Assembly (NCBI GenBank): GCA_964573185.1
Contig: CAZNIQ010000004.1
Location: 3,679 to 35,678, forward strand
Length of the DNA stretch: 32,000 nucleotides
Reading direction: 5' to 3'
From: Candidatus Woesearchaeota archaeon
GTDB lineage: Archaea > Nanobdellota > Nanobdellia > Nanobdellales > CAZNIQ01
Part shown: one piece after another, positions 1 through 32,000 of the stretch
How the letters are laid out: the number at the start of each line of letters is the position of its first letter
How positions within the stretch are numbered: position 1 is the stretch's first letter
Program-made: the position numbers and the translations under genes
The notes under the pieces: generated by a model
Seen by the model: the letters and a program-made list of their open reading frames with translations, nothing else
What the model was told of the DNA's origin: nothing
The model's database searches: none

Positions 1-70
1 AATGATAGCAGTCATTATAACAGCTTTCGCCTCAGGTTTCTGTGGATTCTACTTTGGTAAAAGAAAATGA
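1..70 (+). CDS. 3' end of an upstream ORF with a hydrophobic C-terminus (MIAVIITAFASGFCGFYFGKRK*), partial at the window edge
   Basis: Frame 2 is open from the window edge to TGA at 68-70. It overlaps the rpoN start through an ATGA motif. No homology was recognised. Confidence 0.3.
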   Translation, partial: MIAVIITAFASGFCGFYFGKRK

Positions 71-264
71 TAATTCCAGTTAGGTGCTTTACTTGTGGAA
101 AACCTATTGGACATCTTTGGGAAAAGTATAAAGAATTATTAAAGCAGGGAAAAAGTCCTAAGGAAGCTTTAGATGAATTAGGATTAGAAAGGCAATGTTG
201 TAGAGCGATATTCTTAACTCATGTAGATTTAATACAGATACTTGCTAAATACAAAAAGCCTTGA
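67..264 (+). CDS. rpoN: DNA-directed RNA polymerase subunit N (Rpb10 homolog)
   Basis: 65 aa. It has the N-terminal motif IPVRCFTCGK and the internal motif LGLERQCCRAIFLTHVDL, the zinc-binding signature of RpoN/Rpb10. Confidence 0.9.
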   Translation: MIIPVRCFTCGKPIGHLWEKYKELLKQGKSPKEALDELGLERQCCRAIFLTHVDLIQILAKYKKP

Positions 265-869
265 TCTTTCAGGTAAAAAAGGTAAAAAACACATATATAA
301 TAGGAGTTGACCATGATTTAATAAATAAAGAAGAATTTTTGAAGAGATACAACATTATAAAAGAAAAATACTACTCTTTTTTTGAAAAACTTGTTAAACA
401 CGATTATATATTTTTTATAGAGGCTAGATTTGATTACTTTGTAAATTTTCTATTAAATAAGGATCCTAGAATGTACGCTTTTGGCACTGCTGGTGCTATT
501 TTGAAATTACTCGTAGAACTGGTGATGGAATTGAACAAGTTAGGAAAAACTGCTTTTATTGTTGCAGATCCCGCCCATGATGTATTAATAGATAAATACC
601 CTTTGCTAAAAGCAATGGTTGAAAGTCCTTCTCTTATATATAAAACAGTGGCGTCTCTTTTAAAAGAAAGATTACCTTTTGACCCCACAATAACAATAGC
701 TCCTGCTCAAACCTCCTTTGATATCTGGCTTTGGTATGGAATTATAAAACATTTTTCCCAAAATGAAAAATATTTGTCTAAATTAAAGAAAATTTTGAAT
801 AAAAAGGTAAGTAGAAGGGGTTTTCTTAAGTTTTTGGGGAAAGCCATTCTTGGTTACAGCATTTACTAG
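261..869 (+). CDS. hypothetical protein with a C-terminal Tat-signal-like SRRGFLK motif
   Basis: 202-aa ORF. Its TTG start overlaps the rpoN stop (TTGA). No family was recognised. Confidence 0.5.
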   Translation: MIFQVKKVKNTYIIGVDHDLINKEEFLKRYNIIKEKYYSFFEKLVKHDYIFFIEARFDYFVNFLLNKDPRMYAFGTAGAILKLLVELVMELNKLGKTAFIVADPAHDVLIDKYPLLKAMVESPSLIYKTVASLLKERLPFDPTITIAPAQTSFDIWLWYGIIKHFSQNEKYLSKLKKILNKKVSRRGFLKFLGKAILGYSIY

Positions 870-884
870 TTCCTAGCTTCTACG

Positions 885-1196
885 TTGTTTATGATATTTC
901 CTCAAACGAACTATATTTCTATTAATGCTACCGACTTTAGGAACGTTATAATTTCAAAAATTGTTCAAAAAATAAAAGGTAAAAAAGTAATTATTAATGG
1001 AGCAGGGCACATACCGGGATTGGAATTCTACTTAAGCCATTCAGTAGCTCTTGAGACAAAATTCGAATTTTATGATGCTCTATCAAAACTTCTGACGAAG
1101 AAAAACCTAGGAGAATTGTGGTACATTTATTATAGATTGGCAAAAATGGGAAATAAGATTTATTTTGCCGCAAAATACGATAAGATTAAGATTTAG
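885..1196 (+). CDS. hypothetical protein
   Basis: 103-aa ORF with a TTG start at 885 and an ATG at 891. The TAG stop overlaps the first base of tRNA-Pro. No family was recognised. Confidence 0.45.
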   Translation: MFMIFPQTNYISINATDFRNVIISKIVQKIKGKKVIINGAGHIPGLEFYLSHSVALETKFEFYDALSKLLTKKNLGELWYIYYRLAKMGNKIYFAAKYDKIKI

Positions 1197-1266
1197 GGGC
1201 CGTAGGCTAGCGGTAGGCTGCCGGGTTCGGGTCCCGGTGACCCGGGTTCGAATCCCGGCGGCCCCA
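1196..1266 (+). tRNA. tRNA-Pro (anticodon CGG)
   Basis: Hand-folded cloverleaf. Acceptor stem GGGGCCG/CGGCCCC. Anticodon stem CCGGG/CCCGG with loop TTCGGGT. T arm CCGGG-TTCGAAT-CCCGG. Discriminator A. No encoded CCA. Confidence 0.9.
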
Positions 1267-1272
1267 TTTGAT
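1233..1272 (+). repeat. attL core (3' part of the functional tRNA-Pro plus 6 nt)
   Basis: CCCGGTGACCCGGGTTCGAATCCCGGCGGCCCCATTTGAT is repeated at 4325-4364 with 2 mismatches (1250 G/A and 1269 T/A). Confidence 0.8.
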
Positions 1273-1411
1273 ATTTACCAGAAAACAACAATTCTTTTAG
1301 TATAGATCGAATTTCATTGTCTTTTAGAAGATCTTTTAACTCTCTCAAAAGTTTAAGCTTTTTCTTAAGATCATGATAAGCTCTTTTAGTTTGAGACATG
1401 ATAATCCCGGG

Positions 1412-1672
1412 CTACTCCATTAGGATACTATAATTAACCTGATACTTTTTCCCATCCCATAAGATGATCCCTTTATGATTTAGTAACTCTAATAGTTCAT
1501 AGACTGTTTCTTTATCTAATCTTAATTCGTACATTAAGACTGCTACTAACTCCTCTATTGTGGGTAGTTCCTTTTGTTTTGCATAATAAAAGGAATAGAA
1601 ATCAATTATAATTGTAAGTGTTTGTTTTAGCAATTTCCTTAGTTCTTCCGGAGGGAATTGTTCTAAAAGCAT
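1412..1672 (-). CDS. small winged-helix DNA-binding protein (element-borne)
   Basis: 86 aa. The pattern ELPTIEELVAVLMYELRLDKETVYELLELLNHKGIILWDGKKYQV fits helix-turn-helix plus a beta-wing. Confidence 0.55.
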   Translation of the reverse strand: MLLEQFPPEELRKLLKQTLTIIIDFYSFYYAKQKELPTIEELVAVLMYELRLDKETVYELLELLNHKGIILWDGKKYQVNYSILME

Positions 1673-1732
1673 CTTTTATATTTGGATATATAATTACTTT
1701 TTGTACTGAACGATACTTTCTTTTATTATAAT

Positions 1733-1860
1733 TATCCATTTTTAGTTTTTTGCAATTTCTTCTTTTCCTCCTCTTCCTGCATTTTCTTTAATTCCTTTAG
1801 TTTTTCTAAAACCCATTGTGGCAAACCAAGTTCTTTTACAAAATCTTCGGGTTTTAGCAT
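1733..1860 (-). CDS. small ORF, 42 aa (MLKPEDFVKELGLPQWVLEKLKELKKMQEEEEKKKLQKTKNG)
   Basis: Hand-translated ATG-to-TAA ORF, below the cutoff of the ORF track. It may be an HTH protein. It runs in the same direction as the wHTH gene. Confidence 0.3.
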
Positions 1861-1955
1861 GATAAAATTGCAAAAGAAAAACAATCTGTTTTTATTTTTC
1901 CAGATCATACTTTTCTGTACATAATTTTATAAAAACCTTAGCTATAAAAAATTAC

Positions 1956-3032
1956 ATGGTACTATACATAGGCTTCTTAAAAGCAGTTTTACAAGATTCT
2001 CTTTCTTTCAAAAAATCTTATACTACAAAAAAATACAAGTTTTATTTGGAAGGAGAAAAGGATAATACATATTATTATAGAACCTATATTTTACCTAAAG
2101 TAAAAGGAAGTGTTGTGTCTTTTCCCATTCTTTTAGGTACTATAAAGCTTAAGAGAATAGAAAAAACAAATATTTTGATTGTAGAGATAAATCCTAAATC
2201 TGGTAGAGAAAAGGAAGATATAAAGAAAGCTTATTCCTCACTTGTAAAAAGTCTGCCAGGTATTTATTATATAAACAGTTATATTATTTTTTCAGAATTT
2301 TTCAAAAGATATTTGAAGGGAATACTTTCAGAGTACAATCTCTATATTCAAAAAATCGATTTTTTATACATTACTAAATACGGTAAAATAGGAGAATACA
2401 AAGGAAAAGAGTACGTGTCAAAATATGGAAGCGTTTTAGATTTAAAAGATATTAATGAACTTTATGAAGATTTAAAAAGAAAGGGTATTGAAAAAATAAT
2501 ACCGTATGTTTTTTCAATAACAGATCGTAAGTTTCCTATAGCAATATTTACTGTAAAAAGAAGCTTGATCGCCGTAACGGATTATGGATTAAGAAAATAT
2601 GAAGAGGTAATTGAACAGATTAAAAATAAGATTATTGAACTGGTTTTAAAAATAGAAAATATATCTAAATATAAAACAGGAAATCGAGTCAATAACAAGT
2701 TTGCAACTTCCAGTACAATAGATATAATTAAAGAAGAATACTATTTTGTTAGAAATTCCTATTTAAGCCTATTAAAAAAAGAAGAATTATTAAAGTTGGA
2801 AGAAGCTATATTGAGCAACCCTATTAGCTACTTCATTGCAGAGGATAAAGAAGGAAGGATTGATATAATATCACTAAGGAAAGAGGGAGATAACGTAGAA
2901 ATATATGTAACGCCATTTGATTTATTTAGAAATACAGTATCACCTGTTATAATAGATAAGTGGGAAGCTCTCAGATATATTACATACTCGGAAAATGATG
3001 ATCTCTTCAGAAATATTCAAAAAATTACTTGA
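1956..3032 (+). CDS. hypothetical protein (element cargo 1)
   Basis: 358-aa ORF with an ATG start. It overlaps the next ORF by 38 nt, which suggests an operon. No motif was recognised. Confidence 0.6.
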   Translation: MVLYIGFLKAVLQDSLSFKKSYTTKKYKFYLEGEKDNTYYYRTYILPKVKGSVVSFPILLGTIKLKRIEKTNILIVEINPKSGREKEDIKKAYSSLVKSLPGIYYINSYIIFSEFFKRYLKGILSEYNLYIQKIDFLYITKYGKIGEYKGKEYVSKYGSVLDLKDINELYEDLKRKGIEKIIPYVFSITDRKFPIAIFTVKRSLIAVTDYGLRKYEEVIEQIKNKIIELVLKIENISKYKTGNRVNNKFATSSTIDIIKEEYYFVRNSYLSLLKKEELLKLEEAILSNPISYFIAEDKEGRIDIISLRKEGDNVEIYVTPFDLFRNTVSPVIIDKWEALRYITYSENDDLFRNIQKIT

Positions 3033-3984
3033 AAATTATAAATACGAAATTATTGATTTTTATTTTTATAATTTAATATTTTTGGGTAGTCTGGCTTCAG
3101 CTATAATTGCAGGAAAATATTATCCTATTGAAATAGAGAAAAATGGAAAATACGATATTTTAGTAGAATTAGATGATAGAACTTTAGATTTTGAAATTAC
3201 AAGAATAATTAGCTCCTCCAACAGAGAGAAGTTAATAGATTATATAAACAAGAAAAAACGCGCTGCAGAAGAGATAAAGGCTACTCCTGTATTAGTAGTA
3301 TTGGTAGAAGAAGGTAACAAGGATCTTTTTGAAATAAAGAAAGTTTTAGATGATTCAAAACTTTCCTACATCATTGCAAAATTTAAAATAGAAAAGGATT
3401 ATGATATATTTATAGATTTTGAAACGTATACAGAAGATCTTATTATTAAAGATATTTTTGAATTTATTAAAAATATTCATAAAAGAGTAACCAAAACTCC
3501 CCCCGATACCCTTAGAGCGCTGTTATTAAAACTTCCCTTTATTCAAGATTTTGAATCAAAGCCAGATTACGAAATTCTAACCTTAGTTTCAATTTTTAAT
3601 CATCTTTATTATGTTATAAAAAGTTTTAGAGATATAAACATAGAGAGATATTTGTATTCCGATTTGCCAAAAGAGTTTGTTGGAATATTAAAAGAACATT
3701 TAATTAATAACCTAAGGAATTTAGATTTAGAAAGAAAGGACATTGAAAATTACATAGAGCTTTTTATTGAAAATTCAAAAATTCGAGAACGAATTGAAAG
3801 AATATTTAAATATCGTCTATATTATAGAATTCGGGATTTTTGTCGGGATCTTAAAAAGTTATCTGAAAATAAAATTAAGAAATGTTTAGAGAAGCTTATA
3901 GAAGTAAAAGAGTGCTACGAAAAAGATGATAATAAAAATAAAAGAAAATACAAAGAGTGTTTAAAGAGGATCCTTGGAATCTAA
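2995..3984 (+). CDS. hypothetical protein (element cargo 2)
   Basis: 329-aa ORF. The N-terminal segment KYDILVELDDRTLDFEITRI weakly resembles a PD-(D/E)xK core, but this is not demonstrable by eye. Confidence 0.6.
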   Translation: MMISSEIFKKLLENYKYEIIDFYFYNLIFLGSLASAIIAGKYYPIEIEKNGKYDILVELDDRTLDFEITRIISSSNREKLIDYINKKKRAAEEIKATPVLVVLVEEGNKDLFEIKKVLDDSKLSYIIAKFKIEKDYDIFIDFETYTEDLIIKDIFEFIKNIHKRVTKTPPDTLRALLLKLPFIQDFESKPDYEILTLVSIFNHLYYVIKSFRDINIERYLYSDLPKEFVGILKEHLINNLRNLDLERKDIENYIELFIENSKIRERIERIFKYRLYYRIRDFCRDLKKLSENKIKKCLEKLIEVKECYEKDDNKNKRKYKECLKRILGI

Positions 3985-4161
3985 AAAATAACTATAATTT
4001 TCCAATAACATCTAAAAATATGTTTTCTATAAAGTTTTATTATTTTACCCACCTTTTCTCTTGCAACCTCCTGAATAACTTACTTTACCTCTCCCTTAGA
4101 GATCTTGATAACTTCTACAAATGCTCATCTTTGCTCTTTACTTTTGAGAATTTAAATGTTA

Positions 4162-4359
4162 TTAAATCTTGTCTATTCTATAGAAGAGATCCTTGATGTG
4201 GCTTTCAGAGAGATTCCGGGTTACCAACCAATAGTAGAATTCATCGAGAAGATCCAAATTTACAGAAACAAATAAATACTGACGAAATATTGAAAAGTTT
4301 GAAATTGTTTGAATGGGCTTGGGACCCGGTGACCCGGGTTCAAATCCCGGCGGCCCCAT
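4162..4359 (-). pseudogene. integrase fragment starting in attR, covering only the SAM-like/core-binding region, with the catalytic domain missing
   Basis: The ORF reads MGPPGFEPGSPGPKPIQ...FRQYLFVSVNLDLLDEFYYWLVTRNLSESHIKDLFYRIDKI*. Downstream to about 3990 only short, stop-interrupted frames remain (TFKFSKVKSKDEHL*, EVIKISKGEVK*, VIQEVAREKVGKIIKLYRKHIF...). Confidence 0.6.
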
Positions 4360-4364
4360 TAGAT
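4313..4364 (+). repeat. attR: a 3' fragment of tRNA-Pro (anticodon loop through discriminator) plus 6 nt
   Basis: The sequence is ATGGG-CTTGGGA-CCCGG-TGAC-CCGGG-TTCAAAT-CCCGG-CGGCCCC-A. It has no acceptor 5' strand and no D arm. The loop carries UGG rather than CGG. Confidence 0.8.
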
Positions 4365-4772
4365 TTTGTTTTCTGTTCTTGTTATAGTAAAATAAATTAA
4401 TGTTAATGCAATATTTGAAACATTACTAACTTATCTTTATAACTTACATCTCCTAATTTTAATACTTCTTCTAATAACGTAATCGCTTATATAATAAATA
4501 TAACTAAAATTTCCATTAGGGTTCGCAGGTGCTTTAATTCACGTAATTTATTATCTCAATATACAATACTTCCATATAGAATTATAAGCGGGATAAAAGA
4601 AAAGAAAATATTTTGGAGAGTTGTATGTATTTTAAAAAAAGATTATGAAGAACGAAACAAACACAAGAACGAAATATATTATCATTGTATAGATAAAAAA
4701 TTTTGCAAATTCTAGTATTATTCCTTTTATTTTTGACTTATCCTTAATAAAGTTTAAAAACATATTATTTTA

Positions 4773-4828
4773 GGCCCGGTACCGCTATCGGGTTGAGACG
4801 TGATACCTGACTTCAAACCGGGCCGACA
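4773..4828 (+). ncRNA. H/ACA box guide sRNA candidate (single hairpin)
   Basis: 7-bp lower stem GGCCCGG/CCGGGCC. Pocket strands TACCGCTAT and ACTTCAAA. 5-bp upper stem CGGGT/ACCTG. K-loop with tandem G.A pairs (GA...GA) and a 5-nt loop. ACA lies 1 nt after the stem, about 16 nt from the top of the pocket. A TATA-like TTAATAAA lies about 26 nt upstream. Confidence 0.6.
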
Positions 4829-4829
4829 A

Positions 4830-5918
4830 TTATGTGTTAATTTTAAATCTTAGTATTCCGCCTATTTTAAAGTTGGAAAATTGTTCTCCTTCTGGCGTTT
4901 TCTTTGAAATAATTTCCACTTTCGTTCCCATTTGTTCTGCAAGTTCTATTAATTCTTTTAATTTTTCTTTATCAAAGTCTTCTGAAACCAATAATACTTC
5001 TACAGCACCCATTTCTAAAGCTTTTTTCGTATCTTCATATCCATAAACGACCATATCGGGATCTTTTGCTAGATAATAGAAAAACTTCTCTAATAATTTC
5101 TTTTCTCTTATCAAGGAAGTTTTTTCTAACACATCCTTAGCTCTTTCAACTAATTCTCTTAATCCGTACTCATCTGAGTATCCGGTGTCAACCACTGCTA
5201 TTATTTTTTGTTTGAGGTAATATGGCAAATAGTCTCCTTCTACAAACTCTTCTTTCAAAGGTCCAGGTCCTCCTACAATTATTCCCCTTAAATTATCTTT
5301 GTATTTGTCAAAATACTCTCTAGCTTTCTCTCCTATATATTTTAACCAATTATGTGTTTCCTGTTCAATTATTCTCTGAAATCTTACAGCAGATTGTCCT
5401 CCTTTATGATGTTTCGACGGAACCCAAGAATCCCTAGATTCTAAAACAATTATATCTTTTCCTTTTAGCAAACCAATAGCCATAGAACCTCTATCTAGGA
5501 CTATCAAACCGTAAACATCTTTATCTTCAAGTAATTTCTTTAGAGGATCTAAAACGAATTTTGAATCACAACGATATAATCTTATTCTTAAGGGTTCTGG
5601 AGGCTCTATAACCCACATTCTTATGTCAGTCTTATCCTTTCCAACATTCCCACAGAATATAATCAATCCCTTGTCTGGAATTTTCTTAAATTTCTTTAGA
5701 TAGTTTATGATTTTTGCTAAAGCTTCTGAAACATGTTGTCTTGTAGTTTTATCCTTTATGTTTTGTGCTGTTGAATATTCATAAGAAAGATGGTCTAAAA
5801 GCTTTGCTAAATCATAGCCAGCTGGGATATAATAACTAATCAATTCAGTACCTCTTCCCTCAATTTTCTCTAATTCTTCTATAAGCATTTTGAGCTTTAA
5901 CTTTTGAACATCATCCAT
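4830..5918 (-). CDS. prf1: peptide chain release factor aRF1
   Basis: 362 aa. It has the GGQ motif (HHKGGQSAVRF), the YxCxxxF motif (LYRCDSKF) and a NIKS-region variant (AQNIKDKTTR). Confidence 0.9.
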   Translation of the reverse strand: MDDVQKLKLKMLIEELEKIEGRGTELISYYIPAGYDLAKLLDHLSYEYSTAQNIKDKTTRQHVSEALAKIINYLKKFKKIPDKGLIIFCGNVGKDKTDIRMWVIEPPEPLRIRLYRCDSKFVLDPLKKLLEDKDVYGLIVLDRGSMAIGLLKGKDIIVLESRDSWVPSKHHKGGQSAVRFQRIIEQETHNWLKYIGEKAREYFDKYKDNLRGIIVGGPGPLKEEFVEGDYLPYYLKQKIIAVVDTGYSDEYGLRELVERAKDVLEKTSLIREKKLLEKFFYYLAKDPDMVVYGYEDTKKALEMGAVEVLLVSEDFDKEKLKELIELAEQMGTKVEIISKKTPEGEQFSNFKIGGILRFKINT

Positions 5919-5934
5919 GTGTAAAAAATAAAAA

Positions 5935-8412
5935 TTAAGGCTTATAAATAATCTCTTTTACTTTTAAATAACTCTTTATCTCTTCTTCAAACGGCTTTAT
6001 ATCTTCTTCCTTAAAAGGTATTTCTATTTTTTCTATTTCTTCTTTCAATTTCAATCCCTTTTCAGTCTTCCACTTCCTTATATATGTAATAGCTTCTAGC
6101 ATTTTTCTTCCTTTCTCAAGAATTTCTTTATCATAGATTTCTACTTTAGGATATTCAGTCTCATGTATAGATTTCTTTCCTTCTCTTTCAGCAAACATTA
6201 TATTATAGATTTCTTCAGTAATAAATGGTAAGAACGGTGCTAGTATTCCAAGTATTTGTCTTAAAACATATAGTAATGTCCATTTTGCTGCTGGATCATT
6301 ATTTTTAACTCTTTCTTTAACTAGTTCTAAATAATTATCTGCAAATATTTCCCAAACAAATTTTCTTATTCTTTTTAGAGCCTCCCAAAATCTATATTCT
6401 TTCATTTGTCCTTCTACAAAATCTATTAATTCTTTTAACTCAGATATTATCCAGATGTCTATTGGTTTTAAGTCTACTTTCGTATTTAAATCTATATCTT
6501 TACAATTCATCCAAATATATCTTGATATATTCCAAAGTTTTATTAAGAATGATTGTCCAGCTTCTATGTCTTTCCATGTAAATCTATAATCATATCCGTG
6601 TGCAGCTAATAAAGCCCAATACCTAAAAGCGTCAGCAGGATATCTCTCTAAAACATCAAATGGTGTTACAACATTTCCTAAAGATTTTGACATTTTCCTT
6701 CCTTTCTCATCTACAATCATTCCGTTGATTAAAACCTCTTTCCAAGGTATTTTGCCTGTCAAAATATAAACCCTATATAATGTATTGAACAACCATGTTC
6801 TAATAATTTCATATCCTTGGGGTCTTAGATTAACTGGTACTTTCTCTTTAGCCAATCTGTAAGCTTCTTCAAATGATTTTCCATCTTTTACAAACGCATA
6901 AACCAATATTGCCAAAGGTGTTATTGATGATTCCACCCAGCAATCCAAAACGTCTTTTACAGGCTCTACTTCCTCTTCTTTACATCCATACTTCTCTAAA
7001 ATCTCTTTAGGCGGTTTTTCTAATCTAGGATCTACGGGTAATTTATCTTTCGGTGCAGGAATTATTATTTCTTTTCCGTCTTTTTTACATATCCAGAAAG
7101 GAAATGGACAACCCCAAACTCTTTGTCTAGAAATAACCCAATCCCAAGCTATAGAATTTATCCAATCAATTAATCTTTGCCTCATCTCTTCAGGATAGAA
7201 CTTTATTTCTTTTTGTATTTCTAATAACTTATCCTTGAATTCTTGAACTTTAAAGAACCATTGATATGTTGGTCTTAATTCTATAGGATGCTGACAATCA
7301 GATCTTTCTGTATGTGCTAAAACGTTATGTTCTATTTCTTTTAGATCATAAAGATAACCTTTTTCTTTCAAAATTTCAATAATCTTTTTCCTAGCTTCCT
7401 GAACCTTTAACCTCTCTATCTCTGGAATATTTGTATTGATTAATCTTCCTTTTTCATCAATTATTTCATAAACTGGTAAACCGTATCTCTTCTGCCAAAC
7501 GATGTCTTGCTCATCACCATAAGTACAAACCCATACAATACCTGTTCCAAACTCTGGATCAACATCTGGATCTGCCTTTAAAGAAACTGTTCTATCTATC
7601 AAAGGAATTCTTATTTTAATTTTTTCTAACTCTTCTTTTGTTAAAGTTCTTTTTATTTTTAACCCTTTTTCTTCAGCATATTTTTTTGAAACTATTAATT
7701 TTTCTTCAGTCTCAACATACTCTCCTTTATCTGAGAATAGGACTATAACACATGCAGGTAACATTTCAGGTCTAGTAGTTGCTATTAAAACGTACCTTCC
7801 ATCTTCGGTTGGCAATTTAATATAAGCTAAAATTCCTTTCATCTTTTTATATCCAACTTCTTGTGCAGAAACTGCAGTTTCACAGTTTGGACACCAATAA
7901 ACTGGATGTTTATCCCTGTATAATAATCCTTTTTCATACATTTCAATTAAAGTATATTGTGTTAGCTTTTTGTAAAGATCATCCATAGTCATATATTCTT
8001 TCTCCAAATCTTGTATTACTCCTGCTTTTAGAAAAGCTTCTTTCATCCTATCCCTAGCCCATAAAGTCCACTCTCTACAAGCTTTTATGAATTCTTCGAC
8101 ATTTTCCTTAGGTATTTTCTTTTTCTTTTCAATCTTTAATTCTGTAGGTAAGCCATGAACGTCCCAACCAATAGGAAAATAAACATTATATCCATGCATT
8201 CTCATATATCTTGCAATAAAATCCATCCAAACAAAACCAAAGACTGTACCTACATGAGGTTCACCAGAAGTAAATGGAGGAGGAGTGTCTATAATATATA
8301 CTTTATCCCATTTTTTAGGATCAAATCTGTAGATATAGAATAGATCCTTTGTCCATCTTTCTAACCACTTTTTTTCTATTTCTTTGAAGTTTGGTCTTTT
8401 AGGAAATTCCAT
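5935..8412 (-). CDS. valS: valyl-tRNA synthetase (class I aaRS)
   Basis: Motifs present: KMSKS, IDTPPPFTSGEPHVGT (HIGH region), GWDVHGLPTE and an editing-domain TTRPEM. The size fits archaeal ValRS. The ORF track starts at TTG 8433, but I prefer ATG 8412 (MEFPKRPNFKEIEKKW). Confidence 0.75.
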   Translation of the reverse strand: MEFPKRPNFKEIEKKWLERWTKDLFYIYRFDPKKWDKVYIIDTPPPFTSGEPHVGTVFGFVWMDFIARYMRMHGYNVYFPIGWDVHGLPTELKIEKKKKIPKENVEEFIKACREWTLWARDRMKEAFLKAGVIQDLEKEYMTMDDLYKKLTQYTLIEMYEKGLLYRDKHPVYWCPNCETAVSAQEVGYKKMKGILAYIKLPTEDGRYVLIATTRPEMLPACVIVLFSDKGEYVETEEKLIVSKKYAEEKGLKIKRTLTKEELEKIKIRIPLIDRTVSLKADPDVDPEFGTGIVWVCTYGDEQDIVWQKRYGLPVYEIIDEKGRLINTNIPEIERLKVQEARKKIIEILKEKGYLYDLKEIEHNVLAHTERSDCQHPIELRPTYQWFFKVQEFKDKLLEIQKEIKFYPEEMRQRLIDWINSIAWDWVISRQRVWGCPFPFWICKKDGKEIIIPAPKDKLPVDPRLEKPPKEILEKYGCKEEEVEPVKDVLDCWVESSITPLAILVYAFVKDGKSFEEAYRLAKEKVPVNLRPQGYEIIRTWLFNTLYRVYILTGKIPWKEVLINGMIVDEKGRKMSKSLGNVVTPFDVLERYPADAFRYWALLAAHGYDYRFTWKDIEAGQSFLIKLWNISRYIWMNCKDIDLNTKVDLKPIDIWIISELKELIDFVEGQMKEYRFWEALKRIRKFVWEIFADNYLELVKERVKNNDPAAKWTLLYVLRQILGILAPFLPFITEEIYNIMFAEREGKKSIHETEYPKVEIYDKEILEKGRKMLEAITYIRKWKTEKGLKLKEEIEKIEIPFKEEDIKPFEEEIKSYLKVKEIIYKP

Positions 8413-8446
8413 AAAGCTTTTAATTAAAACCAATATATAAAATTTA

Positions 8447-9520
8447 ATGGTAGCAATTTTAAATTGTACTGCTGTTCCGTATAACGTTTCAAATGCTCTT
8501 TTATGGTTATATGATCTACTAAATACGCATGTTTCCCTGCCAGAAAAGGATAATAATGCTAAGTATTCATTATATTGTTACATCAACATTTCAACTCCCC
8601 TTGGTTTTAAAATAAAAAATATTTCATTTAGTACATGTAATAGTGGATTCTTATATCTATACCACGAAAAAAATTCTCATGTCTCTAAAGATAATGGTAA
8701 TATCGGTATTTGTTTCTCTTCTCCCTTTAACAAAATAGTTAATGCTATTTGGAGTACGGAAAACCTAAATTACACTTTCGTCCTAAGTCTATATAATTCG
8801 GAAAATTCGCATGTGAGTTTAGAGAGGAAGAATTGGAAATTATATTTTGTACTAAAAGATGAAGAAAAACCGCATACGGAAATAACATATCCACAAAACA
8901 ATTCAATTATCACTACTGTTACTTTCCCAGTAATCTTCAGGGATTATGACAATGGAGGATTATTGTGCTTTTATGAAGTTGGAAACAAAACGTTTGAAAG
9001 AAAATGCAATGGCACAGTTTATATCAATACCTATGACTGTTCGAATCCTTGTATAATAAAATCCATTGTTATAGATTTTGCAGGAAATGTTGAAGAAAAA
9101 ACATACATATACAAGTTAAAAAATGTGCCACTATTAGTACAAGTAGAAACTCCAGACCATATAACAGTTCCGATCTCAAACGCAATAACTACATTTGAAA
9201 TAAGAATAACAAATCCTTCAAATAAAGAAATAAATTTAAGTATAGATTATTCTGTTAAACCTTTAATGAAGGTACCGGAAGCACTTTTACCAAAAATATA
9301 TTTATCTCAAAAACGCCTAATATTAAAACCCGGGGAAACAAAAAAGATAGTTGTAAACATCACAGCTTATAGAATTGGGGATTATCTTTTGAATTTCATC
9401 TTCAAATGGAAAGAATTTCAGGCGAATAGGACAGTATTATTTACAGTATCCCCGATTTTAAGTAAGGAGACAATATCTGTATTTGAAAAAGTGTTGCTTC
9501 CAATACTCTATTTAATATGA
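8447..9520 (+). CDS. putative surface glycoprotein with a CARDB/Ig-like C-terminal domain
   Basis: 357 aa with many N-x-S/T sequons. The motif N-[ST]-H-V-S occurs three times. The segment NPSNKEINLSIDY...LKPGETKKIVVNITA fits a beta-sandwich. The C-terminus is hydrophobic. Confidence 0.5.
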   Translation: MVAILNCTAVPYNVSNALLWLYDLLNTHVSLPEKDNNAKYSLYCYINISTPLGFKIKNISFSTCNSGFLYLYHEKNSHVSKDNGNIGICFSSPFNKIVNAIWSTENLNYTFVLSLYNSENSHVSLERKNWKLYFVLKDEEKPHTEITYPQNNSIITTVTFPVIFRDYDNGGLLCFYEVGNKTFERKCNGTVYINTYDCSNPCIIKSIVIDFAGNVEEKTYIYKLKNVPLLVQVETPDHITVPISNAITTFEIRITNPSNKEINLSIDYSVKPLMKVPEALLPKIYLSQKRLILKPGETKKIVVNITAYRIGDYLLNFIFKWKEFQANRTVLFTVSPILSKETISVFEKVLLPILYLI

Positions 9521-9825
9521 TTGAAGAAAAAATTATAAATATGCTATTACATGAGGATGAAATAAAGGAATTGAAGAAAACTCTAGAAGAACTTGTAAGA
9601 ACCATAGATAAAATCTCTGAGAGAATAAGCAAATTAGAAAATGAAATAATTGGAATTGAAGAAAAGATAAAAGTTCTTGAGAAAGAAATAAATGAATTAA
9701 AGAATATTAAGAAAGAAATTGATGTTATATTTGAAAAAGCTAAAGAAATAGAAGAATTCGGAGAATATAAATTAAAGTATAAGCTTTTAATGGAAAGAAT
9801 AAAAGAATTATTGGATGAAACTTAA
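9517..9825 (+). CDS. coiled-coil protein, hypothetical
   Basis: 102 aa with E/K/I-rich heptad-like sequence. Confidence 0.5.
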   Translation: MIEEKIINMLLHEDEIKELKKTLEELVRTIDKISERISKLENEIIGIEEKIKVLEKEINELKNIKKEIDVIFEKAKEIEEFGEYKLKYKLLMERIKELLDET

Positions 9826-10138
9826 GGAGTTTTGGGAAGCAGAAGCTAAAATGGAAAAGATATATCATGAGAAATTTAAATACGAATTAGTAATTGAAAT
9901 TAAAAATCATTCACCTTATAATAAGAAATTTCTTATATATGGGAAAGCGGAAGGTGATCCTGAAGATGTAATAAAGTTCTATCTTTATACAGGTCTGAAT
10001 TCAAAAAGAACCATTACGGTAGACCATTATTCTAAAAGTAAACTAAGAATATATATTCCAGATGTTAAAGTTAATTTTGTTCTTTTCGTAGAAGATGAAA
10101 AAGGAAATAAAAAAGAATTTACCTTCTCTGTTGATTAA
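9815..10138 (+). CDS. hypothetical protein
   Basis: 107-aa ORF. No family was recognised. Confidence 0.45.
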   Translation: MKLKEFWEAEAKMEKIYHEKFKYELVIEIKNHSPYNKKFLIYGKAEGDPEDVIKFYLYTGLNSKRTITVDHYSKSKLRIYIPDVKVNFVLFVEDEKGNKKEFTFSVD

Positions 10139-11351
10139 TTAACTTTGCTTTTATCATTACTCCTTTTAATGTACAATTTGTTTCACCATTTATTTTAGCT
10201 TCACACATATTTTGGTACTCCCTACACCCACGCTCGTCACAACAAATAACAGGTTGGTATACTTGTGGGCACATCTTTGTAATATTATTTACTTTCTTTC
10301 TAACCTCTTCGACTATCTTTCCAACCCTCCCTCTTATCTTCCGTATTTCTTTTACCAGCTCTCTAACGTTTGCTTTTAAATCTTGCCAGAATAGTTTTTC
10401 TTTCCACTTTAGTATTAAGACTTCATCTAGAGCTTTCAGAGGATTAGTTACGTTTACAGTTATATTATATTTTTTCATTTCTCTCTCAACTATTTTCATT
10501 AATCTCTGTAATCTTTCCTTTAAGATTCTTCTAAATTCTACTTGATATTTTATCATCTTCCTGTACATTTTTTTAACTTTTTTCATTAGTTTTAACTTAA
10601 CTTCTGTAACGTTCGTTATATTAGCAAATTTTATCTTTATACATGGTGTTAAGAACAATTCTCTCAGTTCATACCATGGAATTTTAGGAGGGACTTCGAT
10701 TATTGTAACATTCTCACAAATACGTGGAGTGTAGTTTGTTGTAGATGTAACGATTTCATAACTGATGTTTAAAGTTTGTAAGTCCTTTATTAATCCCGGA
10801 GCGTTAGATAATGTATAAATATAGACTTTTGTAACGTTTAATGTTAGTAAAGCTTCTGCAACATTGCTTTCTAATTTTCCGGGAGGGGTTATCAATAAAG
10901 GTGCCTTTAAATCTATAGCCCTCTCTATAGCTTCTTTAACTAAAGGTACATCTTTTAATTTTAATCCTTCATCAGTAAGCTCCCTAGTAATTAAAACAGC
11001 ATATTTTGATTGGTTCCAAAAGAATAAAGCAACTAATGCAGAAGTTTCATATCTTGTTACACCCCAAATTCTAGTTACATTTAATCCTAAATTCTTTAGT
11101 TCCACCTCTACTTTTGGTGTAACAACATATGGTCCTCCGATAATCACTACTTCCGTAGCATTCAATTTATTTAATGTTTGTATAACATCTGTTGTTAGAT
11201 TATCTCTTGGTAAAATTACTATAGGATAATTGTATATTTTAGACACTACTTCTGCTACTATTGTATCTGCAAAGGTGATATTTGTTGTTCCGATTACTGT
11301 ACTAGCAAAAGCTACTGGAAGAAGAAATAACAAAGTTAAGCACTTTTTCAT
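10119..11351 (-). CDS. secreted protein with cell-wall-binding-repeat-2 (CWB2)-like repeats and a Cys-rich C-terminus
   Basis: Signal peptide MKKCLTLLFLLPVAFAS. CWB2-like patterns are present: YPIVILP...VVIIGGPYVV, RIWGVTRYETSALVA and APLLITPPG. The C-terminus reads CPQVYQPVICCDERGCREYQNMCEAKINGETNC. Confidence 0.55.
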   Translation of the reverse strand: MKKCLTLLFLLPVAFASTVIGTTNITFADTIVAEVVSKIYNYPIVILPRDNLTTDVIQTLNKLNATEVVIIGGPYVVTPKVEVELKNLGLNVTRIWGVTRYETSALVALFFWNQSKYAVLITRELTDEGLKLKDVPLVKEAIERAIDLKAPLLITPPGKLESNVAEALLTLNVTKVYIYTLSNAPGLIKDLQTLNISYEIVTSTTNYTPRICENVTIIEVPPKIPWYELRELFLTPCIKIKFANITNVTEVKLKLMKKVKKMYRKMIKYQVEFRRILKERLQRLMKIVEREMKKYNITVNVTNPLKALDEVLILKWKEKLFWQDLKANVRELVKEIRKIRGRVGKIVEEVRKKVNNITKMCPQVYQPVICCDERGCREYQNMCEAKINGETNCTLKGVMIKAKLINQQRR

Positions 11352-11399
11352 AAGGGGTTACTGGGTTTTATTTTTAAAATATTTCTTAAAAAATTTAAA

Positions 11400-12104
11400 A
11401 TGAAGGCACTTATTCTTGCGGGTGGTTTTGGAAAAAGACTGAGACCTTTGACAGAAGAGAAACCAAAACCTTTAATTGAAATTAAAGGAAAACCTATTAT
11501 CCTCTGGCAAATAGAATGGTTAAAGAAGTACGGAATAAAAGAGGTAATCCTAGCTGTAGGGTACAAAAAGGAGAAATTCTTTGAGTATCTGGGATCTGGA
11601 AAAAGATTTGGTATAAAAATAGCATATGTTGTGGAGGAGGAACCTTTAGGAACTGCAGGAGCTATAAAGAATGCGGAACACTTATTAAAAAATGAAAAGT
11701 TCTTTTTTGTTCTAAATGGAGATATTTTGACAAATATTAATTTAATGAAAATGCTGGAGATCGCTGAAAAAACGGAATATTATGGATATATTGCCTTGGT
11801 TCCGATGAAAAGCCCATACGGAATTGTAGAGTTAAATGATAAAAATGAAATAATAAATTTTATTGAAAAACCGATATTAGAACATTTATTAATTAACGCT
11901 GGGATATACCTATTCAGACCGGAAGTTTTTGACTATTTACCAGAAAAAGGAGATATTGAAAAACAAGGCTTTCCGGAATTAGCTAAAGATAAAAAATTAT
12001 ATGGAATTGTTTTTAGAAACTACTTTTGGAAGAGTATAGATACTATAAAAGATAAAGAAGAAGTAGAAAAATTAGATATCAACAACGCACTCGGCCTTCC
12101 ATAA
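11400..12104 (+). CDS. sugar-1-phosphate nucleotidyltransferase (NDP-sugar pyrophosphorylase)
   Basis: The N-terminus KALILAGGFGKRLRPLTEEKPKPL is the signature G-rich loop. 234 aa. Confidence 0.85.
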   Translation: MKALILAGGFGKRLRPLTEEKPKPLIEIKGKPIILWQIEWLKKYGIKEVILAVGYKKEKFFEYLGSGKRFGIKIAYVVEEEPLGTAGAIKNAEHLLKNEKFFFVLNGDILTNINLMKMLEIAEKTEYYGYIALVPMKSPYGIVELNDKNEIINFIEKPILEHLLINAGIYLFRPEVFDYLPEKGDIEKQGFPELAKDKKLYGIVFRNYFWKSIDTIKDKEEVEKLDINNALGLP

Positions 12105-12542
12105 TCCTTCTTTTACTTTTTCTACATTCATCTCATTATAAGTTATAGCTTTCACTTCTTTTCCTCTCCCATGCTTTTCAGGATTATACTTTTCTCCTTT
12201 AATTTTAAATCTGCAGTACCAAACTCTTATCTTTTTATTATTTACCTTTTTCTCTTTCCTCCTCAAATTCTTTATTTTAACATCTCCTATAGCAAAATTA
12301 TCTATATAAAAAATATCTAGAATCTGCGTTAGAAAATCATATAGAGTTGAAATTATATCTTCTGATTCAAATTCAAATTCTTTTTCTTCTTTGAGTTCCA
12401 CTTTCGAAACATCGTACATAATGTTCATTATTCCTAAAGCCAAAGCTTCAAAAGCTCTTTTTATAGTATTTCCATAGCCAACCACTTTAATATCTGCTGT
12501 ATGTTCTTTATACTCCCAATATCTTAATCCTTGCTTTCCCAT
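12072..12542 (-). CDS. archease (tRNA ligase / tRNA methyltransferase accessory protein)
   Basis: The N-terminus YKEHTADIKVVGYGNTIKRAFEALAL and the C-terminus KAITYNEMNVEK...AECVVDI match the archease family pattern. A lysine-rich insertion is present. Confidence 0.8.
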   Translation of the reverse strand: MGKQGLRYWEYKEHTADIKVVGYGNTIKRAFEALALGIMNIMYDVSKVELKEEKEFEFESEDIISTLYDFLTQILDIFYIDNFAIGDVKIKNLRRKEKKVNNKKIRVWYCRFKIKGEKYNPEKHGRGKEVKAITYNEMNVEKVKEGLWKAECVVDI

Positions 12543-12568
12543 TAAGTAGTTATCTATTGAAAATTTAA

Positions 12569-12623
12569 ATTTCAGTTGCAGTTCGGATCATCATTTTCAG
12601 CGCTCACCCATCTCATCACTTTA
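12569..12623 (-). ncRNA. C/D box sRNA (2'-O-methylation guide)
   Basis: Minus strand: C box GUGAUGA, 12-nt guide GAUGGGUGAGCG, D' CUGA, AA, C' AUGAUGA, 12-nt guide UCCGAACUGCAA, D CUGA. The spacing is the canonical archaeal 12-nt spacing. Confidence 0.85.
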
Positions 12624-12646
12624 AATTTTTCTTACTATTATTTTTA

Positions 12647-13072
12647 ATGCTTATTGTACTTTACAAACTTAAAGACGAAGAAAACATAAAGGAAATTTTA
12701 TTTTTATCTCAAGAATTCAATTTTGATGTTGTTATAATTCATAGAGAAAATGCAAATATCCGGTATGAGGAATTGAAAAAGATAAAGGACTTTAAAATAT
12801 ATTATACATTTGACGATTTCTTAAAAGAGTATTCAAATAAAAAGTTTTATTTTATAGAAACTTACGGAAATAAATTTTTATATGAAGCGGAACTAGACAA
12901 AAATGGGATATATGTTTTTGGAGCAGAAGATTATGGAATACCATATCATGAAATAGAGAAAGTAAAAGATAAGGAAGTAATAAAAATACCTGTGAAGAAA
13001 CCTGGTAGTTATAACGTTACATCTACCGTTGTTATGCTTTTAACAGAACTGAAATGCCGAGGTTTGTTATAA
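12647..13072 (+). CDS. SPOUT (SpoU/TrmH/TrmL-like) RNA 2'-O-methyltransferase
   Basis: The C-terminal knot motifs are present: YVFGAEDYGIP and VIKIPVKKPGSYNVTSTVVMLLTEL. 141 aa. Confidence 0.6.
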   Translation: MLIVLYKLKDEENIKEILFLSQEFNFDVVIIHRENANIRYEELKKIKDFKIYYTFDDFLKEYSNKKFYFIETYGNKFLYEAELDKNGIYVFGAEDYGIPYHEIEKVKDKEVIKIPVKKPGSYNVTSTVVMLLTELKCRGLL

Positions 13073-13464
13073 AGGCTTATGGGCATCCTTTAATAAAAGC
13101 AACACACAAATCTACGTTTGAAATTACAAAAGATAACTATTTAACTCCAAGAGGGGACTGTATTATAGGGATAAAAGCCTCTCACTCAGTAAAGGATTTA
13201 CCAATAGAGCTTAAAGAACACTTAAAGAAAGGCGGCAAAATAGAAATAATATTAAAGGTAGATGATTTAGAAGATAAGATAATTGCGTATGGACACCCTA
13301 ATCTAATTTTAACAAATGAAAGATCTATTGTTGTTAGAAGAAGTACTTTCATAGATGATAGAACTTTAGCTATAAGGGCTAATAAAGCTGCTAAAGACAT
13401 TAGAAGAGATCTTATTGAAGAATTGAAAAAAGAGAAGGAACTAGAATTTATTATTATATGGTAA
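13054..13464 (+). CDS. DUF371 family protein
   Basis: The segment KAYGHPLIKATHKSTFEITKDNYLTPRGDCIIGI matches my recollection of the DUF371 signature (GHxN..A.H.tT.E.Tkd..Lt..GDCI). Confidence 0.6.
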   Translation: MPRFVIKAYGHPLIKATHKSTFEITKDNYLTPRGDCIIGIKASHSVKDLPIELKEHLKKGGKIEIILKVDDLEDKIIAYGHPNLILTNERSIVVRRSTFIDDRTLAIRANKAAKDIRRDLIEELKKEKELEFIIIW

Positions 13465-13516
13465 TCAGCCCCTAGGTTCTTCATCAATCTTCAGGGCTCA
13501 AGACCGTCATCATTTT
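13462..13516 (-). ncRNA. C/D box sRNA (2'-O-methylation guide)
   Basis: Minus strand: C box AUGAUGA, guide CGGUCUUGAGCC, D' CUGA, AGAU, C' UGAUGA, guide AGAACCUAGGGG, D CUGA. Confidence 0.85.
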
Positions 13517-13573
13517 TGTACCCCGGGACAGAGATCGGTGATCACAAATCCCACCGACGTCGCGGCCCGGGGC
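13517..13573 (-). ncRNA. H/ACA box guide sRNA candidate, fused upstream of the C/D sRNA
   Basis: Minus strand: 7-bp lower stem CCCCGGG/CCCGGGG. Pocket strands CCGCGACG and UCUCUGU. 6-bp upper stem UCGGUG/CACCGA. K-loop GGAUUUGUGAU with tandem G.A pairs. ACA at 13519-13517 lies 1 nt after the stem. The C box begins 3 nt later. Confidence 0.6.
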
Positions 13574-13597
13574 TTTTATATATATTTATATAAAAGT

Positions 13598-13604
13598 TTA
13601 TAAT
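13598..13604 (-). promoter_or_regulatory. TATA-like box (TTATAAA) for the H/ACA-C/D unit
   Basis: It is centred about 28 nt upstream of the first G of the H/ACA hairpin (13573), within a pure A/T tract. Confidence 0.4.
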
Positions 13605-13706
13605 ATTTTAAAATACATTAAAATCAGATAGTTTGTGTGGGTTTAAAAATAAAGCGATTAGGAAGTTGTAGAAAAATTTTATAAACCCCGATGAACTCTA
13701 AGTTTT

Positions 13707-13904
13707 ATGCCCAGGAGAGGTAAGACCTTAAAAGAGGTTATCTTAGAATGTGCCTCCGAACCAAAAACAAGAGACGAAATAGTACAATGTGTAAAGAGGA
13801 GAAAGCCAAGAACAAGGCCAAGAGTAATTAAAGCATTAATAACAAAGATGCTAAAGAAGGGAGAATTAAAAGAAACTTCTGACGGAAAGATCGTAAGAGC
13901 TTAA
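13707..13904 (+). CDS. small basic protein, possibly winged-helix DNA/RNA-binding
   Basis: 65-aa ORF with an ATG start. It is K/R-rich (RRKPRTRPRVIKAL) and ends in GELKETSDGKIVRA. No family was recognised. Confidence 0.45.
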   Translation: MPRRGKTLKEVILECASEPKTRDEIVQCVKRRKPRTRPRVIKALITKMLKKGELKETSDGKIVRA

Positions 13905-13938
13905 ACTCCTTTTTAAATTTTTCCTTAAATAAATTTTT

Positions 13939-14706
13939 GTGTATAAGAAAAAAGGTTTACCTGAGGAAGGGGATTTAGTGGTATGTACCGTAACGAAAGT
14001 TGAAAAAGCAGCTGTTTTTGTTGATTTAGACGAATATGATGCTAAAGGAGTAATACGTATTGATGAAGTTGTTGCTGGAAGAATAAGAACTTTGAAAGGA
14101 ATAGTAGAACCCGGAAGAAAAGTCGTTTGTAAGGTTTTAAGAGTAGATCCATATACAAAGATTTTAGAATTATCGATAAGAAGAGTTTCTGAAGGACTAA
14201 AAAGAGCAAAATTAGCTGAATATAAAAGAGAACAGATCGCAATACAATTAGTAGAATCATTATCAAAAAAATTAGGAATACCTATAGAAGAGACACATAA
14301 AATACTAGATAAATTATATGAGTATACAGATTTACTTTATCCTTTCTTTCAAGAAGTTGTTTTAAAAGGTCCAGAATTATTAAAACAAGCAGGCGTTCCA
14401 GAACAATATGTACAACCTTTGTACGAATTAATAAAACAAAGAATTCCACCACCTGAATATATAAAAGAGGGGGAAGTGATTTTACAAGTTATACATAAAG
14501 AAGGAATTAGGATAATTAAGAACATGTTATTGGAAGCTTCTAAAAGATTTGGAGTTGAATGGGTATATTATGGAGCACCAAGATATGGTTTTAAATTGAA
14601 AGCATACGATCCTAAGGAATTAAATCAGAAGTATAAGGAGTTTAAGGAATTCTTAGAAAAGGAAGCCGAAAAGTATGATGCTTACCTTGAGATAAAAGAA
14701 AAATGA
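13939..14706 (+). CDS. eif2a: translation initiation factor aIF2 alpha subunit
   Basis: GTG start. An S1 domain is present (LPEEGDLVVCTVTKVEKAAVFVDLDEY...GVIRIDEVVAG...ELSIRRV). 255 aa. It is followed by nop10, as in the conserved archaeal operon. Confidence 0.85.
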   Translation: MYKKKGLPEEGDLVVCTVTKVEKAAVFVDLDEYDAKGVIRIDEVVAGRIRTLKGIVEPGRKVVCKVLRVDPYTKILELSIRRVSEGLKRAKLAEYKREQIAIQLVESLSKKLGIPIEETHKILDKLYEYTDLLYPFFQEVVLKGPELLKQAGVPEQYVQPLYELIKQRIPPPEYIKEGEVILQVIHKEGIRIIKNMLLEASKRFGVEWVYYGAPRYGFKLKAYDPKELNQKYKEFKEFLEKEAEKYDAYLEIKEK

Positions 14707-14879
14707 TCCACATACGTAAATGCCCAAAATGTAATATCTACGTACTTGATGAGAAGTGTCCTATATGCGGGGAAAGAACTATAAGACCCATACCTCCAAA
14801 GTTCTCACCAGAAGATAAATATGGAAAATACAGGAGAATTATAAAAAGAAAGATTTTAGAAGAAAAAGGTTGGCTTTAA
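14703..14879 (+). CDS. nop10: H/ACA RNP protein Nop10
   Basis: Hand-translated 58-aa ORF that is absent from the ORF track: MIHIRKCPKCNIYVLDEKCPICGERTIRPIPPKFSPEDKYGKYRRIIKRKILEEKGWL. It has a zinc ribbon and the PxxFSPEDKY motif. An ATGA motif overlaps the aIF2-alpha stop. Confidence 0.85.
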   Translation: MIHIRKCPKCNIYVLDEKCPICGERTIRPIPPKFSPEDKYGKYRRIIKRKILEEKGWL

Positions 14880-14882
14880 AGT

Positions 14883-15647
14883 ATGATCATAATCAAGAAA
14901 CTCAAAGAAGTTAAAGTAGAAAACGGTGTTTTAATTTATGGAATGGGAGGGGGAATGGGACAGATTGCTAAAATAATAGGAGATTACTTGATAGATAAAT
15001 TAAACCCCGAAAAAATCATAGAAATATATGGAGACATTTTTCCTCATGTTGTAACAGTAGATGAAAATGCAATATTACATCCAATAACTGCAGAGATATA
15101 TTATAAAAAAGTAAAGGACCAAGATGTTTTAATTTTGGTAGGGGAGACACAACCTTATGATGAAAGGGGACAATATGAATTTGCCTTCAAACTCTTAGAA
15201 CTCTTAAAGAAACTTGGAGTAAAGTTAATTATAACTACAGGTGGATATGATATAGGTTACGAACCTGAAAGTCCGAATGTTTATATTGCGGCAACAGATA
15301 AAGAAGTATTAGAAGAATTTAAAAAGAAAGAAGAAAGATTAAGGTTAGATTTTTCAAGCAATATAGTAGGATTAGCTGGATTGTTACCGGCTCTAGCTAA
15401 GTATTATGATCTTAAAGGAGTGGTCCTTTTAGCTGAAACGCTTGGACATCCTATGTACGTTGGTCTCAGGGGAGCAAAAGCAATATTAGAAGTTCTGAAT
15501 AAATTATTTGATTGGAATATTGATCTTAAAGATCTTGAAAAAGAAATAGAGGAACAAAAGAAAGAAATTGAAAAAGCTCAGAAGATAGAGGAGATGAAGA
15601 AGAAAAAAGAAGAAAAGAAACTACCTCCTACCACGTATATTGGCTGA
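14883..15647 (+). CDS. PAC2-family protein (proteasome assembly chaperone-like)
   Basis: The pattern VLIYGMGGGMGQIAKIIGDYL...VLILVGETQP...LLAETLGHP fits PAC2/PbaA-like proteins. The tail is lysine/glutamate-rich. Confidence 0.55.
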   Translation: MIIIKKLKEVKVENGVLIYGMGGGMGQIAKIIGDYLIDKLNPEKIIEIYGDIFPHVVTVDENAILHPITAEIYYKKVKDQDVLILVGETQPYDERGQYEFAFKLLELLKKLGVKLIITTGGYDIGYEPESPNVYIAATDKEVLEEFKKKEERLRLDFSSNIVGLAGLLPALAKYYDLKGVVLLAETLGHPMYVGLRGAKAILEVLNKLFDWNIDLKDLEKEIEEQKKEIEKAQKIEEMKKKKEEKKLPPTTYIG

Positions 15648-16019
15648 TCTTTTTAACATTTCATTTTCTGCTTTTAGATTATTTATCATTAACATTAATT
15701 GAATTATTTTATGTGAAAGGTCATTTAAGAATTTGTTTAAATCATGATTTGTTAAAGTTATTTTCTCTGGTTCTATAACTTCAATTACCGAGGGAGTATA
15801 ATCAATATAGAAATTTAAGAACGTCTCTAAATCCTTAAATTCAATTTCTAATTCTGCAAAAGTTGTATATAACTGTCCTCTTTGTACTGGTTCCTCTATT
15901 TTCTCTTTCAAAATCTTTATACCGTTATAAGATCTTACTTCTGCTAAAAGTTTGTTTAAAAAATCTTGTAAAAATTCTTTAGGAGCGCCTGCAGCCTCAA
16001 AAACAACCCTTGCTCTCAT
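15621..16019 (-). CDS. hypothetical protein
   Basis: 132-aa ORF co-oriented with rpl44e, whose stop it overlaps by 4 nt. No family was recognised. Confidence 0.45.
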   Translation of the reverse strand: MRARVVFEAAGAPKEFLQDFLNKLLAEVRSYNGIKILKEKIEEPVQRGQLYTTFAELEIEFKDLETFLNFYIDYTPSVIEVIEPEKITLTNHDLNKFLNDLSHKIIQLMLMINNLKAENEMLKRSANIRGRR

Positions 16020-16324
16020 CTCTTAATTTCTATTCTCTTTAACCTTATTCCTAATGATTTTACAATAGCTTTTCCACATTCCTTGCAAATTAATCTTAAA
16101 TCCGGAACCCTAGAACCAGCTTTTACTCCTACTCTCTTTCTTTGGCTCATGGGCCTTTTAGAATACTTTCCGTGGTTTCCTTTTCCTTTTATAGCAAGGT
16201 TTCTTCTTCTAACACCCCAAACAAGACCAGATCTTTTAGTTGTAGGCTTTACTAACTTGACCTCATGTACAGTATGCTTTCTACAATATGGACAGTATGT
16301 TGTGATTTCTTTAGGGAGCTTCAT
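16016..16324 (-). CDS. rpl44e: 50S ribosomal protein L44e (eL42)
   Basis: Zinc ribbon YCPYCRKHTVHEV...CKECGK. The middle is basic (GKGNHGKYSKRP). Confidence 0.85.
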   Translation of the reverse strand: MKLPKEITTYCPYCRKHTVHEVKLVKPTTKRSGLVWGVRRRNLAIKGKGNHGKYSKRPMSQRKRVGVKAGSRVPDLRLICKECGKAIVKSLGIRLKRIEIKR

Positions 16325-16923
16325 ATTCGAATTTCTTCTGCGAACCCAGAATTTATTAACATTTCGGCTACATCTTTTGGTAACGTAACTATCTCTTCTG
16401 GTTTATAAGGCCCATAGGTTTGTAGATCTGTACCGACGAACTCGGATATCTCCTTTACAATTCTAACAACTTTTACATTTCTCTCTTTTGGCAAACCAGA
16501 TGCTTTTAGTATTTTATTCAATTCCTTTCCTAATTCTTCTAATTTTGGTTTTTCTCCAGAAAGAACTGATTCTAAAACATATTTTCTAAAAGCTAATAAA
16601 GTATTAAAAAGTATTTTATATAATACTTTTTCCTCAATAGTTAATTTATCAATATCTTCGCTTTCAGATTTTAATCTTGAAGTTATCAATGCTAATTCTA
16701 ATATCTTTTTTTCCCTTAAATCATAAATATCTCTTATCAATAATTTCAAGTTTTCAAGTTCTATTCTAAGTTTTTTCAGCTCTTCCGTATCTATTTCCTT
16801 TACTTTCTCAATAATTCTGTTTAGTCTACTTATTTGATCTGCTACCTTTCTGTAAAATAGCTCATCCAATTTTTGGATACTTCTTAGATTTTTCTCCTTT
16901 TGATAAATTGAGAATAAGTTCAT
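16321..16923 (-). CDS. GINS complex subunit (Gins51-like)
   Basis: The C-terminal domain VRIVKEISEFVGTDLQTYGPYKPEEIVTLPKDVAEMLINSGFAEEI matches the Gins51 pattern. The gene lies next to the primase gene, as in other archaea. Confidence 0.65.
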   Translation of the reverse strand: MNLFSIYQKEKNLRSIQKLDELFYRKVADQISRLNRIIEKVKEIDTEELKKLRIELENLKLLIRDIYDLREKKILELALITSRLKSESEDIDKLTIEEKVLYKILFNTLLAFRKYVLESVLSGEKPKLEELGKELNKILKASGLPKERNVKVVRIVKEISEFVGTDLQTYGPYKPEEIVTLPKDVAEMLINSGFAEEIRI

Positions 16924-18266
16924 AATTTAAGTTTACCTTTTTCCTTTAAATATTTTTTATATGGATATTGTAGAGGATTTTTTATCAATTGGCAAATTTC
17001 ATCCGGTTCGCACACTCCCATATCTTTATAATAATTTTCGTTATTACAATTAGGAGGAAGATATTGCTTTTTCTTTTCTTCCCAAGTTTTTTTATGCCAC
17101 TCCCATTGATACTCTATGTATCTCTCCCTTAAAGGCTCAGGATTCCTTTCGTTCCATTCTTCTAAAAGTTGTTTAATCTCGTCCCATTCCCATCCAACAT
17201 GCTTCAAGAAGTTTATGAGAATAAATACAGCACGTTTTCTACCGTCTTCTAATCCTTGTAAGATCTTCTTAATACATGGCGGAAAATATTTTTCATCAAA
17301 TTTCTTTGGAAACTTTATTTTCTTCTTATCCTTTTGTATTTCTTCAATTATTTCTTCTCTTTCTCTTTCAGCAATAAACTCTCTCGTTAATTGTTCTAAC
17401 TTCTGTTTTTCTAATTTTTGCAATTCTTCCCATGCTAAAGCAGAATAGATTAATTCTGTAATCTCTTCTTTAACATTTTCAGTATCTAAAAATTTTGTTC
17501 CATCCCACTCATAATTATCTAAAGAAGCTTCTGATGGTTCAAAATACTTGATATCCTCTTCTCTTAAAGGAATTGAAAGCAAATTTGTTTTTTCATTTAA
17601 GGAAAAAGGCATACGGAAAAGGTGTCTAACTGAGATTAAAATGGTATCAATTGAAACTAACTTAAATACATCAAAAGAGTCTAAATTATATTTTTTAATT
17701 AATTCTTCTTCAGAAAAGTTCCTTAAAAGTTTTTTCTCTAAAGGTTCCTTAATTTTGTAAGCTATAAAAGAAGCTAAAGTTCTTGCTAAGTCTGGAAATA
17801 AATCTTTAGTTTTCTTTCCATCAAGTTCTTTAGGAAAAGCTTCCCATGGAATTGCTATATGAAAACCTTTACCTCCAGAAAACTTTATGCTATATGATTC
17901 AACGTTATAATCTTTTAATACTTTAAGAATTTCAAATAGTGCAAGTCTAGATAATTCCAAATCTTTTCCATCAATATCTATAATAAAATCCCAGCCTATT
18001 CTTAATTCATTTAACTCTTTTTTCTTCATTTTTGGAGATAACAACATTGGATCCTTCCATCTTTCCTCCGAAATATGAAAAGATATTGCTTTTTGTTTAA
18101 TCAACTCTAATATATCTCCTTCATTTTGGAGAATAAATGGTCTTTTTCCAAAAGCCCCAGATTCATATCTAAAAGTAAATTCTCTATTCTGAGCTACTCT
18201 AACCATCTCAGAAAGTATTTCTCTATTTTTTTGATAAAACTTTAAGAGCTTAAGCCTAATTCCCAT
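16920..18266 (-). CDS. DNA primase: PriS catalytic domain fused to a PriL-type Fe-S C-terminal domain
   Basis: The N-terminal part has the AEP motifs DFIIDIDGKD and SGGKGFHIAIPW. The C-terminal part has FPPCIKKIL...GRKRAVFILINFLKHVGW plus the cysteines PPNC, GVC and EIC, which could be Fe-S ligands. Confidence 0.8.
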   Translation of the reverse strand: MGIRLKLLKFYQKNREILSEMVRVAQNREFTFRYESGAFGKRPFILQNEGDILELIKQKAISFHISEERWKDPMLLSPKMKKKELNELRIGWDFIIDIDGKDLELSRLALFEILKVLKDYNVESYSIKFSGGKGFHIAIPWEAFPKELDGKKTKDLFPDLARTLASFIAYKIKEPLEKKLLRNFSEEELIKKYNLDSFDVFKLVSIDTILISVRHLFRMPFSLNEKTNLLSIPLREEDIKYFEPSEASLDNYEWDGTKFLDTENVKEEITELIYSALAWEELQKLEKQKLEQLTREFIAEREREEIIEEIQKDKKKIKFPKKFDEKYFPPCIKKILQGLEDGRKRAVFILINFLKHVGWEWDEIKQLLEEWNERNPEPLRERYIEYQWEWHKKTWEEKKKQYLPPNCNNENYYKDMGVCEPDEICQLIKNPLQYPYKKYLKEKGKLKL

Positions 18267-19111
18267 AGTAATTCTTCTTTGCTTTTAATTTTCAAAATGT
18301 CTTCTTTTCTAATAAATATAAAATCATTTTCTTTCTTCTTATTTGAAATAACAATTGGCTCCACTTTTAATTTTTCCTTTAACTCGTATAACAACTCTTT
18401 ATATTTTTGATAATAGTTTTCATACGTAAAACCTATTCTTTCTTTTTCTTTCAAAAGTATATTTGCGCAAAACCTTTTAATTTCGTAAACATTGAAACCG
18501 AGATCCTTTAGTTTTTTCGCTATCTCCTCTTTTAATGAAATATTAGTATGTAACTTTTCTTTCATATATTCGCTTAGAGTTTTGAAAATATCAAAACCTA
18601 ATAATTCTCCCAATTTTATTGCTATATCTATTGAAGGATTCGCCTTCCCAAGCTTGTATTTAATTAAAGCACTCTTCGAAATTCCAGTATTATTGATGAT
18701 TTCGCTCGTTCTCATTTCTCTTATTTTATTTTGAAATCTTTCTTTATTTAGCAAAACTACTAAATCTTTTCCTTGCCTTTTAACAACAAATATCTCTTTT
18801 TTAAGAAATTTTCTAAAAGTACTTGGAGATAACACGATCAAATCATATCTTTCGTAAATAATATTATCTTGTAATTTATTTTTCAATTTCTCTGCAACAA
18901 TTACAGGCAAGGTTTCTAGATATTCTGCTAATACCTTTATTTCATCTGCTATCTCTTTCTTTAAAGCTAAGGCATCATAATAGACTTTTATTACTAATTT
19001 CTTTTCACCTTTTTCAGCATAAAAGTCTATTATAGGCAATCCAAAGTAAATAAAATGATAATTTTCCTCTTTTAAAGAATTCATTACATTTAGTATAAGT
19101 CTTTCCCTCAT
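18242..19111 (-). CDS. HTH (XRE-type) domain protein, putative transcriptional regulator
   Basis: The central segment MRTSEIINNTGISKSALIKYKLGKANPSIDIAIKLGELLG is a helix-turn-helix. 289 aa. Confidence 0.55.
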   Translation of the reverse strand: MRERLILNVMNSLKEENYHFIYFGLPIIDFYAEKGEKKLVIKVYYDALALKKEIADEIKVLAEYLETLPVIVAEKLKNKLQDNIIYERYDLIVLSPSTFRKFLKKEIFVVKRQGKDLVVLLNKERFQNKIREMRTSEIINNTGISKSALIKYKLGKANPSIDIAIKLGELLGFDIFKTLSEYMKEKLHTNISLKEEIAKKLKDLGFNVYEIKRFCANILLKEKERIGFTYENYYQKYKELLYELKEKLKVEPIVISNKKKENDFIFIRKEDILKIKSKEELLWELGLSS

Positions 19112-19154
19112 AGTAAGTAATTACTTTTAAAAGGGTAAAAAGGTTTGCTACTGA

Positions 19155-19709
19155 ATGTTCTATGAAATTACCATTGAAGATTATGTTAGAGTTGACCCCA
19201 AATATTTAGGTTTGCCAAAAAAGGAAGCTGTTCTTCAAGCATTAAAAGAAGAGTATACCGGTAAAATTTCAAAAGAACTGGGTATAGTTATAGGAGTTAT
19301 AGATGTTTTGGAAGTTGGACAAGGGAAAATAATACCAGAAGATGGAGGTGTTTGGTTTCCCGCCAAATTCAAAATACTAACATTTAAGCCAGAGATACAA
19401 GAGGTGGTTTTAGGTATAGTAAACACGGTTACGGATTTTGGTGCTTTTATAAACATTGGTCCGATAGATGCTTTAGTACATATTTCTCAAATAATGGATG
19501 ATGTCGTTTCTTATTCAAAAGAAGGAGTTCTAATGGGGAAAAATACTAAAAGAGTGTTAAAAGTTGGAGATAAAGTTAGAGCGAGGATTATAGCTGTATC
19601 TTATAAAGATCCAACGAATCCGAAAGTAGCATGTACAATGAGACAGCCAGGATTAGGCAAATTAGAGTGGATACAAGAAGAGAAAGAAAAAGCTAAAAAG
19701 AAAAAATAA
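19155..19709 (+). CDS. rpoE: DNA-directed RNA polymerase subunit E' (Rpb7 homolog)
   Basis: The N-terminal Rpb7 fold is followed by an S1 domain (GIVNTVTDFGAFINIGPIDALVHISQI). It is followed by spt4. Confidence 0.85.
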   Translation: MFYEITIEDYVRVDPKYLGLPKKEAVLQALKEEYTGKISKELGIVIGVIDVLEVGQGKIIPEDGGVWFPAKFKILTFKPEIQEVVLGIVNTVTDFGAFINIGPIDALVHISQIMDDVVSYSKEGVLMGKNTKRVLKVGDKVRARIIAVSYKDPTNPKVACTMRQPGLGKLEWIQEEKEKAKKKK

Positions 19710-19719
19710 ATAAAGTTCT

Positions 19720-19935
19720 ATGCCTAAAGGGGTTAGAGGTAGATTAAAGAGAAAAGCTTGTATTAAATGTAAAGCAGTGGTTCCTTATGATACAAAAGTT
19801 TGTCCTGTTTGTGGTTCAACAGAATTTTCAGAGGATTTCGTAGGTTTAGTAGTAATTGTGGATACAGAAAAATCTCTAATCGCAAAAAAGTTAGGTATTA
19901 AAAAACCATTTACATATGCTCTAAAGGTAAGATGA
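19720..19935 (+). CDS. spt4: transcription elongation factor Spt4 (RpoE'')
   Basis: Zinc ribbon CIKCKAVV...CPVCGS followed by GLVVIVDTEKSLIAKKLGI...YALKV. Confidence 0.85.
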   Translation: MPKGVRGRLKRKACIKCKAVVPYDTKVCPVCGSTEFSEDFVGLVVIVDTEKSLIAKKLGIKKPFTYALKVR

Positions 19936-20744
19936 ATTATATAAGAGTTACAGATTTAGTAGATTATTTAATCTGTCCTAGAAAGGTTTATTTCAAATTG
20001 GTATTAGGGTTAGAAGAGGAAAAGAAAGAAGAGATGTTGAAAGGTGAAATAATACATAAGATCTTTGAGGAATTTAATGATAAAGAAGAAGAAATTGTTT
20101 ATGAGATTCTAGAGCCGGTACCTTATGATAAAATTTACAAACTGTATTATGACGCTTTCCGAGAGACAGTTGATTCGGTTTTAAATTCTTATGAAGAGGA
20201 ACTAAAAGAGTTTAATTTAAGTAAAGAAGAATTAAAGTTAGAAATTTTAGATCATTTCAAATATGAGATTGAGGATAGGGCAAAGAACGTTTATCAAACC
20301 ATGAAAGCTTTAGATCTATATGGTATTGAATTATGGGATGCTTTAGAACCTAAGATAAAGTCTGAAGTAGAATTAATTTCGGATGATTTAAAACTTGTAG
20401 GAAGAATAGATAGGATAGAGTTTTACAAGGATATAGCAATTCCCGTTGAAATTAAAACTGGAAATCGTATAGGTTTTATTCATAAATTTCAATTGCATGC
20501 TTACGCTTTATTGATTAGAGATAATTTCTCTTATTATGACATCCCATTAGGTTACGTTTATTATACAAAATTGAGAAAAAGAAAAGAGGTTAGGTTTTCA
20601 GAAAAAATATTCAAGATGGTTATAGAAGTAAGAAACAAGATATGGGATATTATTGAAGAACAGAAGATGCCAGAAGAAAGAAATGAAAAGCTCTGCTCAA
20701 AATGTCCATTTAGAGAACAATGCTTGAAATTAAAGGTAAAGTAG
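19932..20744 (+). CDS. Cas4/DUF83-like PD-(D/E)xK nuclease with Fe-S cysteines
   Basis: There is an N-terminal Cys (LICPRKVYF). The core reads GRIDRIE...PVEIKTG...QLHAYALL. The C-terminal cluster is CSKCPFREQC. No CRISPR array is nearby. Confidence 0.7.
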   Translation: MNYIRVTDLVDYLICPRKVYFKLVLGLEEEKKEEMLKGEIIHKIFEEFNDKEEEIVYEILEPVPYDKIYKLYYDAFRETVDSVLNSYEEELKEFNLSKEELKLEILDHFKYEIEDRAKNVYQTMKALDLYGIELWDALEPKIKSEVELISDDLKLVGRIDRIEFYKDIAIPVEIKTGNRIGFIHKFQLHAYALLIRDNFSYYDIPLGYVYYTKLRKRKEVRFSEKIFKMVIEVRNKIWDIIEEQKMPEERNEKLCSKCPFREQCLKLKVK

Positions 20745-21073
20745 AGGCCATATCTTATAGAAATAAAGCTATAAAAGTAAATGGCAAGTGGTACAACGCT
20801 ACTGAAGATGTTCTAAAGAAAGTTGCAAAAGGAGATATCGTAAAAATCTATGTTGAAGATAACAATGTTATTGATGTTGAAAGATTAACGGAACTTCCAA
20901 AAGAAGATAGAATAAAAATTTTGGAAATTGCGACAGAGATTCTAAAATTAACAATACAAACAACACCATCATTTGTTACAGCAGAAGAAGTTGATTTTGA
21001 GAAAAATAAAAAGAAGTTATTAAAAGAATTATTTTCTATTGCTGAAGAAATAGAGAAATGGATATTGAAATAG
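20720..21073 (+). CDS. hypothetical protein (possible OB-fold N-terminus)
   Basis: 117-aa ORF that overlaps its neighbours at both ends. No family was recognised. Confidence 0.45.
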   Translation: MLEIKGKVEAISYRNKAIKVNGKWYNATEDVLKKVAKGDIVKIYVEDNNVIDVERLTELPKEDRIKILEIATEILKLTIQTTPSFVTAEEVDFEKNKKKLLKELFSIAEEIEKWILK

Positions 21074-21861
21074 ACCTAAATAAGCCCATATATGAGCAAA
21101 TCTCTGAATTTTTTGAAAAATTAAGGAAATTAAAAGAAAAAAGAGAAAGATTAATTAAAAGAATAGAAGAATTGAAGAAAAAACTTGAAGAAGTTAAGAA
21201 AGAAGGTCAAAAAAGAAAAGAGATTAAAAAAGAGAAGAAGGAGTGGTATGAAAACTTTAGGTGGTTTATAACATCTGATGGTTTTCTAGTTGTAGCTGGT
21301 AAAGACGCTTTAACAAATGAAATTCTTATCAAAAAATACATGGAAGATAAAGATATTGTCTTGCATGCTGACATTGTTGGTTCTCCTTTCGGATTAATCA
21401 AAACCAAAGGAAAAGAAGTTTCTGAAAGCACTATAAAAGAAGCTGCAAAATTTGTTGCAAGTTACTCAAGAGCATGGAGAGAAGGATTGTATGCTATGGA
21501 AGTATATTGGGTATATCCAAATCAAGTTTCAAAAAAAGCGCCTTCAGGAGAATATTTACCGAAAGGAGCATTTATGATTTATGGTAAGAAAAACTATTTG
21601 ACTGTAAACTTAGAAGTTGCTATAGGTGTTGATTCTGAAGGAAATATAATTCATGGTGTCCCAGAATCATTAGATAAGTATGCTAAAAGATATGTTGTTT
21701 TAATTCCGGGAAATAAAAAAGCTGATTTTTTAGTTAAAAAAATCTCAAATTTCTTAGGGGTTAAGGATAAAGAATCATTAGAAGAGATTAAAAGATGGAT
21801 ACCTTATGGAGTTGGTGAAATAAAAGATTTTCGTTTAGGAAAGGTAGTAACTAGACAATAA
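21058..21861 (+). CDS. NFACT-R (DUF814) domain protein, equivalent to the C-terminal half of an RqcH/NEMF-like ribosome quality control factor
   Basis: A coiled coil is followed by FRWFITSDGFLVVAGKDALTNEILIKKY...DIVLHADIVGSP...YWVYPNQVSKKAPSGEYLPKGAFMIYGKKN. Confidence 0.7.
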   Translation: MDIEIDLNKPIYEQISEFFEKLRKLKEKRERLIKRIEELKKKLEEVKKEGQKRKEIKKEKKEWYENFRWFITSDGFLVVAGKDALTNEILIKKYMEDKDIVLHADIVGSPFGLIKTKGKEVSESTIKEAAKFVASYSRAWREGLYAMEVYWVYPNQVSKKAPSGEYLPKGAFMIYGKKNYLTVNLEVAIGVDSEGNIIHGVPESLDKYAKRYVVLIPGNKKADFLVKKISNFLGVKDKESLEEIKRWIPYGVGEIKDFRLGKVVTRQ

Positions 21862-21894
21862 TCTTTATAAAGTCTTGTATTATATAGTAGTAGT

Positions 21895-23415
21895 ATGAGA
21901 GGGAAGCTGTTACCACTATTAGGTGCTCTAGTTCTAGTACCAGCAATTTTAGCATTGCAGTATACACCACAGGTAGTATCTTATACGAAAGCCGTACCCT
22001 CTGCTGAAGACACTGTAACATTTTATTTATATTTACCGAACATAACAAACGTTTCTACAGCGAAACTAAAATTAGAAGTATACGTATATAAATTACCATA
22101 TGAAGAATTAGTTTACTATACAGAAAAGAGTTATACCGAAAGCGATTTAGGAAAAGTAGTTGCTTTAAGATTGTATCCAACTGAATGGAGCGTACATGAC
22201 GATGGAATATATAAAGTAGTAATTACAGGTGGTGGCTACATTGAATATACAAATAACACTGTAGAAGGAATTAGCGTTTCAGAAGAACAGTATAATATTT
22301 ATATAAAACCATACGTAACAAACTACGATATAGACTTAGTAGAAGTTTCACCAGATTTAAGCAAAGTTCCATATATTGAAAGAAAAGAAGTAAGATTATT
22401 AGTAACAGTTAGAAATGATGGTTTATTAGACATAGATGATGCTAGAGTATGCTTAGAAGTATTTGATAACTATGGAGGATTAATAGAGAAGACATGTACA
22501 AGGTATTTTGATTTGGCATCTGGAGAGAAGAAAACAATAGAGGTAACATTAGATGGTACTAAATTAGAGTATGGAAAAGAGTATACAGTAGTAATTTATG
22601 CAGAAGGTGCTGGAGAAAAAGAAGAAAAGACATACAACATAAAAGTAGGATATCCTAACAAAATAGAAGTAGTAGGATTTGATTATTCACCATTAATAGT
22701 AAAGCCCGGAGATTATGTATTACTAAGATTTTATATCAAAAACGAGTATAATAAGAACGTAGTAATAACTCCTATAGTAATATCCTATGATCTTAACTTA
22801 TACAAAGAGTTAGATTCAGTAACATTAGAACCCTTAGAAACTAAGGAAATAAAGGCAGTAATAAAGATACCAAAAGATTATAAGGAACCAACAGTAAACA
22901 TATTCTTAAAACTAAGATACGATGGTTCTGTAATACAATATACTGGCAAGGTATATGTAAAAACAAAGAAACCTGAAATAGAAGCAATGTTAATTGGTCC
23001 AACAGTAATAGAAAAGTCTGGAAAATTAGTATTAAAATTAACAAACTTAGAAGAAGATATAAAGCACTTAATTATTGACGCTTACCTAGAAGGAGGAGTA
23101 GTTTCAGTATCTCCATCAGAAGTAGTACTTGGTGGTAAAGGCGATACAAAAGAGGTAACAATAGAAGTAACAGGTTACGAAGAAGGAGAGAAGATATTAA
23201 AGATAGTAGTAAGGGATGCTGAAACTGGAAAAGCATATGAAGAAATTACAAAGGAATTAAAGATAGTAATGCCTAAAGCAACAACTATAACAAAAGAAAA
23301 ACAAGAATTACCAACAATTCCACCACAATACCTATTAGCAGGTGCAGCTATAGTAATAGCGGGTGTAGCAGTATACTTAGCATTAAGAGGACCAAAAGAG
23401 GAGAGACCATCTTAA
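21895..23415 (+). CDS. surface-anchored protein with repeated Ig/CARDB-like beta-sandwich domains
   Basis: Signal peptide MRGKLLPLLGALVLVPAILA. C-terminal TM anchor LLAGAAIVIAGVAVYLAL followed by a basic tail. Motifs of the type LxPGExKxIxV recur. Confidence 0.6.
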   Translation: MRGKLLPLLGALVLVPAILALQYTPQVVSYTKAVPSAEDTVTFYLYLPNITNVSTAKLKLEVYVYKLPYEELVYYTEKSYTESDLGKVVALRLYPTEWSVHDDGIYKVVITGGGYIEYTNNTVEGISVSEEQYNIYIKPYVTNYDIDLVEVSPDLSKVPYIERKEVRLLVTVRNDGLLDIDDARVCLEVFDNYGGLIEKTCTRYFDLASGEKKTIEVTLDGTKLEYGKEYTVVIYAEGAGEKEEKTYNIKVGYPNKIEVVGFDYSPLIVKPGDYVLLRFYIKNEYNKNVVITPIVISYDLNLYKELDSVTLEPLETKEIKAVIKIPKDYKEPTVNIFLKLRYDGSVIQYTGKVYVKTKKPEIEAMLIGPTVIEKSGKLVLKLTNLEEDIKHLIIDAYLEGGVVSVSPSEVVLGGKGDTKEVTIEVTGYEEGEKILKIVVRDAETGKAYEEITKELKIVMPKATTITKEKQELPTIPPQYLLAGAAIVIAGVAVYLALRGPKEERPS

Positions 23416-23445
23416 CCTTTTAATTTTTTCTTATAGTTCCTTTTT

Positions 23446-23922
23446 ATGGCTAAAAAAGCTTGGGCACCTGAAGGCGTTGAAGTAAAACCAATAGTACATT
23501 TAGCTGGAGTAGATTTGGATGGAAATAGACCTGTTTATATTGAATTAACAAAGATAAAAGGTGTTAAATGGATGTTTGCACATGCTGTTTGTATGGCTTT
23601 AGGAATAGATAAATGGAGAAAGATTGGTTCATTATCTGAAGAAGAATTAGAAAAGTTGGAAGATGCTATAAAGAATCCTGAAAAATATGGAATTCCCGCT
23701 TGGTTATATAACAGAAGAAAAGATCCTGTAGATGGAAAAGATAAGCATTTGGTCGGTGCGGATTTAGAATTCGCAATGAGACAAGACATAAAGAGAGAAA
23801 TAGAAATTGGTTCTTGGAGAGGATTTAGACATAAAGAAGGTTTACCAGTAAGAGGACAGAAAACAAGATCGCATCACAGAAGATATAAAAGAACGGTTGG
23901 TGTTCAAAGACAAAAGAAATAA
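23446..23922 (+). CDS. rps13: 30S ribosomal protein S13 (uS13)
   Basis: IVHLAGVDLDGNRPVYIELTKIKGV...SWRGFRHKEGLPVRGQKTRSHHR. Confidence 0.9.
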   Translation: MAKKAWAPEGVEVKPIVHLAGVDLDGNRPVYIELTKIKGVKWMFAHAVCMALGIDKWRKIGSLSEEELEKLEDAIKNPEKYGIPAWLYNRRKDPVDGKDKHLVGADLEFAMRQDIKREIEIGSWRGFRHKEGLPVRGQKTRSHHRRYKRTVGVQRQKK

Positions 23923-23945
23923 AACTTTCCTAGTTCTTACATAAA

Positions 23946-24539
23946 ATGTGGAGGCAAAGAAAAACATGGGAAGGTCCTAGACATCCTTGGCAAAAACAAA
24001 GATTATTATATGAAAAGGAATTAATGAAAAAATATGGCTTAAAGAATAAAAGAGAAATTTGGAAAGCTGCTACAATTGCAAGAAAAATAAGAAAATATGT
24101 AAGACACTTATTCGCTTTAAAAGCCTTAGGTGTTGATGTTTCCAAAGAAGAACAAATAATTTTACAGAAATTAAAAAGATATGGTTTAATTCCAGAGAAT
24201 GGAACATTAGAAGATGCTTTGAACATTACAGTAGAGACAATTCTGGAGAGAAGATTGCAAACTATTGTTTGGAGGAAGGGGTTGGCAAGAACTCCTAGAC
24301 AAGCGAGACAATTAATTGTTCATGGCCACATAGTTATTGGGGATCAAGTGATAACCTCACCAAGCTATCTAGTTAAAAAAGAAGAGGAGGATAAAATTAC
24401 ATATCATCCTTTAAGTCCTTTAGCAAATCCAGAGCATCCTTTAAGGAAAGCAATTGAAGGAAAACTTGAACAAAAAGAAGAAACAGAAAAGCAAGAATCT
24501 GAAGAAAATAAGGAAGAACAAAAAGAAAATAAAGAATAG
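23946..24539 (+). CDS. rps4: 30S ribosomal protein S4 (uS4) with an acidic C-terminal tail
   Basis: GPRHPWQKQRLLYEKELMKKYGLKNKREIWKA...ARQLIVHGHIVIGDQVITSPSYLV. The tail is E/K-rich. Confidence 0.9.
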   Translation: MWRQRKTWEGPRHPWQKQRLLYEKELMKKYGLKNKREIWKAATIARKIRKYVRHLFALKALGVDVSKEEQIILQKLKRYGLIPENGTLEDALNITVETILERRLQTIVWRKGLARTPRQARQLIVHGHIVIGDQVITSPSYLVKKEEEDKITYHPLSPLANPEHPLRKAIEGKLEQKEETEKQESEENKEEQKENKE

Positions 24540-24551
24540 TTATTTTTCCCC

Positions 24552-24647
24552 TTAATGTGATTTTTTCCAAGTTAAATAAGCTAAATAAAAACCTATTGCA
24601 AAGAAAATTACTGTTAAAATCCAAAGTATAATAATTATTGTTTTCAT
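24552..24647 (-). CDS. possible 31-aa single-pass membrane peptide (MKTIIIILWILTVIFFAIGFYLAYLTWKKSH)
   Basis: Hand-translated ATG-to-TAA ORF in an otherwise empty 280-bp gap. There is no further support. Confidence 0.2.
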   Translation of the reverse strand: MKTIIIILWILTVIFFAIGFYLAYLTWKKSH

Positions 24648-24821
24648 TTTAATAAAATCATTTCAATTTGTATTTTTTCTACTTTGTCCTTTTTTATCCT
24701 TATCCTCAATAGCTAGTTTAACTGTAAAGTAAATAAGAAGAATAAGTAGCACAAATACTGGGTACTTTAAGTATTCAAGCCACTCATTATTCTTTATTAA
24801 GCTTTTTACTTTATATCACTT

Positions 24822-25871
24822 ATGGAAATCAAATACTACCATTTAAAAGATCAGGAATGTTTACTTCCTTGGGAAAAAGAAAAAAGAGAAATTCTTGTTA
24901 AAAAAGAAGCTGAGACGGATTGGAAATATGGAGAGGATCCTTGGAAAAGACCAATAGAAAAATTATTAAAATATGCTGTAATAAATTTAGACAAGCCCAA
25001 AGGTCCAACTTCCCATCAAGTAGTTTCGTGGGTTAGAGATATAGTAGGAGTTAAAGCAGGACATGGAGGTACTCTAGATCCAAAAGTTACAGGAGTGTTA
25101 CCAGTAGCTATAGGACAAGCTACTAAGGTTTTAAGGTATCTCCTAACAGCAGGTAAAGAATATGTTACCTTAATGATTTTACACAAGCCAGTACCTGAAG
25201 AAAAGATCTTTGAAGCCATAAAGAAATTCACGGGAGAAATTATTCAGTTACCGCCTTTAAAATCTGCTGTAAAGAGAAGGCCAAGAAAAAAGAAAGTATA
25301 TGATGTAAAAGTAATAGAGATTATAGACAACCGTTATGTTTTACTAAGAATTGCTACTGAAGCTGGGGTATATATAAGAAAATGGGTTCATGATATAGGA
25401 CAGTATTTAGGGGTAGGAGCACATATGCAAGAACTAAGAAGGACAAAAGCAGGTCCATTTAACGAAAAAGACCCAAATAAACCTTTAGTAACTTTACAGG
25501 ATATTGTTGATTCTTTGGCTTTCTGGAAGGAAGAAGGAAAAGAGAAGTATTTAAGAAAAGTTTTCTTACCACCTGAAGTTGCTGTAGAGCATATGCCGAA
25601 GATATGGATTTTAGATACTGCTGTATCTGCTGTAGCACATGGTGCCAACTTAGCTGTTCCGGGAATCGCAAAATTACACTCCGGAATAAAACCAGGGGAT
25701 TGGGTAGCAATTATGACTCTAAAGAACGAATTAGTAGCTATTGGGAAAGCTTTAATGACATCCGAAGAAATGCTAGAGAAAAATAGAGGAATAGCAGTTG
25801 ACGTAGAAAGGGTATTTATCGATAGAAACTTGTATCCGAAAGTATGGAAGAAGAAAGCACAGATACAATAA
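24822..25871 (+). CDS. cbf5: H/ACA RNP pseudouridine synthase Cbf5 (TruB family)
   Basis: NLDKPKGPTSHQVVSWVRDI...GHGGTLDPKVTGVLPVAIGQATK contains the catalytic Asp motif. A C-terminal PUA domain is present. Confidence 0.9.
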   Translation: MEIKYYHLKDQECLLPWEKEKREILVKKEAETDWKYGEDPWKRPIEKLLKYAVINLDKPKGPTSHQVVSWVRDIVGVKAGHGGTLDPKVTGVLPVAIGQATKVLRYLLTAGKEYVTLMILHKPVPEEKIFEAIKKFTGEIIQLPPLKSAVKRRPRKKKVYDVKVIEIIDNRYVLLRIATEAGVYIRKWVHDIGQYLGVGAHMQELRRTKAGPFNEKDPNKPLVTLQDIVDSLAFWKEEGKEKYLRKVFLPPEVAVEHMPKIWILDTAVSAVAHGANLAVPGIAKLHSGIKPGDWVAIMTLKNELVAIGKALMTSEEMLEKNRGIAVDVERVFIDRNLYPKVWKKKAQIQ

Positions 25872-25907
25872 AGTACACATTTTAAACTCTAAATAAAATT
25901 ATTAATA

Positions 25908-26330
25908 ATGGAACTAAAGGTAAAGAAGTTAGATCCAGAAGCAAAATTACCTGAATATAAAACTGAAGGAGCAGCAGGTTTGGATTTATATAGTACAGAA
26001 GAAGTAGAATTGAATCCTGGAGAAATAAAGGCAATAAGAACAGGTGTAGCAGTTGAGATTCCTAAGGGTTATTTTGGTCTAATTAAGGATCGCTCAGGTT
26101 TAGCATTAAAAGGAATACATGTTTTAGCAGGAGTAATAGATGAAGACTACAGAGGAGAAATTAAGGTAGTATTAATTAATTTAGGAAAAGAAAAGATAAA
26201 GATTGAAAAACATATGAGAATTGCGCAAATGATTATAATACCATATTTAAGGGTAAGAGTTGTTGAAACAGAAGAATTGAGTGAAACTCAAAGAGGAGAA
26301 AAAGGATTTGGCTCTACTGGTCTAAAATAA
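25908..26330 (+). CDS. dut: dUTP diphosphatase (trimeric dUTPase)
   Basis: Motifs present: GAAGLDLYS, GVIDEDYRGEI, RIAQMII and RGEKGFGSTG. Confidence 0.9.
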   Translation: MELKVKKLDPEAKLPEYKTEGAAGLDLYSTEEVELNPGEIKAIRTGVAVEIPKGYFGLIKDRSGLALKGIHVLAGVIDEDYRGEIKVVLINLGKEKIKIEKHMRIAQMIIIPYLRVRVVETEELSETQRGEKGFGSTGLK

Positions 26331-26359
26331 TTTTTAAAGCTAATTTTTAAATTTTTTCT

Positions 26360-27469
26360 ATGGAGACTCCATTTGAGAAATTAGTTCCGCAATCCGAAGG
26401 TCAAAAAAGGCTTAAGCAAGCTTTAGAAAGCAAGGACTATGAAATAATAGGAATATTCGGATTAACCGGTACTGGAAAGTCCTTATTCGCAATAACCTAC
26501 GGAGTTTCTGCAGTAATGAAAGGAGAGTATGATAGATTTATAATTGCAAGGCCAATAGTAGATATAGCAACATCTGAAGTAATGACAACAGCAGAGTTGA
26601 AGGAATTATATTTTAAGTTAGCATCAGAATATCTTGAGGATATTTTACCTAGAGAAGTATATAAAGAAATAAAGAAATTAATTGAAGAAGAAAAGGTAGT
26701 AATATCTGATCCGTATTACATAAGAGGGAGGACTTTTGATAACTCTATAATATTCTTAGATGATGCTCAGAATGTCCCTCCAGAAGTTTCCACAGAAATC
26801 TTGATGAGACTTGGTACTAACTCTAGATTGATAATAGCAGGAGACCCTGTATTGCAGAAGCCTTTGAGCGTAGAAAAGGATGGAGCAACTTTAATGAGAG
26901 AAATATTATTAAACGAGGAAAAAGCAATTGTTGTTGATTTAGGATTAAACGATATTACGAGACCTGGTGCTAGAAGGGGAATAAAGATAGCTTTTGAGTT
27001 AAAAATGAGAAAGAGACCTCTAAATGAAGAAGAAAGAAAAGTATTAGAATCTATTAATGTTCACGCACCAGACGCTGATGTTGTTACCGTAGTATATGCT
27101 AAGGACTTAAAAGAAAAATACGAATTGCCAGAATATACACCAGACGTTTTGATTATAGCTAAAGAAGGACATCAGGGAAGGGTAGTAGGTAAAGGTGGAG
27201 AAAGGATTACTAAAGTAGAGCAGGAAACAGGTTACAGAATTAAAGTGGTTGAGTGGAGACTAAACTTTGAAGAAATAATTTCAGCAATACATCCTGTACA
27301 AGATATTGGAGATTATATAAAAGAAGTAGATTTCAGGGGACCAGAATTAGTAGTGTTTATGAGAAGGAGATTAGGATCTTTCATTGGGCCTAAAGGATCT
27401 TTCATAAGATATGTTGATGGTGTGATGAGAAGGTTAATAGGCGTCGGCGTTAGGGGTTTAATGGAATAA
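26360..27469 (+). CDS. PhoH-like ATPase fused to KH RNA-binding domain(s)
   Basis: Walker A GLTGTGKS. Walker B IIFLDDAQN. KH motif GRVVGKGGERITKVEQETG and a second, GxxG-like motif IGPKGS. Confidence 0.75.
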   Translation: METPFEKLVPQSEGQKRLKQALESKDYEIIGIFGLTGTGKSLFAITYGVSAVMKGEYDRFIIARPIVDIATSEVMTTAELKELYFKLASEYLEDILPREVYKEIKKLIEEEKVVISDPYYIRGRTFDNSIIFLDDAQNVPPEVSTEILMRLGTNSRLIIAGDPVLQKPLSVEKDGATLMREILLNEEKAIVVDLGLNDITRPGARRGIKIAFELKMRKRPLNEEERKVLESINVHAPDADVVTVVYAKDLKEKYELPEYTPDVLIIAKEGHQGRVVGKGGERITKVEQETGYRIKVVEWRLNFEEIISAIHPVQDIGDYIKEVDFRGPELVVFMRRRLGSFIGPKGSFIRYVDGVMRRLIGVGVRGLME

Positions 27470-27471
27470 AG

Positions 27472-27481
27472 TATTTAAATA
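27472..27481 (+). promoter_or_regulatory. TATA-like box (TATTTAAATA) for tRNA-Leu
   Basis: It spans -32 to -23 relative to the first nucleotide of the mature tRNA (27504). Confidence 0.4.
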
Positions 27482-27503
27482 CAATATCTTTATTTTTAAT
27501 TAC

Positions 27504-27590
27504 GCGGCGGTGCCCGAGCCTGGACAAAGGGGTCGGGCTTAAGACCCGATGGCCTTAGGGCCGCCCGGGGTTCAAATCCCCGCCGCCGCA
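27504..27590 (+). tRNA. tRNA-Leu (anticodon UAA), class II with a long variable arm
   Basis: Acceptor stem GCGGCGG/CCGCCGC. Anticodon stem TCGGG/CCCGA with loop CTTAAGA. Variable arm TGGCCTTAGGGCCGC. T arm CGGGG-TTCAAAT-CCCCG. Discriminator A. Confidence 0.9.
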
Positions 27591-27631
27591 AGAAACTTTA
27601 TACGTTTTAGTCATTAATTAAAAAGCCTTAT

Positions 27632-29974
27632 ATGCAAGAGTTAAAACTAGAAGAAGTTTTCGAATCTTTACATTCTTCTCCCCAAGGATTATCCGAAGAA
27701 GAGGCTCAAAGGAGATTAAAGATTTATGGCGAAAACACCGTTGAAAGAGAAAAACACCAACTATTAAAATTTTTAATTAGAGTTATTTTAAATCCAGTTA
27801 ATGTAATGATTTTATCTGCAGCTCTTCTATCTTTCTTAATAGGACATATCCATGATGCTTATTTTATTTTATTTCTCTTTATTTTAAACGTTTTCATAAT
27901 CTTTTATCAAGAATTTAAAAGTGAAAAGTACTTGGAGGAATTAAGAAAGAAATTGGAAAGACATGTTGAAGTTTTAAGAGATGGTAAATGGAAATGGATT
28001 CCCGCAAGATATATTGTACCGGGAGATATTGTAAGATTGAATGCAGGTGAAACTGTTCCTGCTGATATAAAAATAATAGAAGCAGAAAATCTTTTAGTTG
28101 ACGAATCTGCAATAACTGGTGAATCTTTACCTGTAGAAAAAAGTGTTGGTGATGTTCTATATGCTCCAAGCATAATTAAGAGAGGTAAATGTATTGGTAT
28201 AGTCGTTGCTACCGGAATTCATGCAAAATACGGTCAATTAATAAATTTAGTTCAAACAACGAAAAGCAAAAGCAATTTAGAAAAAACTATATTGAAAATA
28301 GGTATTTTCTTAATGATTTTGGCTTTTACACTTATCATTACATCTTCAATAAAATTATTTCTTGAAGGTAAAAGTATTTACGATATCTTACTTTTTGATT
28401 TAGCCTTATTAGTTTCTGCTATTCCAACAGCCTTACCCGCAGTTGTCTCTTCGATTCTTTTAGTCTCTTCTTATAATTTAGCTAAAAGAAATATTTTAGT
28501 TAGAAGGTTATCCTCTGTATTTGACATAGCTCAAATGAACATGCTTTGTACCGATAAAACAGGTACATTAACTGAAAATAAGATACGATTGGATAAAATT
28601 GTTCCAGTAAATGCTACAGAAGAAGAAGTTTTGAAATACGCTTTTCTAGCTTCCGATCCTTCTTCGGGGGATCCAATAGATACCGCAATAGCGGAAAAAG
28701 TAAAAGAAAAAAGAATTGAAATAAAGGAAAAAGTAATAAAGTTCGAACCATATGATTCCGTTAGAAAATATTCTTATGCTATTTTAGAAGGAAATGTTGT
28801 TGTTAAGAAAGGGAGTCCTGAAAGGTTATTAGAAGAAATAAAAGCTCCAAAAGAATACTACGATATTTTAGATAAGCTTTATGAAGAAGGTTATAGAGTA
28901 CTTGCTGTAATTAAAAATAACGAACTTTTAGGATTCTTAGCTTTCTATGATCCACCTAGAAAGGATGCCCCTATATTTATTAAAGAGCTCAAGGATTTAG
29001 GATTAAAAATTAAGATGCTTACTGGAGATTCTAAAAAGATTGCAATAAAAGTTGCAAAAGAAGTTGGAATAGAAGGACCTGCAATAAGTAGAAAGGAAAT
29101 GTATAGAATAGCTACAAAACAACATTTTGATTTTATAGCAGAAAGATATAATATTTTTGCAGAAATTTATCCTGAAGATAAATACAGAATCGTTGAAAGT
29201 TTAAAGAAAAGGTACTATATAGGAGTTACAGGAGACGGTGTAAATGATATAGGTGCTTTCAAAGTTGCAAACGTTGGGATAGCAGTATATAACGCTGTAC
29301 AAGCTGCTAAAGAATTTGCAGATTTAATTCTAACAGCCCCAGGTCTAAAACAGTTGGTTGATGCAATAAAGGAAGCTAGAAGAGGTTTCAAGAGAATAGA
29401 AAATTATGTGATTTACAGAATAGCGGAAAATATTAGATTTCCGTTCTTTGTAACATTATCTTTGTTTTTATATGATGTAAAGCTTTCTCCAATTTTTATG
29501 CTAATGTTAACAATCCTAAATGACATTCCAATAATTGCAGTTGCTTTTGACAATGTTAATTATTCAAGAAAACCTTGCAAATTTAATTTAAGAACAATTT
29601 TAATAATTTCATTAATATTAGGTTTTATAGGAGTTTTAAATAGTTTGCTCTACTTATTCTTAATTAAAAGATACTTGCCTCTTGAGCTATTGGAAGCTTT
29701 TCTATTTCTAAAATTGCTACTTACGGGACACTTTCTGTTATTTGTTGTTAGAACTAGAGAAGAATTTTGGTTTCAAAATCCACCGAAAGGAGTTCTTCTA
29801 ATATCTACCATATCAACACAGATCATTGGAACTTTAATAATCTTGTTTCTAATTTTAGAATATTACAAAGCAAACGTAGTTTATTTGTTATTAGTTCTAT
29901 TCACATGGATCTATGCTTTCTTATGGATGAATATAACAGATTTTATTAAGGTTTTGATCTTTAGAAAAATGTGA
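27632..29974 (+). CDS. P-type cation-transporting ATPase (plasma-membrane H+-ATPase-like, P3/MJ1226-type)
   Basis: Motifs present: TGES, CTDKTGTLTENK, MLTGDS and GDGVNDIGAFKVANVGIAV. The sequence has about 10 hydrophobic segments and a PMA-like N-terminus (EEAQRRLKIYGEN). Confidence 0.85.
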   Translation: MQELKLEEVFESLHSSPQGLSEEEAQRRLKIYGENTVEREKHQLLKFLIRVILNPVNVMILSAALLSFLIGHIHDAYFILFLFILNVFIIFYQEFKSEKYLEELRKKLERHVEVLRDGKWKWIPARYIVPGDIVRLNAGETVPADIKIIEAENLLVDESAITGESLPVEKSVGDVLYAPSIIKRGKCIGIVVATGIHAKYGQLINLVQTTKSKSNLEKTILKIGIFLMILAFTLIITSSIKLFLEGKSIYDILLFDLALLVSAIPTALPAVVSSILLVSSYNLAKRNILVRRLSSVFDIAQMNMLCTDKTGTLTENKIRLDKIVPVNATEEEVLKYAFLASDPSSGDPIDTAIAEKVKEKRIEIKEKVIKFEPYDSVRKYSYAILEGNVVVKKGSPERLLEEIKAPKEYYDILDKLYEEGYRVLAVIKNNELLGFLAFYDPPRKDAPIFIKELKDLGLKIKMLTGDSKKIAIKVAKEVGIEGPAISRKEMYRIATKQHFDFIAERYNIFAEIYPEDKYRIVESLKKRYYIGVTGDGVNDIGAFKVANVGIAVYNAVQAAKEFADLILTAPGLKQLVDAIKEARRGFKRIENYVIYRIAENIRFPFFVTLSLFLYDVKLSPIFMLMLTILNDIPIIAVAFDNVNYSRKPCKFNLRTILIISLILGFIGVLNSLLYLFLIKRYLPLELLEAFLFLKLLLTGHFLLFVVRTREEFWFQNPPKGVLLISTISTQIIGTLIILFLILEYYKANVVYLLLVLFTWIYAFLWMNITDFIKVLIFRKM

Positions 29975-31296
29975 AAATAAATGTAGCGGTAATATTTCCA
30001 AACAAGAAGCATGGAGGAATTTATTCACTCGGACCTATGTATGTTGAAACTTACTTTAATTTAGATAAAAGATTTGAGGCAAAAAGATATTTTTTAGATG
30101 ATTTACCAAAAGGAAGACATCATATTTACATTTTTTCCATATCTTATGAATTGGATCTTCCAAAAGTACCAAAGATTTTAAAGAAACTTGGAATACCTCT
30201 GAATAAAGAAAAGAGAGAAGAATTAGTTATTGCTGGGGGACCTGCCGTTAGAATAAACCCTTATTATTTGAAAGATATTATTGATTTTGAAATCTTAGGT
30301 GAAGCAGAAGCAACAATTCCATATTTATATGATCCTCTATATAATTATTTTAAACATAAAAATAAGGGAAAGTTATTTGAAGAGATAAAAGATATTAACG
30401 GTATTTTTATTCCAGAGATAAAAGAAAAGGAAGAACACCCTTATATAGAAAATTTAGACGAAAGTATACATCCTATTTACCAACCCTTACCTAAAAAATT
30501 AACGAGGAAATATGTGTTTGGTAATGCTTTTATTTTAGAAGTTGCAAGATCTTGTCCTTTTAATTGCGCATTCTGTGACGTTAAATTTCTGTACAAGAAA
30601 TTTAGATTTAGATCTTTAGAAAAACTAAAGGAAATAATAAATTTAGGTTTAAAAATTAATGGGAAAAAGAAAATAGCATTGATTTCTCCTACACTTGTCC
30701 ATCCTAACCTATTTGATCTACTACATTATATTTTAGAAGAAAAGAAAACAAAATTTATGTTACCATCTTTAAGAGCTGAATTATTATTAAATGATAAGAT
30801 GTTAGAATTTATTAAGAGATCTGGTCAGAGAACTATTACATTAGCTCCAGAAACTGGATCTGAAGAATTAAGATTTCAATTGAATAAAAGAATTCCTGAT
30901 TGGGTCTTCTTTGAAATAGCTAAAAAAGCTAAAAATTACGGTATTAAAGAATTGAAGTTCTACTTTATTGTTGGGTTGCCGAATCAAGATATGGATGACG
31001 CTTATAGAATAGTGGAGTTTATTAAGAAAATAAAGGAATTATTCAAAGGGAAGATTTATGTTTCTGTAAATCCTTTTGTTCCAAAGAGAGGAAGCCTCTT
31101 AGAAAATGCTCCTTTCGATGAGAAGAAATCTAGAAAGATGATACAAATATTAAAGAAAGAATTTCGGAAATTAAAAATAAGGTATAAATTTAAGAGTATT
31201 AAAACTGCAAAGAAAGAATATTTAATTCAATGGGAACGCCGCCGCGGGGATTTGAACCCCGGACCTGCCGGTATCAACCGCCCCCACCCCGGCTAA
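29971..31296 (+). CDS. radical SAM protein (B12-binding-like N-terminus, COG1032-like)
   Basis: CxxxCxxC motif ARSCPFNCAFCDV. 441 aa. The last 20 or so codons are the antisense of the tRNA-Asn 3' exon and GC clamp. Confidence 0.7.
   Translation: MKINVAVIFPNKKHGGIYSLGPMYVETYFNLDKRFEAKRYFLDDLPKGRHHIYIFSISYELDLPKVPKILKKLGIPLNKEKREELVIAGGPAVRINPYYLKDIIDFEILGEAEATIPYLYDPLYNYFKHKNKGKLFEEIKDINGIFIPEIKEKEEHPYIENLDESIHPIYQPLPKKLTRKYVFGNAFILEVARSCPFNCAFCDVKFLYKKFRFRSLEKLKEIINLGLKINGKKKIALISPTLVHPNLFDLLHYILEEKKTKFMLPSLRAELLLNDKMLEFIKRSGQRTITLAPETGSEELRFQLNKRIPDWVFFEIAKKAKNYGIKELKFYFIVGLPNQDMDDAYRIVEFIKKIKELFKGKIYVSVNPFVPKRGSLLENAPFDEKKSRKMIQILKKEFRKLKIRYKFKSIKTAKKEYLIQWERRRGDLNPGPAGINRPHPG
31278..31293. 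repeat. GC clamp arm (inverted repeat partner of 31848-31863)
   Basis: On the plus strand, CCGCCCCCACCCCGGC here is the perfect 16/16 reverse complement of GCCGGGGTGGGGGCGG at 31848-31863. Confidence 0.9.
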
Positions 31297-31325
31297 AAAT
31301 TTAAATCTACAAAATAATTATTAAA

Positions 31326-31943
31326 ATGTTTTGGTATATTATTGGGCTTCTTGCTGGAGATGGCTATTTATATGATAGGAAATATCAAATAGGTTGGGTT
31401 TTAAATAAGAAAGAGAACGAAATTCAGAACAGAATAATAAATTTTCTCAAGGTATATCAAAGACTCGGATTTGTGAGGAAAATACATGTTATAGAGAGAA
31501 AAGATAATAGCGTTGAGATTAAAATTTATAGTAAGAGAATGTTTAACTTATTTAAGAAGTTTTGTGAAGGTAAAGGGAGATATAAAAGGATTTTAATATA
31601 TCCCAGCGAACTTGTAAAGAAAATTGAGCTGTTCTCTGGATTATTTGACGCTGAAGGTTCAGTAGTTGTATATAGAAATTCTCCCAGAGCATTTTTCGTA
31701 ACGGCATCAGAATACATTAGAGCTACTTTTGAGAAGCTATTACAAGATTTAAATATTAGATACTACATTTACAACGATAAAAGTTGTTTTAGATTTAAAT
31801 TAGCAATTACAGATTTGAGAAAAATTAATCATATGAGCATTAAGTTAGCCGGGGTGGGGGCGGTAACAGCTTCGGCCCTTTCGGTCGGCCGCTCTACCGG
31901 GCTGAGCTACGGCGGCTTTTTCAATATAACATGTTCAAAATAA
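31326..31943 (+). CDS. LAGLIDADG homing endonuclease (double-motif, monomeric type)
   Basis: Motif 1 is YIIGLLAGDGYL (D12). Motif 2 is LFSGLFDAEGSV (E110). The core is about 174 aa. The last 31 or so codons run antisense through the tRNA-Asn 5' exon. An A/T-rich TATA-like stretch at 31295-31306 lies 20-30 nt upstream of the ATG. Confidence 0.8.
   Translation: MFWYIIGLLAGDGYLYDRKYQIGWVLNKKENEIQNRIINFLKVYQRLGFVRKIHVIERKDNSVEIKIYSKRMFNLFKKFCEGKGRYKRILIYPSELVKKIELFSGLFDAEGSVVVYRNSPRAFFVTASEYIRATFEKLLQDLNIRYYIYNDKSCFRFKLAITDLRKINHMSIKLAGVGAVTASALSVGRSTGLSYGGFFNITCSK
31848..31863. repeat. GC clamp arm (inverted repeat partner of 31278-31293)
   Basis: See the partner arm. This arm lies immediately 3' of tRNA nucleotide 37 on the minus strand. 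Confidence 0.9.
31871..31885 (-). other. tRNA-Asn intron 1 (ACCGAAAGGGCCGAA), non-canonical position 30/31, with a BHB motif
   Basis: A 3-nt bulge, 4-bp helix, 3-nt bulge structure can be drawn. Cleavage after the second nucleotide of each bulge gives exactly the G30-G31 junction needed for a perfect anticodon stem. Confidence 0.6.
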
Positions 31944-31951
31944 TTTTAAAA
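31937..31951 (-). promoter_or_regulatory. TATA-like tract (TTTTAAAATTATTTT) for the tRNA-Asn 5' part
   Basis: It spans -35 to -21 relative to the first G of the tRNA (31916). Confidence 0.4.
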
Positions 31952-31963
31952 TTAATTGAAACC

Positions 31964-32000
31964 CGGGCCGGCCGGGATTTGAACCCGGGACCTCCGGGTT
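31964..32000 (-). tRNA. tRNA, 3' portion only (truncated by the window edge), identity unknown
   Basis: The minus strand reads ...AGGUC CCGGG UUCAAAU CCCGG CCGGCCC G: variable region, T arm, acceptor 3' strand and discriminator G. Confidence 0.6.

Follow-up and report, generated by a model that had tools for sequence, protein, structure and literature searches.

The 3.1 kb of DNA that follows a tRNA-Pro gene in this Nanopusillaceae-like nanoarchaeon is what remains of an integrated element that has decayed and is now immobile. Its most likely source is an SSV-type ("suicidal") integrase, an origin that is likely rather than proven. The window analysed here (32,000 nt of contig CAZNIQ010000004.1) contains an intact tRNA-Pro(CGG) gene at 1196-1266 on the plus strand (identified by ARAGORN; Rfam tRNA, 65 bits), the 3′ two-thirds of which constitute attL. 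A repeat search showed that 1223-1275 (attL) and 4315-4367 (attR) form a single direct repeat, identical at 47 of 53 nt and enclosing 3.1 kb. The attL copy runs from the anticodon stem to 9 nt beyond the tRNA end, and the attR copy lacks the acceptor 5′ strand and the D-arm, such that Rfam detects a tRNA-like 3′ fragment only. A reading made earlier from the letters of the window without database searches (the sequence-only reading) had reported a 40-nt repeat around the 3.1 kb; we confirmed this core (1233-1272 and 4325-4364, 38/40 identical), within which two stretches match without interruption, one of 17 nt (1233-1249) and one of 18 nt (1251-1268), and found that the similarity reaches 5′ into the anticodon arm. 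A 25-nt core pattern (up to 3 mismatches allowed) matched at precisely the two repeat sites and, with 3 mismatches, at one further site in an unrelated tRNA at 31964-31988 on the minus strand; 100 shuffles gave no match. The region carries the signature of integration into a tRNA gene: one end has the complete tRNA, and the other has an incomplete direct repeat of the 3′ portion of that tRNA. Another tRNA in the window is interrupted by approximately 600 nt.

The two repeat copies carry reciprocal markers of the attP/attB type. The anticodon loop of the resident tRNA is TTCGGGT (CGG-type) whereas that of attR is CTTGGGA (UGG-type), and T-loop position 57 is G in attL and A in attR, each version fitting a functional tRNA. 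Because these markers differ, the right copy was not duplicated from the resident gene; the tRNA-Pro of a second relative (L028) also has G57, so the G57/A57 marker is not assignable with certainty. In-silico excision within 1233-1249 restored a tRNA-Pro(CGG) identical at 71/71 positions to the gene of GCA_054017035.1 (L025), and comparison of the two copies suggests that this 17-nt identical run is the likely crossover zone. Together with the tRNA and its partial direct repeat, the rebuilt gene supports the earlier proposal of an integrated, lineage-specific element at tRNA-Pro.

Two minus-strand ORFs cross the att sites. The int(N)-like ORF (1193-1399) encodes 68 aa as integrated, with 44 element-specific codons followed by antisense reading of the tRNA; it does not end inside the left repeat, as the sequence-only reading had it, but crosses the entire tRNA and stops at 1193-1195. 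It starts 13 nt beyond the stop of the upstream winged-helix (wHTH) gene, like the last gene of an operon, and its element-specific codons score +0.12 per codon in codon usage, a weakly coding-like value; protein searches found no homolog except itself. The truncated int(C)-like ORF (4162-4359) encodes 65 aa, comprising 13 tRNA-encoded residues and 52 that resemble a portion of the N-terminal, SAM-like domain of integrases, and its codon usage is not coding-like (-0.31 per codon), which fits a pseudogene. Both ORFs translate the shared core as MGPPGFEPGSPGP, and in-silico excision joined them into a single minus-strand ORF of 109 codons, reproducing the 109-aa in-frame fusion reported earlier. 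An attP inside an integrase gene, with int(N) and int(C) in frame at opposite ends, is therefore seen at the level of ORF architecture only. The 44 and 47 open codons that flank the junction have a probability of p ~2e-4 per frame in random sequence of the element's composition, but stop-free stretches in non-coding frames are common in the window (spurious open frames of 60-100 codons), so ORF length is weaker evidence than it appears. No full-length relative of the fusion emerged when 1.84 billion proteins were searched exhaustively with HMMER.

The sole Pfam match of int(C) was Phage_int_SAM_5, with E = 0.04 when all 65 aa were used and E = 0.02 with the 52 non-tRNA residues; the match is below the 22.3-bit cutoff of this family and spans profile positions 28-77 of 98; none of eight control ORFs from the window matched an integrase in Pfam. 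int(C) was also the top match of an SSV-Int HMM among 1147 six-frame segments of the window (E = 0.039). With the tRNA-encoded stretch included, an hhalign comparison with nine SSV-type integrases was collinear (E = 1.1e-6) and aligned the att-encoded stretch with the annotated integration site of SSV1 Int, where SSV1 Int does have DPPGFEPG, in agreement with the PPGFEPG-like stretch described in the sequence-only reading. This similarity is significant only with the tRNA-encoded PPGFEPG stretch, a match that is a by-product of antisense translation of any tRNA T-arm; other SSV-type integrases use a different frame (RDLNPG). The additional resemblance claimed for a RQY...FY.YL...SE.T.KD segment fell short of significance: neither hhalign without the tRNA-encoded stretch (E = 0.022, probability 2%) nor our own HMM of SSV1 residues 82-175 (E = 4.7, rank 6 of 1147) gave a significant match, and SSV1 T120 and Y124, which are invariant in the nine SSV-type integrases, are H and L here. 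The best independent support for a putative integrase is the sub-threshold Phage_int_SAM_5 match of the 52 non-tRNA residues.

A catalytic domain (C-terminal Phage_integr_3, PF16795, with catalytic Arg/Lys/His/Tyr residues, or any other) is absent from the fusion and from all six frames of the window, and the fusion ORF breaks off partway through the SAM-like domain of the N terminus (profile position 77 of 98). The SSV-type partition of an integrase gene proposed earlier is matched in att geometry, antisense reading and in-frame fusion, but the 109-aa product is not an integrase. The non-coding gap at 3985-4161, where the rest of the recombinase gene would be expected and which is presumed to be a deletion scar, has abundant stops in all three minus-strand frames and no match to the SSV-integrase HMM.

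Two gene arrays diverge from a 47-nt A+T-rich intergenic region (1909-1955) with TATA-like runs, in which promoters are presumed to lie. The minus-strand array begins with a 58-aa ORF (1732-1908) and includes the gene for an 86-aa winged-helix DNA-binding protein (1412-1672), cargo or regulator, which has coding-like codon usage and sub-threshold Pfam matches to WHD_MCM8 (7.9e-4), Phage_rep_O and Penicillinase_R. On the plus strand are two ORFans of 358 aa (1956-3032; AF2 pLDDT 42) and 329 aa (2995-3984; AF2 pLDDT 40) that overlap by 38 nt. The wHTH protein of the sequence-only reading was thus recovered as a sub-threshold assignment, and its other interior ORFs, of 58, 358 and 329 aa, have no family match; for ORF358, searches of Pfam, PHROG, PADLOC, NCBIfam and the PDB all came back empty. 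ORF358, the only cargo protein run through the large protein search, matched only itself among 5.8 billion proteins. The virome and metagenome search advocated earlier yielded no relative of the 329-aa ORF in IMG/VR or JGI metagenome contigs, and nothing similar to the element was found in IMG/VR, phage or plasmid collections. Element ORFs had no PHROG match and no similarity to the six-frame SSV1 genome or the integrase regions of eight other viruses. Codon use in the element ORFs is host-like, and the G+C content of the element is 26.9% versus 30.8% for the rest of the window. Accessory or foreign cargo is supported by this G+C deviation, by the lack of homologs of ORF358 and the 109-aa fusion, and by the lack of similarity at the loci of relatives.

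The evidence as a whole is drawn from metagenome assemblies. In the L13-RpoN cluster, the closest relative, GCA_054017035.1, is approximately 89-91% identical at the nucleotide level, and the aRF1 proteins of the relative and of the window group together in one 90%-identity cluster. There, tRNA-Pro(CGG) and aRF1 are at separate loci, both without the element. The comparison for an empty site therefore gave an unoccupied tRNA-Pro(CGG) with the same upstream context but an unrelated downstream flank; a strict empty site, with the same flanks and no insert, was not found in the relatives examined. The element is present and identical in all five available assemblies of the population, with no presence/absence polymorphism found, and lies at a synteny breakpoint relative to GCA_054017035.1 and more distant relatives. 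To its right, a lineage-specific non-coding stretch of approximately 400 nt (4368-4771) separates attR from a conserved 57 nt downstream of aRF1 (4772-4828), which shares 95% identity with the corresponding flank of aRF1 in GCA_054017035.1. The stretch has no similarity in relatives by blastn or tblastx and may be old tRNA flank or a rearrangement scar.

We regard as somewhat probable a full scenario of integration at tRNA-Pro(CGG) through a tRNA-like attP, splitting of an SSV-type integrase gene and later deletion of its catalytic domain. A small circular element with an attP resembling the 3′ two-thirds of a tRNA-Pro(UGG) gene would have recombined site-specifically with the tRNA-Pro(CGG) gene of the chromosome. 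The most likely place for the crossover is 1233-1249, which lies between T-loop position 57 and the anticodon loop. The exchange products are a complete tRNA-Pro(CGG) at attL and, at attR, a tRNA copy without its head. In all probability the recombinase gene spanned attP and was read antisense to the tRNA, the arrangement known from SSV-type integrases, in which case integration would have split it into int(N) (1399-1193) and int(C) (4359-4162). A subsequent deletion would have spared only the ~50 residues of int(C) that directly follow att and taken the remainder, the catalytic domain included. What is present now is an att-flanked, integrase-less 3.1-kb cassette containing the wHTH gene, the 58-aa ORF and the ORFs of 358 and 329 aa, for which self-excision is impossible.

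The closest known systems are the SSV-type elements, including the fuselloviruses SSV1, SSV2 and ASV1, Aeropyrum globular virus 1 (AGV1), Thermococcus TPV1 and the plasmids pTN3 and pT26-2. Suicidal integrases have an att of ~40-50 bp at the tRNA 3′ end and a Pro/Gly-rich att-encoded stretch (PMC8371274, PMC7253208). As in these elements, attP here mimics ~40-50 bp of the tRNA 3′ part, the gene pieces for the N and C termini are separated to the two ends, att is followed by a SAM-like segment, and the att-spanning ORF is read antisense to the tRNA and codes for a Pro/Gly-rich stretch, here PPGFEPG like that of SSV1, ASV1 and AGV1. The length and antisense reading of att compare directly with those of SSV1 and of AGV1, in which the tRNA is annotated antisense inside int. 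Unlike SSV-type integrases, the present fusion lacks the catalytic domain and does not conserve the invariant T120 and Y124, and unlike those of fuselloviruses its N-terminal 44 aa have no KGKYYVY...YIGPL motif. No cargo is shared with fuselloviruses, and a Fuselloviridae provirus was rejected since the core genes (VP1/VP3, DnaA-like protein and others) were not found among the element ORFs by PHROG search or by comparison with the SSV1 genome. In bacteria, CIMEs (cis-mobilizable elements), known from the streptococcal ICE literature, are att-flanked remnants of integrative elements without an integrase. The cassette resembles them in having attL/attR flanks and no functional recombinase of its own, so that it would be movable only with a related integrase in trans, but differs in being archaeal and in its SSV-type att-in-gene layout; we found no evidence of a helper element or of current mobility. 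As a tentative extension, Nanoarchaeales may have an integrative mobilome of their own with SSV-type integrases at tRNA genes, of which the cassette would be a trans-movable CIME counterpart and the synteny breakpoint an integrase-driven product. Integrase-driven chromosome rearrangement has reportedly been shown for pTN3 in Thermococcus.

It is rather unlikely that the remnant goes back to a conventional integrase of the pNOB8 type (type II), encoded wholly within the element and subsequently lost by deletion, leaving att-crossing ORFs that are fortuitous or belong to a small unrelated gene. Such elements share the tRNA gene target and direct-repeat flanks but retain an intact int inside, and no intact integrase gene beside att inside the element is present in the window. 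With no surviving catalytic domain to mark the position of int, this explanation draws on the non-significant SSV-type similarity beyond the tRNA-encoded stretch, on the non-coding-like codon usage of int(C), and on G+C-rich tRNA sequence being stop-free in most frames of a window with long spurious ORFs. It leaves unaccounted for the residues abutting attR, which in Pfam match only an integrase N-terminal domain; as this match begins at profile position 28, it needs upstream coding sequence that is supplied only by the fusion. The improbability of the in-frame 109-codon fusion (p ~2e-4 per frame) and the packing of the weakly coding-like int(N) in the manner of an operon's last gene also argue against it.

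Chromosomal rearrangement is frequent in nanoarchaea, and a rearrangement that joined the tRNA-Pro(CGG) locus to another tRNA-Pro fragment, with the 3.1 kb being ordinary lineage-specific genes, would suit the synteny breakpoint, the further 400 nt of unique sequence right of attR, the host-like codons and the absence of polymorphism. We consider it improbable, since homologous exchange between two full tRNA genes is expected to give two full genes, whereas only one of the two copies observed is a full gene, the other being headless and in direct orientation, and they bracket genes without detectable relatives; both copies carry reciprocal markers, and integrase-like sequence abuts the headless one. 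Split tRNAs are classically found in nanoarchaea, and in the right copy the UGG anticodon loop is canonical (C32, U33, G37, A38) and the T-arm and acceptor 3′ strand are intact, as they would be in the 3′ half of a tRNA-Pro(UGG) split in the manner of Nanoarchaeum equitans, with a 5′ half encoded elsewhere and joined in trans; the other interrupted tRNA in the window (~600 nt) also speaks for such a piece. This was rejected as very improbable because the copy begins within the anticodon stem (3/5 stem bases) rather than at 37/38 or a clean junction, and is preceded by A+T-rich sequence instead of a G+C-rich complementary leader. No second 5′ tRNA-Pro piece was found in the window, and Nanopusillus acidilobi is reported to have no trans-split tRNAs (PMC4935971).

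A remnant of an SSV-type integration would be a known kind of element in a new host lineage, the Nanopusillaceae-like nanoarchaea, and the first trace of such a mobile element in a lineage of tiny symbiotic archaea. Nanoarchaeales are ectosymbionts with genomes of ~0.5-0.6 Mb and, to our knowledge, are usually described without mobile elements. SSV-type integrases have been documented in Sulfolobales, Thermococcales, Methanococcales and viruses of Aeropyrum; neither Nanoarchaeota nor DPANN appears in a 2021 review of tyrosine recombinases in archaea (PMC8371274), and the paper on the Nanopusillus acidilobi genome is likewise silent on integrases and mobile elements. The earlier statement that integrated elements are undescribed in nanoarchaea is accordingly upheld for Nanoarchaeales and Nanopusillaceae in the literature searched, but proviruses have been reported for Woesearchaeales, members of Nanoarchaeota in the GTDB scheme (PMC11705971). 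The element is a remnant with a cargo of predicted wHTH protein and ORFans, and no active relative was found. If real, even if dead, it would mean that extremely reduced symbionts have, or formerly had, integrating plasmids or viruses of their own that target them; it would also offer a possible cause for part of the gene-order scrambling typical of nanoarchaea, and a concrete att sequence to seek in vent and hot-spring viromes.

The 3.1 kb segment between attL, in the tRNA-Pro(CGG) gene, and attR is very probably the remnant of an integrated element. The tRNA gene occupies 1196-1266 on the plus strand (ARAGORN; 65 bits against Rfam), and a repeat scan of 800-5000 returned one long direct repeat, pairing 1223-1275 with 4315-4367 (47/53 identical). 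Its 40-nt core (1233-1272 versus 4325-4364) is identical at 38 of 40 positions, including uninterrupted identical stretches of 17 and 18 nt, so that repeat search and alignment bear out the sequence-only reading of a 40-nt repeat (38/40) around 3.1 kb at tRNA-Pro. A 25-nt core pattern with up to three mismatches allowed was found exactly at both repeat copies and had zero matches in shuffled sequences; one further match, with three mismatches, fell in an unrelated tRNA at the end of the window.

Neither the acceptor 5′ strand nor the D-arm is present in the right copy, which Rfam recognised as a tRNA-like 3′ fragment only. The two copies carry reciprocal markers: the anticodon loop reads TTCGGGT (CGG) in the resident gene versus CTTGGGA in the right copy, the latter being of the canonical UGG type (C32, U33, G37, A38), and T-loop position 57 is G in the resident gene versus A in the right copy. 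Judged by sequence, all of the differences are compatible with a functional tRNA and the right copy is not a duplicate of the resident tRNA-Pro(CGG); tRNA-compatible differences in the loop and at position 57 would be expected if the right arm is an attP modelled on tRNA-Pro(UGG). With the exchange placed in the 17-nt run at 1233-1249, the restored attB was identical at 71/71 positions to the tRNA-Pro(CGG) of the closest relative genome, GCA_054017035.1. Since the tRNA-Pro of a second relative (locus L028) has G57, a crossover 3′ of position 57 is also possible.

The element was 100% identical in two further assemblies and two Logan contigs from the same population. The three near-identical assemblies show 5 and 11 differences over 11.4 kb, none of them in the element and nearly all in ValRS (6152-7414), where several SNPs lie within 6952-6961 and 7324-7414; recombination between strains or a chimeric assembly may account for this clustering. 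The aRF1 gene adjoining the element encodes a protein with 62-70% identity to those of Nanopusillaceae and Nanobdella. GCA_054017035.1, the closest other genome, shows 89-91% nucleotide identity across the L13-CorC-S9-RpoN cluster; its RpoN protein is identical to the window's, and the aRF1 proteins fall into one 90% cluster. There, too, the RpoN cluster precedes tRNA-Pro(CGG), beyond which lie unrelated sequence and an intron-containing tRNA-Phe. This tRNA-Phe(GAA), at 10069-10177 on the minus strand of the relative's locus (L025), lies inverted 220 nt downstream of tRNA-Pro(CGG) and has about 27-31 nt at its 3′ end in common with the att core, making it a possible secondary recombination target.

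No nucleotide or translated similarity was found between 1267-4314 and the relatives' loci, and ORF358 (1956-3032, plus strand) has no homolog; on these comparisons the 3.1 kb is therefore accessory. No strict empty site was found in the relatives. The search from the aRF1 side failed because relatives carry a CCA-adding enzyme after aRF1; in GCA_054017035.1 aRF1 is on a separate contig with the CCA-adding enzyme next to it, as in remoter relatives, and an aRF1 query against genome contigs gave no match. The element lies at a synteny breakpoint, and the approximately 400 nt at 4368-4771 are likewise unique, whereas the 57 nt that follow aRF1 are shared with the closest relative at 95% identity. 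The 465 non-coding nucleotides between attR and the aRF1 stop (4368-4829) are unusually long for a compact genome.

Minus-strand ORFs are present at both ends of the element, at 1193-1399 (int(N), 68 aa) and 4162-4359 (int(C), 65 aa). In-silico recombination of the repeat copies gave exactly the 109-aa in-frame fusion proposed from the sequence alone; the left ORF, which had been thought to end inside the repeat, actually crosses the entire tRNA and stops at 1193. In random sequence, an open frame of 44 and 47 codons over the junction is expected at about 2e-4 per frame, which favours an integrase gene. Two observations weigh against one: open frames of 60-100 codons often arise spuriously in the window, and the codon usage of int(C) scored -0.31 per codon with a codon model trained on genes of the host.

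Much of the integrase resemblance of the fusion lies in its tRNA-encoded stretch. When aligned by hhalign with nine integrases of the SSV type, in which attP lies inside the integrase gene, the fusion gave a collinear match with E = 1.1e-6 and a probability of 91%, but without the tRNA-encoded stretch these values fell to E = 0.022 and 2%. SSV1 Int has DPPGFEPGTSGSG precisely at its annotated integration site, as do ASV1 and AGV1, and in AGV1 a tRNA is annotated antisense within int. The likeness to PPGFEPG noted earlier is accordingly real in that SSV1 reads the equivalent at its site, but this motif is the product of any T-arm read antisense, and the frame that gives RDLNPG occurs in other family members (PMC7253208). 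An SSV-Int HMM placed int(C) at rank 1 of 1147 six-frame window segments; an HMM of SSV1 residues 82-175 gave E = 4.7 and rank 6. The 52 residues past the tRNA-encoded stretch matched one Pfam family only, Phage_int_SAM_5 (E = 0.02, 15.7 bits), over profile positions 28-77 of 98, and none of eight control ORFs had an integrase match in Pfam. Because the match begins at profile position 28, the domain requires coding sequence further upstream, and the fusion alone provides it. Two residues conserved in all nine SSV-type integrases, T120 and Y124 of SSV1, are replaced by H and L in the fusion.

Neither an exhaustive HMMER search of 1.84 billion representative proteins, which returned no full-length relative of the fusion, nor a word-index homolog search, which returned the int(N) ORF itself and nothing else, extended this resemblance; tblastn against phages gave noise only, and int(C) had no match in PDB. 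The sole non-self match among the 1.84 billion proteins, a 358-aa metagenomic protein (P0002, E = 1e-5), was rejected as a repeat-boosted chance match that is not an integrase: 'FDEAVVWLKERGISES.IK' was matched five times. P0002 consists of five repeats of about 70 aa, with 'FDEAVVWLKERGI.ES.IK' in each. We also considered 3985-4161 as a frameshifted remnant of an integrase linker ('VIQEVAREKVGKIIKLYRK' versus 'IIHDEFADKILKAVKVKKA' in SSV1), an idea that was dropped because the SSV-Int HMM has no match there.

If the segment is an integrated-element remnant, an SSV-type layout is somewhat better than an even proposition. The element shares the layout of the type I ('suicidal') archaeal integrases defined previously (PMC8371274, PMC7253208), and to this extent the partition suggested earlier holds; it differs from them in the absence of a catalytic domain, and its sequence homology to them outside the tRNA-encoded stretch is tentative (E = 0.022 and 4.7, and 0.02 in Pfam). 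The ORF on the int(C) side stops within the SAM-like domain, no frame stays open over the following 177 nt, and none in the window contains a detectable catalytic domain. At the level of sequence, this truncation in the SAM-like domain with no detectable catalytic domain is the decisive gap. We propose that a circular element integrated site-specifically by means of a recombinase that was most likely a tyrosine recombinase of the SSV type, its gene spanning attP and hence being split by integration. A later internal deletion would have taken the catalytic part, perhaps along with further genes, to leave an immobile cassette flanked by att sites, a present state functionally similar to that of a bacterial cis-mobilizable element.

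Upstream of int(N) on the minus strand lie, in order, a 58-aa ORF (1732-1908) and an 86-aa ORF (1412-1672), with gaps of 59 and 12 nt, and the plus strand carries the overlapping ORF358 and ORF329 (2995-3984). These four cargo ORFs appear coding-like under the host-trained codon model (+0.27 to +0.31 per codon). The interior had been read as a winged-helix protein and unknown ORFs; the winged-helix matches of the 86-aa protein proved sub-threshold, and the cargo ORFs had no usable match in Pfam, PHROGs, PADLOC, NCBIfam, PDB, IMG/VR or phage and plasmid records. No replication, capsid or defence gene was found in the element, nor did the cargo resemble the full SSV1 genome or eight viral integrase regions. 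ORF358 matched only itself in a collection of 5.8 billion proteins that includes the aRF1 protein P0124, encoded on a GCA_054017035.1 contig. AlphaFold2 models of ORF358 (pLDDT 42) and ORF329 (pLDDT 40) were too poor for fold searches, and a promoter and terminator scan of bacterial type was uninformative, the host being an archaeon.

Relatives were not recovered from IMG/VR with ORF358, ORF329 or the fusion, or from JGI metagenomes with ORF329, and blastn with the element gave no match among phages or plasmids. A 34-nt att core had zero matches in IMG/VR, GTDB genomes and JGI metagenomes, as did a 26-nt core in IMG/VR. The literature searched contained no report of SSV-type or any other integrases tied to Nanopusillaceae or Nanoarchaeota sensu stricto; for these lineages the claim that integrated elements are undescribed in nanoarchaea stands, but it is too broad for Woesearchaeales, in which head-tailed proviruses have been reported (PMC11705971). 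What would be new is the host lineage, here with a degenerate element, the kind of element being already known.

Elsewhere in the window, 31964-32000 (minus strand) is the 3′ half of a further tRNA, whose remainder lies beyond the window end (Rfam tRNA 24.6 bits, 5′-truncated), and a tRNA gene at 31231-31916 (minus strand) is split by an insert of about 600 nt between its acceptor 5′ strand and D-arm (approximately 31884-31916) and its T-arm and acceptor 3′ strand (31238-31275). ARAGORN called a tRNA-Lys(TTT) with a 585-nt intron, the details of which are doubtful. At its two ends the insert carries the arms of a G+C-rich inverted repeat, perfect over 16 nt (31271-31290, 31845-31862), and it holds a 205-aa LAGLIDADG ORF (31326-31943) on the strand opposite the tRNA; the arrangement resembles the leader helix of N. 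equitans split tRNAs, here in cis. An analogous tRNA-Tyr of GCA_054017035.1 (L030, 7431-8442) contains an intron of 937 nt, with a LAGLIDADG-like ORF in antisense. A Cas4/PD-(D/E)XK nuclease gene (19932-20744, plus strand; Pfam Cas_Cas4, 4.5e-23) was the only member of a cas family among window ORFs of at least 140 aa scanned with Pfam. A weak HMM match in the ORF at 16920-18266 (minus strand) was rejected as an integrase, as this 448-aa single ORF, adjoining a GINS gene, encodes a fused PriS-PriL primase with both domains, a fusion known in Nanoarchaeum equitans.

Follow-up and report, generated by a model that had tools for sequence, protein, structure and literature searches.

A LAGLIDADG endonuclease-bearing element in a tRNA-Asn gene of a Woesearchaeota archaeon, possibly expressed as two annealing RNAs

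Anatomy of the tRNA-Asn(GUU) locus and its neighbour

We analysed a 32-kb stretch of DNA from Candidatus Woesearchaeota archaeon (contig CAZNIQ010000004.1; hereafter 'the window'), near the end of which three minus-strand pieces assemble into a tRNA-Asn(GUU) gene (Table 1). The exons lie on one strand, in the correct order and without overlap, and abut precisely at position 37/38, the parts being adjacent and 591 nt apart. As judged by ARAGORN, the spliced 74-mer is a tRNA-Asn(gtt), with a cloverleaf that is Watson-Crick paired throughout; neither ARAGORN nor Rfam called a tRNA at the unspliced locus. Re-extraction of the sequence and ARAGORN analysis of the 74-mer established that a preliminary description of the locus had all coordinates and sequences of the tRNA pieces right, including its placement of 591 nt (31863-31273) between nucleotides 37 and 38. 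The mini-intron separating exons 1 and 2 forms a strict hBHBh' bulge-helix-bulge (BHB) motif: four Watson-Crick pairs at the centre, 3-nt bulges and the outer hairpin CC-GAAA-GG.

Table 1. Features of the tRNA-Asn(GUU) locus and its surroundings, in window coordinates
Feature	Position	Strand	Description and basis
tRNA-Asn exon 1	31886..31916	minus	31 nt, Sprinzl 1-30; ARAGORN on spliced product; 31/31 identical in sister MAG
Mini-intron	31871..31885	minus	15 nt, at 30/31, ACCGAAAGGGCCGAA; 15/15 identical in sister MAG
tRNA-Asn exon 2	31864..31870	minus	7 nt, G31 to A37, anticodon GUU included
Intervening sequence	31273..31863	minus	591 nt, at 37/38, AT-rich
Clamp, 5' arm	31848..31863	minus	CCGCCCCCACCCCGGC; outer helix of BHB
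T5 tract	31820..31824	minus	24 nt after 5' clamp; candidate end of 5' half-transcript; TTTTC in sister MAG, not conserved
Endonuclease ORF	31326..31943	plus	LAGLIDADG homing endonuclease, 205 aa, two motifs; Pfam and PDB matches
Conserved block	31311..31337	minus	27 nt, ATACCAAAACATTTTAATAATTATTTT; 100% conserved in sister MAG despite dead endonuclease
AT-rich spacer	31294..31325		32 nt, 3' clamp to endonuclease ATG; candidate divergent promoter, predicted from sequence
Candidate endonuclease promoter	within 31294..31325	plus	TAAAAATTTAAAT; abuts clamp; predicted
TATA-like box	31325-31318	minus	TTTAATAA; candidate promoter for 3' tRNA part; begins 32 nt ahead of the first G in the clamp; predicted
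Clamp, 3' arm	31278..31293	minus	GCCGGGGTGGGGGCGG
Linker	31273..31277	minus	UUGAU; 5/5 identical in sister MAG
tRNA-Asn exon 3	31237..31272	minus	36 nt, A38 to G73; weak partial tRNA match in Rfam
tRNA-Lys(UUU) 3' exon	31964..32000	minus	cut by window end

The insert at 37/38 is closed by a GC clamp. The preliminary description had reported 16 perfect base pairs ending 5 nt before the 3' exon; this holds, and an inverted-repeat search extends the 100% complementarity to 20 nt (31277-31296 with 31845-31864, 548 nt apart). The 32-kb window contains one other perfect 14-mer inverted pair spaced by 50-1500 nt (27490/28907). A shuffle test of the clamp was uninformative because local AT palindromes were counted too, and we therefore relied on the window-wide count and the inverted-repeat search instead. 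The UUG of the linker and the last clamp G constitute the 3' strand of the central BHB helix, with AU in the 3' bulge. Junction analysis bears out the relaxed character of this BHB, which had been described as having the centre C32-G, U33.U, G34.U, U35.G: the central helix (C-G, UxU, G.U and U.G) is weak, its four positions comprising a single Watson-Crick pair, two wobbles and a mismatch, the bulges are UA/C and AU/A, and the flanks are an outer helix of 18 bp and, as the inner helix, the 5-bp anticodon stem. The computed energy of the clamp alone is -18 kcal/mol at 85 °C; in silico, the two half-RNAs anneal with a ddG of about -26 kcal/mol at 85 °C, and the dimer is stable at 85-95 °C.

An AT-rich interior with a protein gene on the opposite strand had also been described and is indeed present, while the protein itself, unrecognised at that stage, is a LAGLIDADG homing endonuclease (Pfam LAGLIDADG_3, E = 2.4e-9; 37.7 bits against a curated cut-off of 22.5). 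The ORF is intact in the window's insert. Its motifs, GLLAGDG (D12) and GLFDAEG (E110), place both acidic catalytic residues in alignment with those of I-DmoI, the nearest solved relative as judged by the best PDB matches. The secondary-structure order of a single-sequence AlphaFold model (pLDDT 47.9, too weak for a fold search) fits the twofold alpha-beta-beta-alpha-beta-beta-alpha arrangement. Over its last ~26 codons the ORF crosses the clamp, then exons 2 and 1 in antisense and finally the 5' flank of the tRNA. Since the gene is antisense to the tRNA, it cannot be translated from the excised intron and would need a promoter of its own. Indexed homolog searches with both the Asn and the Lys endonucleases (see below) returned no match besides the queries themselves, an exhaustive HMMER search yielded one 80%-identical fragment and other relatives at ~22-37% identity, and a single-protein search of species-representative genomes found nothing: at the sequence level, the endonuclease is an orphan. 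Its distant relatives P0023, P0015 and P0005 reside inside LSU or SSU rRNA genes on the sense strand; overall, the endonuclease is antisense in three of three tRNA inserts and sense in all four rRNA contexts examined. As classified from these sequence features, the insert is an endonuclease-bearing element of the archaeal rRNA-intron type, which explains its size, its AT-richness and the opposite-strand ORF. We found no insert-free allele: both known lineages carry the insert, and a scan of JGI metagenomes for the exact 28-mer of the 3' exon retrieved no contig other than the same one.

The adjoining tRNA-Lys(UUU) gene is a second instance of the same design. In full, on L001 (11366-10639), it contains a 654-nt insert at 30/31 that is closed by a 14-bp clamp and whose antisense LAGLIDADG ORF is disrupted by a frameshift; the truncated N-terminal ORF of this endonuclease is called identically in two independent assemblies. 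The BHB at 30/31 is strict, with four Watson-Crick pairs at its centre, and the spliced 74-nt product is a tRNA-Lys(ttt) with an all-paired cloverleaf (ARAGORN). The two genes thus possess the GC-rich complementary trailer and leader that characterise split tRNAs, over 16-20 bp (Asn) and 14 bp (Lys).

Other candidates elsewhere were rejected. The C-terminus of P0019 (L012) runs through a T-arm, as would befit another tRNA-intron endonuclease, but the gene is free-standing between two tRNA genes. A tRNA-Pro 3' piece in the window (4317-4358) might have been a genuine split half, but it lacks a GC leader and repeats the 3' portion of a nearby tRNA-Pro.

Conservation in a sister lineage and candidate signals for transcription

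We compared the locus with that of a syntenic sister MAG (GCA_054017035.1, L013), in which the flanking radical SAM DNA is 78% identical. The tRNA-Asn exons (74/74), the mini-intron (15/15) and the linker (5/5) are identical. The clamp carries one change per arm (5'-arm position 14, G>A; 3'-arm position 3, C>T), both in the same base pair, which is converted from G-C to A-U, i.e. a compensatory change. The insert interior is 80% identical, with indels of 32, 3, 14 and 1 nt, frame-breaking ones among them; these, together with an in-frame stop, leave the endonuclease of the sister MAG decayed. Given a difference of ~20% between the lineages in neighbouring DNA, the probability of the exon identity alone is ~9e-8, and that of at most 2 changes in 52 structural intron positions is 0.001. 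As judged by the unchanged exons, mini-intron and linker and by the compensatory change, the tRNA-Asn gene is alive and its clamp pairs as RNA. More distant radical SAM orthologs (~40% identity) have no synteny and no tRNA nearby, and the comparative series consequently comprises two lineages; an exact look-up of the neighbouring ATPase returned no record.

The A/T TATA-like stretch that the preliminary description saw ahead of the 3' clamp is there, at 31318-31325. In the window's Asn, the L013 Asn and the Lys inserts, a TTTA[AT]4 box begins 32, 31 and 31 nt, respectively, ahead of the 3' clamp; its distance to the clamp is kept and that to the endonuclease ATG is not. At real tRNA 5' ends the box is located at -30 to -37. 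The rate expected by chance for TTTA[AT]4 is 4-5% across the window and 13-15% in DNA of the same AT-richness. The predicted 3' leader is 21 nt long, in agreement with the 20-25 nt reported for A. pernix. The conserved 27-nt block spans the minus-strand TATA-like box plus the first four endonuclease codons, and since it overlaps the start codon and 5' region of the endonuclease gene, an earlier coding or expression constraint could explain its conservation.

Promoter-like boxes are, as a general observation, common in DNA of 75-90% AT, and the spacer needs to be AT-rich anyway as the endonuclease promoter.

Runs of at least five T residues occur at 1.4 per kb on the sense strand of core genes, with none in 7 of 12 genes; in the inserts, the tRNA strand has 3.4, 4.6 and 14.1 per kb. 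Eight such runs, three of them T6, are found on the tRNA strand of the L013 insert; the window's Asn insert has only two T5 runs there, about as its base composition predicts. T5-rich genes are found in the window as well, with eight runs in a 990-nt ORF and five in the ATPase gene, and as these genes tolerate many T5 runs, T5 is not an absolute terminator. The T5 tract singled out in the preliminary description (31824-31820) is present, but its proposed function as a terminator fares less well, the sister MAG having TTTTC at this site. Of the two modes of expression considered there, a giant-intron precursor and two separate halves, our sequence tests mildly favour the second on the grounds of box spacing and oligo-T content, although the sequence evidence is divided. 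The 27-nt block retained over the box, the predicted leader length, the computed annealing of the half-RNAs and the antisense placement of the endonuclease in all three tRNA inserts also count towards two transcripts.

Proposed explanation and its competitors

Taking as shown the anatomy of the locus, the identity of the endonuclease, the persistence of the RNA elements in the sister MAG and the compensatory base-pair change of the clamp, we give somewhat better than an even chance to the following explanation: a mobile-intron-type element sits in a live tRNA gene that is probably made as two annealing RNAs. The I-DmoI-like LAGLIDADG gene, placed opposite to the tRNA and bracketed by the 16-20-bp G+C-rich inverted repeat, would be expressed from its own promoter beside the 3' clamp, and would formerly have spread the element by cutting insert-free tRNA-Asn genes, that is, by homing. 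In the RNA, the repeat would pair, close the insert and present the relaxed bulge-helix-bulge at 37/38; EndA would cut both bulges and RtcB, assisted by Archease, would ligate the exons, the mini-intron at 30/31 being excised likewise. Archease, an RtcB cofactor, is encoded in the window (12072-12542); an EndA gene is absent from these 32 kb. Most likely, if only by a slight preference, the AT-rich spacer by the 3' clamp would also fire toward the tRNA 3' exon. The 5' part (exons 1 and 2 plus clamp) and the 3' part (the 21-nt GC leader plus exon 3) would then largely be two RNAs that anneal via the clamp, a state equivalent to an adjacent split tRNA like A. pernix tRNA-Asp, with which a cis-spliced read-through precursor could coexist.

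The strongest competitor, which we deem quite possible if short of an even chance, is a strictly cis-spliced giant intron: the 680-nt locus would be transcribed from the upstream tRNA promoter, the clamp would close the intron within one molecule, EndA and RtcB would splice it, and the box before the 3' clamp would be either fortuitous or part of the endonuclease promoter region. The contiguous, same-strand and correctly ordered exons agree with this, as do the folding of the mini-precursor into the expected junction and the location of the endonuclease's relatives in rRNA introns, which splice in cis; to our knowledge, all endonuclease-bearing BHB introns previously studied, those of rRNA, are cis-spliced. 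The presence of TATA-like boxes at 13-15% of positions in comparably AT-rich DNA and the paucity of T5 runs on the tRNA strand of the window's Asn insert point the same way. A single precursor is harder to reconcile with a box that is equidistant from the clamp in two unrelated inserts, with retention of the 27-nt block over this box where the endonuclease is dead, and with the accumulation of T runs, T6 included, in the L013 insert, given that core genes avoid such runs. Furthermore, with a gene on the opposite strand of the intron, transcription from the two sides would collide, and the one tRNA 'intron' of more than 100 nt and lacking a C/D box sRNA that had been examined earlier proved to consist of two transcripts (PMC3218864).

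That the locus is a tRNA-Asn pseudogene killed by the insertion, with another tRNA-Asn gene serving the cell, is very improbable and strongly disfavoured. While the failure of ARAGORN and Rfam to call the locus and the weakness of the central BHB helix could be read in its favour, the identity of all 74 exon nucleotides, the mini-intron and the linker between the diverged lineages, the compensatory double change in the clamp, and the like construction of the adjoining tRNA-Lys(UUU) all speak against it, and this 3' exon is on no other contig in JGI metagenomes. The chances are slimmer still for an integrated plasmid or virus fragment, acquired through att-type integration into the tRNA gene on the model put forward for tRNA-Thr of Caldiarchaeum: integration commonly targets tRNA genes, there is a published model with a recombinase element (PMC3293823) and the orphan tRNA-Pro fragment at 4317-4358 resembles an att duplication, but the insert is devoid of an integrase or recombinase, its only ORF with a family match being the endonuclease, there is no duplicated tRNA segment, and the exons abut exactly at 37/38 with a BHB. 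Least credible of all is a self-splicing group I or group II intron that carries a homing endonuclease, of the type known from tRNA genes of bacteria. Group I introns with LAGLIDADG genes do occur in archaea (PMC6125680) and in bacterial tRNA anticodon loops, but a search of 31100-32000 against Rfam produced no match to either intron group with the threshold relaxed to E <= 10, the opposite-strand ORF fills the ~75% AT interior almost fully and leaves no room for a ribozyme core, and the exon-intron junctions form a BHB.

Relation to known systems and implications

The likeness of the clamp to the GC-rich leader/trailer duplexes of split tRNAs, proposed in the preliminary description, is upheld by the anatomy of clamp and BHB. 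The split tRNA genes of Nanoarchaeum equitans were reportedly described by Randau et al. in 2005. The similarity to those of N. equitans and Staphylothermus lies in a trailer and a leader that are GC-rich and complementary and together provide EndA with a BHB, and in the split positions, 37/38 as well as 30/31, the latter being where tRNA-Lys(CUU) is split in both; the isoacceptor differs, being Lys(UUU) here. Like N. equitans, the host belongs to the Nanoarchaeota group of DPANN archaea, and its RNA composition is hyperthermophile-like. Unlike in N. equitans and Staphylothermus, where the halves are tens of kb apart and no intervening mobile element is known, here the halves are adjacent and the element is in place.

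The earlier statement that no such architecture had been described was too strong: in the comparable A. pernix tRNA-Asp(GUC), two halves lie next to each other on one strand, with a G/C stem of 14 bp and an internal promoter 20-25 nt ahead of the 3' exon, and this gene was called 'a true evolutionary intermediate' in 2011 (PMC3218864). That case also shows trans-splicing to be compatible with adjacent parts. Both loci have two same-strand exon blocks joined at 37/38 and a BHB followed by a G/C stem. They differ in that the 121-nt spacer of A. pernix has no gene, whereas the inserts described here, of 591 and 654 nt, contain an endonuclease gene, and in that the two transcripts of A. pernix have been demonstrated by northern blot and RT-PCR (PMC3218864), whereas ours are predicted from sequence.

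In turn, a two-motif LAGLIDADG gene, a length of ~600 nt, a junction BHB and a long closing helix are shared with the I-DmoI intron of Desulfurococcus mobilis 23S rRNA and with Thermoproteales 16S introns (PMC4496867). Archaeal rRNA introns fall into those with an intact endonuclease, those with a remnant and small BHB hairpins (PMC4496867), a decay series that has its likeness here; unlike in these introns, the host gene is a tRNA, the endonuclease is antisense and its ORF leaves the intron via the tRNA 5' exon. We found no published case of an archaeal tRNA BHB intron that contains a homing endonuclease. Ordinary introns of this kind, 11-129 nt long with a median of 15 nt (PMC3218864), likewise have a BHB, restore the cloverleaf upon removal and are known at 37/38 and 30/31. 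The 15-nt mini-intron is a textbook example, whereas the two inserts are ~4.6 and 5 times the 129-nt maximum and protein-coding. Bacterial tRNA group I introns also have a homing endonuclease gene inside an intron in the anticodon loop (PMC3984707), but are self-splicing ribozymes. As no ribozyme was found here, splicing would have to be performed by protein enzymes at the BHB.

The origin of archaeal tRNA introns and split halves has been a matter of debate since 2005, with ancient gene pieces and late disruption by mobile elements as the candidates. We know of no mobile element that had been caught in the act of splitting tRNA genes. The earlier evidence for such elements was indirect, namely breaks in synteny (PMC3218864) and a tRNA fragment with a recombinase element close by (PMC3293823). 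Here, two adjoining and evidently functional tRNA genes of a Nanoarchaeota-group archaeon still hold the suspected agent, complete with a GC clamp of the N. equitans type, and the locus and its sister lineage together present three stages: an intact endonuclease, a decayed one and a 15-nt remnant-like mini-intron. We hypothesise that the locus is an intermediate between an intron-containing and a split tRNA gene, and it may show how split tRNA genes arise, a question that is now testable by RNA mapping and simple enzymology. Since standard tRNA finders miss such genes, 'missing' tRNAs of DPANN archaea may be hidden likewise.

A bolder reading, which we offer tentatively and consider rather unlikely, is that the inserts are self-contained gene-splitting cassettes that combine a GC clamp with a T-rich stop, at which the upstream tRNA part would end, and with a divergent promoter, from which the endonuclease and the downstream tRNA part would be transcribed in opposite directions. 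If so, insertion would instantly turn an intact tRNA gene into a working adjacent split gene; later rearrangement at the element would scatter the halves and yield the N. equitans state, including that of Lys at 30/31, and deletion of the interior would produce ordinary mini-introns like the one at 30/31 of the very same tRNA. Both the splitting of tRNA genes and the dissemination of short tRNA introns in Archaea would then have a named agent, one long sought.

Anatomy of the interrupted tRNA-Asn gene

When joined, the three exons of the locus yield a 74-nt tRNA-Asn(gtt) with all stems paired, as judged by ARAGORN; the unspliced gene was detected by neither ARAGORN nor Rfam. The G+C content of the spliced tRNA is 73%, as compared to 30.5% for the window. 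CCGCCCCCACCCCGGC opens the insert; at its other end, GCCGGGGTGGGGGCGG precedes the linker UUGAU. The preliminary description of this split locus proved right in all details (coordinates, spliced tRNA, clamp and BHB), and the 16-bp GC clamp it reported extends further: an inverted-repeat search finds perfect complementarity over 20 nt (31277-31296 with 31845-31864), and there is just one other perfect 14-mer inverted pair at comparable distance in the 32 kb. The BHB at 37/38 is relaxed, as had been stated, with bulges UA/C and AU/A, an outer helix of 18 bp, the 5-bp anticodon stem as the inner helix and a weak central helix (C-G, UxU, G.U and U.G). At 30/31, the BHB of the mini-intron is strict: its central helix consists of four Watson-Crick pairs, and CC-GAAA-GG is the outer hairpin.

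Features of the tRNA-Asn locus and of other regions of the window
Feature	Position	Strand	Remark
tRNA-Asn exon 1	31916-31886	-	
tRNA-Asn mini-intron	31885-31871	-	15 nt
tRNA-Asn exon 2	31870-31864	-	
tRNA-Asn insert	31863-31273	-	591 nt
tRNA-Asn exon 3	31272-31237	-	
LAGLIDADG ORF	31326-31943	+	205 aa; Pfam LAGLIDADG_3
tRNA-Lys(UUU) 3' exon	31964-32000		partial tRNA
Intact tRNA-Pro(CGG)	1196-1266	+	
Orphan tRNA-Pro 3' portion	4317-4358	+	
ORFs between tRNA-Pro copies	1956-3032; 2995-3984		
GC-rich hairpin islands	4771-4822; 13521-13576	+	
Archease gene	12072-12542	-	
C/D box sRNA candidate	~13461-13516	-	found by eye
PriS-PriL fusion gene	16920-18266	-	
Cas4/PD-(D/E)XK nuclease gene	19932-20744	+	

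Nearly the whole insert is taken up by the 205-aa ORF, which scores over the curated threshold for its Pfam family. Among entries with a solved structure, it matches those of I-DmoI best; the alignment covers both LAGLIDADG motifs and places D12 and E110 on both catalytic acidic positions. The ORF is a sequence-level orphan: an indexed homolog search returned itself alone, and an exhaustive search yielded one 54-aa fragment (80% identical), the remaining relatives being ~22-37% identical. With distant relatives located in LSU and SSU rRNA genes, the protein is a member of the archaeal rRNA-intron homing endonucleases. In the insert region, Rfam finds neither a group I nor a group II ribozyme signature, even at E <= 10. 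One distant LAGLIDADG relative, P0019 (L012 573-1208, +; Logan SRR12113407), was rejected as a tRNA-intron endonuclease, since it stands alone between two tRNA genes that contain introns and lie on the opposite strand. Its C-terminus runs across a T-arm, and the tRNA upstream seems to carry a 20-nt hairpin insert in the acceptor 3' strand, CCAAG-AATGAGTTTTTGACTCATTG-GCA.

The endonuclease ORF and a second plus-strand ORF (29971-31296) both continue across antisense tRNA exons before their stop codons. The resulting GC-rich tails (...AGVGAVTASALSVGRSTGLSYGGF... and ...RRRGDLNPGPAGINRPHPG, respectively) are retained in public gene calls, and such tails can be used for spotting hidden RNA exons.

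The tRNA-Lys insert and the sister lineage

The partial tRNA at the end of the window belongs to a tRNA-Lys(UUU) gene that is complete on L001 (10639-11366), a longer contig of the same organism with 3 differences from the window in 10.7 kb. Its exons are split by a 654-nt insert at 30/31, the position of the split in the tRNA-Lys(CUU) of N. equitans and of Staphylothermus (PMC3218864). Here the BHB is strict, its central helix consisting of four Watson-Crick pairs, and the insert is closed by a GC clamp of 14 bp. On the opposite strand of the insert lies a second LAGLIDADG gene (Pfam match), unrelated to that of tRNA-Asn (22% identity). This gene is frameshifted; two independent assemblies call an identical truncated N-terminal ORF of 104 aa.

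A syntenic ATPase, radical SAM and tRNA-Asn locus is present in the NCBI MAG GCA_054017035.1 and in a second sample, allowing a comparison of two lineages, the window and the sister genome. While the flanking radical SAM DNA is 78% and the insert interior 80% identical (with indels of 32, 3, 14 and 1 nt), the 74 exon nucleotides, the 15-nt mini-intron and the 5-nt linker are unchanged. Each clamp arm has a single change (G>A at position 14 of the 5' arm, C>T at position 3 of the 3' arm); both hit one base pair, converting G-C to A-U, and the clamp has thus evolved through compensatory change and evidently pairs as RNA. At the interior's substitution rate, the probability that no more than two of the 52 structural positions of the intron would change is 0.001, and that of zero exon changes ~9e-8. 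The sister endonuclease carries an in-frame stop, frameshifts and a deletion. Decay of the endonuclease with retention of the splicing signals needed by the host is what a homing element would be expected to show once fixed. A dead tRNA-Asn gene is excluded because the endonuclease decays while the splicing signals stay conserved; the gene is evidently alive, and we count tRNA-Lys likewise as functional. A metagenome scan with the 3' exon found no insert-free tRNA-Asn allele, and both compared lineages carry the insert.

Among 16S rRNA introns, Jay & Inskeep distinguish those with an endonuclease, remnants and small BHB hairpins (PMC4496867). The tRNA inserts here occupy the same three states: an intact endonuclease in tRNA-Asn of the window, a decayed one in tRNA-Lys and in tRNA-Asn of the sister genome, and a 15-nt hairpin in the tRNA-Asn mini-intron. 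The order of elements in the latter, A / short helix / GCCG / AA, parallels that at the two ends of the large Lys insert, namely A / clamp / GGCG / AG.

Synteny stops precisely at the 5' side of tRNA-Asn (31917 onward in the window, 3290 onward in the sister locus L013), beyond which one lineage has tRNA-Lys and D-aminoacyl-tRNA deacylase and the other Ham1-like and ThrRS genes; the interrupted tRNA is therefore located at a rearrangement breakpoint. The sister gene for the DNA polymerase D large subunit (contig L017, 1673-6646, -) holds an intein with a LAGLIDADG_3 domain, and the lineage therefore harbours several kinds of homing element.

One precursor or two transcripts

We lean towards a route in which the tRNA halves would be made as two transcripts, possibly with read-through alongside. 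The TATA-like stretch pointed out upstream of the 3' clamp is recovered as a box (TTTA and four A/T) starting 32, 31 and 31 nt before the first clamp base in Asn, sister Asn and Lys, respectively, and the same box begins at -30 to -37 of real tRNA 5' ends in this organism. By chance, such a box falls within that range at 4-5% of arbitrary positions and 13-15% in equally AT-rich DNA. On the other side, the spacer would be AT-rich anyway if it served as the endonuclease promoter. The distance from the box to the clamp is constant, whereas that to the endonuclease start codon is not. In the lineage with the dead endonuclease, all 27 nt of a block that spans the box (31311-31337) are conserved, although the block overlaps the endonuclease start.

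Core genes avoid sense-strand runs of T>=5 (1.4 per kb; no runs in 7 of 12 genes), which suggests that such runs may terminate transcription, although many T5 runs are tolerated in some genes of the window. On their tRNA strand, the inserts reach 3.4, 4.6 and 14.1 such runs per kb, and the sister insert holds eight, three of them T6. Against two transcripts, the T5 tract noted behind the 5' clamp is replaced by TTTTC in the sister. In length, the predicted leader (16-nt clamp and 5-nt linker) agrees with that of the split tRNA-Asp of A. pernix, 20-25 nt (PMC3218864), and the half-RNAs are predicted to anneal into the same junction (ddG ~-26 kcal/mol at 85 C). Finally, the endonuclease runs antisense to the tRNA in each of the three inserts as compared to sense in all four rRNA contexts, an orientation that would be compatible with a divergent promoter adjoining the 3' clamp. 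Strict cis-splicing of the tRNA-Asn insert is a somewhat less probable alternative; in its favour, all studied endonuclease-bearing BHB introns are, to our knowledge, cis-spliced.

The host and the place of the element among known tRNA interruptions

Cbf5 of the window is 50-54% identical to its nearest species representatives, all DPANN 'Woesearchaeota' MAGs, and the next-closest radical SAM ortholog bearing a source name is labelled Nanoarchaeota. The window encodes a fusion of the small and large primase subunits, PriS-PriL, a Nanoarchaeota trait and consistent with such an affinity. A (hyper)thermophilic host is suggested by the RNAs, which are GC-rich although the genome is AT-rich, since RNA G+C content is linked to growth temperature. 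Archease, the cofactor of the splicing ligase RtcB, is consistent with an active tRNA-splicing pathway. The window also encodes a Cas4/PD-(D/E)XK nuclease.

Elsewhere, an orphan tRNA-Pro piece (anticodon loop CTTGGGA, that is UGG, with T-arm and acceptor 3' strand, and without 5' part or GC-rich leader) near-duplicates the 3' part of an intact tRNA-Pro(CGG) 3 kb upstream. The two ORFs between the copies match no Pfam family and have unusually many sense-strand T5 runs. The region looks like a putative integrated element with an att duplication; no integrase was seen there. A canonical archaeal C/D box sRNA candidate (ATGATGA, 12 nt, CTGA, AGAT, TGATGA, 12 nt, CTGA) gives no Rfam call at the gathering threshold. 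Two GC-rich hairpin islands in AT-rich intergenic DNA (GGCCCGG...CCGGGCC, and CCCCGGG...CCCGGGG followed by TTTT) are probably small structured RNAs.

In rRNA genes, BHB introns with an endonuclease are a familiar feature (PMC4496867). Archaeal tRNA introns have a reported length of 11-129 nt, the sole one over 100 nt without a C/D box sRNA being that of A. pernix tRNA-Asp. This gene turned out to consist of two neighbouring halves, with a promoter inside and a G/C stem of 14 bp, and is regarded by the authors as an evolutionary intermediate (PMC3218864). Because of this precedent, the earlier claim that no such tRNA architecture had been described was too strong. The interrupted tRNA locus is a variation on BHB introns, homing elements and adjacent split tRNAs, all of them known, and is no new category. 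A homing endonuclease within the BHB intron of an archaeal tRNA was not encountered in full-text literature searches, in the reviews consulted or in a 2026 preprint on 208 Nanobdellota genomes; the term 'homing endonuclease' is absent from the review Yoshihisa 2014. Published models of tRNA disruption invoke unidentified viral or mobile elements, or a recombinase element (PMC3293823 for the latter). Six tRNAs are trans-joined in N. equitans and none in its relative Nst1, and splitting is therefore recent.

On sequence evidence, the insert is a homing-endonuclease element of the rRNA-intron type, present in reverse orientation in two functional tRNA genes of a Nanoarchaeota-group archaeon. An element of this kind could plausibly have given rise to split tRNA genes, and perhaps also to short tRNA introns, an idea that lends itself to testing.

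Follow-up and report, generated by a model that had tools for sequence, protein, structure and literature searches.

How a tRNA gene comes to be interrupted, and whether it still yields a tRNA once the gene of a homing endonuclease lies within it, are the questions raised by the locus described here. The origin of archaeal tRNA introns, which occur at many positions, and of split tRNA genes has been debated since 2005; split genes are viewed either as an ancestral relic or as derived by way of mobile elements or rearrangement, and the agent has so far been inferred. We analysed a stretch of 32,000 nt (the window) from Candidatus Woesearchaeota archaeon (GCA_964573185.1, contig CAZNIQ010000004.1, 3,679 to 35,678 of the forward strand), in which a preliminary description had noted a LAGLIDADG endonuclease gene antisense inside an interrupted tRNA-Asn gene. 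This observation is confirmed. The same LAGLIDADG protein of the Asn intron occurs in three assemblies (ENA, JGI and Logan), and the locus is also present in a diverged genome, GCA_054017035.1 (copy L004, here called the sister lineage and used as comparison partner for all conservation figures); the Asn locus is therefore not an assembly artefact. A fused PriS-PriL primase, which we take to be associated with Nanoarchaeum, is encoded, and the tRNAs are GC-rich despite a 30% GC genome; these traits point to a nanoarchaeote-like hyperthermophile as host. An archease gene (RtcB cofactor) lies within the window at 12072-12542.

The tRNA-Asn(GUU) gene is encoded on the minus strand, and its 5' exon, mini-intron included, spans 31916..31864. 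Within it, positions 1-30 (acceptor 5' strand, D arm and anticodon-stem 5' strand) occupy 31886..31916, a 15-nt mini-intron, ACCGAAAGGGCCGAA, occupies 31871..31885 at position 30/31, and positions 31-37, GCUGUUA with the anticodon GUU, occupy 31864..31870. An intervening sequence of 591 nt with 31% GC follows at position 37/38 (31273..31863), and beyond it the 3' exon, positions 38-73 (31237..31272), supplies A38, the anticodon-stem 3' strand, the variable loop, the T arm, the acceptor 3' strand and a discriminator G; CCA is not encoded. The large insert is bounded by the arms of a clamp, which reads CCGCCCCCACCCCGGC in RNA immediately 3' of A37 (31848..31863) and GCCGGGGUGGGGGCGG on the 3' side (31278..31293), the latter joined to A38 by the linker UUGAU (31273..31277; hand analysis and energy evaluation). 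Together the arms form a 100% complementary inverted repeat, with a GC-rich core of 16 bp and an extended length of 20 bp (31277-31296 / 31845-31864).

ARAGORN and Rfam both missed the tRNA-Asn in the raw sequence. After the 591-nt and 15-nt inserts had been removed in silico, ARAGORN called a tRNA-Asn(gtt) of 74 nt, 3' exon included, and removal of the 15-nt intron was needed for the call. Excision of the two inserts yields a normal tRNA-Asn, and the proposed interruption at 37/38 by an endonuclease-bearing insert is confirmed. The mini-intron is an addition to the features reported earlier. Archaeal exon-intron junctions were judged against the standard BHB motif, in which two 3-nt bulges flank a 4-bp helix. 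Modelled in this way, the mini-intron has the central helix CGGC/GCCG, the bulges CG|A and AA|G and a CC-GAAA-GG hairpin, with canonical pairs throughout. At the Asn 37/38 junction, the last clamp G and the linker form GUUG, one strand of the central helix, and the bulge AU|A38. Strand lengths there fit 4+3 on both sides, the central helix is weak (C:G, U.U, G.U, U.G), and the model leaves one U.U unpaired and the other pairs canonical; a mini-substrate favours a rival continuous helix, UGUUA/UGAUA, over the BHB register by 14 kcal/mol.

Group I introns are known in bacterial tRNA anticodon loops and in archaeal rRNA genes (PMC6125680, PMC3984707), and one conceivable reading makes the insert a self-splicing intron of group I or II that hosts an endonuclease gene, like those of bacterial tRNAs. 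None of the Rfam families, group I and II introns among them, matched the 591-nt insert on either strand, at gathering or at permissive thresholds; the ORF, spacer and clamp take up all 591 nt and leave no space for a ribozyme core, and GC content outside the clamp is 31%. With neither a core detected by covariance model nor room for one, this reading deserves almost no credence and was rejected.

The endonuclease ORF (31326..31943) lies on the plus strand, antisense to the tRNA-Asn gene as claimed, an orientation that recurs in the neighbouring tRNA-Lys intron. It is intact, starts with ATG, encodes 205 aa and ends with a TAA stop codon at 31941-31943; the chance probability of an ORF of 174-205 codons in 30% GC DNA is about 5e-7 to 4e-8. 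Its motifs are IIGLLAGDGYL (containing D12) and FSGLFDAEGSV (containing E110). The protein matches Pfam LAGLIDADG_3 with E=2.4e-9 and 37.7 bits, above the cut-off of 22.5 bits, and a HMMER scan of 1.84e9 representative proteins returned 25 superfamily matches covering both domains, with an identity of <=33% to any relative. In an alignment with I-DmoI, D12 and E110 fall on the motif Asp and Glu of that enzyme; in family alignments D12 is nearly invariant and position 110 is acidic in every aligned relative. The AlphaFold2 model (pLDDT 84.4, pTM 0.79) shows the topology alpha-beta-beta-alpha-beta-beta-alpha twice in tandem, with a predicted folded core of approximately aa 1-170 and a tail, residues 187-205, with pLDDT <50. 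Its best Foldseek matches are I-Tsp061I (E=2.8e-9, TM 0.70) and I-DmoI (about 2e-8), both of the LAGLIDADG fold. By sequence comparison and structural model, the protein is an intact, monomeric, double-motif LAGLIDADG enzyme of the I-DmoI/I-Tsp061I kind that keeps both catalytic acidic residues; Pfam, the I-DmoI alignment and the predicted fold agree with the earlier likening of it to the monomeric enzymes of archaeal rRNA introns.

The reported distance of 32 nt from the 3'-half clamp to the ATG is exact. The description of the final 31 or so codons as antisense tRNA is right in part, as codons 175-205 run across the clamp, the tRNA 5' exon and the tRNA promoter: approximately 18 codons lie opposite the 5' exon with its small intron, while approximately 5 belong to the clamp and 8 to the promoter region.

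Comparison with the sister lineage shows which parts of the locus have been kept. At synonymous sites the two copies differ by ~41%, and synteny is lost right beyond the tRNA-Asn gene. Exon positions are nevertheless identical (89/89; 36/36 for the 3' exon), the 15-nt mini-intron is 100% conserved, and the clamp shows one compensatory change across both arms, from G:C to A:U. Such conservation marks the exons, mini-intron and clamp as under strong constraint. Since the exons are perfectly conserved, the interrupted tRNA-Asn gene must still yield tRNA. Its promoter box A, TTTTAAAATT (31942..31951, minus strand, starting at -35), scores 8.6 bits, in the top 0.24% of background, with a matrix trained on this genome, in which box A lies at -28 to -35 for 5 tRNAs and ~20 ORFs; the element shares two bases with the end of the endonuclease stop codon and covers the T-run that follows. 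If the gene were dead, destroyed by insertion of the endonuclease gene while another copy served the cell, the failure of standard finders and the weak 37/38 BHB would be accounted for, but not the 89 exon nt, mini-intron and compensated clamp retained against ~41% change at neutral sites, nor so high-scoring a promoter element. We regard a dead gene as very unlikely indeed and rejected it on these grounds.

The endonuclease copy of the sister lineage is dead, its frame broken by a stop codon and by indels (14 and 32 nt). That lineage has retained the Asn intron and lost the endonuclease frame. As the gene was lost while tRNA and intron were kept, the endonuclease is dispensable for tRNA production. 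Differences between the two endonuclease copies number 20/14/67 by codon position, and the protein was therefore long under purifying selection. Such selection, together with the lack of other copies or empty sites in our searches, would suit a domesticated LAGLIDADG protein that no longer homes and acts as a maturase-like splicing helper or a DNA-binding regulator; LAGLIDADG maturases and WhiA-type regulators exist and occur among the fold matches. Domestication is nonetheless unlikely, given that both catalytic acidic residues are kept, that the sister lineage lost the gene with tRNA and intron perfectly conserved, and that the copy in the tRNA-Lys gene has decayed likewise. No further interrupted tRNA was found in 15 kb of the sister contig.

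The neighbouring tRNA-Lys(UUU) gene, also on the minus strand and likewise absent from the preliminary description, has its 3' exon at 31964..32000, truncated by the window end. Its intron of 654 nt, at position 30/31, lies beyond the window (L001 10682-11335) and has a GC clamp of 12-13 bp. ARAGORN and Rfam did not find this tRNA in unspliced sequence, and after in-silico splicing ARAGORN called a tRNA-Lys(ttt) of 74 nt. The 30/31 BHB has 4 Watson-Crick central pairs and requires one 4-nt bulge (or a slipped C). Inside the intron lies an antisense LAGLIDADG pseudogene with two frameshifts, which scores 45.8 bits against the LAGLIDADG profile and shares 20% identity with the Asn endonuclease, the two being unrelated at sequence level. 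The tRNA-Lys gene shares the interrupted architecture, at 30/31, with a decayed and unrelated endonuclease gene. In N. equitans and Staphylothermus, tRNA-Lys(CUU) is split at the same 30/31 position (PMC3218864).

The Lys insert also bears on an alternative raised at the outset, in which a small DNA transposon or cassette, with the 16-20 bp arms as its terminal inverted repeats and the LAGLIDADG gene as cargo, inserted itself into the tRNA gene and the pairing serves no purpose in RNA. The Asn repeat is indeed perfect across 20 nt and brackets a single gene. There is, however, no target-site duplication beside the arms and no transposase, and the arms start exactly where excision leaves a complete anticodon loop. 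The Lys arms differ in sequence from the Asn arms and have the same RNA geometry, with a 4-bp Watson-Crick central helix; one paired position has changed on both arms in the sister lineage; and the perfectly conserved exons belong to an interrupted gene that must still yield tRNA. LAGLIDADG mobility, moreover, requires no terminal repeats. The missing duplication, the placement of the arms for an RNA helix at the splice site and the covariation led us to reject the transposon reading, which we consider very unlikely.

Evidence for mobility was sought outside the locus. Neither endonuclease has a second copy or close relative besides its own locus in homologue, representative-protein, metagenome and viral-contig searches: the word-indexed homologue search returned only the query itself for both, the metagenome scan with the endonuclease protein returned the same JGI contig only, and viral contigs scanned with both gave no match. 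The suggested search for the ORF at other loci thus yielded no second copy in genomes or metagenomes. An exact 42-mer search of JGI metagenomes for the predicted uninterrupted tRNA-Asn allele with this 3' exon gave 0 matches, and in the genome collection the 28-nt Asn 3'-exon pattern matched nothing but a tRNA-Arg(TCG) of a Woesearchaeota-labelled MAG, which is unrelated. Because no second copy or close relative was found outside its own locus, current mobility is unproven. Three relatives (P0004, P0016 and P0053) are read in the same direction as the 16S or 23S rRNA introns that contain them, in line with the expectation that the known ORFs of such introns are sense-oriented; P0057 adjoins the 3' end of an SSU rRNA gene, P0019 stands free between two tRNA genes, and P0061, which is related to the Lys endonuclease, comes from a contig of 582 nt with uninformative flanks. 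The proposal that a mobile element caused the interruption is backed circumstantially, by two different endonuclease genes in two tRNAs and by intact versus decayed copies. The latter pattern is as in a homing cycle.

An AT-rich spacer of 32 nt (31294..31325) separates the 3' clamp from the endonuclease ATG and holds box A-like elements in both directions; beside the 3' clamps the spacer length is 32-34 nt. The element ATTTAAATCT on the plus strand faces the ATG and scores 5.7 bits at -27 (top 4% of background), which, with 27/28 spacer positions conserved in the sister lineage, lends modest support to the promoter-like tract first ascribed to the endonuclease gene. The element TTTAATAATT on the minus strand, not noted before, points at the clamp and hence at the tRNA-Asn 3' half, with 4.95 bits at -32 from the clamp (top 7%); its Lys counterpart scores 6.0 bits at -30 (top 3.3%). 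Promoters of the 5' halves score 8.6 (Asn) and 7.4 (Lys) bits, in the top 0.2-1.2% of background, and the box A candidates of the two introns lie in the top 3-12%. The joint background chance is ~0.005 for both endonuclease genes and ~0.002 for both 3' halves. Scores within the introns are modestly above background in a genome of 30% GC.

Judged from these elements, the tRNA-Asn 3' half may be separately transcribed from the outward box A, and the locus could then consist of adjacent split tRNA genes, the halves having their own box A and being trans-spliced as in Nanoarchaeum equitans, with the endonuclease gene occupying the gap. Box A-like elements do stand at the right distance upstream of both 3'-half clamps, and the Asn element is unchanged in the sister lineage although the endonuclease gene and its own box A have decayed there. 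T-runs come within 3-28 nt after the 5' clamps, and more T5+ runs occur in the insert on the tRNA-sense strand. The halves of N. equitans are similar, with a GC-rich transcript start and a box A TTTAAA 26 nt upstream (PMC3491384), and the adjacent halves of A. pernix tRNA-Asp are reported to be separately transcribed (PMC3218864). Against this, intron-like order, strand and proximity were kept over ~41% synonymous divergence while synteny was lost right outside, TATA-like strings are frequent in 30% GC DNA, and T3-T5 runs are just as common behind genuine tRNA 3' ends and within genes of this genome; when T-runs were counted on both strands of the inserts, the numbers gave no means of telling cis from trans transcription. 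Separately transcribed halves are a serious contender, a little short of an even chance. They differ from a BHB intron excised in cis in the RNA route only, not in the nature of the element.

The best reading of the locus is an endonuclease-bearing BHB intron of tRNA genes, mobile or recently mobile: probably, this is a functional tRNA-Asn(GUU) gene with a large BHB-type insert at 37/38 and an opposite-strand LAGLIDADG homing endonuclease gene, of free-standing style, in the loop. A leaderless endonuclease mRNA would run from the spacer box A outward through the 5' exon to the TAA and T-run. At the DNA level, the enzyme would cut intron-less tRNA-Asn alleles close to the anticodon loop, and repair would copy the whole cassette of clamp, spacer and gene into the cut allele, a homing process for which gene orientation should be irrelevant. 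In RNA, pairing of the GC-rich arms would place the exon ends side by side for cleavage at 37/38 by the tRNA splicing endonuclease. An RtcB-type ligase, for which the archease gene of the window would supply the cofactor, would join the exons, which might be made as a single 680-nt precursor or as two RNAs, the second starting at the clamp from the outward-facing box A. After fixation the endonuclease gene would decay, as in the Lys intron and the sister lineage, and the insert may in the end shrink to a mini-intron; that of 15 nt at 30/31 looks like an end state of the same process of invasion and decay. Weak points of this explanation are the weak Asn 37/38 BHB and the non-standard bulge of the Lys BHB. 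The ORF tail antisense to clamp and exon could also be deleterious, or translation may end differently.

These findings suggest that large introns are brought into tRNA genes by a selfish mobile gene that may in time break its host genes in two; such introns are possibly an intermediate towards split tRNA genes. A concrete candidate agent for tRNA interruption is now seen in place in three states, with the endonuclease gene intact (Asn, window), recently dead (Asn, sister lineage) and long dead (Lys, 30/31), and the origin of tRNA introns and splits becomes directly testable with the Asn locus. Tentatively, and with the balance tilting somewhat against so wide a claim, these would be the first homing-endonuclease-bearing mobile introns in archaeal tRNA genes, with an antisense, self-promoted endonuclease cassette that brings along a bidirectional promoter also firing into the 3' half, making them intron-to-split intermediates; invasion at 37/38 and 30/31, followed by decay and collapse or rearrangement, would then have made the short non-canonical introns and the Nanoarchaeum splits, including that of tRNA-Lys at 30/31. 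No published precedent for endonuclease-bearing introns in archaeal tRNA genes was found in the literature, and homing endonucleases go unmentioned in two reviews that treat tRNA introns and disrupted tRNA genes. Genes of this kind escape tRNA finders, so that further cases may lie behind the "missing" tRNAs of small archaeal genomes.

Several known systems share part of this architecture. Nuclear group I introns of protists and algae have endonuclease ORFs antisense to the host RNA gene; those enzymes are eukaryotic and of the His-Cys box family, and their host introns are rDNA ribozymes. I-Ssp6803I is the enzyme of a cyanobacterial tRNA-fMet intron. Bacterial and organellar tRNA group I introns also place a homing endonuclease gene in an anticodon-loop intron (PMC3984707), but they are self-splicing ribozymes with sense ORFs, whereas the Asn insert has no ribozyme signature and must therefore rely on protein enzymes. 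Short BHB tRNA introns occur as related copies at various positions in different tRNAs, implying intron mobility (PMC4033280); they have no ORF and their spread mechanism is unknown, while the Asn and Lys inserts carry two unrelated endonuclease genes.

The closest counterparts in sequence and structure are the archaeal rRNA-intron endonucleases (I-DmoI, I-Tsp061I, I-PorI and the ORFs of DPANN 16S/23S introns), which have the same fold, size and monomeric two-motif form and provide the best matches to the Asn endonuclease. Their introns are of the BHB type proposed for the Asn insert, with a helix beside the splice sites, and their genes home and pass through the life cycle of invasion, decay and loss suggested here (PMC4496867). 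Unlike their sense-strand ORFs in rRNA introns, the Asn endonuclease gene has a tRNA as host, lies antisense behind a promoter-like box A of its own, and exits the intron through an exon.

The split tRNAs of N. equitans and the tRNA-Lys(CUU) of Staphylothermus have, as here, 12-16 nt of GC-rich complementary sequence after the 5' half and before the 3' half, with relaxed BHB motifs and shared junctions at 37/38 and, for Lys, at 30/31 (PMC3491384, PMC3218864, PMC4033280); box A, a candidate element in the present case, stands ~26-30 nt upstream of the GC stretch in both. In contrast to halves at separate loci, those described here follow one another contiguously on the same strand in the order of an intron-containing gene, separated by 591-654 nt that include a homing endonuclease gene; the interrupted Lys isoacceptor has the anticodon UUU, and the known split tRNAs do not include Asn. 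[quoted passage not shown] Its two halves, divided at 37/38, are neighbours on a single strand, and a promoter in the 'intron' is positioned for a start at a GC-rich leader; a viral or mobile agent of unknown identity was inferred for it by Chan, Cozen and Lowe (2011) (PMC3218864). Its spacer is 121 nt without a gene, unlike the 591-nt Asn insert with its endonuclease gene.

Short islands reaching about 70% GC stand out from the window, which has a GC content of 30.5%. Two of them, 31230-31297 and 31844-31919, flank an AT-rich stretch holding a plus-strand ORF (31326..31943, ATG start, 205 aa) and carry the two parts of a minus-strand tRNA-Asn. The 5' part runs from G1 at 31916 through A37 at 31864, and the 3' part from A38 at 31272 through the discriminator G at 31237. 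In the raw sequence the gene was missed by ARAGORN, and by Rfam at gathering threshold; after manual joining of both parts ARAGORN called a 74-nt tRNA-Asn(gtt), and only when a 15-nt insert was also taken out. This mini-intron (ACCGAAAGGGCCGAA, 31885..31871, minus strand) lies between tRNA-Asn positions 30 and 31, and the large interruption (31863..31273, minus strand, 591 nt) between positions 37 and 38. The ends of the 591-nt insert form a perfect inverted repeat, the clamp, with a GC core of 16 bp (20 bp including flanks).

Between the inner end of the 3'-side clamp arm and the start of the ORF there are 32 nt. From its start the ORF crosses the 5'-side arm, the entire 5' exon and the 24 nt upstream of it, and stops with TAA at 31941-31943, followed by TTTT. 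The mapped coordinates of ORF, clamp and exons therefore bear out the preliminary description of an antisense ORF that begins 32 nt from the clamp and exits via the 5' exon. The tail does run through that exon as described, but only about 18 of the last 31 codons are antisense to the tRNA proper. On the other side, a radical SAM gene (29971-31296, plus strand) covers the tRNA-Asn 3' exon and the clamp completely in antisense, with its TAA directly after the clamp, and does the same in L004, the corresponding locus of a diverged relative (GCA_054017035.1). With no stop codons in the GC-rich tRNA sequence, plus-strand ORFs at its flanks continue through it, and the C-terminal tail of the endonuclease is probably the same passive read-through effect.

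The encoded protein matches Pfam LAGLIDADG_3 over residues 101-156 (E=2.4e-9, above the curated cut-off), which agrees with the family first assigned to it from the sequence alone. Of 1.84 billion representative proteins, scanned with HMMER without filters, only 25 matched at E<=1e-3, all of them LAGLIDADG proteins aligned over residues 2-160 (both domains) with 22-39% identity; one further match is a 54-aa fragment (P0002) 80% identical to the Asn enzyme. The closest PDB sequence is I-DmoI, and in the alignment with it D12 and E110 fall on the acidic residues ending the two LAGLIDADG helices. G7, D12, G13, G105 and G111 show little or no variation among the relatives, and at position 110 every aligned one has an acidic residue (D or E). 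An AlphaFold2 model built from 21 sequences (pLDDT 84.4, pTM 0.79) has the topology alpha-beta-beta-alpha-beta-beta-alpha twice, the double LAGLIDADG fold; residues 187-205, coded by antisense tRNA and promoter, have pLDDT <50. Foldseek against the PDB placed the archaeal intron enzymes I-Tsp061I (E=2.8e-9, TM 0.70) and I-DmoI at the top. By sequence and model alike, this is a monomeric LAGLIDADG endonuclease of the kind found in archaeal introns, and it is intact.

The fragment P0002 comes from GCA_054017035.1, where the locus is syntenic (cation ATPase, radical SAM enzyme, tRNA-Asn) until synteny stops upstream of the tRNA, at 16/30 identity. Exons and mini-intron are identical at 89/89 positions, and 27/28 positions of the 32-nt spacer agree. 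Each clamp arm has one difference, at mutually pairing positions (G:C -> A:U). The ORF region is 79% identical and in the relative contains a TGA stop, an insertion of 14 nt and two deletions, of 3 and 32 nt; differences at codon positions 1/2/3 number 20/14/67. We conclude from this comparison that the interrupted tRNA-Asn is strongly selected as an RNA gene, and for that reason is not a pseudogene, and that the clamp pairing is likewise under selection. The Asn enzyme was under purifying selection over most of the divergence, its death in the relative being recent, and the tRNA-Asn and its intron have no need of the protein. Such a pattern is what one expects of the homing-endonuclease life cycle. 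About 5 kb from its tRNA-Asn locus the sister genome has another LAGLIDADG element: a DNA polymerase D large subunit with a LAGLIDADG_3-bearing intein (L012, a stretch of this assembly, 41-5014, minus strand).

The neighbouring tRNA gene is interrupted as well. Its partner sequence was found in L001, an ENA contig that runs past the window end and holds an identical Asn enzyme (L001 coordinate = window coordinate - 21325). The GC island 31957-32000 is the minus-strand 3' exon of a tRNA-Lys, with the 5' exon 654 nt further on, in L001; the joined exons give a tRNA-Lys(ttt) of 74 nt, interrupted between positions 30 and 31. The insert has a GC clamp of 12-13 bp and holds a plus-strand, antisense LAGLIDADG gene with two frameshifts, called as fragments of 104 + 81 aa. 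With the frameshifts repaired, the sequence has a Pfam match (E=7e-12) and its frame terminates at a TAG just ahead of the clamp; the C-terminal part resembles P0061, a homologous protein on a 582-nt contig of uninformative context. As the Asn and Lys enzymes are only 20% identical, two endonuclease lineages lie antisense in two adjacent tRNA genes. The tRNA-Asn mini-intron is also at 30/31, and from its outline (A, CC-GAAA-GG, complement of positions 25-28, AA) we infer that it may be a collapsed Lys-type insert. A weak Rfam match to the tRNA-like YrlA (L001 10528-10690, minus strand) covers the Lys 3' exon and the Asn 5' exon; it is a chimeric signal from the juxtaposed halves of two tRNAs, and probably meaningless.

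The inserts show no match to group I, group II or any other Rfam family. A bulge-helix-bulge (BHB) motif with canonical pairs can be drawn at each of the three junctions, and in none of the three mini-substrates is the BHB the minimum-energy fold. For the mini-intron and for the Lys junction the motif is good or near-canonical; in the Lys case four Watson-Crick pairs (C25-C28 with GGCG) make up the central helix, and GG|A(C) and AG|G are the bulges. At the Asn 37/38 junction the strand lengths are correct (4+3), but the central helix consists of C:G, U.U, G.U and U.G, and there is a competing continuous helix (U33-A37 with UGAUA) that is 14 kcal/mol more stable. Relaxed motifs have been reported for joined N. 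equitans halves (PMC4033280). An archease gene (12072-12542, minus strand), encoding a cofactor of the tRNA-splicing ligase RtcB, would fit with tRNA splicing being active here.

A 10-nt promoter matrix trained on the regions upstream of 5 tRNA 5' ends and 23 ORF starts converged on (T/A)TTTAAA(A/T), in agreement with the N. equitans box A (PMC3491384). Relative to most ATGs, box A begins at -28 to -31, a distance that implies leaderless mRNAs; relative to tRNA position +1 it begins at -31 to -35. All five tRNA genes (window 1196, 27504 and 31916; L001 11366 and 14731) start with G and have box A at this fixed distance, -31 to -35. These features suggest that tRNA and mRNA transcripts are both leaderless, as in RNase P-less N. 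equitans. Scored against all positions on both strands, the Asn endonuclease gene has a candidate box A of 5.7 bits at -27 (top 4% of background), in keeping with the promoter-like tract noticed earlier, and the Lys endonuclease gene one of 4.2 bits at -32 from its first ATG (top 12%). The 5' halves score 8.6 bits at -35 (Asn, top 0.24%) and 7.4 bits at -32 (Lys, top 1.2%), and the 3' halves 4.95 bits at -32 from the clamp (Asn, top 7%) and 6.0 bits at -30 (Lys, top 3.3%). The 32-34 nt spacer of both inserts thus has a box A-like element at either end, each facing the opposite end. The inward, endonuclease element has changed in the relative from TTTAAAT to TTCAAAT (1.85 bits, top 30%), and the outward element, toward the 3' half, is unchanged. 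This is suggestive, and falls short of proof given the AT-richness of the genome and the single comparison. That tRNA-Asn is made as two adjacent half-transcripts, instead of one precursor, we consider somewhat less likely than not.

The window also encodes archaeal information-processing genes. One 447-aa protein (16920-18266, minus strand) is a PriS-PriL fusion, with matches to the families of both primase subunits, small and large; such a fusion is known from Nanoarchaeum. Together with GC-rich tRNAs in a 30% GC genome the fused primase points to a nanoarchaeote-like hyperthermophile. A 3' portion of tRNA-Pro(TGG) (about positions 27-73; 4309-4360, plus strand), with neither 5' part nor GC clamp, is a near-repeat of the 3' part of the intact tRNA-Pro(CGG) 3 kb upstream (1196-1266); no Pfam family matches either of the intervening ORFs (1956-3032 and 2995-3984). 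This partial tRNA could mark the boundary of an integrated element as an att-type duplication, or be what is left of a further disrupted tRNA, namely its 3' half. An isolated GC-rich island between ORFs (13540-13580, GATCACAAATCCCACCGACGTCGCGGCCCGGGGC...) matches no Rfam family at gathering threshold and is possibly a small RNA.

A profile search found 39 relatives, mostly of a DPANN family of ~180-aa enzymes. Among readable contexts, three lie in 16S or 23S rRNA introns, all in sense orientation, unlike the Asn ORF, which agrees with what the preliminary description says of known archaeal rRNA-intron ORFs; one adjoins the 3' end of an SSU rRNA gene, and none lies inside a tRNA intron. P0019, a distant relative, is a free-standing LAGLIDADG gene (L008, its locus, 573-1208, plus strand) between two intron-containing minus-strand tRNA genes (321-437 and ~1172-1290), and its C-terminal end runs antisense into the T arm of one of these; it may represent a free-standing stage of tRNA-associated endonucleases. 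Neither the same ORF at other loci nor an uninterrupted tRNA-Asn allele, which the preliminary description had proposed to look for, turned up: an exact 42-mer search of metagenomes gave no intron-less allele, the metagenome scan no copy of the Asn enzyme beyond the same locus, and viral contigs no copy of either endonuclease. Searches of open-access full text turned up no archaeal tRNA intron described as carrying an endonuclease gene, a precedent in subscription journals being possible, and homing is absent from two reviews on tRNA introns and disrupted tRNA genes.

These findings are best explained by a LAGLIDADG cassette, mobile now or until recently, that lies within BHB-type intervening sequences of tRNA genes and would be expressed antisense from its own promoter. 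The mobile cassette proposed at the outset is supported circumstantially, and extended, by the second antisense gene in tRNA-Lys and by the endonuclease-life-cycle pattern in the relative. Such cassettes bear directly on how tRNA introns and split tRNA genes arose. [quoted passage not shown]
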